From NCBI GenBank assembly GCA_004022145.1, contig RCNU01000010.1: 64,000 nucleotides of DNA; one strand, given 5' to 3'. Of this stretch, positions 1 through 64,000 are shown in pieces (position 1 is the stretch's first letter; each line of letters begins with the position of its first letter). A model generated the notes under the pieces. That model was not told where the DNA came from. It ran no database searches and was given only the letters and a program-made list of their open reading frames with translations. Both the position numbers and the translations under genes were made by a program. This stretch comes from Paecilomyces variotii. Its lineage: Eukaryota.

Positions 1-1035
1 CATTCATCAAAGACACCCCGCGAGGTCTGTGATTTCGACCCTGATTGTCACTGGTGGCGTCCAACAGCATGTCCGAGGACGCCGCAGACAATTGGAGAAG
101 GGCTTGTACCATACTGTAGATATGATGGACGAGGCGCCTTTCACTGTGGCAACCTTATATGTCTCTGACAACACCAAGCTTCTCAACAGATAATGCAGCC
201 GCAAATGAAATGATATGATTAGCGGCCCACATGATGCTCTTTCAGAGTGCATTGCCAAGGTGAGCACTACCATTTCGATTTCAGCAGCTCACGAGCAGGA
301 TTCTGTGTCTGTGACTCTGTTGACGTTGAATGCTAAAAAGTAACAGCACAGCCTAGACTACTGCGTACTTCGACACGTGAGCCTCTTTAGGGCCTCAGAG
401 GCTGACATGACATGATCCGGAAAAGGAAATAGTGCGTAGTGTTAGCGGAACGAAAAAATTTTCCAATCTTCACTCCATCTAGCTGAAGTGAAGATTCGGC
501 TATAGAACGCGGCGCGTAGCCGAGAAGCCACTGAGGATGGCCGAAAAGGCCCTGACAAATTGGTAAAAATGGACGAGAATGGCAGTTTCTCGTCTGAAAC
601 GCTTTTTTTGCCATGGGACATCAGTCTGCCCTGTGCTCACCCGATTTGCGGGCCAGCGGACGATGCAACTTGCGATCGCCGTTTCCAAGTAAATGATGTC
701 AAGCATTATCAATCTCCAACGGTCTGAGCCGTTAAGCCGCCCAGAACCACCGATCCCTCTGCATCCGCGGTGGTCGATTCCAAAAACGGTTCGAAGTAAC
801 ATCGACGAGCGACGGCGGATCCAAAGGTCCGCCACCATTATTGCCTTTGCTCCTCCGCCAGGCAGTGTGGATGCCGCCAAGGGGCTGTCGACCGGACCTC
901 GACCTGGGATCCATCGGCGTGGATGGACCCCCCTAGTGCTATGCTCTAGCCATACTTCCATTACATGATCCCCCTCCTCGTCCTACATCTAGACCGAGTC
1001 GCAGCCAGACACCTCCCAGTTTTCTCACAAGGCTT

Positions 1036-2325
1036 TTGTGTGATGACAATGCGACGGATGACGGCTGCGTCAACAACAAAGAGAACGAGACCAATTCTGA
1101 CCGACGCTGCAGAACCGTCACGTCGAACATGACGTCCGGAACAACCTATACAACTCCGTCGCTGGGCTGGGGTTCGGAGCTCAAGCAGTCCACATCAAGC
1201 TCGACTGTAACCACCCGAACACCAGCGGCATCTTCTTCCTCCCTCTCCTCCGTCACCGACCATGCAACATATCCCCTCATCCGACAAAACGACCGCATCT
1301 ATCTCCGAGACCCCGAAAACCCATATCCGCTACCTTGCGACCTTCCAGAAATTCATCGCCAGACGCTGCGTTCATTGATGCTTGTGCGCGTATTCGGTGC
1401 ACCGTTTTGTACTCCGCAGTTCTCCAATGCTCCTCCTAAACGAGTGTTGGACTTGGGATGTGGGTCTGGCCTCTGGTCGAGCATGTGCCACGAATATTTC
1501 GCGCAAAAGGGCCACCACGACGTCTCCTTTACAGGTCTGGATATCGTGTCGCTGGCGCCTGATTTGCGTAAGCAGGGAGTAAATTGGCAATTCAAAAACC
1601 ATGACCTGCGCAAATCGCGGTTGCCTTTTCCTGATGGACACTTTGATTTCGTCTTCATGAAAGACATGGGCATGTCTTCCTTTCGCTTATCGAACCAAGA
1701 CTCTCCATTGAGCGAGCCTTTACGCGTTCTCAAATCGGGCGGAATTCTTGAGGTCTGGGATTCAGATATGGTATTCCGGACATTGCTCCCCAACCCCGCG
1801 CCAGCTCCTGGGCTGTCGGAAAAGGACCAAGAGACCGCCGACACGACCGCGACTTATACCTTTTCTTCCGCGACACCGTTCGCAAAGCCCCAGAACAAAT
1901 ATCTGCAGGATTACAATTCCTGGGTAGAGAAAGCCTTCGATGAGCGCAAGCTCACTGCGATGCCATGCGCCACCATCGGGCTTTCCTTTACCTCTGAAAT
2001 GGACGTTTTCAAGAGCGTTGATAGCCGTCGAATTGCCATACCCTTAGGGGAGGTCAGATGGGAACGAGAAACTCCGACCAGGCATGCAAGTGGAACCTCG
2101 CGGAAAGCATTGAATGAAGACCAGCTTGCATTGCGGCGGACCGCTCTTCAAACAGTAATCCAGCTGATTGAAAGTATGGAACCTATCCTGATGGAAGCAA
2201 GCGAGAAAAGCAGAGATGAATGGGATAGATGGTGGACTGCTATGCAAGGCGACCTTCTCCAGAAAGGAAGTCTCGCTAGCGGAGAATGTCTCGAAGTGAG
2301 TGCCTGGTGGGGTCAGAAAAGATGA
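1036..2325 (+). CDS. SAM-dependent methyltransferase domain protein (true start uncertain; first in-frame ATG at 1129)
   Basis: Motif I VLDLGCGSGLW, then FTGLDI, LPFPDGHFDFV and RVLKSGGILE, typical of class I methyltransferases. The ORF call starts at TTG. Confidence 0.8.
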   Translation: MCDDNATDDGCVNNKENETNSDRRCRTVTSNMTSGTTYTTPSLGWGSELKQSTSSSTVTTRTPAASSSSLSSVTDHATYPLIRQNDRIYLRDPENPYPLPCDLPEIHRQTLRSLMLVRVFGAPFCTPQFSNAPPKRVLDLGCGSGLWSSMCHEYFAQKGHHDVSFTGLDIVSLAPDLRKQGVNWQFKNHDLRKSRLPFPDGHFDFVFMKDMGMSSFRLSNQDSPLSEPLRVLKSGGILEVWDSDMVFRTLLPNPAPAPGLSEKDQETADTTATYTFSSATPFAKPQNKYLQDYNSWVEKAFDERKLTAMPCATIGLSFTSEMDVFKSVDSRRIAIPLGEVRWERETPTRHASGTSRKALNEDQLALRRTALQTVIQLIESMEPILMEASEKSRDEWDRWWTAMQGDLLQKGSLASGECLEVSAWWGQKR

Positions 2326-2533
2326 AAGTCCACATCTCAACTAGGGCATGGGAAGGAAAATAAAATTTCATACGGTGTTCAGGCGAATGCGAGACGAGGG
2401 CGCCATGCTTACATCATGTTTAGTGATACCGTGATACCCCAGATCTATTCATTGCTCTTCTTTTTCTATTCATGTATGCGCTCCCGTCTCTGTCCATTTA
2501 ATCATTCTTTTCTCAGCCATCACGCAGAAGCAG

Positions 2534-3382
2534 TCATTGGCTTTCATATCTCTGTTTCAAAGTGCGATATCGTTTCAGATAGTACCTGTTCCCTTCTGTC
2601 AGTGTTTGAAAAAACACATTTTTTCTCTTCAGTTGTGTACGAAGTTATGAAATGTGCTGTATATAGCCCGGCCAGATCAAGCACAGAAAAAAGTGTTCCG
2701 GTCAATTAACTCTGATCTGTCTCAATCTTTTCTTTTGCTTCATCCCATATTGTAGCTGCGTAGAATTTTCCAGCGTACGCCATTGTTGATCATGGGAAAT
2801 GGTGAATATCTGAAGGTCCAGGGAGCAACAGAGGACAGGCGCTGCATCCACTGTCCTAAGACAGCTCTTGATAGGACTTGATACTCCGAACAACAATGAT
2901 GAAGAAGCGCTTTGTGACTCAAGGGGCAGACAGAAATGTCCACTTACAGCGCCTCGATTTCTGTAGATTGGGCTTCCCCCATTAGCTACCGGAACCATCC
3001 CAATGCACATCGTCTAGCCACGACCATCTTGTCGAACCATTCGAAATATTTCCCCATTATTATAACATATCTGGCGGATGAGAAGAAAAAGGAGCATACG
3101 CACCCTTCTTGACGAATTCAGCCCTGTGTATGCCCTTTCGAATTTGTTCTTCGTCAGTGAGATGTGCCTGGCTTGAGAACGCCCTGTGTAATCTGTTCCT
3201 GTAGTAGTCGTATCCGAGGGGGTAATCACGGCCAAGGAACAAGAGCTCTAGCAGATAATGGTAAGCACGAATCGAGAGATTGGTTCGAGTCTGGAGGGAG
3301 GAAGGAAGGGCGGGCGGGGCTGTGAGTTCCAAGTACCCTTGTAGATGTTTATGACCTGTCGACGGAGCTCTGGGTTCGTCAT
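2534..3382 (-). CDS. LYR-motif mitochondrial protein (LYRM5/ETFRF1-like), 4 exons
   Basis: Manual splicing gives [39 protein letters not shown]...[26 protein letters not shown]. Exons are about 3382-3337, 3247-3104, 2960-2948 and 2585-2534, with GT-AG introns. Confidence 0.85.
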
Positions 3383-4606
3383 GTTCAATTGCTACTGATC
3401 GAACCGACTAGCATATGCAAAATCGCGGAATTTCGTGATATGGCCTTTTGGCCTCGAAGGAAGATAAAGAATGGGGTGAAAGAAGTAGCAAGAAAAAGGA
3501 CCCTGAGATTGCTTACAGCTAGCTATGTTGGATCCGCTACCGCCTTTAATAATTCACGGGTTCCGTGACGTCGTTCCGCAACGTGCGGGGTGTTGGTCCG
3601 TGTCGGTACTTTTGTCAACCTAAGCTTATGAGTTTCTTCGAAAAACATATTTATGTCTTATTTTTCAAAATTATCAGACATATCTCCGGCGAGACTTTCC
3701 AGAGAGCGAGGTCTAATCGGGTTACCTGGGGTACCGTGTGTCTAGGCAATACAGTACGCAGGGGAAAGCTCAGTACAGTCACTCGTCTGCTTGAAGTAGA
3801 TGGTATGGTGATAATATCTGCTTCATTCAATATTCGCTTACGCTAATGTCATATTGTACACGGAACCAATGGTCGTTGTATCTAATACACCCGTACTTTT
3901 TTCTCCCTGTCGTTATGCCTGCCGGATGCCTGAAAAGACAAGGGTAGAATTATTTCAGCAGCATGGCATCTGTAACCCAGCTTAAACAACTACTTTATAT
4001 TGAAGAAACGGTTCAATTGATCCCACCGGTGCGATGGAGAACCAGCAAGACAGAAGGATTATTTGGACCCATGGAAGAGTAGTTCGCCCGCATGATGCTT
4101 TTATCTCGCAATCTCCGCAGTATGCGCAATTGTTGGAAACATGACTGAATCGAATCTGCATTACCTGCATTCCAAGTCGCCCTTTGACACTACTTATTGC
4201 ATCTAACGCTAGATCACTGGATTGACCCAAGTCAAGGAAACTAAGCATTTGATATGTTTTGGACCTAGTTATGTGTGTCAACTCGTGTAACGCTGGCAGC
4301 GAGAATACAGCTTGCACAACCGTCAAAAATAACACTCAAAAATAACACTCAATGTTCATAGAAAGAGAACGACCTTTCTCGTGGCGGCTATAATGTCTTG
4401 TGTAAAGCAGCATCAAAGCCAGTCTAGAATGAAGGGAAACCGACCTCGGAACTCGGAAGGGTTCTCCAGGTCCCAACTAGGTAACTTTACCACTTGGAGC
4501 TAGCTGAGTAGAGCGCCGCGGAGGTACGACGCGGCTGGCTCTATGATTTAATATCCTCATTCTGATCGTCTCCCCAGGTTGTTAACTGTCATTACACGAA
4601 GGAACA

Positions 4607-5816
4607 ATGGTTGCTGGTCGGATAGTCCAGCGAAAATTTCTGGGGCCGGCAGGTCAATCCGTGGCTTTTCTACAGCCCGTAATTCAAATTCAGTGTCGCT
4701 CCCTATCGACCTTCCCCGCACGACAAGATGCGCGCTCATCCACTACCTCTCCATCCGCAAAACCACATCCAATTGACCCGCGATGGCTTACACTGACGAA
4801 GAGACGACTGGGAAGATGCATGATGTTTGGTCTGAAGCCTCATCAGATAGACGAGGCCGGGAAGATACTTCAAGAGATCGCGAGGGATTGGCGAGGATTG
4901 ATTGCTGGTAGCGAGGGCTTCTTGACGGAGGAGAAAAGAACTGCCCTTTCGCGCCATAATGTGGTTTGGGGAGAGATGGTAAATCAATAATTATGGACCC
5001 TGATGTGATGGTATGAGATCAGAAGACTTACTTGGCACCTACTGGATTGGATGTAATAGGATACCATGGTAAGCCCCCCTTTTGCTTCAGGGTACTCCCT
5101 ACTTCTGGCTCTCTTGGATTTAGCTGACAGTGCTGAAGGGTATGTATGCTCTCCTGCTTGTCGACCTTCCCTTCGATTAGATATCTAACGCTGCCCTCTT
5201 CTAACCAGGGCATGTCAACAATGTAACCTATGTTCGCTATGCCGAGAGTGCTAGAGTAAATTTCATGCGGAATTTCGCTCTTCACATTGACCCTGAGCAT
5301 CACAAAGAGTGGATGGGCTCCGTGAACAACACAGGGATTGGGCTCATTATCCGCAGCATCAAGGTTGATTACAAGTTTGTAAGCTTTCGTTTTCCCTCCA
5401 TACTCTGTCCTGCTGGTCAACTCCAGGAAGTTGCTAAAGATTTCGCCTTCTAGCCCATGAAATGGCCCGACAAGATCACGGTTTACCAGAAGCTAGTACG
5501 CGACCCTTCGTCGCTTCCTCCGGACCACGCTGCCTTCGAACTCCATGTCATGATCCTTTCAGAGGCAAAACAGCGGCCAGCTGCTCGCGTACATGAGGAG
5601 AACGTTACGTATGACTATAAAGCTAATCGCAAGACATCTTCGTTGCCCCCCTTTATGATGGAGCAATTCAAACAGATGTGGGCTCTACAAGAGGAGGCTA
5701 AACGAACTTGGCAGCAGCGCATCTTAGATATAGAAGGACGGGTCAGGGCCCTAGAGCTGGACAGCTGGGATAAGGCAGATGCCGTGGAAGATATGGGCTC
5801 TGCTGCAGGACGATAG
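4607..5816 (+). CDS. Hotdog-fold thioesterase-like protein, probably mitochondrial, with microexons
   Basis: Splicing reconstructs VVWGEM-DTM-G-HVNNVTYVRYAESAR, the 4HBT-type D-x-x-G-H-V-N-N motif. The N-terminus is basic and presequence-like. Confidence 0.8.
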
Positions 5817-6889
5817 GACGATGCAGTTCCAAGTCCACATGTCACCCTCTTAAATAAGGATTCTGGTTACGTATGTGATAATCTATCCAGCTGTATATTG
5901 AACCAGCTACGTTCGCTGCATGTTTATTACGCACATGAGAAAGTATCCAGGTGCTGTCTTTGGCGGCATTTTGCACTCATCCAGATCTCTTACATTTACA
6001 GGTCGAGGGGGTAAGATCTATTGTTACATGTTGCAATCAAAAGACTCAGAGTAAGAAGCTGAAGCCCCGGTTATCAATACGTTATTATCCTGATGCGATT
6101 ATACTGGCTCAATAGAACATAATGGCATTCCTAGAAATGATGAAAGTCGATCCGCTGTTGCTCTACTATGTAGTTAGTTCAAAGATGTGACTCACCCGGG
6201 TCATCGAGTAGGGCACGGCTTGGAGATCCGGTTGTCTTGCAGAGTTTAGACACGCTGAATATCCTGCGAGCTTTCGAATCGGACCCACAGAGCAACTATG
6301 GAGTCCCATACTTTGGTATGATCTATACAAGACGAGCTGGGGGTTAGAATGTCAACAGCGATGTAGACGACAGTGAGGGTGGAAGAGCTCAGTCTGCTGG
6401 AGATGAGAAGAATAGTATGGAGCCGATGACTGGTTACAGAATGAGGATATACCCGAGACGATACCGTTTGATACTTACAATTCATCGCGTTAGTAGAACT
6501 GAGAAGAAGCTCTTCTGACTCAACATACGGACTGCATTTCTCTATCTCCTCACCGGCGCCGTAATTAGCGCCGAGGTCGCATCGAATCTGAATGGGGATT
6601 TTCCCTTAGTGGATTGCACTGATGGGGCCGAAATTGAAGTTCTCCGCCGCTAAAGTCCTCTTAAGGTTATCTGATCGGGATCTTCACCCGATTCTAAATG
6701 AGAGAGCAGATAGCTTTTTTCTTTCTCCCCACCTTAACGGCCTTCTAAACTTCTGAACCTCCGATGACGCATCCTTGAAAAGGAGGAAGTATGCATGGAG
6801 CGTTAGAGTCGGTCAATAAGTATTTCGCCTACCGTCGGTTGCCCTCGTTTGCGCCGGTGACACAATTGTAAGATTTCGGGAAGAGAGAA

Positions 6890-8961
6890 ATGGGTAACAA
6901 CGAGCCTCTTGTTGAGGCTGCAAGTGCCAGTCCCGATGTAACGGATGAACAAGCCACGGGACAGAAGACGCGATGGCAGAAGTTTCAAGCAATTATTTGG
7001 GATGGAGGGGACCGGACCGAAGAGGAGAGAAAACTGGTGCAAACGCTTGATATTTTCATAATGTATGTCCATTACACTCCCAATATCTCAAAGATATAGT
7101 TGCGGAATACTGAATTGATCTCAGGACATGGGCAACTTATGGATATTTCATTCGGTTATTGGACTCGGGGAATATTAGTGAGTTGTATCACAGAGATAGG
7201 GAACGAATACGAACAGGAAAAGGCTAACTGCCTTATAGCGAATGCTTATGTTTCTGGAATGAAAGAAGATCTTAATATCCATGGAGATCAGTATAATCTA
7301 CTCACAACTTTCTTTACTTGCGGTTATCTTGTCGCTCAGATACCCTCTCAGTTCATATTGACGTACAGTATGTTGTTCTTCCTTTGATACGTACACAGCT
7401 GACACATGCACAGTCCGCCCCTCATACTATCTGCCATCGGTAGAGTTGCTCTGGTCTATTGCGACTTTCTGTTTTGCTGCTGTTCAGAACACACGTGACG
7501 TATTTGCGCTGCGATTCATCGTCGGCATGCTAGAGGCGCCGTTTGCAGTTGGTGTCATTACTCTCATGGGAAGCTGGTATACGCCTAGAGGTCAGACAGT
7601 TCTCTCAACTTTCTTCAGCTGGAACATATACTAATATCGGAAACAGAACTGTCGAAGCGCATCGCGATATTCTACTCAGCCTGCTATGCGGCGACTATGT
7701 TCAGCGGCTATCTCCAAGCTGGAATCTACCATGGCATGGACGGCCATCTCGGTCTCGCAGGCTGGCGCTGGCTGTTCATTTTCTGCGGTGTGATCTCTCT
7801 TCCAGGCGCCCTTTACGGGTTCTTTGCCATACCCGACAATCCGTACATCACCAAAGCGAGATGGTTAAGTGCGGAAAAGCTGGCTCAAGCCAAAGCTCGC
7901 ATGGAGAAGCTAGATCGACGACCTCCAGTCCGGTTGTCCAAGGCAAAGCTCAAGTATATCTTTACACATTGGCCTGTCTATATCATGACTCTTGCGTTGA
8001 TGTAAGAGACCCATGTCCCTTTGTCTAGTTTTCAGTACTGACTGATATTCACAGATTCCATTGCATCGCCACCCAGCCACTCAACTACTTTGCCGTATGG
8101 CTCAATTCCCTGGATAGATTCTCTGTCTACCAGGTCAACCTCTTCCCAACTGCCGCTCAGGCTCTAGCCCTCGTTACTACCCTTACCTATAGCTGGCTCT
8201 CAGATGGCCTTGGAGGGAAACGATGGCAACTTATGACGATTCCTGCGGTAAGCAGCCTATCAAGACTGCCTATATAAAGTCACTCAACTAAGCTAATAAT
8301 CATAAAACAGACTCTTAATTTCATCGGGATGGTCATAGTAGCCATTGGACCGAACTATGGCGCCACGTTCTTTGGCTACATGATCAATGGAGCTTCCTGG
8401 GGATACTGGCCGTTGCTTTTCGTAAGTTCATTTTCAAATCGTGTCCCTGCTCTTCTAGTTATTCTAACATTGGTTTTCTTCAATGAAGGCCTGGGCCAAT
8501 GAGTTCTGTCATAAAGATGCCGAAGAGCGCGCCATCGTCATCGGCGTGGCCCAGACAATGGGTCAGGTATTTATCGCGTGGTTACCAGGTATATCTCACC
8601 CATCTTCTCCATCTATCCTCTTAACCCAATCTGTCTGTATGTATAAATCATCTAACACTCTCCAGTTGTCATCCTCAACGTGGGCAAATACGCACCCAAA
8701 TTCACCATGGGATTCAGCGTCATGTGCGGTTTCAGCGCATGCGAATTCGGAATCATTTTCGTTCTGCGATATTTCGCGAATCGAGAAGCAGAGCTTGATC
8801 GACAAGAAGAGGAAAAGAGACTCTCTTCTCATGCTACTGCGGCTTCTACTGCTGCTAGTTATGCTCGGGACGAGGAAGAAAGAGGTATCACTCATGTTGG
8901 TGATATCCCACCGCGGTTGTCACTGAAGGATCTTGATCAGGAGGTGTTGGAGGTTAAGTAA
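6890..8961 (+). CDS. MFS transporter, anion:cation symporter family (pantothenate/vitamin permease, Liz1/Fen2-like), multi-exon
   Basis: [40 protein letters not shown] and WANE motifs of Dal5/Fen2-family permeases. Confidence 0.85.
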
Positions 8962-9345
8962 TGGAATATAGGATATAGTATAGGATGCTGGGTAATGTGG
9001 AGGACGTATCTATACATGGATGATACCAAAAAGAGGGGGCATGATGGTTATGGCTACGGTCTTATCAGATTATTTTAGACAATATATATTACTCCTTCGG
9101 AATTCGCTCAGATATTCTTGAGGCTCTCTGGAGACAAGCAAGATGGATACAGCTTTATGGTAATTTCCCCAACCCTGAAAGCTCCCTTCCTGCTTGCTAT
9201 TATGCTTGGCTGTTACGCACCATGTGAAAACATCCCTGCGATGAATACTGAACCAGGTTCAAGCGACTACACGTAACTTCTAACACTAAAAACGGCAACC
9301 GAAGCCTCAGAACACGACAGATGTCTTGAAGCACTGTAAGGCGGT

Positions 9346-11039
9346 TCATAAAATCATTTCCCATAGTCTGACTGTTATGTCATCAGAAGTAGATACAACT
9401 AGTCTCCCATCCGGCGAGAACGCTACTTCCCTTACCCAACCAGAGTGGCCTTTTAATATCCTACGAATAGAGCCCATAGTTGCGTCCCAGAGCCTGACTG
9501 TCATATCATCTGAAGAAGACGCTATCGTGTTACCGTCTGGAGAGAATATCACCGTCCTTACCCAACCAGAATGACCCTCAAGGATTCTGTACGTGGAGCC
9601 CGTGGCGACGTTCCATAGTCTGATTGTCATATCCTTAGAGGCAGATGCTACCAGTTTGCCATCTGGAGAGAACACCACAGCCCTTACCCGGTCAGAATGG
9701 CCTTCAAGGATTCTGCAAATCGTCCCTGTGGACGCATCCCAGAGCCTGACTGTCATGTCGTCAGAGGCAGAAACCAATAGTTTGCCATCTGGAGAGAATG
9801 CCAACGCCCTCACCCAGCCCGAATCGCTTTCAATTATTCTGCAGGTAGAGCCCGTAGAGACATCCCAGAATCTGATTGTTGTGTCCTTTGAGGCGGACAC
9901 CACCAGTTTGCCATCTGGGGAGAATGCCACCGCTCTGACCCAGTCAGAATGGCCTTCAAAAATCTTGCAGCTGTTTTTGGTAGTATCCCAAAGCCTGACT
10001 GTCATGTCATCAGAAGCTGATGCCACCAGCTTTCCTTCTGGAGAGAACGCCACAGCTTTCACCGAGTCAGAATGGCCCTCAAGCTTCTTGGATATTGAGC
10101 CCGTCGTAATATCCCAAAGTCTGGTTGTCATGTCATTGGAGACAGACGCCAGGATGGCACTTTCTTGGGATAGAGCTACATCCCAAACCCAGCCGGTATG
10201 GCCTTCCAATGTTTTACGCATCACCAGCTCGCCATATAAAGAGCTATCTGTAGTATTCTGCTTTGATGGCAGTATTGCCATCTTTTCCTCAATAACAAGA
10301 GACGTATCAGGACTTAATGACGGGCTCGGCGGGGGAGATCCAGAAAAAGCCGTCTCGGTTTCCTCCAGAAATCTGTTCAACGCAAAAAGCCGATCTGTGA
10401 TTTGGAATCCAGTCTCTGGTTCAACGCTGCGCACTGTATCAGATGCAGCATTGTCTTGTCTCATTTTATCAATTTGAACCCGCATAGCCTGCATTTGTTG
10501 CTCGATAGTTTGCGTTACATACAGATTCTGGGATGTGTTGGCACTACGCACATTAGTGTAAATCGAGCATTCGAAACTTGAGGTTAATACACTCACAGAT
10601 TTGCCGTCGCAATCGCGACATCTAATGTCAATTTATATGAGATCAGATGTTCCCTCCAAACGTCCGCTTCCTTTTCTGTAAACTGCCACCGGAACGCTGT
10701 CCATTTCCTCATTCTTACTTGTCCGTCACTTGCTGGCTTAGTGTACCTGCCAACCTTTTGCTGCAATTGTCGAAATGCAAAGAGGCAATGATCCAGCGGT
10801 TGTTGAAGACTCTCAAGCATTGGTAGAACGTTAGAAGGAAGGCTATCTTGGTGAAGACATGCCAGAAGACCTTGAAGTGATCCAAGCACAAGATATAAGC
10901 CTCGGACATCTTGAGAAATGGCAAGGACATGTCGTGGAGCGTTCTTGATGCCTTCAATAAACTCATATAGTCCTTTTGACACGCTGTAAACATTTGTAAC
11001 AATTTGCATGATCCCTGAAATGATACCTATGGCATCCAT
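9346..11039 (-). CDS. Fungal STAND N-terminal (HeLo-like/SesA-type) domain fused to 7 HET-E-like WD40 repeats; 1 intron (10544-10596)
   Basis: The intron gtgagt..ctaat..tag joins ORF 10593-11039 to ORF 9346-10596 in frame. Seven ~42-aa GH...VAFSPDG...WD repeats follow. Confidence 0.8.
9349..10215 (-). repeat. Tandem ~126-bp WD40-coding repeats (7 units)
   Basis: Recurring DNA units such as gcctgactgtcat, ttgccatctggagagaa and tcagaatggcc at about 126-nt spacing. Confidence 0.85.
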
Positions 11040-11618
11040 GTTGTAGATTCTGTTAATGATGCGAGAGGGTTAGCAGCGTCGCTCCTCGTTGAGAAGCGTA
11101 TACATACTCAAGGCAGGAAAGCTTGATAGTGAGGTATTATTAGCAAAATGATGCCATCTGTATGGTTCCTAGGAAGCTAAGTAGGAGGGGTAAATAGCTA
11201 GTATACCCCGTATTCATAGAGTAGTCCATACAGACCTAAAACGTCGACGCTCATGCCTAAATTCAGCGATATAGATGTATGCGCTTTTAGAAGAAAGGCT
11301 GACTCTTTATGACTATAGCGTAGTTATAGCAATATAATCCACGTAATATATACAAGATAGCATGGATTTTTGCTCTAACAGCTTCTCCTTGGTTTTTCTA
11401 TAAATACCTATCTGCGGCCACGGAGAGCTATGTTGGATGCCTCACCATCACCGCCTTAAAAGCAGTTAATCGAATCACGTGCTCTCGCGCCTGCCGACGC
11501 GCAACTGGGGCTACTTATCGGAGAAAGTCATCGGGAGGCGCTTTTGACAAGAAGCTGTGAAACACGCTCCACGGACTTGTTTTCGCCGGGTGACAGCTTC
11601 GATTCGAAGCTACCTAAA

Positions 11619-14600
11619 ATGCAAGTTGTGCAGTCTTTTCTTTATTTGTGTTCTGGTTTGTTTCTGTGCTAACAGTTCATCTAGGTGTGAGTTATTTTCT
11701 GACGGGGCACTGAAATCATCAGATCTAACACTGCGATAGCGAAGATCGATAAGCTCTCGATCCTTGGGTATGGCTCCAGTTGAATTCTACATACTTCATG
11801 AGGCATATTCTAATATACCGTGTTTATTTAGTGTTCGTTCGTTCGACAACACCCGGAGCGAAACCATACAGTTTCACACGCCTCTGACGTTGATTGTTGG
11901 ATATAACGGATCCGGAAAGACTGTACGTATACCGGGGAAGATATAAGTTATGGGAGCTTATAGGTGTCACAGACGATCATCGAATGTCTCAAATATGCCA
12001 CTACCGGCGAGCTACCACCCAACAGCAAAGGGGGTGCCTTCATACACGACCCCAAGGTTCGTTGGTCACCTACATTGTCGATCGAAACGTTTACTGAAAA
12101 ATTGCACAGCTATGTGGAGAGAAAGAGGTTCTGGCTCAGGTGAAAATATCATTCCAGAGCACCTCGGGTGCTAAAATGGTAGCGACTCGAAGTCTGCAAC
12201 TCACGGTCAAGAAGTTGACCCGACAACAAAAGACACTGGAAGGACAACTGTTGATGATCAAGGATGGCGAGAGGACGGCTATTTCGTCCCGTGTCGCGGA
12301 ACTGGATCAGATCATGCCCCAATACCTGGGTGTGTCAAAGGCCGTTCTCGACTCGGTCATTTTCTGTCATCAGGACGAGAGTCTATGGCCGATGAGCGAA
12401 CCATCTGTGCTTAAGAAGAGGTTTGATGAGATTTTTGAAGCTATGAAATACACAAAGGCGATCGATAATATCAAGGCTCTGAGAAAGAAACAGAATGAGG
12501 AGCTGGCTAAGTATAAGATCATGGAACAGCACTCAAAGGAAGATAAGGAAAAGGCGGACCGTGCAGAGAAACGATCCATTAAGCTGCAGGAGGAAATCGA
12601 AGCTCTCAGGGAAGAATCACAACGGCTTTCCGAGGAGATGCGCCGCGTGGCCGAACTGGCTGACAAGGCCTGGAAGGAATCGGAGAGCTACGCTGAGATT
12701 CTTGGTACACTAGAGGGAAAGCGGATCGAGGCCAAGAGTATCCAGACTACCATCGATAACATTAAGCGACATCTGGTCGAGCTTGACGATTCAGATGAAT
12801 TCCTCGAGTCCGCCCTTGAAGAATTCGAGTCGAAGCAAATGCAGTACCAACAACAGGAGGAGTCAATGAAGGAGAGATACATGGATATCAAAGAGCAAAT
12901 AGAGCGAGCCAGGCAAGAACTGGGTGTCAAGCAAGCCGAGCTTGGCAAGTGTGAGAGCGACGCAGCCCATTTTGAGAAGCAGGTTCAGAGGAGGGAGAAC
13001 ATGATCAAGGAAATGGCTCGGCGGAACAATATTCGCGGATTTGATGATGCACTTGATGATGCGCACATTCAGGAGTTCGTGAATCGGATGCGCAAGTTGC
13101 TTAAAGACCAGAACAACAGCCTGGAACGTGCAAGAAAACAAGCCCAAGGGGAGTTGCGAGAAACACAGAATGTCCTCAATGAGATCGGACAACGAAAATC
13201 TGCGTTGCAGGAATCCAAAAATGCGGCCAGAAAACAGATATCTGCGAACGATAAGGATGCCGCAACGTACCAGAAGAGACTTAATGAGATCGATATCGAC
13301 GAGGGAAGTAAGGCTGTTCTGGAGTCAAAAATCGAGGACATTGAGTCACGGTTAACCCAGGCAAAGGAGCACGCGCGCTCAGCTTCTTGGGATAATGAGA
13401 TCGAGAAGATCAACTCGGAGCTTCGTTCTTTGGAAGATGAGAACTCTAGGCTGAATACGGAGCTTATAGAGGGGACCAAGAAGGCAGGTGATCTGGCTCG
13501 CTTGGATCATCTGAAGAAAGAACTCAAAGATCGTGAACGCAGCCTTGAGACGATGACTGGAGCACACGGTGACAGGCTATCAAAGCTCATCGGCCAGAGC
13601 TGGCGACCTGAAACCCTAGAGCAAGATTTCCAACGGATACTAGACGAAGAGTCAAAGGCAGTGACTTATGCTGAGCGTGACCGTGATGGAGTGAGCAGAG
13701 AACTCGAACATGTCGAGTTCAAACTGAAGACTATAAAGAAGGATCTCAAGCAAAAGCAGAAGGAACTCGATAGTTGCATCAAGAGTATCCGGGAAGCAAT
13801 CGATGATGAGCCCGCCGAGTACCCCGAAGTGCTCAAACAACGGCAAGCCCAACTTGATATGGCCAAAAAGGATGCTGATCAGTACGCTGGAATGGGTGAA
13901 TATCTCAACAAATGTCTCGATGCAGCAAGACAGAAGAAGGTGTGCAGGACCTGTGCGAGACCGTTCAGAACCGAGGCGGAGTTCCAGGCATTCAAGAATA
14001 AATTGGAGGCACTTGTGAAGAAGGCAACGCAAGATGCCGAAGATGAAAATATGCAGCAGCTAGAAGATGATCTCGAAAATGCACGCTCGGTTAACACAGA
14101 GTATGACACTTGGATGCGTTTGTCGCAGACCGATATTCCTGCCTTGGAGAAGGAAGAAGAGGAATGCGACTCTCAAAAGGAATCACTGTTGGCCCGCATA
14201 GAAGATCATGACAAAGTGGTCAGCGAGAAGATGGAAAGGAGGAGAGACGTTGAATCTCTTTCACGAACAGTTTCGACCATACTCAGACACGAGAGCGATA
14301 TCAAGACGCTTCAGGCTCAGATCCAGGAGCTTGTTTCCAAGCAACAGGACTCTGGCTCCTCGAGGACTCTGGAAGACATTCAAGACGAGATCGCTGGAAT
14401 TGGGGAGAAGTCACGCGCTCTGAAGAAGACCCTCACAAAGTTGACGAACGACAAAGATCAATCGCGGACCAACATCAATAAATTGGAATTGGAACTGCGT
14501 GATGTCAAAAGCAGCCTTGATAATGCCAACTACCAATTGGAAAAGAAGACGAGTCTTCTTTCCCGGATCGAAGAGTACCGAAATCTGAACGCGCAGCAGA

Positions 14601-15867
14601 GAGAAGCAATCGAGAAGGCGGATCGAGACATTGAAGCTCTCGCCCCTGAACTGTCGAAAGCCCAAGTGAAGTACGATGATATCCACCATCGTGCCGAAGC
14701 AAGGGAGGCTGAGCTACAGAAGGAGATCTCTAACCTCTCGGATAACCTACACCTGCTGGACACTGCAAACGATGACATCGAATCGTACACCGAACGGGGT
14801 GGTCCTGATCGGCTAGAAAAGACTAAAGAGGAGCTTACTCGTGTCGAAGAAGAGATTAGGGCTTTTGAGACAGAACTCGGAAACATGACAAGAGAAATCA
14901 ACAAGATCTCCTCTCAATTGAAGGATAGTGAGAATACAAAGCGGCAGTACTCTGATAACCTGACCTACCGCCAGGCAAACAGGGCCTTGGAAGAAGTCAG
15001 AGCAGAAATCGAGAAGCTGGAGGCACAGAACGCAGAAGTTGATCGCAGTCGCTTCAAGGAGGAATCTGAACGGCGCACTCGTGAACACAACGCACTCGCT
15101 GCTAAACAAGCTAGCAAGATGGGCGAGATGAAATCAAAGGATGATCAACTAATGCAGCTGCTTGCCGACTGGAATACGGACTATAAAGATGCAGCGGCCA
15201 AGTTCAAAGAGGCCCACATCAAAGTCGAAACGACGAAGGCTGCTGTCGAGGACCTGGCTCGGTACGGAAGTGCATTAGACAAGGCTATCATGAAATACCA
15301 CAGTCTCAAGATGGAGGAGATCAATTCAATCATTGGTGAACTCTGGCAGAAGACCTACAGAGGTACTGATGTGGACACAATTCTCATTCGTTCTGACAAT
15401 GAGAACGCCAAGGGCAACCGATCCTACAACTATCGCGTATGCATGGTCAAGCAAGACGCGGAGATGGACATGCGTGGTCGTTGCAGTGCTGGTCAGAAGG
15501 TCCTCGCTAGTATCATCATCCGCCTTGCTCTGGCAGAGTGTTTTGGCGTGAACTGCGGTCTCATCGCACTTGATGAGCCAACTACGAATCTCGATAGAGA
15601 TAACATCAGATCTCTTGCCGAGTCACTACACGATATCATCAGAGCGCGTCAACAACAAGCTAACTTCCAGCTCATTGTAATCACCCACGACGAGGAGTTC
15701 TTGCATCATATGCAGTGTGCCGACTTCTGTGACTACTACTACCGTGTATCGAGAAACGAGAGACAGAAATCGATTATCGAAAGACAATCGATTGCAGAGG
15801 TATGTTAATCATGTCTCTGGACAGGGCCCCGGTTTGTTATATACTGACATCAAACTAGGTTATGTAA
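11619..15867 (+). CDS. RAD50: DNA repair protein RAD50 (MRN complex)
   Basis: Walker A GYNGSGKT, long coiled coil, zinc hook CRTC, signature CSAGQKV, Walker B/D-loop [11 protein letters not shown]. There are several 5' introns and a terminal exon GTT ATG TAA at 15859-15867. Confidence 0.97.
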
Positions 15868-16255
15868 TTATGTCTCCAGTATCAGTCTCTCGAGTTGCGT
15901 ATCCTTCTCCAATTTTATGTCGTTATAGCCCGGGAAATTCCACATATAGTGTTCAGTATCATTTCTCCGGTTTAGCTTATCTACCACAATTCTTTATATG
16001 CAAGCATCGGCGTTGTGGTGCTTCGAGGACGAAAATGCGAATAAACTCGGGGAAATCAATGGGATCTACTACGTTTTGCTAAAACATGATACGATGCTAA
16101 AGAATAGTATTATATTATGCTTCAACTCGTTTCAATATGCTAATTCCTCGAAAGTTGTGTGTTCAAGATAATTGTTCTAGGAAGAATGACGTATCCACTC
16201 TCATATAACAGGAAATCATAGTCCTTTTCAATTCGATATGCGACTAGAAAATATC

Positions 16256-17443
16256 TTACTCTACGTCCTCCCCCTCTTCATCACGATCTTCTTCCTCGTA
16301 CTGCTCTTCACCGTCATCAACTAATGGCACGAACCGGAAATCCACAAAGCTCACATGTCCCGCGAACCCGCCTGGAGGTTGGACTCCTCCAGTGGTACCG
16401 CCTCCGTCTCCAAGATCAATTAGGAATTGCAGACTCAGTACGCCTTGGACGTCACCTCGAATGCTCACTTTATTCGCGACCGCCATAGCCCGTGCAGCTT
16501 TGCGGATGAGTGCGAAACGATAGTTTTGCTTGACGCGAACACCCATGGAAGGTGGCGGGTTAACTAGGAAAGTCTCCGTGGCGGTAGGTGCTATTTTGGA
16601 TCTCTTGGCTCGTAATCTGGATGATCCGTCCTCAGTTAGGATCTTATGAGTAGTGTCCGAACGGACACTGCCGGTTTCGTGGTCTTTGTCAATTGAGAAC
16701 TCTACTGTTGATTCGCTGAAGGGTCCGCCTGAGCCGGAGAGAGCGAAGAATGGTTCGCGCTTCGCTGATGCGGAGATAGTGAGGATGGTAGGGGTTGTTG
16801 AGTCGAGTTCTTTGATAGCATCGTGGAGTAGAGCAGAGCGCATGATGATCTTCATAATGATAGCGTCTCGCTGGAGAGGAATTTCGAAGTCACCGGGCGA
16901 TGTGCCGAAGGTTTGATCGTCAGGCTCATAAGCCGTCAACTCGCAGGTTGTCGTGACGCCTGCCTCAGAGAGTGTGATGCTTAGAGGGGCTCCGAGCTCG
17001 GGGTAATTTATCGTGCAAGACCGGTTGAGAAGCAAGGCTGGCGTATTGAAGGCGCTGGAAGGAGGCTGATTTGACTGAGGGGCAGAGCTGCTTGCTGCTG
17101 ACGCGTCGTTCACCCCGAAGATCTGGAGGGTTTCCAGCAGAGCAGAGAGGGAAATGAGGAAATGAGGGTATATGATGCTACCGCCGTCATTATCAGGGCT
17201 ATTTTGGTCATTGTTGTCAGAGTGGTCGGCCTCGGCGGGCGGATTAAACGTATAGCTGGTAAAGAGAGCTTTGTCGAGAAAGGCCAGGCCTTGCATGACC
17301 CGGCTTTCTTCGACTGAAAACCGGATACCCTCCGGCGTGATTTGAACCGATGCCTTGGGAGCAATCCCTATGCAACGCAATAGGGTGTAGAGTTGATTGG
17401 CATTGCTAGACACCGCAGACAAAATAGGTGCTCTTCCTGCCAT
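16256..17443 (-). CDS. RAD1: 9-1-1 checkpoint clamp subunit Rad1/Rec1/Rad17
   Basis: EGIRFSVEESRVMQGLAFLDKALF, TTTCELTAYEP, KVSIRGDVQGVLSLQF and FVDFRFVPL match the Rad1 family. ATG at 17443. Confidence 0.9.
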   Translation of the reverse strand: MAGRAPILSAVSSNANQLYTLLRCIGIAPKASVQITPEGIRFSVEESRVMQGLAFLDKALFTSYTFNPPAEADHSDNNDQNSPDNDGGSIIYPHFLISLSALLETLQIFGVNDASAASSSAPQSNQPPSSAFNTPALLLNRSCTINYPELGAPLSITLSEAGVTTTCELTAYEPDDQTFGTSPGDFEIPLQRDAIIMKIIMRSALLHDAIKELDSTTPTILTISASAKREPFFALSGSGGPFSESTVEFSIDKDHETGSVRSDTTHKILTEDGSSRLRAKRSKIAPTATETFLVNPPPSMGVRVKQNYRFALIRKAARAMAVANKVSIRGDVQGVLSLQFLIDLGDGGGTTGGVQPPGGFAGHVSFVDFRFVPLVDDGEEQYEEEDRDEEGEDVE

Positions 17444-18302
17444 CTTCAACGTGTGTAACGGCCTGGCCAGGAGAACGATTGCGGAGAAAAAGGTCTTCAA
17501 TAGAATTGCCTGAAGAATATAACAAAAGATTCGTTCCTTATTCCAGCTTATGGTACATTATACAGCATAGGGGTATTGTTCGAGAATGGAATGGGAGGTT
17601 AAACGTAAACTCCGGCGGCGCAGATCATGAACACGGATCCGAATCTACGCAGTAAAGACTGATTAGACATATACCGCTTGATGTGAGAAATATGTCGCTT
17701 ACCCGAGCGCTAGAGAGGCAGGCAGTCCCAGCAATGGTATATTCAGAAGAGAGCGATCTAGCAACATGTCAGTGAGCGGCGGCGTCAGCGTGTCTGTCAT
17801 GAATGAGGTACTCACTGAGACCGAAGAGACCGGTGAGGATGATAGCTATAATATTATATGTTAGTTCCATGCAGACAAATCGGAATCTATTCGAGCTGAC
17901 CACTCAGAATCAAGGTGAAGCCGACGAAGAATTGCGCGTCTTTGGAGACGAGAGGATAGTAAGGTCTCGCGGAGGTAGCCTCCCAGACTTCGTTGAGAGA
18001 CATTGAGGTATTGTCAGCAAGTCGACGGCTTCAAATAAAGAACAGGATACTGGAGCTCCGCGATCGATTCTCCGTGATAGCGGTGATAGACCTCTTCATG
18101 AGCACCTCGTCCTCGAGGTTGATCTAGAACTAGAATGCGTTGATGCTCCGGTCGATCTGGCCCCATTGAGTGTCGGATAAACGTAATCCCGGAGCTAAAC
18201 CCCATATCCAGAACGCGGAGATCAGCTCAAGATACGCCACCACCCGCGACATCACCTTGGTTGAACAACAGCACCCTCGAGACGGATTGATTGCGTGACA
18301 GC

Positions 18303-19849
<1,547 letters not shown>

Positions 19850-20817
19850 AAACACAATATGTAACGCTAGCACGGCTTTTCATTCGATGAGGACGGAGTT
19901 TTTCCGGTTATAAAATACCCAATGGTCAAGTGGATTATCGGCGTTGGAGAACATGTGATTTAGAAGTATCTATAATAAGGACTGTGTGCACATCTTGTAC
20001 AGACCTCCTACTGGCCAAAGCGCTCGACTTCGACGTACAACATTATCGAATGAAGAAGCAGCCAGATGGTTTTGATTAGGCACCTGGGTATACAAGGTCC
20101 TTGGCCATCGCGAAGTCACTCGAGGCTACGTCTGCACTATTGGTTGATTAAGCATAGGTACTGTACTTGCACCTGGGGGCCATCAGATCAACGCATCAAT
20201 ATCGCTAGCCTTCCTGCGCTATTTTAATTTAGCATGGTCCTTTCCATCGACTTTGGGCTGCTAGTCATGACCGGTCACTGCGCTGATGTGTTAATTTCGG
20301 CTACATGTTTTACCGAGCCGCCAGGCCATGGCGACGGGCGTTTCACTTTCAGAGGGATATCGCTGCAGAGTACGAGAACAACATTTTCATAAATTCACTG
20401 GCAGGACTGGCTTTCAACCCTGCTTTATGCCAGACTGCGTCGACTGCTGCTTATCAGTTCCTGTCTTAAGTGTTCTACAGCCCAGGGTGAGCTGTTGCGG
20501 GGTTCTCTATCCGTCTTACAGAAACCACTGTTGATACCCGCATTCCTCTCACCATATCGGCTCTGGGCATTCACCATTGTGGCTTAGCGGTCGCAACACA
20601 GGGGCACGATCTCTTGCAGGACAGTATCCTGTCACTGTTCTTGGTGGTTTATCCACTCTACTGTCGATAATCGCGTTTGTGTGCGACTGGTGCACCGCTC
20701 CCTTATTACTGACGCGCCCCTGAGTTCCACGGTCGGCACTGTTGATGCCCCCTGTCACGAGGTGTTCATCAGAGGCTGCGATCGTTCAATTGTACAAACA
20801 AAAGAGGTGCAGAAGAA

Positions 20818-22051
20818 ATGGCTACAGAATCTCTTTCAGAGATGGAGCGGCGCAATCGGCTGCCGACCCTTTTTGAGGTCCTCAGCCGTCGCACCCTTGC
20901 GCCAGTTGACTTATTCTCTTTCTATATCTACATGCGCGATCAGCAGCGCTCTGTGGATTACTTGGATTTCTGGTACGTTTAGTCTTGGTGTCTCAAAATA
21001 AAAGTGCGTCTTGTCTAATCACGATTGCAGGCTGGATGTATCGCAACACATGTCCTTGTGTCGACACTATGTCCGCGAACTACGCCGCTCTGTCTTGGTG
21101 GCTACTCCTGACCTCGAGAAGGCGGGAAGCAAGAGGTCGTCGACTGTCCTAGAGAACCTGGAGAACTTGGGAGATATCCCACTTGACGAAGCCGGTCCGT
21201 CTGGCTTTCACAACAGAAACTCAGAAGAGAAGGACGCCGATCAGAAACTCTCTGCTTTCCTGCGTTTAGAAGGTCAGGGGTCTTCTCCGCAAGGCAGTAT
21301 AGGCTCTCAATCCGCCGGAAGAGTATCGTCGAACGAGCAGCGCCCTCGCGAGAGTTTCATGACTACGCCTGAGCCGGGAATCGATTCTGGCTCACCTGGC
21401 CATACTGTGACTCGTGCGGATATTCGCGCCAGTGCTGAAAAGATCCTGTATACATACCTACTTCCAGGATCTGAGCGCGAAATTATCCTTCCGGAGAACA
21501 TGGTGAACAGCTGTATCAACATGATCGAGGATGATGGCCGAGATGATCCAGAAGTTTTCGACTCTGCCAAGGACTACGTCTTCCAAGCCATGGAGCGCGA
21601 TGCTTTCCCTGGTTTCTTGCAAGCAAAGGCCCTGGGCAACTTGGTTCCCTTGAGTATTGTGGCCCGCTTGGCATTTGCGCTGGCGTCCTTCGGAGGAGGG
21701 TTCTGGGCTGCTTTCTACGTAGTGCTGAGTGATAAACCAAGACATATCCGCTGCTGGGTAAGCCATTCCTTTGCTTTGAACGATCGAGTCCCATTTTACT
21801 GACTGCTGGGATAGGTTATCCTTCCTTTCGCCATAGCTTCTTATTTCCTTGTTTCCTACCAGTACAAGATCGACCCGGTTATGGCCCTGGTTGGGTACAG
21901 CGAGTACACGTTCATGAATTGGACGCGGATCCAGGAGCCTTACGTGCGCCGTCTCCTCAACAAACGAGCGACTGCCACTCTCTTCATTACAATTCTCCTC
22001 GCTGTTGCACTCTGTGTGCTATTCATTTTCGTTCCCGGAACGATGCTCTGA
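20818..22051 (+). CDS. rgsB: RGS-domain membrane protein Rax1/RgsB
   Basis: RNRLPTLFEVLSRRTLAPVDLFSFYIYMRDQQRSVDYLDFW, GRDDPEVFD and AMERDAFPGFL, with C-terminal TM helices ending FVPGTML*. An additional upstream exon is not excluded. Confidence 0.88.
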
Positions 22052-23072
22052 ACACCCAAATACCCTCTCGAAAATCAGCTACCTGCTGTCCTTTTCCTAT
22101 GTTTCTTGTGGCGTTCCGGTATTACCCCGCTATCCAATCAGCGGCAATCTCGCATGGTTTCCTTTGGCCCAGCGTATCGATATCATCCCGAGATTTACTG
22201 TCCAGCCAGGCGTATGGTGTTATCGGTTTCTTAACAGGTCGAACGAGTTCTCGAGCATTATCCAGTTATGGAAAAAAGCAGTTACCGCTCTTGAGGGCGA
22301 CAGCGACTTGTTTGTTCCTGTTTCTTATCTCATCAACCTATTTCTCTTCTGTCTGTCTCATATTCCGTCTTGATCTTTCCGATCTTCTCCTGTGAAATCT
22401 CCAGGTTCTTTTTTTTCGCAATTGAACATATCCCTCACCACGGCACCCGCCACGAGTTTGAGCGACTGCAATCTGTCTCCCGCCATTTTATCTTCTTTCT
22501 CTCTCCCTCGATACCTTTTTCCCAACATGCCCAGCACCTTTAGCCTCTCCGGTACAGAGTCTTTTTCTTTTCTTGTTTCTTTTCGATTCGTTGCACATAA
22601 TACCCCTTTACTTTTTGTTCTCCCATGCAGTCGATGTTTGTAATGTACAATGAGTTTCTCAGATTACTTGTGGGCGGCCCTATCTCTCTTCAGGTGTGGA
22701 TAATGGGGCATGCTTCGAATCTAACGCATTTCTCGCGAAAAGGGTTATATTGTTCTTAGTCATTTTTAGATCGTAGACTGTAGTTACAGTTTGGTAGTGA
22801 GATTTTACTAGAGTATGCTTGTATGGTAGATCAGAAGTCTCGTATTATAGCGTGACGGAGAAATACTCTTGAGGGGTCTTCTTTGGAGCAAAATAAGGAG
22901 GGATATTAATCTAGCTAGGACGGTATATCTGAGGGATAGTTTCCTTTCTTGTTGTCATTTCATTGATTCTAAGGACGGGAGAAGTTAGTCCATATCCTAT
23001 CCTCCCTTTTCTACCCTTTTCTAAGAGGCCGTCGTATGTTCATTAAGTATGCTTTAACAATTGAGATAATGC

Positions 23073-24170
23073 TCAGGACTTCTTCCCCATATTCAATATG
23101 CGCTTTGCCTGTCTGGCCCCTGTCCCTCCCGCAGCTCCCGCTCTGGAAGAAGATCCGGCTCCCTCGTCGATGTCCATACGGGATCCTCCAGCACCCGAAT
23201 CACCAGCGCCATCGCTCCCGTTATCCCAGTATCCGTCGTCGTCGTCGTGGTCAGCGTTGAATTCACGTTTATTGCCAGGACCGGCGCCGCCGCCAAAGCC
23301 ATGCTTGCCATCTTTGGACCTCAGACCACCTCTGCGTCCGCCTCCTGACTCCCCGTCCGTATCATCCTCACCTTCCCAGCCGTTCAGGGCTCGCTCTAGG
23401 AGCTCTGCCCGTGCGCGCTCCTTGGCACGTCGTTTCTCTGCTTCCATTTTAATGCGTGCGATCTCGGCCTCGATGCCGCCGATCACGCCACCGCAGCGGT
23501 TCTTCCATTCCGTCAGGATGGCGATCATCGTAGCTACGGATTGAGGTCGAACATCACGGAGGGGTGCGACGGAGGTCACATGCACCGTAGGAGGGTTGGT
23601 TGCGGGGGAGAGACGTGCGGTGATTAGCGAGGAATAGATCGCTTTTGTAACGAGGGACTCCAGCTCAGACGGGGAAGAGATCGAAAGGGAAGTCATGAGA
23701 GATTGGTAGGTGAGGGGCTTGAGGGTGGTGGAGAGGGTGAGGAGAGATAGGAGACGGAGTTTCAGCTCTTGCTCCGGTTTGAGAGCGGGGAGGTTGGGGG
23801 TTGCTGTATATTGACAATAAAAGATTAGTTAGGTATTATACAGCGCTCTATGGTTGAAGTTTCCAAGAAGGAAAAAAGGTGATGGGAGATCAAAGAAAGC
23901 GGGGTACTCACATTGATACTCCTCCCATGTTCCCCAGGCGAAGATTTCGAGCAGTTTTAGATATCCCTTGTATTCCTCTGGCGTGTCTGCTGATCGGAGA
24001 GCTTGCACGGTTGGTGTCTCCAGAAGCTCGGCAAAGACGTAGGTGTTGGGGCTCGAAGTGGCATTCGTTATCAAGTTCGCAACGAACCGGGGGGAAGTTG
24101 CGCTGTTGGAATTCGCAACGTGTATGAATGGTTGAAGAGCCTCCAGGGCTCGCGCGTGAGCTTGATCCAT
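23073..24170 (-). CDS. csnG: COP9 signalosome subunit 7 (PCI domain), 1 intron
   Basis: NTYVFAELLETP, LLEIFAWGTWEEY, KLRLLSLLTL and VAPLRDVRP motifs of fungal CSN7. Confidence 0.88.
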
Positions 24171-24715
24171 TATCGTAGATGCACCCTTGTCACGATCATG
24201 AGCAGAGAGGGCTAGGCAAGAGAGATGTTGGAGCTGTCTTGAGGGACTGGGAGGGACGGATAACTAGTAGCTGCTCTGGGAGAGTGTTTCGTCCCGCGGG
24301 CTGGAAAACGGACGATTTTTAAGCTCTTGAAAGGCTAACTTGCCAACTTGATACTGTCGATTAGAGGAGCCTCCTCGAATATTGTTTGCAAGTCCTAGAC
24401 TGATAACGATGGTGATGGCCGGCGGTGATGGTAGTTGGATGGGGTTATTCTGCATACAGTGCAAACAGCTCCTCCGCAGCGGATATACTTCATACGACGG
24501 TGCACTATATATATACACTGACAGTTTCTCGGTGCCAGGTACAGAAATCCGGGTCTATTTCAGGCTAAAGTATTATTCAGTCCTATTCTACACATAGAAA
24601 AGAAATATATGTGTCAATATACAGTAGCTCTCTCGGGGCCATCTCGTGCAGAATCACTACCAGCTGGGTACTCTTCCATTGCTGCAACAATGTCACAGCC
24701 CCATTAGTTACACTC

Positions 24716-25645
24716 TCATTGAGCTGACTGTACCCTGGGCTTGCTGAGATGCTCCAATCGATGGAGATGGCCGTGAGGGATTGTATAATCAGACACTGGA
24801 GTTCGCTCTGGAGGGCATTCTTGCATCGCCTGGTTTTGGTAAGCATTGACCTGGTCTGCATACAGATTCACCCTCTCGGGGTAAGCGCCCATGTGCCGTG
24901 CGAAATACTCTTCATTATTATGTATACCTCTACTGGGATCCTCGGAGGTCCGCTGAAACTTCAGAGGCCGCTCATAGTATGAAGTACAGTCTCGATCAAT
25001 AGAATAATATCCTCCAAATGTACCGGCTGTTTGCAGAGACGAGTAATTAGGAGGTCGAGATAGCGCAGATTGAGAATAATCTTCTGGCATTAAAGTCCGT
25101 TTCATTATTTTCCGGGATCTTTTTCGGAGCCTTAACTTCACGCCCTGGTCCACGAATGATCTTGATAAAAACGTCGATTCTGTCATACCGGGGAAGTACT
25201 TCTGGGAAGACACGGTGAAGCGATCAGAGATGACAGATTCGAGGCCGACAACAATGTCTTTTCTCATCTCGAAGAGAGTGAACCTCAACCGAAATTCACC
25301 TTCAACCTTTATGAATAAGTTCCCGAAAATAAAGAAGCCTCCGTCGCTATTATCGACGTCCTTCAGTCGGTGAAGGGACGAAACCAGTGTTCCTGCGAGA
25401 GCGGTAGACGGCTGCACCGTAGCCGGACGATCCTCTGCGGCGTCGTACAGACTCATGCACATAAAATAATATGGGTTTTGCAGGTAGTTCTGCGCGAGAT
25501 AATGATTACCGTCCCGAATCCTGAGCTGAATGATGGGTGGCGGATCGATGGGCTTGCGGTCTCTTTCTTTGCTGCCAGCCATTTTTGCCCGATCGGGCTG
25601 TTGGCGGATCAACAATTCGAAATCGGCTCTATGAGTGGTCGGCAT
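24716..25645 (-). CDS. Velvet-domain regulator, VosA-like, intronless
   Basis: RQQPDRAKMAG..DRKPIDPPPIIQL, LAGTLVSSLHRLKDVDN.DGGFF, EGEFRLRFTLFEM and FPGMTESTFLSRSFVDQGVKLRLRK form a VosA-class velvet domain in one 309-aa ORF. Confidence 0.9.
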   Translation of the reverse strand: MPTTHRADFELLIRQQPDRAKMAGSKERDRKPIDPPPIIQLRIRDGNHYLAQNYLQNPYYFMCMSLYDAAEDRPATVQPSTALAGTLVSSLHRLKDVDNSDGGFFIFGNLFIKVEGEFRLRFTLFEMRKDIVVGLESVISDRFTVSSQKYFPGMTESTFLSRSFVDQGVKLRLRKRSRKIMKRTLMPEDYSQSALSRPPNYSSLQTAGTFGGYYSIDRDCTSYYERPLKFQRTSEDPSRGIHNNEEYFARHMGAYPERVNLYADQVNAYQNQAMQECPPERTPVSDYTIPHGHLHRLEHLSKPRVQSAQ

Positions 25646-27896
25646 AATCAGAGATGTAACTGGGAATTATTGAATCGTGTATGGAACCACAGAGATGTAC
25701 GTATACCTGAGTTGTGCTTGCAATTGAATTAGAATGAATCTCGGATCGCTCGATCTGATATTCTAGGAGGGCTTTTACATAGTTAACTGATTCTCCTTGT
25801 TCCTTGCCTTGCTTTGGTAGAGCTACTTTTCCATTTACGATCCCTAACGAAATCATCTCTCCGCTCTGTATTGATACTTGAACCTATATTTGGAGTTTAA
25901 TATGTTCATATTCTTACTGAGATAGGCTTAGCACTTTCCTCGACATGACCTGGCTCCTATCCGAATGAGGAACCGACCCGAATCAACATTGTTAATAACG
26001 GTTCCCGTTCAGCCTAGATCTAAAGACTGGTCTAATCTATTACCTAGTCCAAGCTCAGCCGCAAGATTAGCTGCCTAGGTATTTCAGAGCGGCTCCGAAT
26101 CGAGACGTGGAGTAAGATCTCATCAACCTCCCGCCCAATGCACCCGGGATCAAGCAATAAGGGTTCACTCTACGGTACTTGTGACTCAGTCTGACATCCC
26201 CATCTGCCTAATATGGTCATGAGACTCTCAGGAGCGCGGGATTTTGGGGATGTTGTCTTTTAGAAAGATTACCCGGCCTTGAGAGATGGCTATCTTACAA
26301 CCGTAGAAGAGAGTCTGTATTCACTTTTGTACTTATTTTGCAGAAGAGAACCATTCATTGTTCGTGGAAAGAAACCCACCAAGAGGGGTATTCATGAAGA
26401 ATGCTCGATGCAACATTTTTACTTGCCAGGTTGATGCCGTTCGTCTCGATTTGCCTATAGCTTCAGCAGACAATCTCTGTAGACTGGCCAGAAGAGACTT
26501 CGGTTTCGACCTTTGAAACGGACATGTTTCATGTGTCTTTTCCAAAACCGGCGGCAAGCGTTTTTCTCTACTATCGCCGATGCGTGAATTTACCACACGG
26601 CGTGTGAGCAACCACAAAGAACACGGTTTTGTGCGCCAGCAGTTGGATGCAATACCTACTAGTTAATGGATTTCGGACAGAAGAACAGCTATAGAGTCTT
26701 TGTTTCTACTTCCTCTTCGATGCTTCGGGACCAATAATCTTCGTACAATGGCAACAATCCGATATCGGCTTTCACCGCGTAAGCACGGCGTATTAGATCC
26801 CCAAGGCTGCAACCAGAAAGAGTGGCTTGGCTGATCTTGTCCTAGCGAAGCTTGGGTGTTTCTTTGTTCCGGTCACAAAACATTGAGGCGATCGATGAAA
26901 CCATCTAGTAGTTTCGTCAGAACCATAAGCGGGTCAGTGATAACGACCTGTGCTGTCGCTAGAGCGCCAGTGTAAGTCACTAGACAGAACGCCTGGAGTG
27001 AACAAGCGCTTCTGATCACTTAACTAAGAGCTGGCCTAATCTTGTCATCTATGACACTTGGGTCTGAGAATGACCAAAGACAGACGGTGGCTTGCGGCAG
27101 GACTGGGGCTGTGAGACTTCACCGGCTCAGAGCCTAAGCTAGCGCACTCCAAGCAGAAAGAGGTATGGTAATAACATTCTTTAAAATGTGCCAGGGAAGA
27201 GCTATAATAACGCAGACTCGATAGAGATAATAATAATCCTGTTCTGGGAAGCTGGTTATGAATCCCTGGCTGCTCCGTGTTTCGCGGCCGTCGCAGATCC
27301 AGTTTCACCAAGTTGTGCGCAGTAGGAATACGGAAAGACGAGCCGGATAGAGGATGGACACAGGACAATAAAATCTCAGGCCACCCGGGACACAAAAAGA
27401 CAAGCCTGAGTTCCACAGCTCTTCGTTTCTTTCTTTCTTTTGTTATTTTGATCTCACCTCATCTCATCTCAGCGCTGAGAAAGCATCGACGACCAATCAG
27501 CCTGCTGGGACGAGCCGGGAGAACCGCTGGATGAACGCCGGTCGTTGCCCAGTATAACTAATTATAATTCCCGCCCGGGATTTGGACTGGATGTATCCCT
27601 CTCTAGAGAGCTGGTCTTCTCTTTAATAATTATTATCTTCTCTTTAATGTTCTCCTAGAGTTGCTTATTCTTGTTTCTTTGTGTTACCCATCCCCAACCA
27701 CCCCGCTCAACCTCGTGAGGCAAGCCTGGCTTTGACTTCCGTTCCGCAAACGTCAATCGGCGGCGGACTTGCGTGTGCTGGATAGAATTCGAATTCGATA
27801 GCATCGGATCAAGCCCCCCTTGATAAAAGCACTCCATGTGCTAGAAGACACCTTGTCGGATTGTTTCTTCTGCTTCCTGCCTCGAATCCGAGCGCG

Positions 27897-30800
27897 ATGG
27901 CGTCCTCTTCGTATGCGCCAGTGCCTACGACAGCCGATGACGAGTCCGCCGCTTCCAGAGGGCCACCGGCCGCGCACATGGCCACGACAACGGTGAAGGT
28001 GGACGGGATGACATGTGGAGCATGTACCTCGTCAGTGGAGAGTGCGTTCAAAGATGTCCCCGGTGCAGGGAACGTATCTGTCAGTTTGGTGATGGGCAGG
28101 GCGGTGGTCCATCATGACCCGTCGCAGCTACCGGCGGATAAAGTAGCTGAGCTGATCGAGGATCGGGGCTTCGATGCGCAAGTTCTATCCACCGACCTTC
28201 CAGATACCCAGGCAGACGAGATCGAGGACGACGGTCCGGAGATGGTGACAACTACTTTGGCAGTGGAAGGAATGACCTGCGGTGCTTGTACCTCAGCGGT
28301 CGAGGGAGGATTAAAAGAGGAGGCCGGCGTGCGATCGATAAGTGTATCTCTTCTGTCAGAGCGTGCGGTCGTGGAACATGACCCGTCCGTGATCACGCCG
28401 GAGAAGATTGCAGAAGTAATTGAGGATCGTGGATTTGGCGCTACAGTGCTGGACACCAAACCGTCAGAGGCGCGGTCTTCGAAGACAAAGGGACCGGCTG
28501 AGGAGAAGCCCAAGTTCTTGACGACGACGGTCTCTATTGACGGAATGACCTGCGGTGCATGCGCCTCGAGCGTCCAGAGAGCTTTTGACGGCGTCGATGG
28601 TCTCCTGCAGTTCAACATCAGTCTGCTGGCAGAGCGCGCAGTCATCGCCCATGATCCTCTAAAGCTGTCTGCGGAGAAGATTGTCGAGCTGGTCGATGAT
28701 GCTGGCTTTGATGCGCGCATAGTGTCTTCCGAACCGCATACATCCGGGTCTTCCAAAACGTCCAAGTCAGTAAACCTTAGCCTCTATGGTCTTACAGATG
28801 CTGCTGCGGCAACCTCTCTGGAAGAAACAGTCCGCCAGAAACCCGGCATCATCTCAATATCTATATCCGTGGCTACATCACGGGCCTCTGTCAGCTACAA
28901 CTCGTCCATCATCGGTATCCGCTCCATCGTGGAGACTATCGAGGCCGCTGGCTTTAATGCTCTGGTGTCCGATTCAGATGATAATAATGCGCAGTTGGAG
29001 TCCTTGTCAAAGACAAAGGAGATTCAGGAGTGGAGACGGGCGTTCCTGTTCTCCCTCTCTTTTGCTATTCCGGTCTTCCTTCTGGGCATGATCGTCCCTA
29101 TGTATCTGAAGCCGCTGGACTTTGGCAAGTTCCAGATATTGCCTGGTCTCTACCTGGGGGATCTCATCTGTCTGGTCCTTACGATCCCAGTACAATTTGG
29201 TATTGGTATGCGCTTCTACGTTGCCAGTTTCAAGTCTCTGAAACACCGTTCTCCCACGATGGACGTCCTGGTCATGTTGGGCACATCGTCTGCCTTCTTC
29301 TTCAGTGTCTTCACCATGTTCATGGCTATCTGGTACCCGCCGCACACACGACCGCATACCGTCTTCGACACAAGCACCATGCTCATTACTTTCATCACTC
29401 TTGGTCGCTGGTTGGAGAACAGAGCAAAGGGTCAGACGTCTAAAGCCCTATCACGTTTGATGTCTCTGACTCCCTCGATGGCGACGATCTACGAAGATCC
29501 GATCGCTGCCGAGAAAGCCGCAGAGGAGTGGGAAACCTCAGCGAAGTCGCCGCAGGAGAAGACTGACGAGGCCACCCCTGCTCACACACGAAACGCGGGT
29601 TTGAAAACAATCCCAACCGAGTTGATTGAGGTCGGTGACGTTGTCGTTTTGCGACCTGGTGACAAGGTATCGGCCGATGGTATTATCATCCGCGGAGAGA
29701 GCTATGTTGACGAGAGCATGATCACTGGAGAGGCCATTCCGATCCACAAGAAGAAAGGCAGTCTCGTCATCGCTGGTACTGTCAACACGGCTGGCTCGAT
29801 GGATTTCAAGGTCACCAGAGCCGGTCGAGACACTCAACTTAGCCAGATCGTCAACCTCGTGCAAGAAGCCCAAACGAGTCGAGCGCCTATCCAGCGTATG
29901 GCTGATGTCGTCGCCGGTTATTTCGTCCCCACCATTATTTCCCTTGGATTGATCACTTTCATCGGCTGGATGATTCTCAGTCACATCCTCCCCAATCCGC
30001 CAAAGATCTTCAATGCGGCAGGTAACGGAGGGAAGGTCATGGTATGCCTGAAGCTCTGTATTTCCGTCATTGTCTTTGCCTGTCCTTGTGCCCTTGGCCT
30101 TAGCACTCCCACAGCGGTCATGGTTGGCACGGGAGTGGGCGCCGAGAATGGTATCCTCGTGAAGGGAGGCGCTGCCTTGGAAGCCGCAACAAAGATCAAC
30201 CATGTCGTGTTTGACAAGACAGGAACCTTGACCGTAGGAAAAATGAGCGTCGCTGAGACGAGAATGGAACGCATTTGGTCATCCAACGACTGGCGCCGGC
30301 GTCTATGGTGGCTGATTGTTGGTCTCGCGGAGATGGGAAGTGAACACCCGGTGGGAAGAGCTATCGTCGAAGCTGCTAAGGTGGAGACTGGAGGCTCTAG
30401 CGAAGAGACGCTGGATGGCAGTGTGGGCGATTTCGAAGCTACTATCGGCAAGGGAATCTCTGCCGTCGTGGAGCCCAACTCTGGTGTTGAACGCACGCGG
30501 TACCGCGTCCTGCTGGGAAATGCGTCCTTCCTCCGGGACCAGGATGTGCAGGTCCCTGAAGCCGTTGACCCCGACTCTCAGCCTCCTGACGAGTCTGCCT
30601 CTGCGTTTTCTGTGCCGTCAAAGCCAAATGACTTCGCCGGGCTGACCCTTATTCATGTGGCCGTCGACGGTCAGTACGCGGGCACCATCTCGCTCCGCGA
30701 CTCGCTCAAGCCATCCGCTGTTGCTGCAGTTGCCGCAATTCATCGTATGGGCTTCAAGACCTCACTCATCACAGGCGACACATACTCCACGGCTCTGTCC

Positions 30801-31505
30801 GTTGCGAAGGCAGTGGGCATCCCACCTGTGTCAATCCGCGCTTCCGTGTCTCCCTCCCAAAAGCAGACCATCGTTGCCGAGCTTCAGGCCGGCGGAGATC
30901 GTGTCGCAATGGTTGGAGATGGTGTCAACGACTCGCCAGCCCTGGCTACCGCGTCTGTGGGAATTGCGCTCGCATCGGGTACCGACGTCGCCATGGAAGC
31001 AGCCGACATTGTGCTCATGCGACCGGATGACCTGCTGTCTGTTCCCGCCAGCTTCTCCTTGGCCCGCTCGATCTTCAACCGCATCAGACTCAACCTCATG
31101 TGGGCCTGTGTCTACAACATCATCGGTCTACCGTTCGCCATGGGTCTTTTCCTCCCATTCGGAGGCATCACTCTACATCCCATGGCCGCTGGCGCCGCGA
31201 TGGCTGCATCGAGTGTCTCCGTCGTCGTCAGCAGTCTGCTCCTCAAATTCTGGAGCCGCCCACGCTGGATGAGCGTCGAGAGGCTGGAAAAGGAAGTACA
31301 GACGGGCAAGATCAGATCTCACCTGTCTCGAGACCTGCGCTGGACCGAAGTCTTAGCAGCCTCCGTCCCAAGATCTCCTCGTGGTGCGCTCGATCAATTC
31401 AAAGCTCTTGCTTCTGCCGCGATTGGCATTATTACCGGCAAGGGATCAACAGGAGCCAGAGGCGACGAAGGTTACATTCCACTGCAAACGGTCGAACCAG
31501 TCTAA
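27897..31505 (+). CDS. Copper-transporting P1B-type ATPase (Ccc2/CtpA/YgA-like)
   Basis: Three GMTCGAC HMA motifs plus a degenerate fourth, TGEA, CPC, DKTGTLT, SEHP and GDGVNDSPAL. Intronless; ATG at 27897. Confidence 0.96.
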   Translation: MASSSYAPVPTTADDESAASRGPPAAHMATTTVKVDGMTCGACTSSVESAFKDVPGAGNVSVSLVMGRAVVHHDPSQLPADKVAELIEDRGFDAQVLSTDLPDTQADEIEDDGPEMVTTTLAVEGMTCGACTSAVEGGLKEEAGVRSISVSLLSERAVVEHDPSVITPEKIAEVIEDRGFGATVLDTKPSEARSSKTKGPAEEKPKFLTTTVSIDGMTCGACASSVQRAFDGVDGLLQFNISLLAERAVIAHDPLKLSAEKIVELVDDAGFDARIVSSEPHTSGSSKTSKSVNLSLYGLTDAAAATSLEETVRQKPGIISISISVATSRASVSYNSSIIGIRSIVETIEAAGFNALVSDSDDNNAQLESLSKTKEIQEWRRAFLFSLSFAIPVFLLGMIVPMYLKPLDFGKFQILPGLYLGDLICLVLTIPVQFGIGMRFYVASFKSLKHRSPTMDVLVMLGTSSAFFFSVFTMFMAIWYPPHTRPHTVFDTSTMLITFITLGRWLENRAKGQTSKALSRLMSLTPSMATIYEDPIAAEKAAEEWETSAKSPQEKTDEATPAHTRNAGLKTIPTELIEVGDVVVLRPGDKVSADGIIIRGESYVDESMITGEAIPIHKKKGSLVIAGTVNTAGSMDFKVTRAGRDTQLSQIVNLVQEAQTSRAPIQRMADVVAGYFVPTIISLGLITFIGWMILSHILPNPPKIFNAAGNGGKVMVCLKLCISVIVFACPCALGLSTPTAVMVGTGVGAENGILVKGGAALEAATKINHVVFDKTGTLTVGKMSVAETRMERIWSSNDWRRRLWWLIVGLAEMGSEHPVGRAIVEAAKVETGGSSEETLDGSVGDFEATIGKGISAVVEPNSGVERTRYRVLLGNASFLRDQDVQVPEAVDPDSQPPDESASAFSVPSKPNDFAGLTLIHVAVDGQYAGTISLRDSLKPSAVAAVAAIHRMGFKTSLITGDTYSTALSVAKAVGIPPVSIRASVSPSQKQTIVAELQAGGDRVAMVGDGVNDSPALATASVGIALASGTDVAMEAADIVLMRPDDLLSVPASFSLARSIFNRIRLNLMWACVYNIIGLPFAMGLFLPFGGITLHPMAAGAAMAASSVSVVVSSLLLKFWSRPRWMSVERLEKEVQTGKIRSHLSRDLRWTEVLAASVPRSPRGALDQFKALASAAIGIITGKGSTGARGDEGYIPLQTVEPV

Positions 31506-32191
31506 ACACCTCGGTAGAAAGTATGTATCATCCGTCATGTTCATGGATGAGTCCATATGTTTTTGTTCCTTTTTTGTGTATATTTTGTTTTGTCTGGGTT
31601 ATTTTTAACTTCTATGATACCTCTATTGTTTGCTGGCCCTTTTTTTTTGTCAGATTTCTTTTGTTCATGGTAGAGTCCTGCTAGACAGACAGTACATGCA
31701 TGTAGTTCCTTGCCGTGATGACTTTGTACAGTTGTATATAGTCTAGGCTGTATGGACACCGCAATGAGAGTAATGAACGAAAGTGTATAATTTATAAGGA
31801 AAGATAGATCTAAGATAAAGACTAATATGTAGATCCTCGTGGTTTCTATATAGCATTGGGCAATAAATACGGAAACTACATCAGACTATATCTCCAGGGA
31901 GGGATTCGATATTTGTGGATGGATAATCACATTTCGAAAATGATAAGTGAATGAAAATGAAAACTGATAATTGGCCGTGAGAGTGGAAATAGCGACGCCA
32001 GATTAAAAGCAATGTCCATCTTGTGCACATCGATCAAGATGCAAGAAGTAAGTAGCCCCTGACCGCGAACAAATAACAAAAAACAGGCCAATTCAAGCCC
32101 AGAATCATCGACCCCATCCATTTCTGTAGTATTCACTATACAAGACCCGAACTAGTAGTAAAAAAAAAAAAAACAAAGAAAAAACCCAGTT

Positions 32192-33262
32192 TCAACCATA
32201 CTTTGCAGCCTGCGTCGGCGGTGGTGGGAAATACATCTGCGGCTGCGGCTGTTCCTGATACGCATATCCCGACATCGAACCTCCACCAGTATGCAAATGC
32301 AGAGGACCACCCGGATTCGGTGTGCTGAAGTGATGTCGAAGCGGGAGGTCACTTGCTTGGGATCCGCTGTCGAGTCGAGTAAACGCTAGAGTGCGCGGGG
32401 TCATTGCTGGGAATGAGGTCCCTGTCATTGGGCCTGGAGTCATGGGATAGGTTCCCGATGGGGGAGCTCTGAGGATCGAGTCTTCGTAGGCTTTGAGAGC
32501 GCGCTTCTCTTCGCGGCGTTCGCGGTATGCTTCGCGCTCGGCTTTGGTGGAAAAGCAGGAAATGAGGGCAATGATGAATTCGGAAAAGTAGATGATGCTG
32601 GTGATGTGTGTTAGTTAGTACTAGATGAAGAAGGAAAGAGAGGTTATATAGGATTTTTGCATACGTGATGATGATGGTGATGGCAAAGAGGGATTTTGCC
32701 TGCTCGCAGTATCCGATGTTGGACTTGTGAGCTGCTACGCTGCAGCTTTTGGTGATATACCATGGTGGTCCTGGCTGGGGGTGTTGCGGATCGGACATAT
32801 CTTTGCCTGCTTGGAATGATGCCGCTATTGAGTACAGCACGATCAGAGCTCCGTGTACGGCGACGGAAATGGGTGGGTAAAACACCCGTAGGATTTGCAT
32901 CGGGGCCTTGGTGAGTAGGAAAAAAGTGCTCAGCACTCCGAGAACGAGGTTATATTCCGTCAGGCTATGAGTATATTTGTTAGCTTGTATGTCCTTAGAG
33001 TGGATTCAATATCTGGCACAAAAACATACAATGAGCTCCAAACCATGGGGGCTGTATATGGTCTGTAGTTGGCAGCAGCGTAGATGGCTTCGTCTGGAGC
33101 GCTGTTAAAGCCATTATCGGCGCCGTCCTGCCAAAGCTTCGTTCGATATGTGTTATGATCCGCGATTCCGGTGAGTATCAGAATCACAACTGTAAATGGG
33201 AACTCTGCCGCCATCATGATCAAGGCCGCTTTGTGCGACCGGTACTTCTTTGGGAAGAACAT
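32192..33262 (-). CDS. Conserved fungal hypothetical membrane protein, 3 exons
   Basis: Hydrophobic segments, YRTKLWQDGADNGFNS and DMSDPQHPQPGPPWYITKSC, plus a Pro/Gln-rich tail. The exons are joined by GT-AG introns. Confidence 0.7.
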
Positions 33263-33287
33263 GATGTCTGCTTTTGTTCTGCACTTT

Positions 33288-33325
33288 TGTCTGTCTGTCT
33301 GTCTGTCTGGATGGATGGATGGATG
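33288..33325. repeat. Compound microsatellite (TGTC)n(TGGA)n
   Basis: tgtctgtctgtctgtctgtctggatggatggatggatg seen directly. Confidence 0.8.
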
Positions 33326-34055
33326 AGAGTTCAAGGTCGAGTAACAGGTGTTGGATATCGCGCGAAATCGCGAATCGCTTTCTTGGATCTATAAGTAATA
33401 GTAAACAGCGTCAAGTACTTAGCATCTATGCCAGACCGGCTGGCTGCCCGTTCATAACGCTGCCATCGAAACACTCGCTGCGGCCCTGACAAGAATTCAA
33501 TCTCACGGACAAAGACGAGGCCTGGGAGAAACGGTCCAGATATGGGGAATCCGCTCCCTGGTCTTATGGCCGGCCAGACTGCCCTCCATGACTGGGATTG
33601 GGGAGAGGGGTTTGGGCCGTGGGACGATATGTCGAATACCAGAAGACTGACAAGCGCCGAGGGTTCCCTGAGATGCAGTGGCTTGATGCTTGTTGAGTAC
33701 AAGGCGCCAGTGAGATTGCAGCATCGACGATCGTCCGCCAGCGCGAAGATGTGACGGCGTTGAAGATGTCGCCAATGAACGGCGCAAGAAGCATCTCTCC
33801 CGGGCGGCCCGTCACACGCTAACAAGTCAAAAGGTGATCGGATGGCGAGCGCTTGCAGGGCCAGGACATTCTGTTGGATCAGAAGCATTCGAGGGCGCTT
33901 TCAGTGGTGATCTTGTGGTTAGCAGCGCAGAGATACTTGACATATTCTATCCGCCTGTTCTGTTGATTCGAGCTTCTTTTGGCTCCAAACGTCATCGCGG
34001 GGAAAGTAAGTAAGATTAGATCTCAGTTAACAACTAACTGACACTAACTTACTGC

Positions 34056-35400
34056 ATGGGGAATCTCCGATCACTGGCATCCTATACCACACTGGTGCGT
34101 CCGCGAATCTCCTGTCGAGCTTCCCAACTCCGTCGTCTGGCTATTCCCCAAAGCAAGATGAGTACAAGAGAAGACTCCATTCCGCATGAACTGCGGACAG
34201 CAGCAGAACCACGACAGAATAAATTGTACCCCGTCCGGATATCACAGATTGACCAGGTCAACCCCTCAATCCGCCTGCTCCGGCTGGCGTTGCCGCCAGG
34301 AGGCGACCAAACAGATGAAGGAGAAGTATGACGATCCATTCCCCATAATATATAAAAGTAGACATTCTTCGATCTTTATATGGATCGAGTGCCTGTTCTA
34401 CAATGCTATCATTGCCTCTCACCCCGTGATATTGTTTAACTGTATAGATCAAGCTGATTTCTCGCGGTTATCTCGACCAGGCGGACCCCAATCCGGAGCA
34501 ATTTACTTTTCTCCCAGGCCAATGGCTGGATGTTTTCATTCCGTCAATATCCCATGCGGGTGGTTTCACCATAACCTCCACTCCAGCAGATGCCCATCTC
34601 CTTCCATCGCCAGAGCCTCCAACGGAGTCCTTGTCCATCGAGGAGGAAGATCTACCTCCTGTGCGGTCAACGGGCAGAACACCCTATGTCGAACTAGCAG
34701 TGCAAAACGCGCCATCTAATCCTGCAGCTGCATGGCTGTGGAGACCCAAAGAAGAGATCCTCGGCAAAGAACTAAATGTTCGCGTGGGAGGCAGCTTCAT
34801 ATGGCCGCCAGCTGGGTTTAACACGAAGGATATCAGAAATGTCGTCTTCATCGCTGGCGGAGTGGGTATAAAGTTAGTGTGTCCATTTCCCTTTCTTTTT
34901 TTTTTTTTTTCTGAGGACATTATTGTTAACTATTATACAGCCCTCTCATATCCATATTATCCCATCTAAAAAATGACGACACGGCCACTCTCTCTCCTGG
35001 AACAGAAGTCCATTTCCTATATTCGACCCGGCTTCCTCCCAGCAAGTCCGTCAGCAACTTCCAAGCGGCACTAGATCAGATTCTCTTCTTGTCTCGTATA
35101 CGGGAGATTATCCACTCGCATGCTCCGTCTCGACGTCTCCGTATCTCTTTGGACTTGTTTCTCACAAATCTGAATGAATATCCCGATTTAAAGATATCTA
35201 CACCTCAAGATATGAAGATCCATGATCGTCGTATCACTGCTGAGGACTTGAAGACCGCCGTCACTGGATCTAGCGGAGATGAGACCGGCACCGGGACGGT
35301 CTGCTACATCTGCGGACCGCCGCCGATGACGGATGAGTTGGCGGACAAGCTCAAAGGCATGGTAGGGAGCGAGCGGGTGTCTTATGAAAAGTGGTGGTGA
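34056..35400 (+). CDS. FAD/NAD-binding oxidoreductase (ferredoxin-reductase-like, OXNAD1-like), multi-exon
   Basis: FLPGQWLDV, GGFTITS, VRVGGSF, VFIAGGVGI, YICGPPPM and C-terminal YEKWW. Confidence 0.85.
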
Positions 35401-35867
35401 GAGAGTGCAGTCCACTCACTCGTCTTTGCTCGATCAACAGGTGCATGGTGCTGCGAGTTGAAGGGCGTGGGTAGGAATGCAGAAATTGACTCAACTCTCA
35501 AGTCACTCACCTCCCTGATCCCTTTGGAAATCACCGGAAGAGTATGACTGTTCTAGATAATATGTATTCTCTATCTAACTGACTCTTCCGCTACATACGT
35601 ATCATCCTTAAAAATACCACCCCATGAAACCAGATACTAGTTATCCCTGAGCGATCCGCCATCAAGCATAGATCATAAACCTATCCTACCTACCACCGAG
35701 TCCATATTGATCAACCCCCCGAAAGCTTTTCCGGACCATTACAAAAAAATCCATATAAACAAAAGAAGATACAACATAACTCCTCATTTCCAGCTCCTCA
35801 AACAAAACAACAACCACCTCCCAGGACAAACTCGGACAAGGAGACACACGACACACGACACACCGAG

Positions 35868-36005
35868 ATGGACACCGCCATAATCGGTGCTATAATAGGC
35901 GGAGTCGCTCTGGTCGTGATCTTTATCCTCATCACGCTCTACGGCACACCATGGGGGTTCCATGCAAGAGGGGTAAAATGGGAAGCGAGGAGGGATCAAT
36001 CATGA
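35868..36005 (+). CDS. Candidate 45-aa single-pass membrane microprotein
   Basis: Translates MDTAIIGAIIGGVALVVIFILITLYGTPWGFHARGVKWEARRDQS*. TATAAA at about 35754 and a CA-rich leader lie upstream. Confidence 0.5.
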   Translation: MDTAIIGAIIGGVALVVIFILITLYGTPWGFHARGVKWEARRDQS

Positions 36006-36897
36006 GCTGGGTATATCTTCGCGGTTAAATGTCCCTCTGTGAGTGATGAGAGGTCAGGGTGTGTCTGTGGCTGGGTAAGGAGTACATGCATAAGAGTAAA
36101 TGGGTTGGTTGGTTTGGGGGGAAGACTAGATTCTGATGGACTGGGCAGGTTCGACTCTTTCCTTTTGGTATGTTTTTCGAGGCCATATCCTTTTTTCCCC
36201 CTCTTCTGGAGTTAGTGAACTGCATTTATCTAGCTAGCTAGTCATAGATAATAATGATGCGTCGTGCTCTTCATCTGTTCGTTTGCTTCCTCTTAATAGT
36301 TATCTAGTTAGTTACTTGCTCATCGATGATTCCTCATCCAGGCAATTCTTCTTTCCCTTTATTTAAGACGGCCTAGTTCCAGTCTCTAATCTCAAAGATT
36401 TGAGACAATTGGACTGAAAAGACAGGATACCCTTCTCATATGCATTGTGCTCCAAGTGGGGAATCTGATTTGCAAGTGTACAGTATATATCCATACAATG
36501 TGTAACAGGAGCATTTGAAAAAAAGTAAATAAAATCGAACAATGCTCGAGAAGCAAGCAAACAAGCAAGAAAGCAAGGATATGCTTCGTGATATGTGTGT
36601 AATATATCCCATCCGTTCATTTCAGCCGACCCAAAAAAACAGCAGAGGTAGGAATTTCATGTAATAGGGCAAGATAAAAAGGGTCGGCTGTTGATGCAGG
36701 TTCGCTCGCGCCATTTCATCCTCCTCCTCCTCCTTTTCTTTCAGAATATTCGTACATAAATCAATGGTTCTGTCCCAGAGTGGGTATGCGTCCGGCTCTA
36801 TTGATCATGAACCATCCCAGAGTGGGTGTATCGATCATGGAACCATGTATGATCCAACTCCAACTATCTTTCTTCTTCCTCACGGATCCCGCAGCAC

Positions 36898-37416
36898 TTA
36901 TTTCTTCTTCTTCCCAGCCGGTTCCTGCTGCTGCTCCTGACCAAAAGAGCTGATCAGATCCAGCAAGTTGTCTTCCTCCTCCTCATCCAGGGCCGCCTGA
37001 GCAGCAGCTTCTGCATCAGCCTTCTTCTTTTCCTCACTGGTCTGCACCTTGCCATCCGTCTCCTCTGCCGGTGGCGCTGCTGCGTCCCAGCTTCGACCGA
37101 ACTTGGCTCGGAAAGCGGCCAATCGGCCGGCCTCGTCCTCCTCGACGTTCATCAGCTTCGTGCTGGACGGGTTCCAGAGTAGGGAATTGCGCGTGTCGCG
37201 AGTCGAGCGGTACACAGGGAGCGGGGAGGTGGTGCGGTGCGTGAAAGTGCTTCCGTCAGAAAGAGTGATCAGCTGAGTAAACGTATACGGACGCTTCGGT
37301 CTGCGTAGCAGAGTGGCATGTCGGCATTGAGTGCAGATGAAGGTGGGAGTGGACAAGATCGAGGATGTGCCGGCGGCTGCACTGCCCGTGCGGCGGACGG
37401 TGAGGTGTATCGACAT
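36898..37416 (-). CDS. Mitochondrial ribosomal protein bL31m (MRPL36-like)
   Basis: Presequence-like N-terminus, TQLITLSDGSTF, RDTRNSLLWNPS and EEDEAGRLAAFRAKFG. Confidence 0.85.
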   Translation of the reverse strand: MSIHLTVRRTGSAAAGTSSILSTPTFICTQCRHATLLRRPKRPYTFTQLITLSDGSTFTHRTTSPLPVYRSTRDTRNSLLWNPSSTKLMNVEEDEAGRLAAFRAKFGRSWDAAAPPAEETDGKVQTSEEKKKADAEAAAQAALDEEEEDNLLDLISSFGQEQQQEPAGKKKK

Positions 37417-37833
37417 TTTGTTTAAGACGTGACTGGACAATTGAAAGGAGTCACTGCAAGTTTTCTCTTGATGAAGCTCGTGAAAGAGAAAATGGGGAGC
37501 TCCTTGAAGTTTTGGTCTTATCGTTTCGGAGTTGGAGAAATTTAGCGGAGTCGGACACCGCGGGTTGGGTTATGTAAGCCGATCCCAGCGCAGTCAAAGT
37601 ATCCATCAAACTATCTCGATCTTGCGGGCAAAAGCAGAGCTGCTTGTTTTACCTCCTACTTGACGGACAGATCACGATGGATAGCTGTTGATGCACTTTT
37701 CCATAGTCCCAAACTGGAGCTCATGATGAAGTCGAAGAGCTTCAACTGTTTGTATACCTCCTATAATTGCCGCGCCGTCCCGTGAAGCCCTTCGTCTGTA
37801 CTCCGTCACTTCGTCTTCTCCGACGGAAGAAGC

Positions 37834-38787
37834 ATGAAGCTGCTACTACTATATAGACGGCCGGTCTTTCTGACCTGGCGAGTTTCTAGCCATGGAAGGG
37901 GTATGTCATCATTCATTAAATATGCCATTGCTACTTTATACATACTAATAAATCAACTCCAACCAGGAATATCAACATCCCGCCTCCCCACCAGCTCACG
38001 AATCCCTCCACGACTCAGTCCACAACAATCGCTCCTCCATCGCTCCATCGCCACGAACGCAACGGCCCTAAACAAACACGCACAGCAATCCTCGCCCTCG
38101 AACGAAGAAGAGGAACAATCCTCTCCGTCCCTCTCAGACCAAGTCCGCTTCCTCATGCGCCAGGTCCCGCACCCTGTCGCCATCATCACCGCAACAGACC
38201 CCAACAGCCCAACAGCAAACGAAGCATATCGCGGAATGACCGTCTCGTCCTTCAACACTGTGACTCTCTATCCAGAACCCGTCATTTCATTTAACGTGAA
38301 ACGACCCTCGGAGACGCTCCACGCCCTCCAGACCTCGGGCCATTTCCACGTACATTTGCTCGCGCCGAGCGAAGCGACTGCGAAACTCGCGCGCGATTTC
38401 TCAAGAGGGAATAATAACTTACAGATCGTGAAGGGTGAGGGAAGGTTTGAATTCTTCTCAGATTCGGGTTCCGAGACGACGGGTCAGGGGCGGGGCCCTC
38501 CAGTGCTGCAGAGGAGGAGAAAGGATAATAGCAATAAAGATGAGAATGACTCAGCCATCATCGACTTCCCGTTTATATTCGAATGCCGCGCTCATCCCCA
38601 GAAGATCGAAGTGTATGACCATACCATCGTGCTGGGGACCGTGGTGCGCACCCTTCGACATCCTGCTGCTGGACGACGGGGAGGTATAAGTGGAAATGCG
38701 AGAGATGATGACGATCCGCATTCAAAGGAGGATCTCTGCTTGACGTATGCGGATACCAGGTTTTGGAAGATGGGTGAGGTCGTATAG
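37834..38787 (+). CDS. Flavin-reductase-like FMN-binding protein (probable in-frame intron at about 37901-37966)
   Basis: RFLMRQVPHPVAIIT, RGMTVSSFNTVTL.PEPVISFNV and DHTIVLGTV motifs. Confidence 0.85.
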   Translation: MKLLLLYRRPVFLTWRVSSHGRGMSSFIKYAIATLYILINQLQPGISTSRLPTSSRIPPRLSPQQSLLHRSIATNATALNKHAQQSSPSNEEEEQSSPSLSDQVRFLMRQVPHPVAIITATDPNSPTANEAYRGMTVSSFNTVTLYPEPVISFNVKRPSETLHALQTSGHFHVHLLAPSEATAKLARDFSRGNNNLQIVKGEGRFEFFSDSGSETTGQGRGPPVLQRRRKDNSNKDENDSAIIDFPFIFECRAHPQKIEVYDHTIVLGTVVRTLRHPAAGRRGGISGNARDDDDPHSKEDLCLTYADTRFWKMGEVV

Positions 38788-39412
38788 TCAATAGGTTAGG
38801 GTCATTGGCTCGTTTTACCTTTATGCAAGAGATACCATGGTTTTTATGTACAGTACAATATTTGCGGAATGGAAAAAGTCCAATGTCAATGTTACAAGCT
38901 TCAATCGCTGGGTTGGTCCAGCTATTCTTGGACTATCCTTATAGTGTGGACAATATAATATAGAGGTTATGTGAATCGAATTAGCAGGTAGAAACTTTTT
39001 GGCATTCGTTTTTTTCCCGTTCTTCGGGCTGGTCCGGCTAGCTACAAATGTCCCAATTCCATTGCAAGCTCCTTTCCCTTCTGCTGGTTCTTGTTCCATT
39101 CGTGTACAAAGCGTCTTACCGGCCGCCTCGGTGGACATGGCGACTAGACAGGATATTGTCAAGAGAACAAGATATCCGTGGAGTAGAATCGAGGATTCAC
39201 GGAGGGTAGGAGGCTGACAGTGATCAAAGAACCCATCTATAAGACGTACGAAGAAGCCGATTCAAGCTGGAAGAGAAGAGCGAATCACGAACATGGTGGA
39301 CAACCAAACGACCAAACAAAGCACGCAGGGAGAGATGCCCCTAACCGAGAGGACGTGCCACAGCTGAGAAGCAAGCTGTATATTGGGAGAACAGATAGAT
39401 CTTCTAGCTCAA

Positions 39413-42400
39413 TTACCAGATCCCCTTTCCGCGAGAAGAGCTGGGGCTACCACTGCCGCTTCCACTGCCGCTTCCACTTCCACTGCCCCGGCTCGCCGCC
39501 CGATTGAATGGACTAGCAATGAGTCCGTAGCCAAGGTTGGCCTGGAGTGAGTCGGAACCAGAGCTTCTTCTCTTTACTGCCACGCTGTCAGGCACATCAA
39601 CCGCCAGTGAGGGCACCCGACCCATGTCCATCGCATCGAACTCAGCATACATGCTGCTACGCGCAGAACGGTTCGAAGACGAACGGTCGCGGTTGTTAGC
39701 ATCCAGACCGAAGTACGAGTTTGCGCGTACCAGAGGGGACACAGGGAACTGGTTGTTCTGCGACGCGCGCTGAATAGGACTTTCCGGGTGAGAGGACGAA
39801 GCACCGATGGGCGACGGGGAAGTCTGATGAGGACTGGACTTCAGTGGCGGGAAGGTCAACGCCAGAATCGACCTGCCGTTCGCAGAACCGGCGTTGTCCG
39901 GGTGAGAATTGGTACCGGGCAGGTTTCCTTCAGGCGTGAGAGGTCCAGTTTCCATCAGCATCTGTTGCTGCTGCTGCTGCTGTTGGATAGCCTGTTCGAT
40001 GGCGGAGGCCTGCTGCCACAGCTGGTTGGTGCGCACTTGGTAATCCTGCACAGATTGACTGATGCTTGCCAGCTGTTCATTGAAATTTGCCTCGATCTTC
40101 GCTTGCTCCTGCTCTCGGGCAAACTGTTCGGCAGCCCTACGCTCCCTCTCATTGAGCCCTTGCGCGTTGGCAGACACGATCCGTTCGTACTGTTCGTTCA
40201 CTCTCGTCCTGCGACTCTGCAGACGTTCGCGCCTCTGGATGGTCTGGTTGAGCTCAGCTTCCAAGGAAGAGAGCTCCCGGGCAACAGCTGCACGGGCAGC
40301 AACCAGTTCTTCCTTGGCCGAATTCAGCAGTTCCAGCTCTTTTTCGAACTTCGCTTTCTGCGAAGACCATTCCTCCAGTTCTTCCTCCGGAATGTGCTCC
40401 AAATTGTCGAGCTGCGATTCAAGCGCTGCGGTGGCTTCCTCCGTCTGGCGAATGTTCCGTTCCAGCTGCAAAGAGCGTTGCTTCTGACGGTTCTCGTCAT
40501 TTCCAGTATTCAGTCGGTGATTGTAGTTATCTAGCTCCTTCTTAATCCTCGAAACAACCAGTTTGTGATCATTCTTGGCTTTCTTCAAACGGGATCGTTT
40601 CTCATTCAGCTTAATCTCGGCATTGACGATCGAGTTCTTGAGAGTGGTGGTGGGAGAAGACGGTCTATACGACGGTCGTGGCGGGACAGATGGGGACAAG
40701 TTTACTGTAGAAGCTAGTTAGATCCGATGGCCACGAAATATCACATTGTACGGTCTTACCTTGTTCTGCGTGGGGTGTCGAGGGGGTCTTGACACTCACG
40801 ACGCAAATCTCCTCGCCCGTATCGCTGCGCACAAAAGAACAGGTGTATGCACAATTAGGGGCAAGACCGGAGATCTCCCCACGCCACTGAACCGCACTTG
40901 AGCCTTTAGAGTCCTCGTGGACTCTAGAGATTGTAGCAGTAGCCCAGTGGGCGCCATTGACATAGACGTAGAATGGCTCCAACTCCTCGTTTCCCAAGCC
41001 TCCAGCCTCGCAAACGGCCGATGTAGACGGTTCTTCCATCGATACGAAATCACCTGCGGCGAATTTGATTGATGAACTGTCAATGCTCGTAATCCAGACC
41101 AAACCCTCTTCCAGAGTCACTCCCTGGAGGTCTTCTTCGGTCATTGGGAGACTTCGCGCAGTTTTCGACACAGCCCTCGAATGCTCGTATTCCCTCATAA
41201 CGGTGACTTTTGTGCTCGCCAGAGCAGCCCAGAATGGTTGCCGACTTCGCACTTGATTTGCCTGCCTTCTTCGTTTCTTCGCGGATGTTAACCGGTCCCT
41301 GCTCTCTTTTAATGCGGGCGGCGTGACTACTTGGCCATCAGCGCCTATCATGGAGGAAACACTAGCGCCAGACTCGAATGCGGAATCAACCTGAGTCTGA
41401 GATCCCGCAGACGCTTCTGTATCGCCTCGTTTCCCAGTTCGAGATGGTGGGGTAGAACGGTTTTTAGCCATTGATCTTCTTGCCATGGCGGTTCCCGCCT
41501 GTGCTAGGATATGAACGGCCAAGAGACTCCTGATCCAGCTCGGTGAGGTTTGCGATTCAGCGCGTCTGAACTCAGGCGGTATGAGATGGGCGTATTGTGC
41601 GAGCATATCGGGGCTGATTATCTTTGCGGAGATTAAATGCCCTAACACGAAATCCTGAATACCTTTGCTGCGGATGAGATGCAGGATCAGAACGATACCA
41701 ACACACAAAGCGTTGACACCTCCATTTTTCCCCGAACTACCACCTCCTAGCGTAATTGCGACCTGCACCTGGGCCAGATCCAGCGCGAAATTCTGCGCCC
41801 ATGACCACATGAACAGACCCCACACCAGTAAGCAGAACCCATCCATCGCGATCATCGTCCCGAGTGAAGGAGTTCCGGCGGGTCCCTGGAAGATATCGAA
41901 GTTGGACGTCAAGGATCCGGAGGAGGCGCCGCCGGGAGGCATGAAAGTCAGCGAGGCAAAGAGAAACTGGACCAGCGTAAGGACCATTGGCGGCAACTGC
42001 AGGAGGAAGATGAGAATGGCGATGGTGTCGTACATCGGGCAAGACTTGAGAATGGTTGACGCGAGCATAAACGGGTTCACGGAGGAGTTCTGGGTCGACC
42101 GCTTGGTTCCTGCTGTCGCCTTGTCGGGGCAACGAGAAGCCTGGCCTGACAGGGTCGCGTCGTCAGGCGCCGCACCGTTTGTGTGCCTGTAAGTCGCATC
42201 CACGCCACCCTTGCTATAACCGTTGACATAGGCCCGTCCATTGCTTTCCATCTTGGAGCCCTCCGCCGCAACGTTCAACTTGACCGTCGCAGCCGCCGCC
42301 GCCGCCGCGGACACCATGGCGGAATCAGAGGCACGGCCAGACAGATCAACCTGGGAGCCTGAGCTGGAGGAAACCCCGCTGGGAGGGGTCCCGTCTAGGT

Positions 42401-42506
42401 GCCCATTAGACTTCTGCTTTGTTACTCGTTTTCCGGGGCCAACGAGGCCGTTTTCGTGCCGATTGCTGTGATGATTCTTCCTAGGCGCGGCCGCTGGACG
42501 TGGCAT
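39413..42506 (-). CDS. acrB: Ubiquitination-network signalling protein AcrB-like (TM segments, FN3-like region, coiled coil), 1 intron near 40700-40760
   Basis: [50 protein letters not shown] and a C-terminal coiled coil. Confidence 0.8.
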
Positions 42507-45500
42507 CGACGAGGGAACGAAACACCCAGGTCCGAGTCAGCTTGGCAGGAACGAGCCAAGGACTTGGACCAGGCTGAAGAAATTCGAGAGACACGGCGAA
42601 GTGAATCTAGGAAAGGGATTTCGGAAGGGAGGGGGGGGGTGGTGTTGGAGAGAGCGAAAAAGAGAGAGAATGACTGCGGGAGAGGAAGTGGCAGAAGGGA
42701 CTCTGCACCAGAGAGCGAGACACTGGCGTGTGGCGGGGTTGGGATTTCGCCAAAGGTGAAGGAGAGTCGAGGTTCTGCGTAGTAGTATTATGGGAAGATC
42801 GATTTGGACGGGAAAAGGACCGGACAAAGACGAGATAATATTAGTTTGCAGTCTTGTCGATCTCGAACAGAACAAGAACGAAAGACTGTTCAAAGTTACC
42901 TTCGCTTCAGCCCTTTTTGCGTGTCTAGCGCTGTCTGGTACGGTAACGGCCGTGACCGTACGGGTACGCCTCAGTACAGCCTCTTGCCTGGGCTGTGGTT
43001 CCGACTGGCTGGTAAGTTACGAATTACAGATACGCAGTGCTTTGCTCTGGATCTGGAGGTTTGCAACACTGACTGACAGCTCAGTTGATAGCATAAAGGA
43101 CGCTCTGGAGCTATACCGTAGAGCACGATGCCATTCTCCCCAGTCGCGTGTGAGGATCTGCTGTGTTTTCAAAGCATAGATTCGGATAGTGAACTTGGCA
43201 GAGAGCACAACTTATTACTGTACGTCCTGCTAAGCTCGGCAGTGGCGCGATCTTACCTTTCGGTGACGGGCTAAGGGGAGCCTACTGTAAGCCGCGTGAC
43301 GGATAGACCGGACCTGCTCCGTCTAACGTGGACAACTGTTCCGCCAGCTGTCCATGATATGCTGGTGTTCGTGGGCGACAACGAATGGTCTGGTCCTGGT
43401 TCTACTGTACTATGTCTAGGTCTGTTTCAGGTCGAAGGCTCCGCATGATTGATATAGGATCCAATATATCTGGTCAGTCTAGGATGAAGAACGAAAGGCG
43501 GTTCATGGAGTGATATCAACAGAGCCTGTACGCAACTAGAGAGCTAAGAGATTTGTCCATTGTTTTATATATCTATATCGGACGGGCTACCAGCATCTGC
43601 ATTAGGAAGCCAGCAACTAACGACGCGCGAACTGATGGTCAATGGGGAAACCGATTTCCTGGCTCCCAGAACACCAGACATATTATTATTCAACCCAGAA
43701 ATACAGTTTCCTAGCCGTATTGCTATTTCTTTTGGTGAGCGCTTGTTAGGTTCCCAATCTTCGGTAGCCCCGACAATATGGTTTGCTTTTGTCACCCGGT
43801 AAACAGATCTATTCTCCGTCATTGAGGTGTCATCAGCACTGCGCAGTCCTTTCATGTCCAGCACAGAAGAGGAACAGTGACTCGGCACACGGTTTCTGCA
43901 ACATCCTCGGTGGGCGGAAGCATGCGACGATCACCCCGGGGCGCAGAACATACTTACAGTGTGCGGGGAAGGTCACCGCATTTTTCATATACTTCGTGGC
44001 GATGAAGGAATCGTCAGTGGTACCATTGTTATAGACAGTATCCGGTCATTTGTGTGGCCGGTCGTGAAAGTGGTTTATCCCGTAGATAATATATCATATC
44101 ATATTTCGGGTGGTCCATCATCCCCTCACCAGTGCAGGATGCATCATGTCTATGGTAGATAGCCGTTGGACGAAGACAAGGATGTCACGACATGATAGAA
44201 CAAAAACTACTATATAGTTAGTAGATCGGCCGGTTGCTCAGGCAGTCCCCTGCTCATAGAGTGCAGTAGATCAGACCAAGCCAGACAGAGGAATGGTTCC
44301 CGAGGAATATTTCCGAATCGGGAGGGCGTACGATGAAACGGTAATATCATTTCCACTCGACGGAAAGAATCCTCCGCGGTGGCCATTGTGATTTGTGCTC
44401 TTCACAGCCGGATCCGCGGACTATCTCTCCATCAAAACGCTTGCCAGCACCTTCTTTTCTGCGTCCCCGGCTGATAATCGGGCTAATGCACGTCGATTCG
44501 CGGAGGGAGATGATGAGTTTTCCGGTCTGACAGCAAATCATGGATCGATCGCGACTCCCAAAACGGACGGTCGTAGCCATTATTACCGTATTGCTTCTGC
44601 CCCGCGATGCTGTGGGTGAAGATTTTGGCTCTCCCTTAACTCGTCTGTTCAACCTCCGAGGGTCTGAAAAAGAAACTCGGACCGGTCCCAGCTACCTATT
44701 CTATATTCTCCTTCGTCTCTGGTCGATAGTAAAAAAATAATAATAATAATAATAAGCCTCTGGTGCAAAAACTCGCCCTAGAGCGGGGGACCCAAGGCCT
44801 GGGCTGGTCAGCCAAATCCACCGGGCTGTCTTTTGCCAAGCAGAGAACATTTGAAGGAAATCAGCCTTTTCCCGAAAGGCCGTCGTTACCGGTCGATAAC
44901 TGGTCTTAGTTTGAACTCTGCAGAAGAGCCTTCGTGCGCGGTACGATCATCGGCTCATGCAGCCTCAAGGCTCGAACTAACGAGCGATCCAAGCGAGTTT
45001 GTCACATGGTGCCTCTTCTCTCGCATTCGAGACGGGCTCTCTTGAACAATTGTGCCAGCAGGAGAAACCCCCCGCCAATTTGGCCGTGTTTGGATGCTGT
45101 TTCTATCATAGACAGCCTCAATGTTGAAGACGGGAGGGCGGGAATCCTGGCTCCATCGCGGCAGGAAAGCCGCCGAATGTCTGGAATGAGGGATCTCCCA
45201 AGGGCCAAATCTGGACCATTCCTGACTCATGGTAGTAATTTTTTTTTTGTTTTTTACCTTTCCTCTGCAGAAATAATCAATACCGTCCAAACTTCGAAGC
45301 TCTAGTTAATACGCGGCTGTGGCGCGGACCATTAAACGGTGGTCCTTGGCACAGACCTGTAACAACAATAATAGATCAACTCCTGTATGGCCTTTTTTCC
45401 TATCATGATCCCTCGCTTCTCTGACAGGTCATGGCCCACAAATGACGGAGCACACCTGACCATCAATAATAATAATACCAATATAGTCCTTGCCCTTGCG

Positions 45501-45682
45501 CAAAGATTGTATTTACCGCGTACTTATGTAGCAAGGGCAATGGCTAGGAAGAGAGCTTATGATGGTTCTCAAATGGTTAGAGATGTCTACATTGATAGAT
45601 ATGCTACTACAGTATTTTTACGAATAGATAGAATCCTTAGTGTAGTAATAGGGGGAAATAATCCTTATTACAGGGTGCTACG

Positions 45683-45710
45683 CTAATAATAATAATAATA
45701 ATGATAATGA
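45683..45710. repeat. (AAT)n microsatellite; another lies at about 44738-44754
   Basis: taataataataataataatgataatga seen directly. Confidence 0.8.
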
Positions 45711-45887
45711 TCATAGATATGCTAGAATATTTCTAATTTTGTAACTCGAGGCAAAGGCGGTGAACCCTGGCAGAACCACACCTTCCATTTGTATGTCGTC
45801 AAAAGGTATCTATCTCATTTGGCAAGCACTTGACTATATGTGAAATGGCCTTTGTCCAACTATCATGTTAACAAGGCAGATAGCACC

Positions 45888-47101
45888 ATGGCAGATCCGG
45901 ACAAAATTCTAATACCACCCCCACCATTGCCTAGCGATAACTATTTATGGCTTCTACGCATAGATCACCAAGCGTCGGTGCCTCCAGGGCATCGTCGGAA
46001 AAAATCAAGGGCATTCTCAGAGAATACTAAGCTCGCAGTTGGAAAGAGCTCAGAGCGTCAGAGATATTGGGCGTGCGGCAATACGCTAATCTATATTTGC
46101 CATGTTATTAATAGCCCAAGAGGATAAACAGGTAGGCAAAACACGCATTATATTATCTCTAGATGGTAAATCTAATAATATTTTTTTCAGGCTGAGCTGT
46201 GGCATGACCTTGGGCTCATAGAGTTTTGTTAAGCTTTAGATCACGGAAGCAAAGATGTCTGCAGAACATATAGGTGAGAATGAAAGAGTCTCCATTGCTT
46301 GCTATCTAAATGATAGGAATCTAACGGATATTTATGTTCCTAGACCTAGCTATCCTGATGAATCCCCCTTCGCTGCTACCTGCCATATGGTTACACATCC
46401 TACCCGTACAATGTGTCGAATCCACGATCTTCCTCTAAGGAGTTCTCCTTTTTGGTCGAATCAGTTAGGATCCTTCGACACAATGGAGTTGAGCCACGGC
46501 ACGGTTTATTAGTAGGTGATACAGCACAACCGTAGCTCCGGATAGCTACCCATAGCAGATGCAGCTCGGCTTCATGCAGAGGTCTGGATTCCAACAATTT
46601 CCCGATAGCCTCTGTGCTAAATGCAATCCTGCTATGCCCGAACAGTTCGATTGTTATTCGGATCCTGGATTTGTCTTTGCGCCTGTTGATATCGATTTCT
46701 TCATTGATTATGAGATGAAGGATGGAGAATACAGGAAATCCGCGGCTGACCAAGGGTTACCCCGAAAGCGAGCGGTTCCCACGTCTGAGGAATATAAGAA
46801 ATATTAAGTCGACAAAGGCTTAATCAGTGCTGAAGCTAAGGGTGGTCTATACCTTCCTCTATTTCTGAAATCCTATCTTCTTCGCGATCGGCTTGAGTTC
46901 GATATTAGGCCAATGCTATCAAAGCCTACAGTCTGGCACGGCGCCCCCTTGGCTTGCCTCAGACGATGCTTTCTATATCTAGGATCCCTGCGTTTGGGAT
47001 CTGTAAACAAGGCAGTCTTCGTCAAGCTTCGGAAATTGTTCGACCTTTATTTCTTCGAAGATGAAGATTCCTCTCCTTTGAGAAACCAACTATCCGATTA
47101 G
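45888..47101 (+). pseudogene. Decayed fungal HNH-endonuclease-like gene
   Basis: Fragments FSENTKLAV..YWACG..ICHVI, NAILLCP, QFDCYSDPGFVF, GGLYLPLFLKSYL and WHGAPLACLRR are broken by a frameshift near 46640 and a TAA at 46805. Family assignment is from recalled motif resemblance. Confidence 0.55.
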
Positions 47102-48828
47102 TCGGAAAGAAACGAGAGTTTACCGAGGTCTCGCCAGGAGGCTCCAGCGAGAGGTGCGTGCATACTGGAGCCTAGGACCAGACGGAGGAAGCAGTGCATC
47201 AATTTGCACCGTTACTAATTCGATCGGTTAATTCTGCGCGTGTCTCAGTCTGCTTTATACGTTATTATTTTTATTCTCCGCGCCTATGCTAGTTTATACT
47301 GTATGTTAACCGCGTATTCATCAGATCCAGAGAAGTTGTTTTAAACTAGAATTATTTCCTAGTTCCTACCTAACCATGGAAAGACCATATTGAGGTTTCT
47401 TCTCTGGAATATAGCGACCGTCTTGAACCCGTCCTCCAGACCCATCAGACGCCATGTGCCAGAACAAAATCCAGGACAATAATGGGTACGATCGATTTCA
47501 AAAGGCCTCGAGTTCATGGCAGATGACGAGGAAGACGACAATGATCACTGTAGACCTTCATCGGCTTCACAGAAGGGAAGAGCCCCAATTGCGCACCTCA
47601 TAATGGACCCGCCGACCTACGTGGATGCTGTAGTTCAGCCAGCATATAGGAACAAATTACCATAGGGATACTGGAAACCAAGTTACCCGAACGCCAAACA
47701 CCTGATGGAACCTTGGAAGCGGCAGAGTTTTCTGGTACCCTTGTGTCTTTGGATTGGAGATCCTCAAAACGAGGATCTGTTGAGTACGTATTAAGACTGG
47801 TCTTTGGGTTGGTATCATCATCGCCGTCTCTAGATAAGAATATTAATGAATTCTTTTACAGCTTTCCAACCGATCTTGAACGCTACCACTATGAGCTAAG
47901 TTACATGGTTTAGGTAGTTATTCTGCCTCTCATTATATTCGTACTTGCTTGTTTGTTTCAATAATAAGCAACATCCAGAAGGGCTGGTTACTTTACATAG
48001 TTATCCACTAGTTAGTAGTCAGCAATAGTTATAACTATGGCTCATAGTTATTTTTTTCGCGCAGAGCGCCCACGGGGACACAGACAGACCATGCCTATAT
48101 ATAGTTAGCAGAAGGCAACGCCCATGGTGTACAACCGGCAGACACAGTTGGGGGTTCCGTAATCTCTGCGAGGAGCCTTTATCATGGACAGGAAATTACG
48201 AACCCAGCCAAACTAAGAAAAGCAACACGGGGCTCGAGATCCGAGAAACGGATTTTCGACAAAAAAAGACCACCTAGAAGGGAAGGACCATGGCGAATAC
48301 GAAAGGGAGCTTCGCTAGCAGATGCTCACAATGGACGGCAAGTGTGGATGCTGGGGCAATTTCAAACCATGATACAAGCTACTGCTGGGAGCCTAGCAGA
48401 AGAGAAGCCACCGGTTTAACAGAGGCATCTGGTGCTTAGGTACTTTCCACGAAATTCCATTCCCAAACAAACTTAAGCTTAACGGTGGAGGAAGACGGCG
48501 ATTCTAGAGGCAGAACGCCTCGGTAGGTGCAGTGGCTTCACGGGGTAGCTTTCTCGAATCAAGCATCTTAGCAGCTTCAAGAGATTGCAACAGTAAGCTT
48601 CTCTTGAGCTGTGTCGACAGCTACTTTGCACCGTATCGGATGGCCAGGCATGCTTCTATCAATGCTAGTTCGGGCGAGATGTGAGGATAATAGGATACTG
48701 CATTGATGTAATCTTTCTCGATGGCTGACTCCTAAATCACTAAGGGGATAAGCAATATTCCATGTCTGGCAACAAACAGATCGCATGTCCTTGTAGAATC
48801 ATTAAGCCGTGTCATCGTAACGGGAAAG

Positions 48829-50338
48829 TTAGGCGTCCTCGTCAGCTTCTGCATCTTGCTCCGTAGACACTAGCTTAGAAGCGCCCTCTTCCTGGTCTGC
48901 ACCTCCGGTAAGGCTTTTCCCGGTGCCCTGCTGCCCTGTCCTTCCTGTAGCATCGGAGAGCAGGATATCACCGTCGCTGTCGGGATTACCATTTCCCGCA
49001 TCAACGCCTTCCGGTTGACCTTGCTGCTCCGTAGCAGATATATCAACCCCGTTGTCCGGTGCCGTCTGCGAAGTCAGCGTCATTTCGACTCCTTTTCCGT
49101 TTTGTAAGCCCATATCCTCAACTCCTAGCACTGAAGGACCACGAGCATGTGGAGCATCTTCTTCAGCTTCTGGGGATCTTCGTGCTTCGATTCCTTCACT
49201 GGACGTTACAAGATGAGACGTAACGACAATGCCCGCTTCCTGTTCCTGTCTGATGAGCTCTCCTTGTGTCACTCCGCCAGATTCTCTCCCTATCATCCGT
49301 CGCTTGTTAGCAAATCTATGTCAAAATCCATACATATTTATCCGCCTTACCTTCATCTAAAGGATCAGACCCAGCATCCTCTAGAGCGGTGTTATTTAAC
49401 CACGAGATCGGAGTCAATAGAGCACCGCCTAATGATTCATCGCTGCCCAAAGAATTGTCCGCTATCATGAAGCTTCCGCCATTTGACTGACCGTTCGCCG
49501 CGTTGATATCTCCCAGGTATGCCGTCTGCGGTAGCGGGAATATATCTGCGCTGCTAGAGACCGAAACGACTCTATCCATCGCTCTTAGGTAGGCGGGTAG
49601 TGTACGGTAATGTCGCGTCGGCCTAAGGATCAACTCTGCGAGTCTCTGGATAGTATGCGGGGGTTTTGAAGAGAAATATGACCGCAGGGTCGATTTGATC
49701 GAATTCAGAATAAGGAGCAAAGGAGGGGGCAGGGTATCATCGGCTGGTCCCGGTGCTGACTGCTGCGAATCGGGAATGCGCTCGGTAGTGTCTGAGAAAG
49801 CAGGCACAGGAGGTCTAGGAGGAGTCTGCAGGTCTTCAGGTGGAGCATTCTCCTTATTGCTGCTTGTGGGAAAACTGGCGTCTTGTGATGGGTATGAGGG
49901 GAATGACGAGCTAAGCGTCTGGGCGAGCTCCGGCGGCATCTTAGGCATCGGGAAGTCATTGTGGACTATCTAATCAAGTTGTTAGTTATAGGCGATCAAG
50001 ATGATTAGAGCGTCACATACATGATCCAATCGCTCCAACAGAGGTTCCACCATGCCAGGCCATTTCTCGCTTGAACCATGTCAACATCGGTACTCGTAGA
50101 AGACGGTTCGAATATTTAACATACTATTCCATTGAGCCATCTTTGGCCACGGCCTCTAGGACCTCTTCGTCTGCAAATCCAAGGTCAGTAATGCTCCAAT
50201 GCTCCAGTCAAAAACGGTCCCAAAGTACGCGCTAGCGGGATCAAGAGAAGAACGTGGTGATGAGGGTCAACAACAAAGAGATGCAGGACCTAAGCAGTTA
50301 CAAGGTCCGCTCAAAGGCATCTACCTACCCAAAGCCAT
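48829..50338 (-). CDS. Protein phosphatase 4 regulatory subunit 2 (PPP4R2/Psy4-like), multi-exon
   Basis: Spliced start MAL-DEEVLE, FSSKPPHTIQRLAELILRP, YLRAMDRVVSVSS and an acidic tail. Confidence 0.85.
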
Positions 50339-50800
50339 CGCGCCAACGCACGCAGAGTCCAGAGCGCAAAGCTGTGCGGGGGATAGGAAATATGATCAGG
50401 TCTGGACTCCGTCTGGCAATGCGACGCGATACGATAGGATCGTCTGGGTCTGGCGCGCCGCGGCTGTCCTAGCCTTGCGTCACTGGCGACAGCCGCGCTC
50501 TCTCCACTTCCGCGGTGGCATCGCATACAGTTGGGCTATAAAATCTCAATATGCCAGTTCACACGAACTATAAGAATATACAACTTTCGCAGGTTTTACT
50601 GAGAAACACAATGAGTGCTCTAGATAGTCTCGACATGTTATTGGTATGTAAGTACTTGGTGGGAGTTGAGTATCTCAAAGGGTCCATGAGCAATGCTTCT
50701 GACATTCTCCAGACAACGTAGAGGCGCAGAACTCTCTTTAACTGGTTTCTCATGATTTATAATTTCTGATAGATGTTCCGTGGGATAATGCAACAATTAT

Positions 50801-50868
50801 CGGGAACGAAGCCGGTGCGGCTCGTTAGTTAGATATTGATTTTATGCCATTCCCCGGAGCAGCACCCG
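50801..50868. promoter_or_regulatory. Two CGG-N8-CCG sites upstream of the aminotransferase
   Basis: cggGAACGAAGccg at 50801-50814 and cggAGCAGCACccg at 50855-50868. Confidence 0.7.
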
Positions 50869-51000
50869 AGTCATGTATGTAAGTACACCGCAAACTAGAA
50901 GATTCATCTATACATATATCCGTCAATTACTTCACCGAATAGCATATCAGTTACAGTCAAAGAATTCCATTTTGACCAATTCCCATTTCGCGTAACCAAG

Positions 51001-52565
51001 ATGTTTGCAGACGTACAACCCGGTCCGAAGGACCCTATGTTTGACCTGAAAAAGCTGGCTGACGACGACATTTCCCCGCGAAAGATCGACTTGGGAGTAG
51101 GTGTGTACCGTAACGAGGAGGGGGGCTACCACGAACTTCAAGCAATTAAAAAGGTGTGCATATGATCACCTCGCATTCCTAGCATCTTTTATCTGACATA
51201 TTATATCGATCAGGCCAAGAAGATCCTAAATGAGACCAATCCGGGACACGATGTAAGTTGTCATATTCCAACGGTCCCCCGCTATACTGACTGTGATGGC
51301 TCTGACATAACCACAGTATGAGCTTACTACTGGCAATCCATCCTTTTTGAATGATGCAGCCGTATTGATGTTTGGAGAAAACAGCAAGGCTCTTAAGACT
51401 AAAAAGGTATCTACAGAGTGTCAATGTTTCTAAGACTAAATCTACCGTACTAATAGCCACAGATTGCTTCCGTACAAACCATTTCCGGCACAGGAGCCTG
51501 CCACTTGGCAGCATTGTTTCTTCGACGTTGCAAAGCATTCGCTCAGAGTGTCGTCTACGTGGGTACTCCAGCTTGGGGCAACTACGAACCTCTACTCAGA
51601 CTTGTTGGCTTTGAAGTTCAAAAATACACTTACTATGACCCGCAAACGCATGCGGTGAACTTAAAAAACCTCCTTGACACCGTGGCCAATGCCCCTCAAA
51701 AAAGTATATTCATTCTTCAGGGATGTTGCCACAATCCAACAGGAGCGGACCTCAGTCAGGAGCAGTGGAGGTTGCTTGCAGATGCCATGGAGAAAGCAGA
51801 TGTGTTCCCGCTCTTCGATGTCGCCTACCAGGGCCTCGGTGCGTCTCCCGACAACGACGCCTATGGAATTCAACTATTCGTCGAGAAGGGATTTGAGATG
51901 GTAGTATGCCAATCCTTCTCGAAGAACTTTGGTCTTTATGGTGAACGATGTGGGGTTCTACATGTTGTCACAGACGAGGAGACAATCTGTGCAAATGTCT
52001 ATGACCAGCTCCGTTCCCTGATCAGATGGGAATTCTCATCGTCGCCTGCGTATGGCTCCCGACTGGTGAATATCGTTCTGGGAGATCCGGATCTCAGAGA
52101 AGAATGGTTTGTTGCTCAAAATATGTGTTAGAAGGGGCGTTTTTCAAAGCTAACTTTTAGATAGGCTCAAGGAGTTATCGACTATGAGAAATCGACTCGT
52201 CGATAATCGAAGGAAGCTCTACCATAATCTAGTACATGTGCATAAGGTATGTTCGAAGAACTTAGGGCAGACTTCAGAATCTATACTGACCATTCTCAGA
52301 CACCAGGAAGTTGGGAAGCCCTTCTTACAACCACTGGTCTATTTTGGTATTGTCCATTTTCCTGCTCTGCTAGACTACGGGCCATGCTAACTCTATGCGC
52401 AGCTATCTACCTCTCGCGAAAGAGGAAATCATCAAGTTAAGAGAAAGGTTTCATATCTATCTACCAGACAATGGGCGTGTAAATGTCGCTGGTCTTAACC
52501 CGACGAATTTGGGCTCCGTTGCTTCGGCTATCAATGAGGTTGTGAGAGATGCTACTAAGCTCTGA
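51001..52565 (+). CDS. Aspartate-aminotransferase-family (class I PLP) enzyme; candidate 4-hydroxyglutamate transaminase
   Basis: KIDLGVGVYRNE, QTISGTGA, HNPTGAD, FDVAYQG and SFSKNFGLYGER (PLP Lys). Multi-exon; ends ...RDATKL*. Confidence 0.9.
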
Positions 52566-52794
52566 GGCCGGATCATGAGCCAATGTTAGAGCTGGAAGGT
52601 TCCCTAATGCCTAGAAGAGTAGTTAACCATGGAAAACTATTTTGCTTGACGGCCCGCGCTCGATGTAGACCTACGGCTCCTGGACCCGGAGGTCTGTGAG
52701 TTTGTAGCCTATCTGTCAATTGCTTTTGCAACCTTGAAGAGTATAGTCATTCAATACCGAAGGGTCCATCTCATCCATCCAATGGGATCATATC

Positions 52795-52859
52795 CGGGAT
52801 GTCTGCCGGTCATGGTATATCAGTCACGCGTCCTCGATTGAGTACCGGAACAGTTCCCG
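52795..52859. promoter_or_regulatory. Two CGG-N8-CCG sites upstream of the aldolase
   Basis: cggGATGTCTGccg at 52795-52808 and cggAACAGTTCccg at 52846-52859. Confidence 0.7.
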
Positions 52860-53031
52860 ACACAGCAAAATAGTAAGCGTGTACACCATAGCATAAGGTA
52901 GAACGCGAAAATAATATCATGGATTTAAAAGGCTATGTTTTCTGACAGGTCTCTCAGTCAAATAGGACTACAAGTGAGACTGAGAAAGCGTCTAGACGAA
53001 CCCCCCATCACACTACATTATACAACACAAT

Positions 53032-54032
53032 ATGGCTGTTCCCATTCCTCCTCCTTTCGGAATTTATCCCCCAGTTGTTACATTTTTCAACGAAGACGAG
53101 ACGGTAGACTACAATGCATTTTCGAAGCATCTTGGAAGGCTTCTAGACGGCGGCGTTACGGGCCTCGTTATCCATGGGAGCAACGGAGAAGCCTCCCATC
53201 TTTTGCACGAAGAGCGCGCGGAGATGATTCGGGCGGCACGAAGAATTGCGGATCAGCGAAAGAAGTCAACTGTGATCATTGCAGGGTGCAGTGCACCTAG
53301 TGTTCGTGAAACGTTGCTCTTTATCGAAGAGGCGAAGCAAACTGGGGCGGATTATGCATTGGTTCTTCCGCCTAGTTTTTGGCCTGCTGTCATGACAAAG
53401 CCTGTGATAAGATCTTTTTACATTGATGTAAGGATCTATTTCCCAAATTGTATGTACATTTCGCGCCATCATCACTGACAATATACATCTTATAGGTCGC
53501 TGCAAAGTCACCACTTCCGATTATAATTTACAACTTCCCCGTTGTAAGCGGCGGCCTCGACCTAGATTCCGATCTTATCACCGACATCGCAACTTCATCC
53601 CCAAACATTGTGGGAGTGAAGCTCAGCTGCGGAAATGTAGGAAAAGTAGCAAGACTATCCTCATCTTTCGACCGCGGCAGATTCGCTCCCTTCGGAGGAA
53701 AGGCAGACTTTCTTCTTCCCGGCCTCATTGCAGGATCGCATGGCGCAATCGCGGTTCTTGCGAATCTTACCCCCAAGGCTCTTTCGAAGGTGATCAGTCT
53801 TTATGACGAAGGAAATGTAGCTGAGGCGAAAGAACTTCAAGCAAAACTGTCTCATGCCGATTGGACTTTGAGCACGTTGGGGGTTTCTGGTACGAAGTTG
53901 GCAACGCAGAAGTTTTTTGGGTACGGTGATCCGAAGACGAGGACTCCTTTTGTGACTGTCGGAAAAGACGCTATTGGCGTGAAGGCGCTCGAAAAGTTAC
54001 AGGCGGTCATTGATGTGGAGAATGGGATTTAA
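53032..54032 (+). CDS. DHDPS/NAL-family aldolase; candidate 4-hydroxy-2-oxoglutarate aldolase (HOGA), 1 intron
   Basis: GIYPPVVTFF, GSNGEA, IYNFP (catalytic Tyr) and GVKLSCG (Schiff-base Lys). Confidence 0.85.
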
Positions 54033-54328
54033 AGCAAATCTGTAGTCGTTTAGGCAAGCGAATGGACCATGGTCATCATTAAACTATTCCTTTTTTTTTT
54101 TTTTTGATATAACCTTGCTAGTCACTAAGTAGACATAAGCGTAAAATGAGGAAGTCTTCATGCGGAACTGAAACTTAACAGCATTGACCATGGCTACTTT
54201 TCAGCTGGACAAGCATAAAAAATGGGAATATGCTTTCTGTTATTGATATGAGCAGAGAGCTCAGTTAGAGTTGAGTAATTCTGTGCTATTCTTAACATAG
54301 GTATAATATCCATCATTGCCACGATCCT

Positions 54329-55675
54329 CTAGAGCTTAGCACGAGGTGTAGTGGCCAAATCTGAACTCGAGCCTGTCCTCCACGCAACAGTGTCACCCGG
54401 CTTTGACTCCTTCCATTTCCATCTGGATACTCTCTGCTGGCCATCCACCAGGAGCTTCATCGCAAGGCCACCCATGACGGGTAACATCTTAAAGCCGTGC
54501 CCTGAGTCCCCGGAGAGGATTGCGAGTGATCTTTCCGTTTCTGGAACATAGTCTATCACAAAATTATAATCATCGCTATCTGCAAACCAGCACAGATGAT
54601 TGTCGATGAGGGGTCTGTCAGCGAGATGGGGCAACGCCTCACGTAGCAGTCTTCTGGATGCCTCTTCATCCTCTTTCAAGATAAAGTCGGAATCTGCGAG
54701 TCTCGACGGTGGTAGAGAGATTCCAGTAGAGCCGGAGGAATTGGTATATCCCCCTCCCATGTGACAGACTTTCAGTTTATTTGTGGCCAGGTCAGGCTCA
54801 AAGAAGAAACCGATATCGCGCACGTTGATAACCGGAATTCCTCGGAGCTTTTCTGTTTCCTCCTGACTGAGCTGAATGTGGGAGACACCCCAACACCTCG
54901 CTGTTATCTGAGACGTGGCAGACGGTATTATCCTCACTGCATTCGCACCAACGGCCACGATAGTCGTGGCCGCATGGTAGCGCACGTCACCTTTTGTCCT
55001 CGCGCCGATACAGCGACGGGTCCCAGGCGCGAAGAGGAGTTCAGCAACCTCACCTTCGTGAGGTCCAAGGCGGAACGAGACTCCTTTCTGGAGACAATCT
55101 TCATAAACTGATTTCATTGCATCCGCGGCGTGAGCGTATCCGGCCAGAGAATTGAGATAGCCGCTCCAACCTTTCACGGGCCCAGAAAGTGCAGGTATCA
55201 ATTTCTTGATTGCAGAGCTATCAGGACATGGCTGTATCTTGTCCCGAACTTCGGGGTGCCCTGAAACAGAAGCTAGATACTTTTGCAATATATCCCGCGA
55301 TATCTTCGGTGCTGACCCAGAGGTAACATTTAGAAATCCGACCTGGTGAAAGTATGGCTTGTACAGAGGATCTTCCTGCCATTTCTTTATGGCTTCCTGA
55401 GCGGAGAATGTCAGTTCTGGCTCTTTTATATTAGGATTAAAGTGTGAGTAAATGCTTACCAATGTCAACGCAGTGTAGAACGAGTCTGCGTACTCGGGAC
55501 GCACGATTTTGTTAAGATCGTAGCCTGCTGAGAAGCGACTTGGAATCTGGCCGTCTTTTTCCAGAACGGTGATATTTGTATAGCCTGCTGATGCCAGCTG
55601 ATGGGCTGTGGCTAGACCAAAGACACCAGCACCGACAACAAGAACAGGATCATTCTTTTTGTGCTCGGAAGTCAT
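54329..55675 (-). CDS. FAD-dependent sarcosine/L-pipecolate/fructosyl-amine oxidase family protein with PTS1 (AKL); in-frame intron at about 55398-55460
   Basis: VGAGVFG, SAGYDLNKIVR, GFFFEPD, LCW (flavinylation Cys), GDSGHGFKMLP and C-terminal AKL. Confidence 0.9.
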   Translation of the reverse strand: MTSEHKKNDPVLVVGAGVFGLATAHQLASAGYTNITVLEKDGQIPSRFSAGYDLNKIVRPEYADSFYTALTLVSIYSHFNPNIKEPELTFSAQEAIKKWQEDPLYKPYFHQVGFLNVTSGSAPKISRDILQKYLASVSGHPEVRDKIQPCPDSSAIKKLIPALSGPVKGWSGYLNSLAGYAHAADAMKSVYEDCLQKGVSFRLGPHEGEVAELLFAPGTRRCIGARTKGDVRYHAATTIVAVGANAVRIIPSATSQITARCWGVSHIQLSQEETEKLRGIPVINVRDIGFFFEPDLATNKLKVCHMGGGYTNSSGSTGISLPPSRLADSDFILKEDEEASRRLLREALPHLADRPLIDNHLCWFADSDDYNFVIDYVPETERSLAILSGDSGHGFKMLPVMGGLAMKLLVDGQQRVSRWKWKESKPGDTVAWRTGSSSDLATTPRAKL

Positions 55676-55907
55676 GATTATGGGAGTGTTCTAATTCGGG
55701 TGCTCGCTGATACAAGATAACGAATGATAGCTTCTAATATATCTACTATTGGATCTTGAATATATTCGCGGAATCAATAACTTTATAAGCAATACCTAGG
55801 AGCTCCTGTACTAATCATACGATAACCTACTCATCGGCAGCCATACATTGCAAGGGATCTCCAGCTTGCCATTGCATTCATGACCGCCTGCATCCTGCGA
55901 AGTCGGT

Positions 55908-55991
55908 CGGGAGGATTCCCGGTGTGGTTACCCGCGGCTGTAGATAAGCTGTATGCTATAACTAGGTAGGTATTGATCGGAATCCCTACCG
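55908..55991. promoter_or_regulatory. Two CGG-N8-CCG sites upstream of the FAD oxidase
   Basis: cggGAGGATTCccg at 55908-55921 and cggAATCCCTAccg at 55978-55991. Confidence 0.7.
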
Positions 55992-56331
55992 ATGATCGTG
56001 ATACGGAATTGATACCCTAGATAGGCAGTTTCTTAAAAGATTCTACGGATAGCATAACAGGAAAAAATTAGGTACATGTTGGAATATTTGCCACTCGACA
56101 TGAGTGCACGACCATATCACAGCTGCTAGAGAGGAAAGGACTGGTCAAGGGCTTGTATTCTCTAGGGGGGAGCGAGCTCCAGCTCCAGCAACTATCTAGC
56201 TATATGCTGTGTTTTGGGCTAGGCCCTTCCATCCAAGGTTGCCTACTAGGCCATAGGGCCCAAGACCAGTAATGCGAACGTATCTTTCCGTGAGAGCCTT
56301 CCGTGATTGCACTTTGCTATATGTCTAATTT

Positions 56332-57612
56332 CTAGTGTAGCATCGTCCTAGCGACCTCGACCCTGGTTTATACATTAGCTGAAGATATTCAAGAGCAAAG
56401 AAAAGTCAAGCAAGATCATAACTTACATCGTAAATGTCCCTGCCGATACTGGAATTGCACGGACTAGCGTTGGTGTCAATCCACGGTAAAAGCCTTTAAA
56501 TCCGTAGGCATTGAAAGTCTGGCGAACCGCATCAAGGGTGGTGCGATATTGTTGCTTCTCGCCGAAGCTATCTGTTTGCATTTTGCTCTTGATGATGTCC
56601 ATCGGATAGTTTGTTATCCAGAGGATTTCACCGACGAGAGCTCCGCAACAAGCAATCTGCCATTTGGGAAGTTCGTCCCGTTTCTTATTTTGCACTTTGG
56701 AAATCTCCTGAACGAAAACCTCAAAGCAAGAGAACCAAATCCCATAGCTGCCGAACTCCCGCAACATAGTCGCCGTAAGTCCTCGATATAGCCCCCGCAT
56801 CCCAGCTTGTCTGACTATCTTTCGTACACAATCCGCTGTTCCTGAGTAAAGGCGGCTGGACTTCTCATGAGTTTGAGTCTGGAGTCGTATCCTGACGTGT
56901 TCGGTAGGGCCTGAGACGAAACTGTTCACAACACCGGCCATTCCTCCTGCTAGATAAATTCGTCCCAGACTGGTCTTTCCGTCAATGCTGGTATGGCTAT
57001 CGTCGCCAACAGTGTCAAAGAATTGACTAAAAGCGTGGAAGGACGAATACACTATGCTAATCTTTAGTTTGGTTTTGTGAGAGAGTACTCATCAGATAAT
57101 CGGACAGACCGGACATACACAAGCCCCTACTCCAACCAGCGGAGCAGCGGATCCCTTATAGTTAATGAACGATGTTACTAACATTCCCCCCCCCAAAAAA
57201 AAGACAGAAGCGTCGATATTGGAGCTTTCAATAACACACCTTGTAGAAAGCTAGAGGGCCTTCAAGAGACCAGATATTGCGTGCAACAGAGAACATGTCC
57301 CCATTTCCTCTAGTCTGCATCCGCACCTTCATAATATCTACCGGCCATGAAGGTTAGGGTTTGATGACAATGGAAAGATATAAGAAATATCACAAACCAA
57401 ATGGTTGCCCTGATGACCGTTAATGATTGTACACTGTAAATATTGTATACTTTATCTCCGTGGCAGTAGAGCTTTGCATGGATATTAATCCTGAACATAC
57501 CAATCATAACCTGTGTGACTCCCCCTACAATACCAATAACCATTTCTTTAGCTGTTTCTGCGACATGGTCTCTCGGGATTTCCAAGGTAGGAACCGAATC
57601 AGTTACCTCCAT
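56332..57612 (-). CDS. Mitochondrial carrier (SLC25, Ymc1/Ymc2/carnitine-carrier-like), multi-exon
   Basis: Px[D/E]xx[K/R]x[K/R] repeats (PTEHVRIR, PMDIIKSK) and GLYRG/GFYRG motifs. The last exon is VEVARTMLH*. Confidence 0.9.
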
Positions 57613-57759
57613 ACTGTCGGCGAAGAATCTCTATAGACACCGGTTCACAATGAAATATATTTAGCATTCCCTGTTCGAGGTTGTTCTTCCAGAGTAGTTG
57701 ACACTGACCGTTGGGCCCATTACCTAGTTCAATTGACTGTCTTGTTAAGTCCAGGAATT

Positions 57760-57882
57760 CGGTAGAAGATCCGATCTTCATCCGCTAGTCTGAAGGATAG
57801 CATGCAAACGTCAAGTTCGGTTTAGAATATCCCCAGTATCTTATCTGTGGTCAATTCATTGTAGATTCCGGGAGTAAACCCG
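57760..57882. promoter_or_regulatory. Two CGG-N8-CCG sites in the divergent carrier/dehydrogenase promoter
   Basis: cggTAGAAGATccg at 57760-57773 and cggGAGTAAACccg at 57869-57882. Confidence 0.7.
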
Positions 57883-58082
57883 GTGTTCCAGTGGAAAACC
57901 CTGATAACACTGTAACAACCAAATTGCTCACCCCACATTACTGTTTAACGGCGGCATTATTTATGATAGCACTCCTCTTCAAAGTCAGGAATATTAAGCT
58001 GCTATACTACAGTATGTCCTCAAAACTAGGCCAAGGGACCTTGACTGTCACCAGCGTCTGTGTCTTTACAACGACGTCGAAA

Positions 58083-59518
58083 ATGACATTAAAACCAACA
58101 CGAAGTTGCTACAGAATCGTGCAACACCAGATACGTTGCAAGTCTACTATAGGAGTATCTCTGGGCAAAGCCCCCGCACCTACATTACGACCTCCACTTG
58201 CGGTTCTTCCTACAGGTACACTTCTTCGTTCGCTCTTGGTTTCCACCATCTCGTCGAACCGATATCTGTTGCTCCCATCACTTTCGATCCTCGCATACCT
58301 TTCTGATCCGCGGAGAGGCGCTCTTTTAAGCGTTGATAGGAATCCAGTCCTTCATGCAATACTTAAGAAGACGTTTTACGAACAGTTTTGCGCCGGAGAA
58401 AATGCGGAAGAGACGAAGAACAGCATGGACAAGCTCAAACGACTAGGCATTCGCGGGATTATTCTCACCTATGCACGAGAGACCGTCTTTGATCACAAGA
58501 CAAACAAAGCGCAGCCTCAAGGACACATATTAAGCGAACAGAGTGTTGCCGTCGATTACTGTCCTAATATTGAAGCCTGGCGAAAGGGGACACTTGAAAC
58601 CATTGACCTTATTAGTGAAGGGGATTATTTGGCCCTCAAGTATGGATCTTCCGTTCTCTTGCATTTGAATACAGATTAACTGGCTGCAGATTGAGTGGCA
58701 CTGGCCCAGTGGCTACTAAAGCTTTCAGTGCCGGTGAATTACCACCGCAGCAAATGATGAATGCCTTGGATGAAATATGCGTTCGTTCAAGGGACCGCAA
58801 AGTGCAAATCCTAGTCGATGCTGAGTCTCAGCATTTTCAGCGAGGAATCGCTCGCGTGACTCTTGAACTTATGCGCAAGTATAACCGTGATGGATACGCT
58901 CTTGTCTACAATACCTACCAGGCCTACCTGAAGAGCACCCCGAAACTCATTGAAGAGCATCTCGAAGCTGCCAGCAAGGAAGGGTTCACTCTGGGTCTCA
59001 AGCTAGTGAGAGGAGCATACATTGCTTCTGATGAACGATCTTTGATTCATAACACCAAGCTGGATACTGATAATGCCTACAATGAGATTGCCCAAGGAGC
59101 TCTCAAGCAACATATTGGAAAGTTCGGTGGGGTTGATGGCCGTCCATTTCCTTCACTGAATCTGTTCTTGGCGAGTCATAACAAAGAAAGTCTTTTTGCG
59201 GCCTACGAGTTATACCGTCAACGCCTAAACTCGAATTTGCCTACCGTTCCCGTTCGATTTGGTCAACTCCATGGCATGTCGGACGAGGTCAGCTTCTCGC
59301 TCATACAGCTGAAAGATGTTTATGGTGACAACATCGGCCCGGAAGTCTACAAATGTTCTACATGGGGCAGCATGCGTGAGTGCATGGCATATCTGATACG
59401 ACGAGCGATAGAAAACAGGGATGCTGTATCGAGGGCAAACGACGAATATTCTGCATTGAAAGCGGAGTTGAGGAGGAGATTGGGCTTTTCTTCGTGGCTT
59501 TCCTCTGCGAGTCACTAG
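58083..59518 (+). CDS. Proline dehydrogenase family enzyme (PrnD/Put1 paralog); candidate hydroxyproline dehydrogenase, 1 intron
   Basis: FYEQFCAGE, LVDAE, YNTYQAYLK, KLVRGAY, ASHN, QLHGM and YLIRRAIEN. Basic presequence-like N-terminus from ATG 58083. Confidence 0.93.
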
Positions 59519-59777
59519 ACGCTTGAAAGGGCATATAGTTATGCAGCTGCTTTTTGGATATCAGAGATCAATGTCAAGAAACATCGTACTTTTGCTGAAG
59601 TCACCAGTGCAAATTGGAGAGTATTCTTTAACATAACATCAAATGAAGCCATCAATCCTCTCCTTCATTTATCGCGGACGGCCTACATCGTGATACATCC
59701 CCGCTCTACCCCGCAGGAGTAAGCGATCCACATCTACGGAGAGCGTTCGGGTTGAAGATATCCTGCTGTATCTATGT

Positions 59778-59791
59778 CGGAACCCCTTCCG
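59778..59791. promoter_or_regulatory. CGG-N8-CCG site upstream of the P5C reductase
   Basis: cggAACCCCTTccg. Confidence 0.65.
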
Positions 59792-59941
59792 TAGTCTCTG
59801 TGGATCTTAGGTATGGATGTTTGAAATACCGCCGAACAGCCTCTGCCAACTCGTTGTTTCGTGATTATGTATATATTTGAATCACAGATGGGTTTCGTTT
59901 GGAAGACCTGGAATAGCCAGTTTACGCAGGAATAGATCAGA

Positions 59942-60907
59942 ATGGCACCGGAAATAAACCACCTTACGTTATGTGTCCTAGGTTGCGGTGAGTTTCAATG
60001 CTGTAGAGATACTTTCATAATTTCTGACGGCCGAGAAGGAAACCTAGGAACCTCAATCCTCGCTTCCCTTGTCGATAGTCCTCCGGAAGGCGACAGTGTA
60101 CCCTCGGCAAACCAATTTATCGCCTGCGTCAGAAGCGAAACTTCAGTTCACAGAGTGAAGGAAAGATTCTCTTCGCACTTATCAAGGTTGAAAGTGATGA
60201 TAGGGAGTAACGTGAGCGCGGTTCGCGAGTCGGACGTCGTTATTCTGAGCGTCGATCCGGCAGACGTCGAGAACACATTGCGACAATCCGATCTCGCTAT
60301 TGCCCTAAAGAACAAGCTTTTGATCAGTGTCGTGGCCGGATGGACTAGAAAGAAGCTGGAAACGACGATATATGGAAGTGAAACCACGCTTGCAAACATA
60401 GAAGAGCGCTGTCAGATCGTCCGTACTCTGCCAAACATTGCAGCCACTGTTGCAGAATCAATTACCGCTATTGAAACTTCAGAACCGCCCTTGGCGCTTC
60501 ACTATGTCCAAATCACAGACTCCATCTTCAATCGCATTGGGAAGACTGCGTATATCGACCCCAAATTGATGGATGCAGCCACTGCTGTGGGAGGATCAAC
60601 GCCCGCACTTTTCTCTGTTATCTGCGATGCATTAGTTGATGCATCAGTGGCTGTTGGGGTTCCGAGGGCTATTGCACAGACTATGATCTTCCAAGCCATG
60701 AAAGGCACAGCTACTCTTTTGCAGAGCGGAATACACCCTGGGGCTCTTAAGGATCAAGGTACCAGTCCAGAAGGGTGTACAATTGGCGGGTTGATGGTTC
60801 TGGAAGAAGCTGGTGTTAGGGGCCACGTTGGAAAAGCGCTACGGGAAGCTGTTACTATTTCTCGTCTTATGGGGAACGTGGCTCATGTAAACGATACAAG
60901 GCATTAG
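59942..60907 (+). CDS. Pyrroline-5-carboxylate reductase (in-frame intron near 59988-60038)
   Basis: LGCG-NLG Rossmann motif, ISVVAG, VRTLPN, GGSTPA and TSPEGCTIGGL. Confidence 0.92.
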   Translation: MAPEINHLTLCVLGCGEFQCCRDTFIISDGREGNLGTSILASLVDSPPEGDSVPSANQFIACVRSETSVHRVKERFSSHLSRLKVMIGSNVSAVRESDVVILSVDPADVENTLRQSDLAIALKNKLLISVVAGWTRKKLETTIYGSETTLANIEERCQIVRTLPNIAATVAESITAIETSEPPLALHYVQITDSIFNRIGKTAYIDPKLMDAATAVGGSTPALFSVICDALVDASVAVGVPRAIAQTMIFQAMKGTATLLQSGIHPGALKDQGTSPEGCTIGGLMVLEEAGVRGHVGKALREAVTISRLMGNVAHVNDTRH

Positions 60908-61080
60908 ATATCCTTTATTTGAAGACTTTCAGCATCTCTACTGTATGTAATGACTTGGCCTCAAGATAATTCTAGATGGACAAGACCTTGAATCACTGTA
61001 GAGTTTCACTCTATTGTTATGTATGCCTGCTATGTATGTATGTATGTACATACATACCAGGAATGATCACAACGGTGGCA

Positions 61081-62052
61081 CTAGATGTTTATCGTCTCAT
61101 CCTGGAGCGCTGCGTGGCCAGTCAATCGGAGTTCTCGATTCACAATGCATCCAATTCCAAAGGCAGGGATTAACCGAAAGCATCGTGCCGCAACAGTTGA
61201 GAGCATACCCTGGCGAATGCGGACAAGTCGATCGGAAAAGTGTATGGCGTGTGGTCGGTTATGTAAATCCAACCCGAAGAGATGGACAGGAGCAGCAACC
61301 AGCTGTGTTAGAGCTGGAACGACTAATTGGGACAGGATGGATTTGGTATGGGAATTCGCAGCTAGCGAAGTCGGAATGTAGCCCGATAACATATCCGCCA
61401 GGGTGAACGACCCGGAGATAGTAAGTGCATCCCGCAGGAGAAATGTCGCCCAAACACTCATAGGGACTCGGCTGGCCACTTTCGCAGTCACTGCCGAGGG
61501 AGTTGAGAGGCGTGGTGATGGTATCGCAGTCCCACTCTGTGTAGCGGGGATTGGCTCTATGGGACAGTCGGAAGCGGTTCTGTAGAACTGCGCAAAGCGA
61601 ACATCTTTCCACAATCCCAGAGGTACGTTTACCAAGAAAGTAGAAATGAAGATGGTGCTTTGAACAGTAGCTGTATCTGTGACCTGAAATGCGTCTTTGA
61701 TTATAGTCTCCGATAAATTTGCTGCCGAGTATGTGACTCCGTATAGAGACGAGACGATGAAGAATGGTTTCGATATGAAGAATCGCCGTGGTTGTCTCAG
61801 ACAATAGCTAGTATGTCTCTTCAGGATATCAATGAGATTGTTCTTCGAGGATGCCTGTTCAACGATGGCTCTGCAAAATTCAGTCACTAATTGAGTGATA
61901 TAGATCGTTTCATGCGCTCCTCACCTGTCAATAATTGTCACCGCAGGGGCTACCAATGTTGCAGAAACTAACGCGGAAGTCACATCACTTCCAAGTTCTC
62001 CTAGAAAACGGTAATTATAGCCATTTCGGGCTTCTCGTATCTCTGAAGACAT
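61081..62052 (-). CDS. Uncharacterised mitochondrial-carrier-like membrane protein, 1 intron
   Basis: Spliced MSSEIRE...LGSDVTSALVSATLVAPAVTIIDR-AIVEQAS, then LWKDVRFAQ, FLLRDALTI, APVHLFGLDLHNRP and RLIPAFGIGCIVN. Several TM helices. Confidence 0.7.
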
Positions 62053-62270
62053 GCTGCGGTATGGAGATCCTGCTGGACTCTACTCCGATCTTCATGGTGT
62101 TCAAAATACTACTAAATTGTCGTAGATATAAAGGTCGGGATATTTCCGAGAGGCAACATCCATTGTAGGGCTAGTCTGTCAGATAATGACTCTACCCAGT
62201 CTCGTATAGTGGATGCTATAAGCGTTGGTGGTAACTAAGCTTGTCGGTAACATCTCGTGATGGTCTCAAT

Positions 62271-62621
62271 CGGAACGCTGTCCGCTTGTGCCAACAAGCG
62301 ACTACTTACGCTAAGTAACGTCCTAGCACAATGATCAATTCTGTACGTCAAAAGAAACCACCATAGATAGCCTGAAAATATGGTAGATCTAACACAGGCG
62401 GGTCTGTCCAACCTCCACGGTTAGTTTGCGTGGGTATACTCGGATTCCCTACCGGTGATGAATCAAGCTGCGCCAGTGTTGTTCTGCGGGGTCGAGGCGG
62501 CGAGGTTACCGTGATTATGGCGAAGAGTGCAATAGATTCGGAACGAGTAGTTATGGGTACAAGCCAATACGATGCGATAGCAATCTATGAGCCGATAGAT
62601 CAGCCTACGGGTTGAAGTCCG
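62271..62621. promoter_or_regulatory. Three CGG-N8-CCG sites in the divergent orphan-carrier/P5C dehydrogenase promoter
   Basis: Sites at 62271-62284, 62441-62454 and 62608-62621, plus an N7 variant at 62136-62148. Confidence 0.7.
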
Positions 62622-62730
62622 GCAAATCTGGCCACATCATAAGTAGAGCTTCGAATGTTGACTCCCCTTGAATCGTTTAGCAGTCAGTTGTATACCTGTT
62701 CTCGGCGTAACACTGACAACTCATCGAAGT

Positions 62731-64000
<1,270 letters not shown>

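Follow-up and report, generated by a model that had tools for sequence, protein, structure and literature searches.

What do the repeated CGG-N8-CCG words upstream of an eight-gene catabolic cluster in Paecilomyces variotii mean? The cluster lies in the 64-kb stretch of DNA analyzed here, hereafter the window, and its genes and the N8 words are collected in Table 1. The short word CGG-N8-CCG most likely serves as the binding site for a zinc-cluster regulator whose gene is adjacent to the cluster, a reading based on DNA and protein sequence comparisons.

Table 1. Genes of the cluster and CGG-N8-CCG matches within it (positions in the window; distances in bp from site centre to ATG).
Feature	Position	Strand	Centre relative to ATG	Remarks
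Class I/II (aspartate-type) aminotransferase gene	51002..52565	+		six introns, spliced contigs
DHDPS-family aldolase-type gene	53033..54032	+		
FAD-dependent oxidoreductase (DAO family) gene	54329..55675	-		
Mitochondrial carrier gene	56423..57613	-		
Proline dehydrogenase gene	58084..59518	+		ATG 58084 chosen by eye
Pyrroline-5-carboxylate (P5C) reductase gene	59943..60907	+		intron 59987-60037
Orphan gene	61081..62053	-		intron 61871-61924
P5C dehydrogenase (P5CDH, Aldedh) gene	62733..64000	+		truncated by window end
N8 site, aminotransferase promoter	50801..50814		-194	tCGGGAACGAAGCCGg
N8 site, aminotransferase promoter	50855..50868		-140	
N8 site, DHDPS-family (HOGA-like) gene promoter	52795..52808		-232	
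N8 site, DHDPS-family gene promoter	52846..52859		-180	
N8 site, FAD oxidoreductase (DAO) promoter	55908..55921		-240	
N8 site, DAO promoter	55978..55991		-310	
N8 site, carrier / proline dehydrogenase divergent promoter	57760..57773		carrier -154, proline dehydrogenase -318	
N8 site, carrier / proline dehydrogenase divergent promoter	57869..57882		carrier -262, proline dehydrogenase -208	
N8 site, P5C reductase promoter	59778..59791		-158	sole exact site of the region
N8 site, orphan / P5CDH divergent promoter	62271..62284		orphan -224, P5CDH -456	
N8 site, orphan / P5CDH divergent promoter	62441..62454		P5CDH -286, orphan -394	
N8 site, P5CDH promoter	62498..62511		P5CDH -228	missing from the sequence-only list
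N8 site, P5CDH promoter	62608..62621		-118	
N8 match, aminotransferase coding sequence	51837..51850			probably chance
N8 match, orphan coding exon	61372..61385			good flanks (tCGGAAT..CCCGa)

Enrichment and spacing of the motif in the cluster promoters

A reading of the DNA made without database searches (the sequence-only reading) had listed 12 N8 words, placed them in all six upstream regions of the cluster and held their density to be above chance. Every one of the 12 was found at its position. The whole window contains 25 such words, whereas 100 dinucleotide shuffles averaged 10.05 and never exceeded 20, and 15 of the 25 fall between 50801 and 62621: the 12 listed ones and three extra matches, one intergenic (62498) and two coding (51837 and 61372). 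Gene starts were taken from the sequence and introns were backed by spliced contigs (run X1); on this basis, the six intergenic regions measured 3,413 bp and held 13 words (2, 2, 2, 2, 1 and 4), against 0.4-0.7 expected, and the claims about location and density thus held. In first-order Markov simulation of the intergenic DNA, the count averaged 0.41, the highest value was 3, and none of 2,000 simulations came to 13; with the rest of the window as background, where 50,374 bp hold 10 sites, the Poisson probability was 5e-13.

The excess was specific for the spacing. When CGG-Nx-CCG was counted in the six regions for x = 0-20, N8 occurred 13 times and any other spacing 0-4 times; over the whole cluster span the figures were 15 and 0-4, and in the window outside that span, 10 and 7-17. 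An unbiased scan of 33,749 dyads in the window ranked CGG-N8-CCG first (P 2.5e-13), and the runner-up, TCG-N9-CCG, was a shifted form of the same word. Everted or direct CGG arrangements showed no comparable excess specific to the cluster.

The words occupy a promoter position: at least one site has its centre 118-320 bp 5' of the ATG in all eight genes. Flanks of the form Y-CGG...CCG-R on both sides were present in 9 of the 13 intergenic sites versus 2 of 10 background sites. The flanks of the additional site at 62498 are poorer, with G at left -1 and T, not a purine, at right +1. Sites 62441 and 55978 are alike at 18 of 20 nt. Site 50855 falls within a minor alternative first exon (run X1).

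Conservation of the motif in orthologous clusters

Orthologous loci on metagenome contigs were retrieved via the orphan protein, at 36-46% identity. Two of them contained 19 (L005) and 14 (L014) N8 sites, versus 0-9 and 0-5 at other spacings, respectively. In the pooled non-coding cluster DNA of 14 of 20 loci, N8 was found 51 times and every other spacing 3-14 times, and in the coding HSPs of 14 of 20 loci it was found 14 times, with 1-21 for other spacings. Since the coding DNA of related loci has no N8 excess, the coding match at 51837 is probably due to chance. A scan of 43,678 dyads in 12 orthologous clusters again placed CGG-N8-CCG first (P 3e-22), and second place went to TCG-N9-CCG, which is that site moved along by a single base. 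An exact site lay within 900 bp in 45 of 48 gene 5' regions from nine loci, a count that includes a few sites within neighboring coding DNA, and was missing in the other three. N8 occurred twice in each of two control loci, L006 and L007, which have an orphan homolog and no cluster; the counts of other spacings span this value.

These promoters cannot be aligned with those of the window: blastn of the window intergenic DNA against all loci gave no match at E<=0.01. The footprinting in homologous clusters proposed by the sequence-only reading turned out in its favor, with the motif kept as the top dyad of 12 clusters across unalignable promoters.

A linked Zn2Cys6 factor and comparable known systems

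No Zn2Cys6 gene was found within the 64-kb window. In eight orthologous loci, a Zn2Cys6 signature is conserved, and in L005 the regulator carries a Fungal_trans domain; the motif was present in the regulator's own 5' region in six of seven loci. In P. variotii, the protein P0074 (record XP_028482939) has 693 residues with Zn_clus and Fungal_trans domains, PrnA being about 818 residues long, and it matched the regulator genes of the orthologous loci over its full length. The accession numbers of regulator and orphan were exactly two apart in all 13 pairable strain pairs, the RefSeq pair included (for example, KAJ9255917 and KAJ9255919). Because its record is two away from that of the orphan in the annotation, the P. 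variotii regulator gene should lie just past the right end of the window, after P5C dehydrogenase, a position taken from accession order. Collectively, the conserved motif and the linked Zn2Cys6 gene strongly support the earlier proposal of a dedicated Zn2Cys6 factor for all eight genes, orphan included.

Among solved structures, the DNA-binding domain of the regulator was nearest to Ppr1 (E 2.8e-6), its best match, and Put3 (E 5.6e-6), and it also aligned to Lac9, Gal4 and Leu3, all of which are dimers reading CGG triplets. Some family members were auto-named 'proline utilization trans-activator', and the name PrnA did not appear among the 10 looked up of 150 distant representatives. Put3 of S. 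cerevisiae sits as a Zn2Cys6 dimer on inverted CGG triplets 5' of proline-utilization genes, and its DNA-binding domain, linker and coiled-coil start align with those of the P. variotii factor without gaps. The Put3 UAS is, however, CGG-N10-CCG and the cluster spacing is 8; N10 was absent from the six intergenic regions and occurred once in the whole cluster span. Since the gapless alignment with the N10-reading Put3 extends through the linker, the DNA-binding domain alone is not predictive of N8. Put3 target genes, moreover, are not known to be clustered. Gal4/Lac9 (N11) and Ppr1 (N6) share the inverted triplets with factor-specific spacing, and differ in spacing and in the pathway regulated; N6 and N11 were each absent from the six regions.

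A similar layout is that of the prn cluster of A. nidulans (PMC5983819), with clustered proline oxidase and P5C dehydrogenase genes, a Zn2Cys6 factor encoded in the cluster, a YAT-type permease (with a counterpart here in the orthologous loci), several sites in bidirectional promoters, and a regulon member whose function is unknown. The P. variotii cluster goes beyond it with an aminotransferase, a DHDPS-family enzyme, a DAO-type oxidase, P5C reductase, the orphan and a mitochondrial carrier. PrnA sites are reported as CCGG-N-CCGG and CCGG-N6/7-CCGG (PMC5983819), and neither type occurs in the six intergenic regions. The label 'PrnA/Put3-like' from the sequence-only reading stands for the DNA-binding domain only; both the PrnA and Put3 site types are absent from the intergenic DNA.

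Proposed regulon and competing explanations

We regard the N8 words, with a probability of about 0.85, as operators of a pathway-specific Zn2Cys6 factor of the Gal4 type, encoded beside a proline/hydroxyproline-type catabolic cluster. As found, the words comprise two inverted CGG triplets at one fixed spacing in the promoters of all eight genes, and a cognate Zn2Cys6 protein is assigned to them through linkage alone. The factor would bind as a homodimer, a zinc cluster contacting each of the two inverted CGG half-sites with 8 bp between them, and may read an extended half-site, (T>A>C, not G)CGG-N-(A/T). With one to four sites per gene, 118-320 bp 5' of the ATG and in several cases serving a divergent gene pair, the sites together would join all eight genes in one regulon, which in other fungi would also take in the gene of the regulator itself and that of an amino-acid permease. 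We infer that the protein encoded next to the cluster is the binder, as a dimer, and that it may act as an activator, with an imino-acid substrate (hydroxyproline or proline) as the presumed inducer.

That the excess of words stems from promoters rich in CGG or from the duplication of promoter segments has a negligible probability. CGG/CCG density is not raised in the cluster (24.5 per kb vs 27.2 per kb outside), the excess is confined to N8, the simulations never came to 13, and the same dyad ranked first independently in other fungi; in a promoter-versus-promoter search, no long common repeats were found, only a single 20-nt match at site level. As far as sequence statistics go, chance and composition are refuted, with no support left after these controls. 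A conserved element with a role other than Zn2Cys6 binding, such as a chromatin or nucleosome-positioning signal or the target of a non-zinc-cluster protein, would be in keeping with only six fixed bases and flanks of little information; it is nonetheless very improbable, as a single fixed spacing between inverted CGG triplets is typical of binding by Gal4-type dimers (structures of Gal4, Put3, Ppr1 and Lac9) and a Zn2Cys6 gene is conserved within the clusters.

It also appears unlikely that the words are real Zn2Cys6 sites with another reader, of the ClrB/CLR-2 type or a broader amino-acid regulator, the neighboring factor having a different or additional specificity. The N8 core itself is already published, for ClrB: CGGN8CCG is given as its putative site in A. 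niger work (PMC8313289) and in three further papers, and the words here have the core and spacing of this putative ClrB/CLR-2/ManR site. In addition, Zn2Cys6 families are large, 373 representatives matching the regulator at E<=1e-30, and its Put3-like linker does not in itself predict N8. However, ClrB, CLR-2 and ManR act on cellulase and mannanase genes, and the words here lie in an imino-acid catabolic cluster, not 5' of cellulase/hemicellulase genes. Unlike in the ClrB/CLR-2/ManR setting, the linked factor belongs to a family conserved within such clusters; the motif accompanies cluster and regulator across distant fungi and is found in the regulator's own promoter, and orphan homologs without the cluster show no enrichment. 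These observations argue for the linked factor as the reader.

A narrower version of the linked-factor reading, which we put at somewhat less than an even chance, is that an unnamed, widely conserved regulator runs a mitochondrial hydroxyproline-degradation cluster resembling the mammalian route and reads N8 despite a linker of Put3 length. The route would consist of a proline-dehydrogenase-type oxidase, P5C dehydrogenase, aspartate aminotransferase and 4-hydroxy-2-oxoglutarate aldolase, to which the DAO-type oxidase, P5C reductase, an orphan membrane protein and the carrier would be additions. If true, this would be a natural case of spacing set by linker conformation and not by length. For the DHDPS-family gene, the top solved match was 3qfe (E 2.2e-37), a putative DHDPS-family protein with no named function, and human 4-hydroxy-2-oxoglutarate aldolase took ranks 3 and 4 (3.6e-13) with the C-terminal exon; the closest solved proteins of the DAO-family gene were oxidases of the fructosyl-amine/sarcosine type. 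A literature search found no paper on a fungal hydroxyproline cluster or on the cluster-linked regulator.

With these results, the hitherto anonymous cluster of eight genes can be tested as a regulon. It now has a predicted operator, (T)CGG-N8-CCG(A), a P. variotii protein named as its candidate regulator, and a set of conserved members to which the orphan and, in other fungi, a permease belong. Because the kind of system is textbook, its worth lies in annotation and experimental access and not in a new principle; it may serve as a guide to how molds exploit imino acids from collagen or plant walls.

As to the gene set, the orphan shares 99% identity with a hypothetical protein of P. variotii, gave no match in Pfam and belongs to the core of the orthologous clusters; no mitochondrial carrier was seen in the orthologous loci. 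A further in-frame ATG lies upstream of the proline dehydrogenase start, at 58015. The left cluster boundary near 50800, as drawn by the sequence-only reading, agrees with a gap without N8 sites from 45172 to 50801 and with the left neighbor, a PPP4R2-like gene absent from the orthologous clusters.

Spaced repeats in the cluster promoters

Eight cluster genes were called by Pfam analysis of long ORFs and by reading of the intergenic DNA. The spliced contigs came from sequencing run X1 only, and they support the gene models, not co-regulation. The left neighbour of the cluster is a PPP4R2-like gene (Pfam), and positions 1-46000 of the window carry ordinary genes, including those for a methyltransferase, a WD40 protein, Rad1, a bromodomain protein, an RGS protein and a flavin reductase, as well as a Rad50/SMC-like ATPase (12098-15805), a velvet factor (24719-25666) and a copper P-type ATPase (27786-31502).

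Genes of the cluster and the basis of each call
Gene	Position	Strand	Basis
Aminotransferase	51002-52565	+	introns confirmed by spliced X1 contigs
DHDPS-family enzyme	53033-54032	+	Pfam
DAO-type FAD oxidoreductase	54329-55675	-	Pfam
Mitochondrial carrier	56423-57613	-	Pfam
Proline dehydrogenase	58084-59518	+	Pfam
P5C reductase	59943-60907	+	intron confirmed by spliced X1 contigs
Orphan, without Pfam match	61081-62053	-	intron 61871-61924 confirmed by spliced X1 contigs
P5C dehydrogenase	from 62733, truncated by window end	+	intron confirmed by spliced X1 contigs

The inverted repeat CGG-N8-CCG (N8 site) was found 25 times in the 64-kb window, whereas 100 dinucleotide shuffles averaged 10.05 and reached 20 at most. 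Fifteen of these sites lay within 50801..62621, and among them were all 12 listed by the sequence-only reading; the other three were the intergenic site 62498 and two coding-sequence sites, 51837 and 61372. Between 50600 and 62950, every other CGG-Nx-CCG spacing (x = 0-20) gave 0-4 sites, compared with 15 for N8; outside this interval, N8 gave 10 sites and the other spacings 7-17. The density of CGG/CCG triplets was not raised in the cluster, with 24.5 per kb versus 27.2 per kb outside. The six intergenic regions upstream of the cluster genes (3,413 bp) contained 13 N8 sites (2, 2, 2, 2, 1 and 4) and 0-4 sites for each of the other spacings. None of 2,000 first-order Markov simulations of these regions reached 13 (mean 0.41, maximum 3), and the Poisson probability relative to the rate in the remaining window was 5e-13. 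Moreover, when every trinucleotide dyad was counted at spacers of 0-20 (33,749 dyads), CGG-N8-CCG ranked first, with 13 observed versus 0.64 expected (P 2.5e-13), indicating that the motif had not been cherry-picked; the runner-up, TCG-N9-CCG, is a one-base shift of the same site. The observation is thus confirmed, far beyond chance. The claim that such a site precedes every cluster gene was also borne out, since all eight have one centred 118-320 bp upstream of the ATG.

Sites 55978 and 62441 share a 20-nt match; no other repeat was common to the promoters. A constant distance within site pairs was rejected, as the pairs are 51, 54, 57, 70, 109 and 110 bp apart in the window and irregular in related loci. 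The 10 N8 sites in the remaining window have poor flanks. In the six intergenic regions, AreA-type words (HGATAR) were somewhat denser than elsewhere in the window (5.6 versus 3.0 per kb), and CreA-type words (SYGGRG) were not (4.4 versus 4.1 per kb).

The repeat in orthologous loci

A search with an alignment of homologs of the orphan retrieved 20 metagenome loci, with orphan identities of 36-46%. As judged by tblastn and Pfam, these contain the same cluster in varying gene order, sharing with the window the genes for DAO, the orphan, proline dehydrogenase, P5C reductase, the aminotransferase, the DHDPS-family enzyme and P5C dehydrogenase. No mitochondrial carrier was seen in the loci by these searches. 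Beyond these genes, the loci encode a transcription factor and an amino-acid permease; the part of the cluster that the window covers has no permease gene. Permeases of the YAT type (AA_permease) with upstream N8 sites were located in L005 (2873-4207), L009 (962-2831), L017 (1342-2694) and L012 (1-624).

Two of the loci had 19 and 14 N8 sites, respectively, versus 0-9 and 0-5 for other spacings (L005 and L014). For pooled counts, 14 of the 20 loci were used, omitting L018 (a copy of L017), L008 (contained in L009), L010 (contained in L012), L015 (close to L014) and the two loci without the cluster, L006 and L007. Within the cluster spans, non-coding DNA contained 51 N8 sites versus 3-14 for each other spacing; coding HSPs gave 14 and 1-21, and DNA outside the spans 17 and 4-12, respectively. 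The dyad scan was applied to 12 loci, with L002 and L004 further omitted as near relatives of L001, and CGG-N8-CCG again ranked first among 43,678 dyads (45 observed versus 6.8 expected, P 3e-22), followed by TCG-N9-CCG, as in the window. An exact N8 site occurred within 900 bp in 45 of 48 gene 5' regions from nine loci, a few of these sites being in adjoining coding DNA. In the controls L006 and L007, which have an orphan homolog and no such cluster, there was no excess (two N8 sites each). The repeat is therefore conserved in homologous clusters, although the promoters cannot be aligned by blastn: the window's intergenic regions matched no locus at E<=0.01, so the shared word is not a remnant of general conservation. 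When half-site flanks were pooled, position -1 followed the order T>A>C, with G avoided (5/100 half-sites in the loci and 2/26 in the window, versus 7/20 in the background), and A or T was favoured two bases past CGG.

A candidate Zn2Cys6 regulator

A six-frame search and the Pfam matches of long ORFs revealed no Zn2Cys6 gene in the window. In eight loci, the conserved Zn2Cys6 signature CSRCRRQKIKCSGxQPCxNC was detected, in a more divergent form in L014, and in six of the eight it lay about 4.6 kb from the orphan; the L005 gene also encodes a Fungal_trans domain. The N8 motif was present in 6 of 7 regulator 5' regions, which suggests that the regulator is autoregulated in these species. The family is widespread in Pezizomycotina, and one annotated member is P0074, "Zn(II)2Cys6 transcription factor [Paecilomyces variotii]" (693 aa, Zn_clus and Fungal_trans), which matched the regulator genes of the loci over its full length. 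In every P. variotii strain for which the two proteins could be paired by accession (13 pairs, counting that of RefSeq), regulator and orphan have accession numbers exactly 2 apart, as in KAJ9255917 and KAJ9255919, which are both from a 210,441-bp contig, RWQ93294 and RWQ93292, and XP_028482939 and XP_028482937. Since proline dehydrogenase is the second gene from the orphan in one direction, record order, not sequence, would place the regulator in the other direction, after P5C dehydrogenase and just beyond base 64000. Locus tags also indicate linkage to the orphan (g6836 and g6838 in Neopestalotiopsis, g2248 and g2251 in Scytalidium), as do two mispredicted aminotransferase-regulator fusions. 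In the latter (P0048 from Didymella heteroderae and P0051 from Curvularia clavata), an aminotransferase domain is joined to the regulator's Fungal_trans domain, and both are probably merged models of adjacent cluster genes.

With the motif conserved and a Zn2Cys6 gene present in orthologous loci, the best explanation, to which we assign a probability of about 0.85, is a dedicated regulon, as the sequence-only reading had proposed: the N8 sites would be operators of the neighbouring Zn2Cys6 factor and mark out a regulon of eight genes. We infer binding of this factor to the N8 operators, and along with it the factor's dimer state, the sign of its regulation and the inducer of the regulon. The N8 spacing itself is not new, because the same core, CGGN8CCG, is in print as a putative ClrB site (excerpt of PMC8313289); the main rival is that the sites are read by a different factor sharing this core, for instance ClrB, and we consider it improbable. 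As for a dedicated factor, its proposed PrnA/Put3-like character stood in part. The best solved matches of the regulator's DNA-binding domain were Ppr1 (E 2.8e-6) and Put3 (5.6e-6), then Lac9, Gal4 and Leu3, and the Put3 alignment is gapless across the linker and on into the coiled coil. However, the sites reported for A. nidulans PrnA, CCGG-N-CCGG and CCGG-N6/7-CCGG (excerpt of PMC5983819), were absent from the six intergenic regions, as was CGG-Nx-CCG at N10, N11 and N6. Among the regulator's relatives, none of the 10 looked up, of 150 listed representatives, carried a characterised name. The system belongs to a well-known kind and is unsurprising in principle, useful for annotation and directly testable.

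Substrate, orphan and contigs

For the DHDPS-family protein, the C-terminal exon gave 3qfe as its top solved match (E 2.2e-37), a putative member of the DHDPS family whose function is unnamed; human 4-hydroxy-2-oxoglutarate aldolase took third and fourth place among the solved chains (E 3.6e-13). The closest solved relatives of the DAO protein were fructosyl-amine and sarcosine-type oxidases. The mammalian hydroxyproline route consists of a proline-dehydrogenase-type oxidase, P5C dehydrogenase, aspartate aminotransferase and 4-hydroxy-2-oxoglutarate aldolase. The cluster's enzyme set resembles this route, making hydroxyproline a reasonable candidate substrate; what the aldolase does is described in the abstract of PMC3188589. 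Literature searches on hydroxyproline clusters in fungi, and on the motif written in other ways, returned nothing relevant. For hydroxyproline-grown A. fumigatus, an excerpt of PMC2526178 mentions a transcriptome with 16 co-regulated clusters (Table S8).

The orphan protein was 99% identical to a Paecilomyces variotii hypothetical protein and had no Pfam match even at E<=5. Its relatives are scattered across Ascomycota, its Atlas matches were unnamed Ascomycota clusters only, and it is a core cluster member also in distant fungi. UniRef names of its relatives included 'Mitochondrial fission process protein 1' and, in another, the partial name 'Mitochondrial carri…'; the orphan may be a mitochondrial membrane protein. 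Homologs with 44-45% identity also lie outside any proline-type cluster, at 10001-10696 in both L006 and L007, where RING-finger, FAD-monooxygenase and sugar-transporter genes are their neighbours.

Contigs of runs X2 and X3, labelled metatranscriptomic, crossed introns and intergenic DNA unspliced through 49000-64000 at about 98% identity; they represent related-strain DNA carried in RNA libraries and are uninformative on expression. Run X17 gave no cover at the cluster except on a short repeat, which does not imply a silent cluster. At 56122-56205, between the DAO and carrier genes, X17 and X2 contigs match and then run into unrelated sequence, and this stretch is probably a dispersed repeat. 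In X1, a minor spliced form of the aminotransferase (window 50849-51085) joins 50878 to 51085 (GT..AG); it would begin at ATG 50874, bypassing the main ATG at 51002, and its first exon overlaps N8 site 50855.
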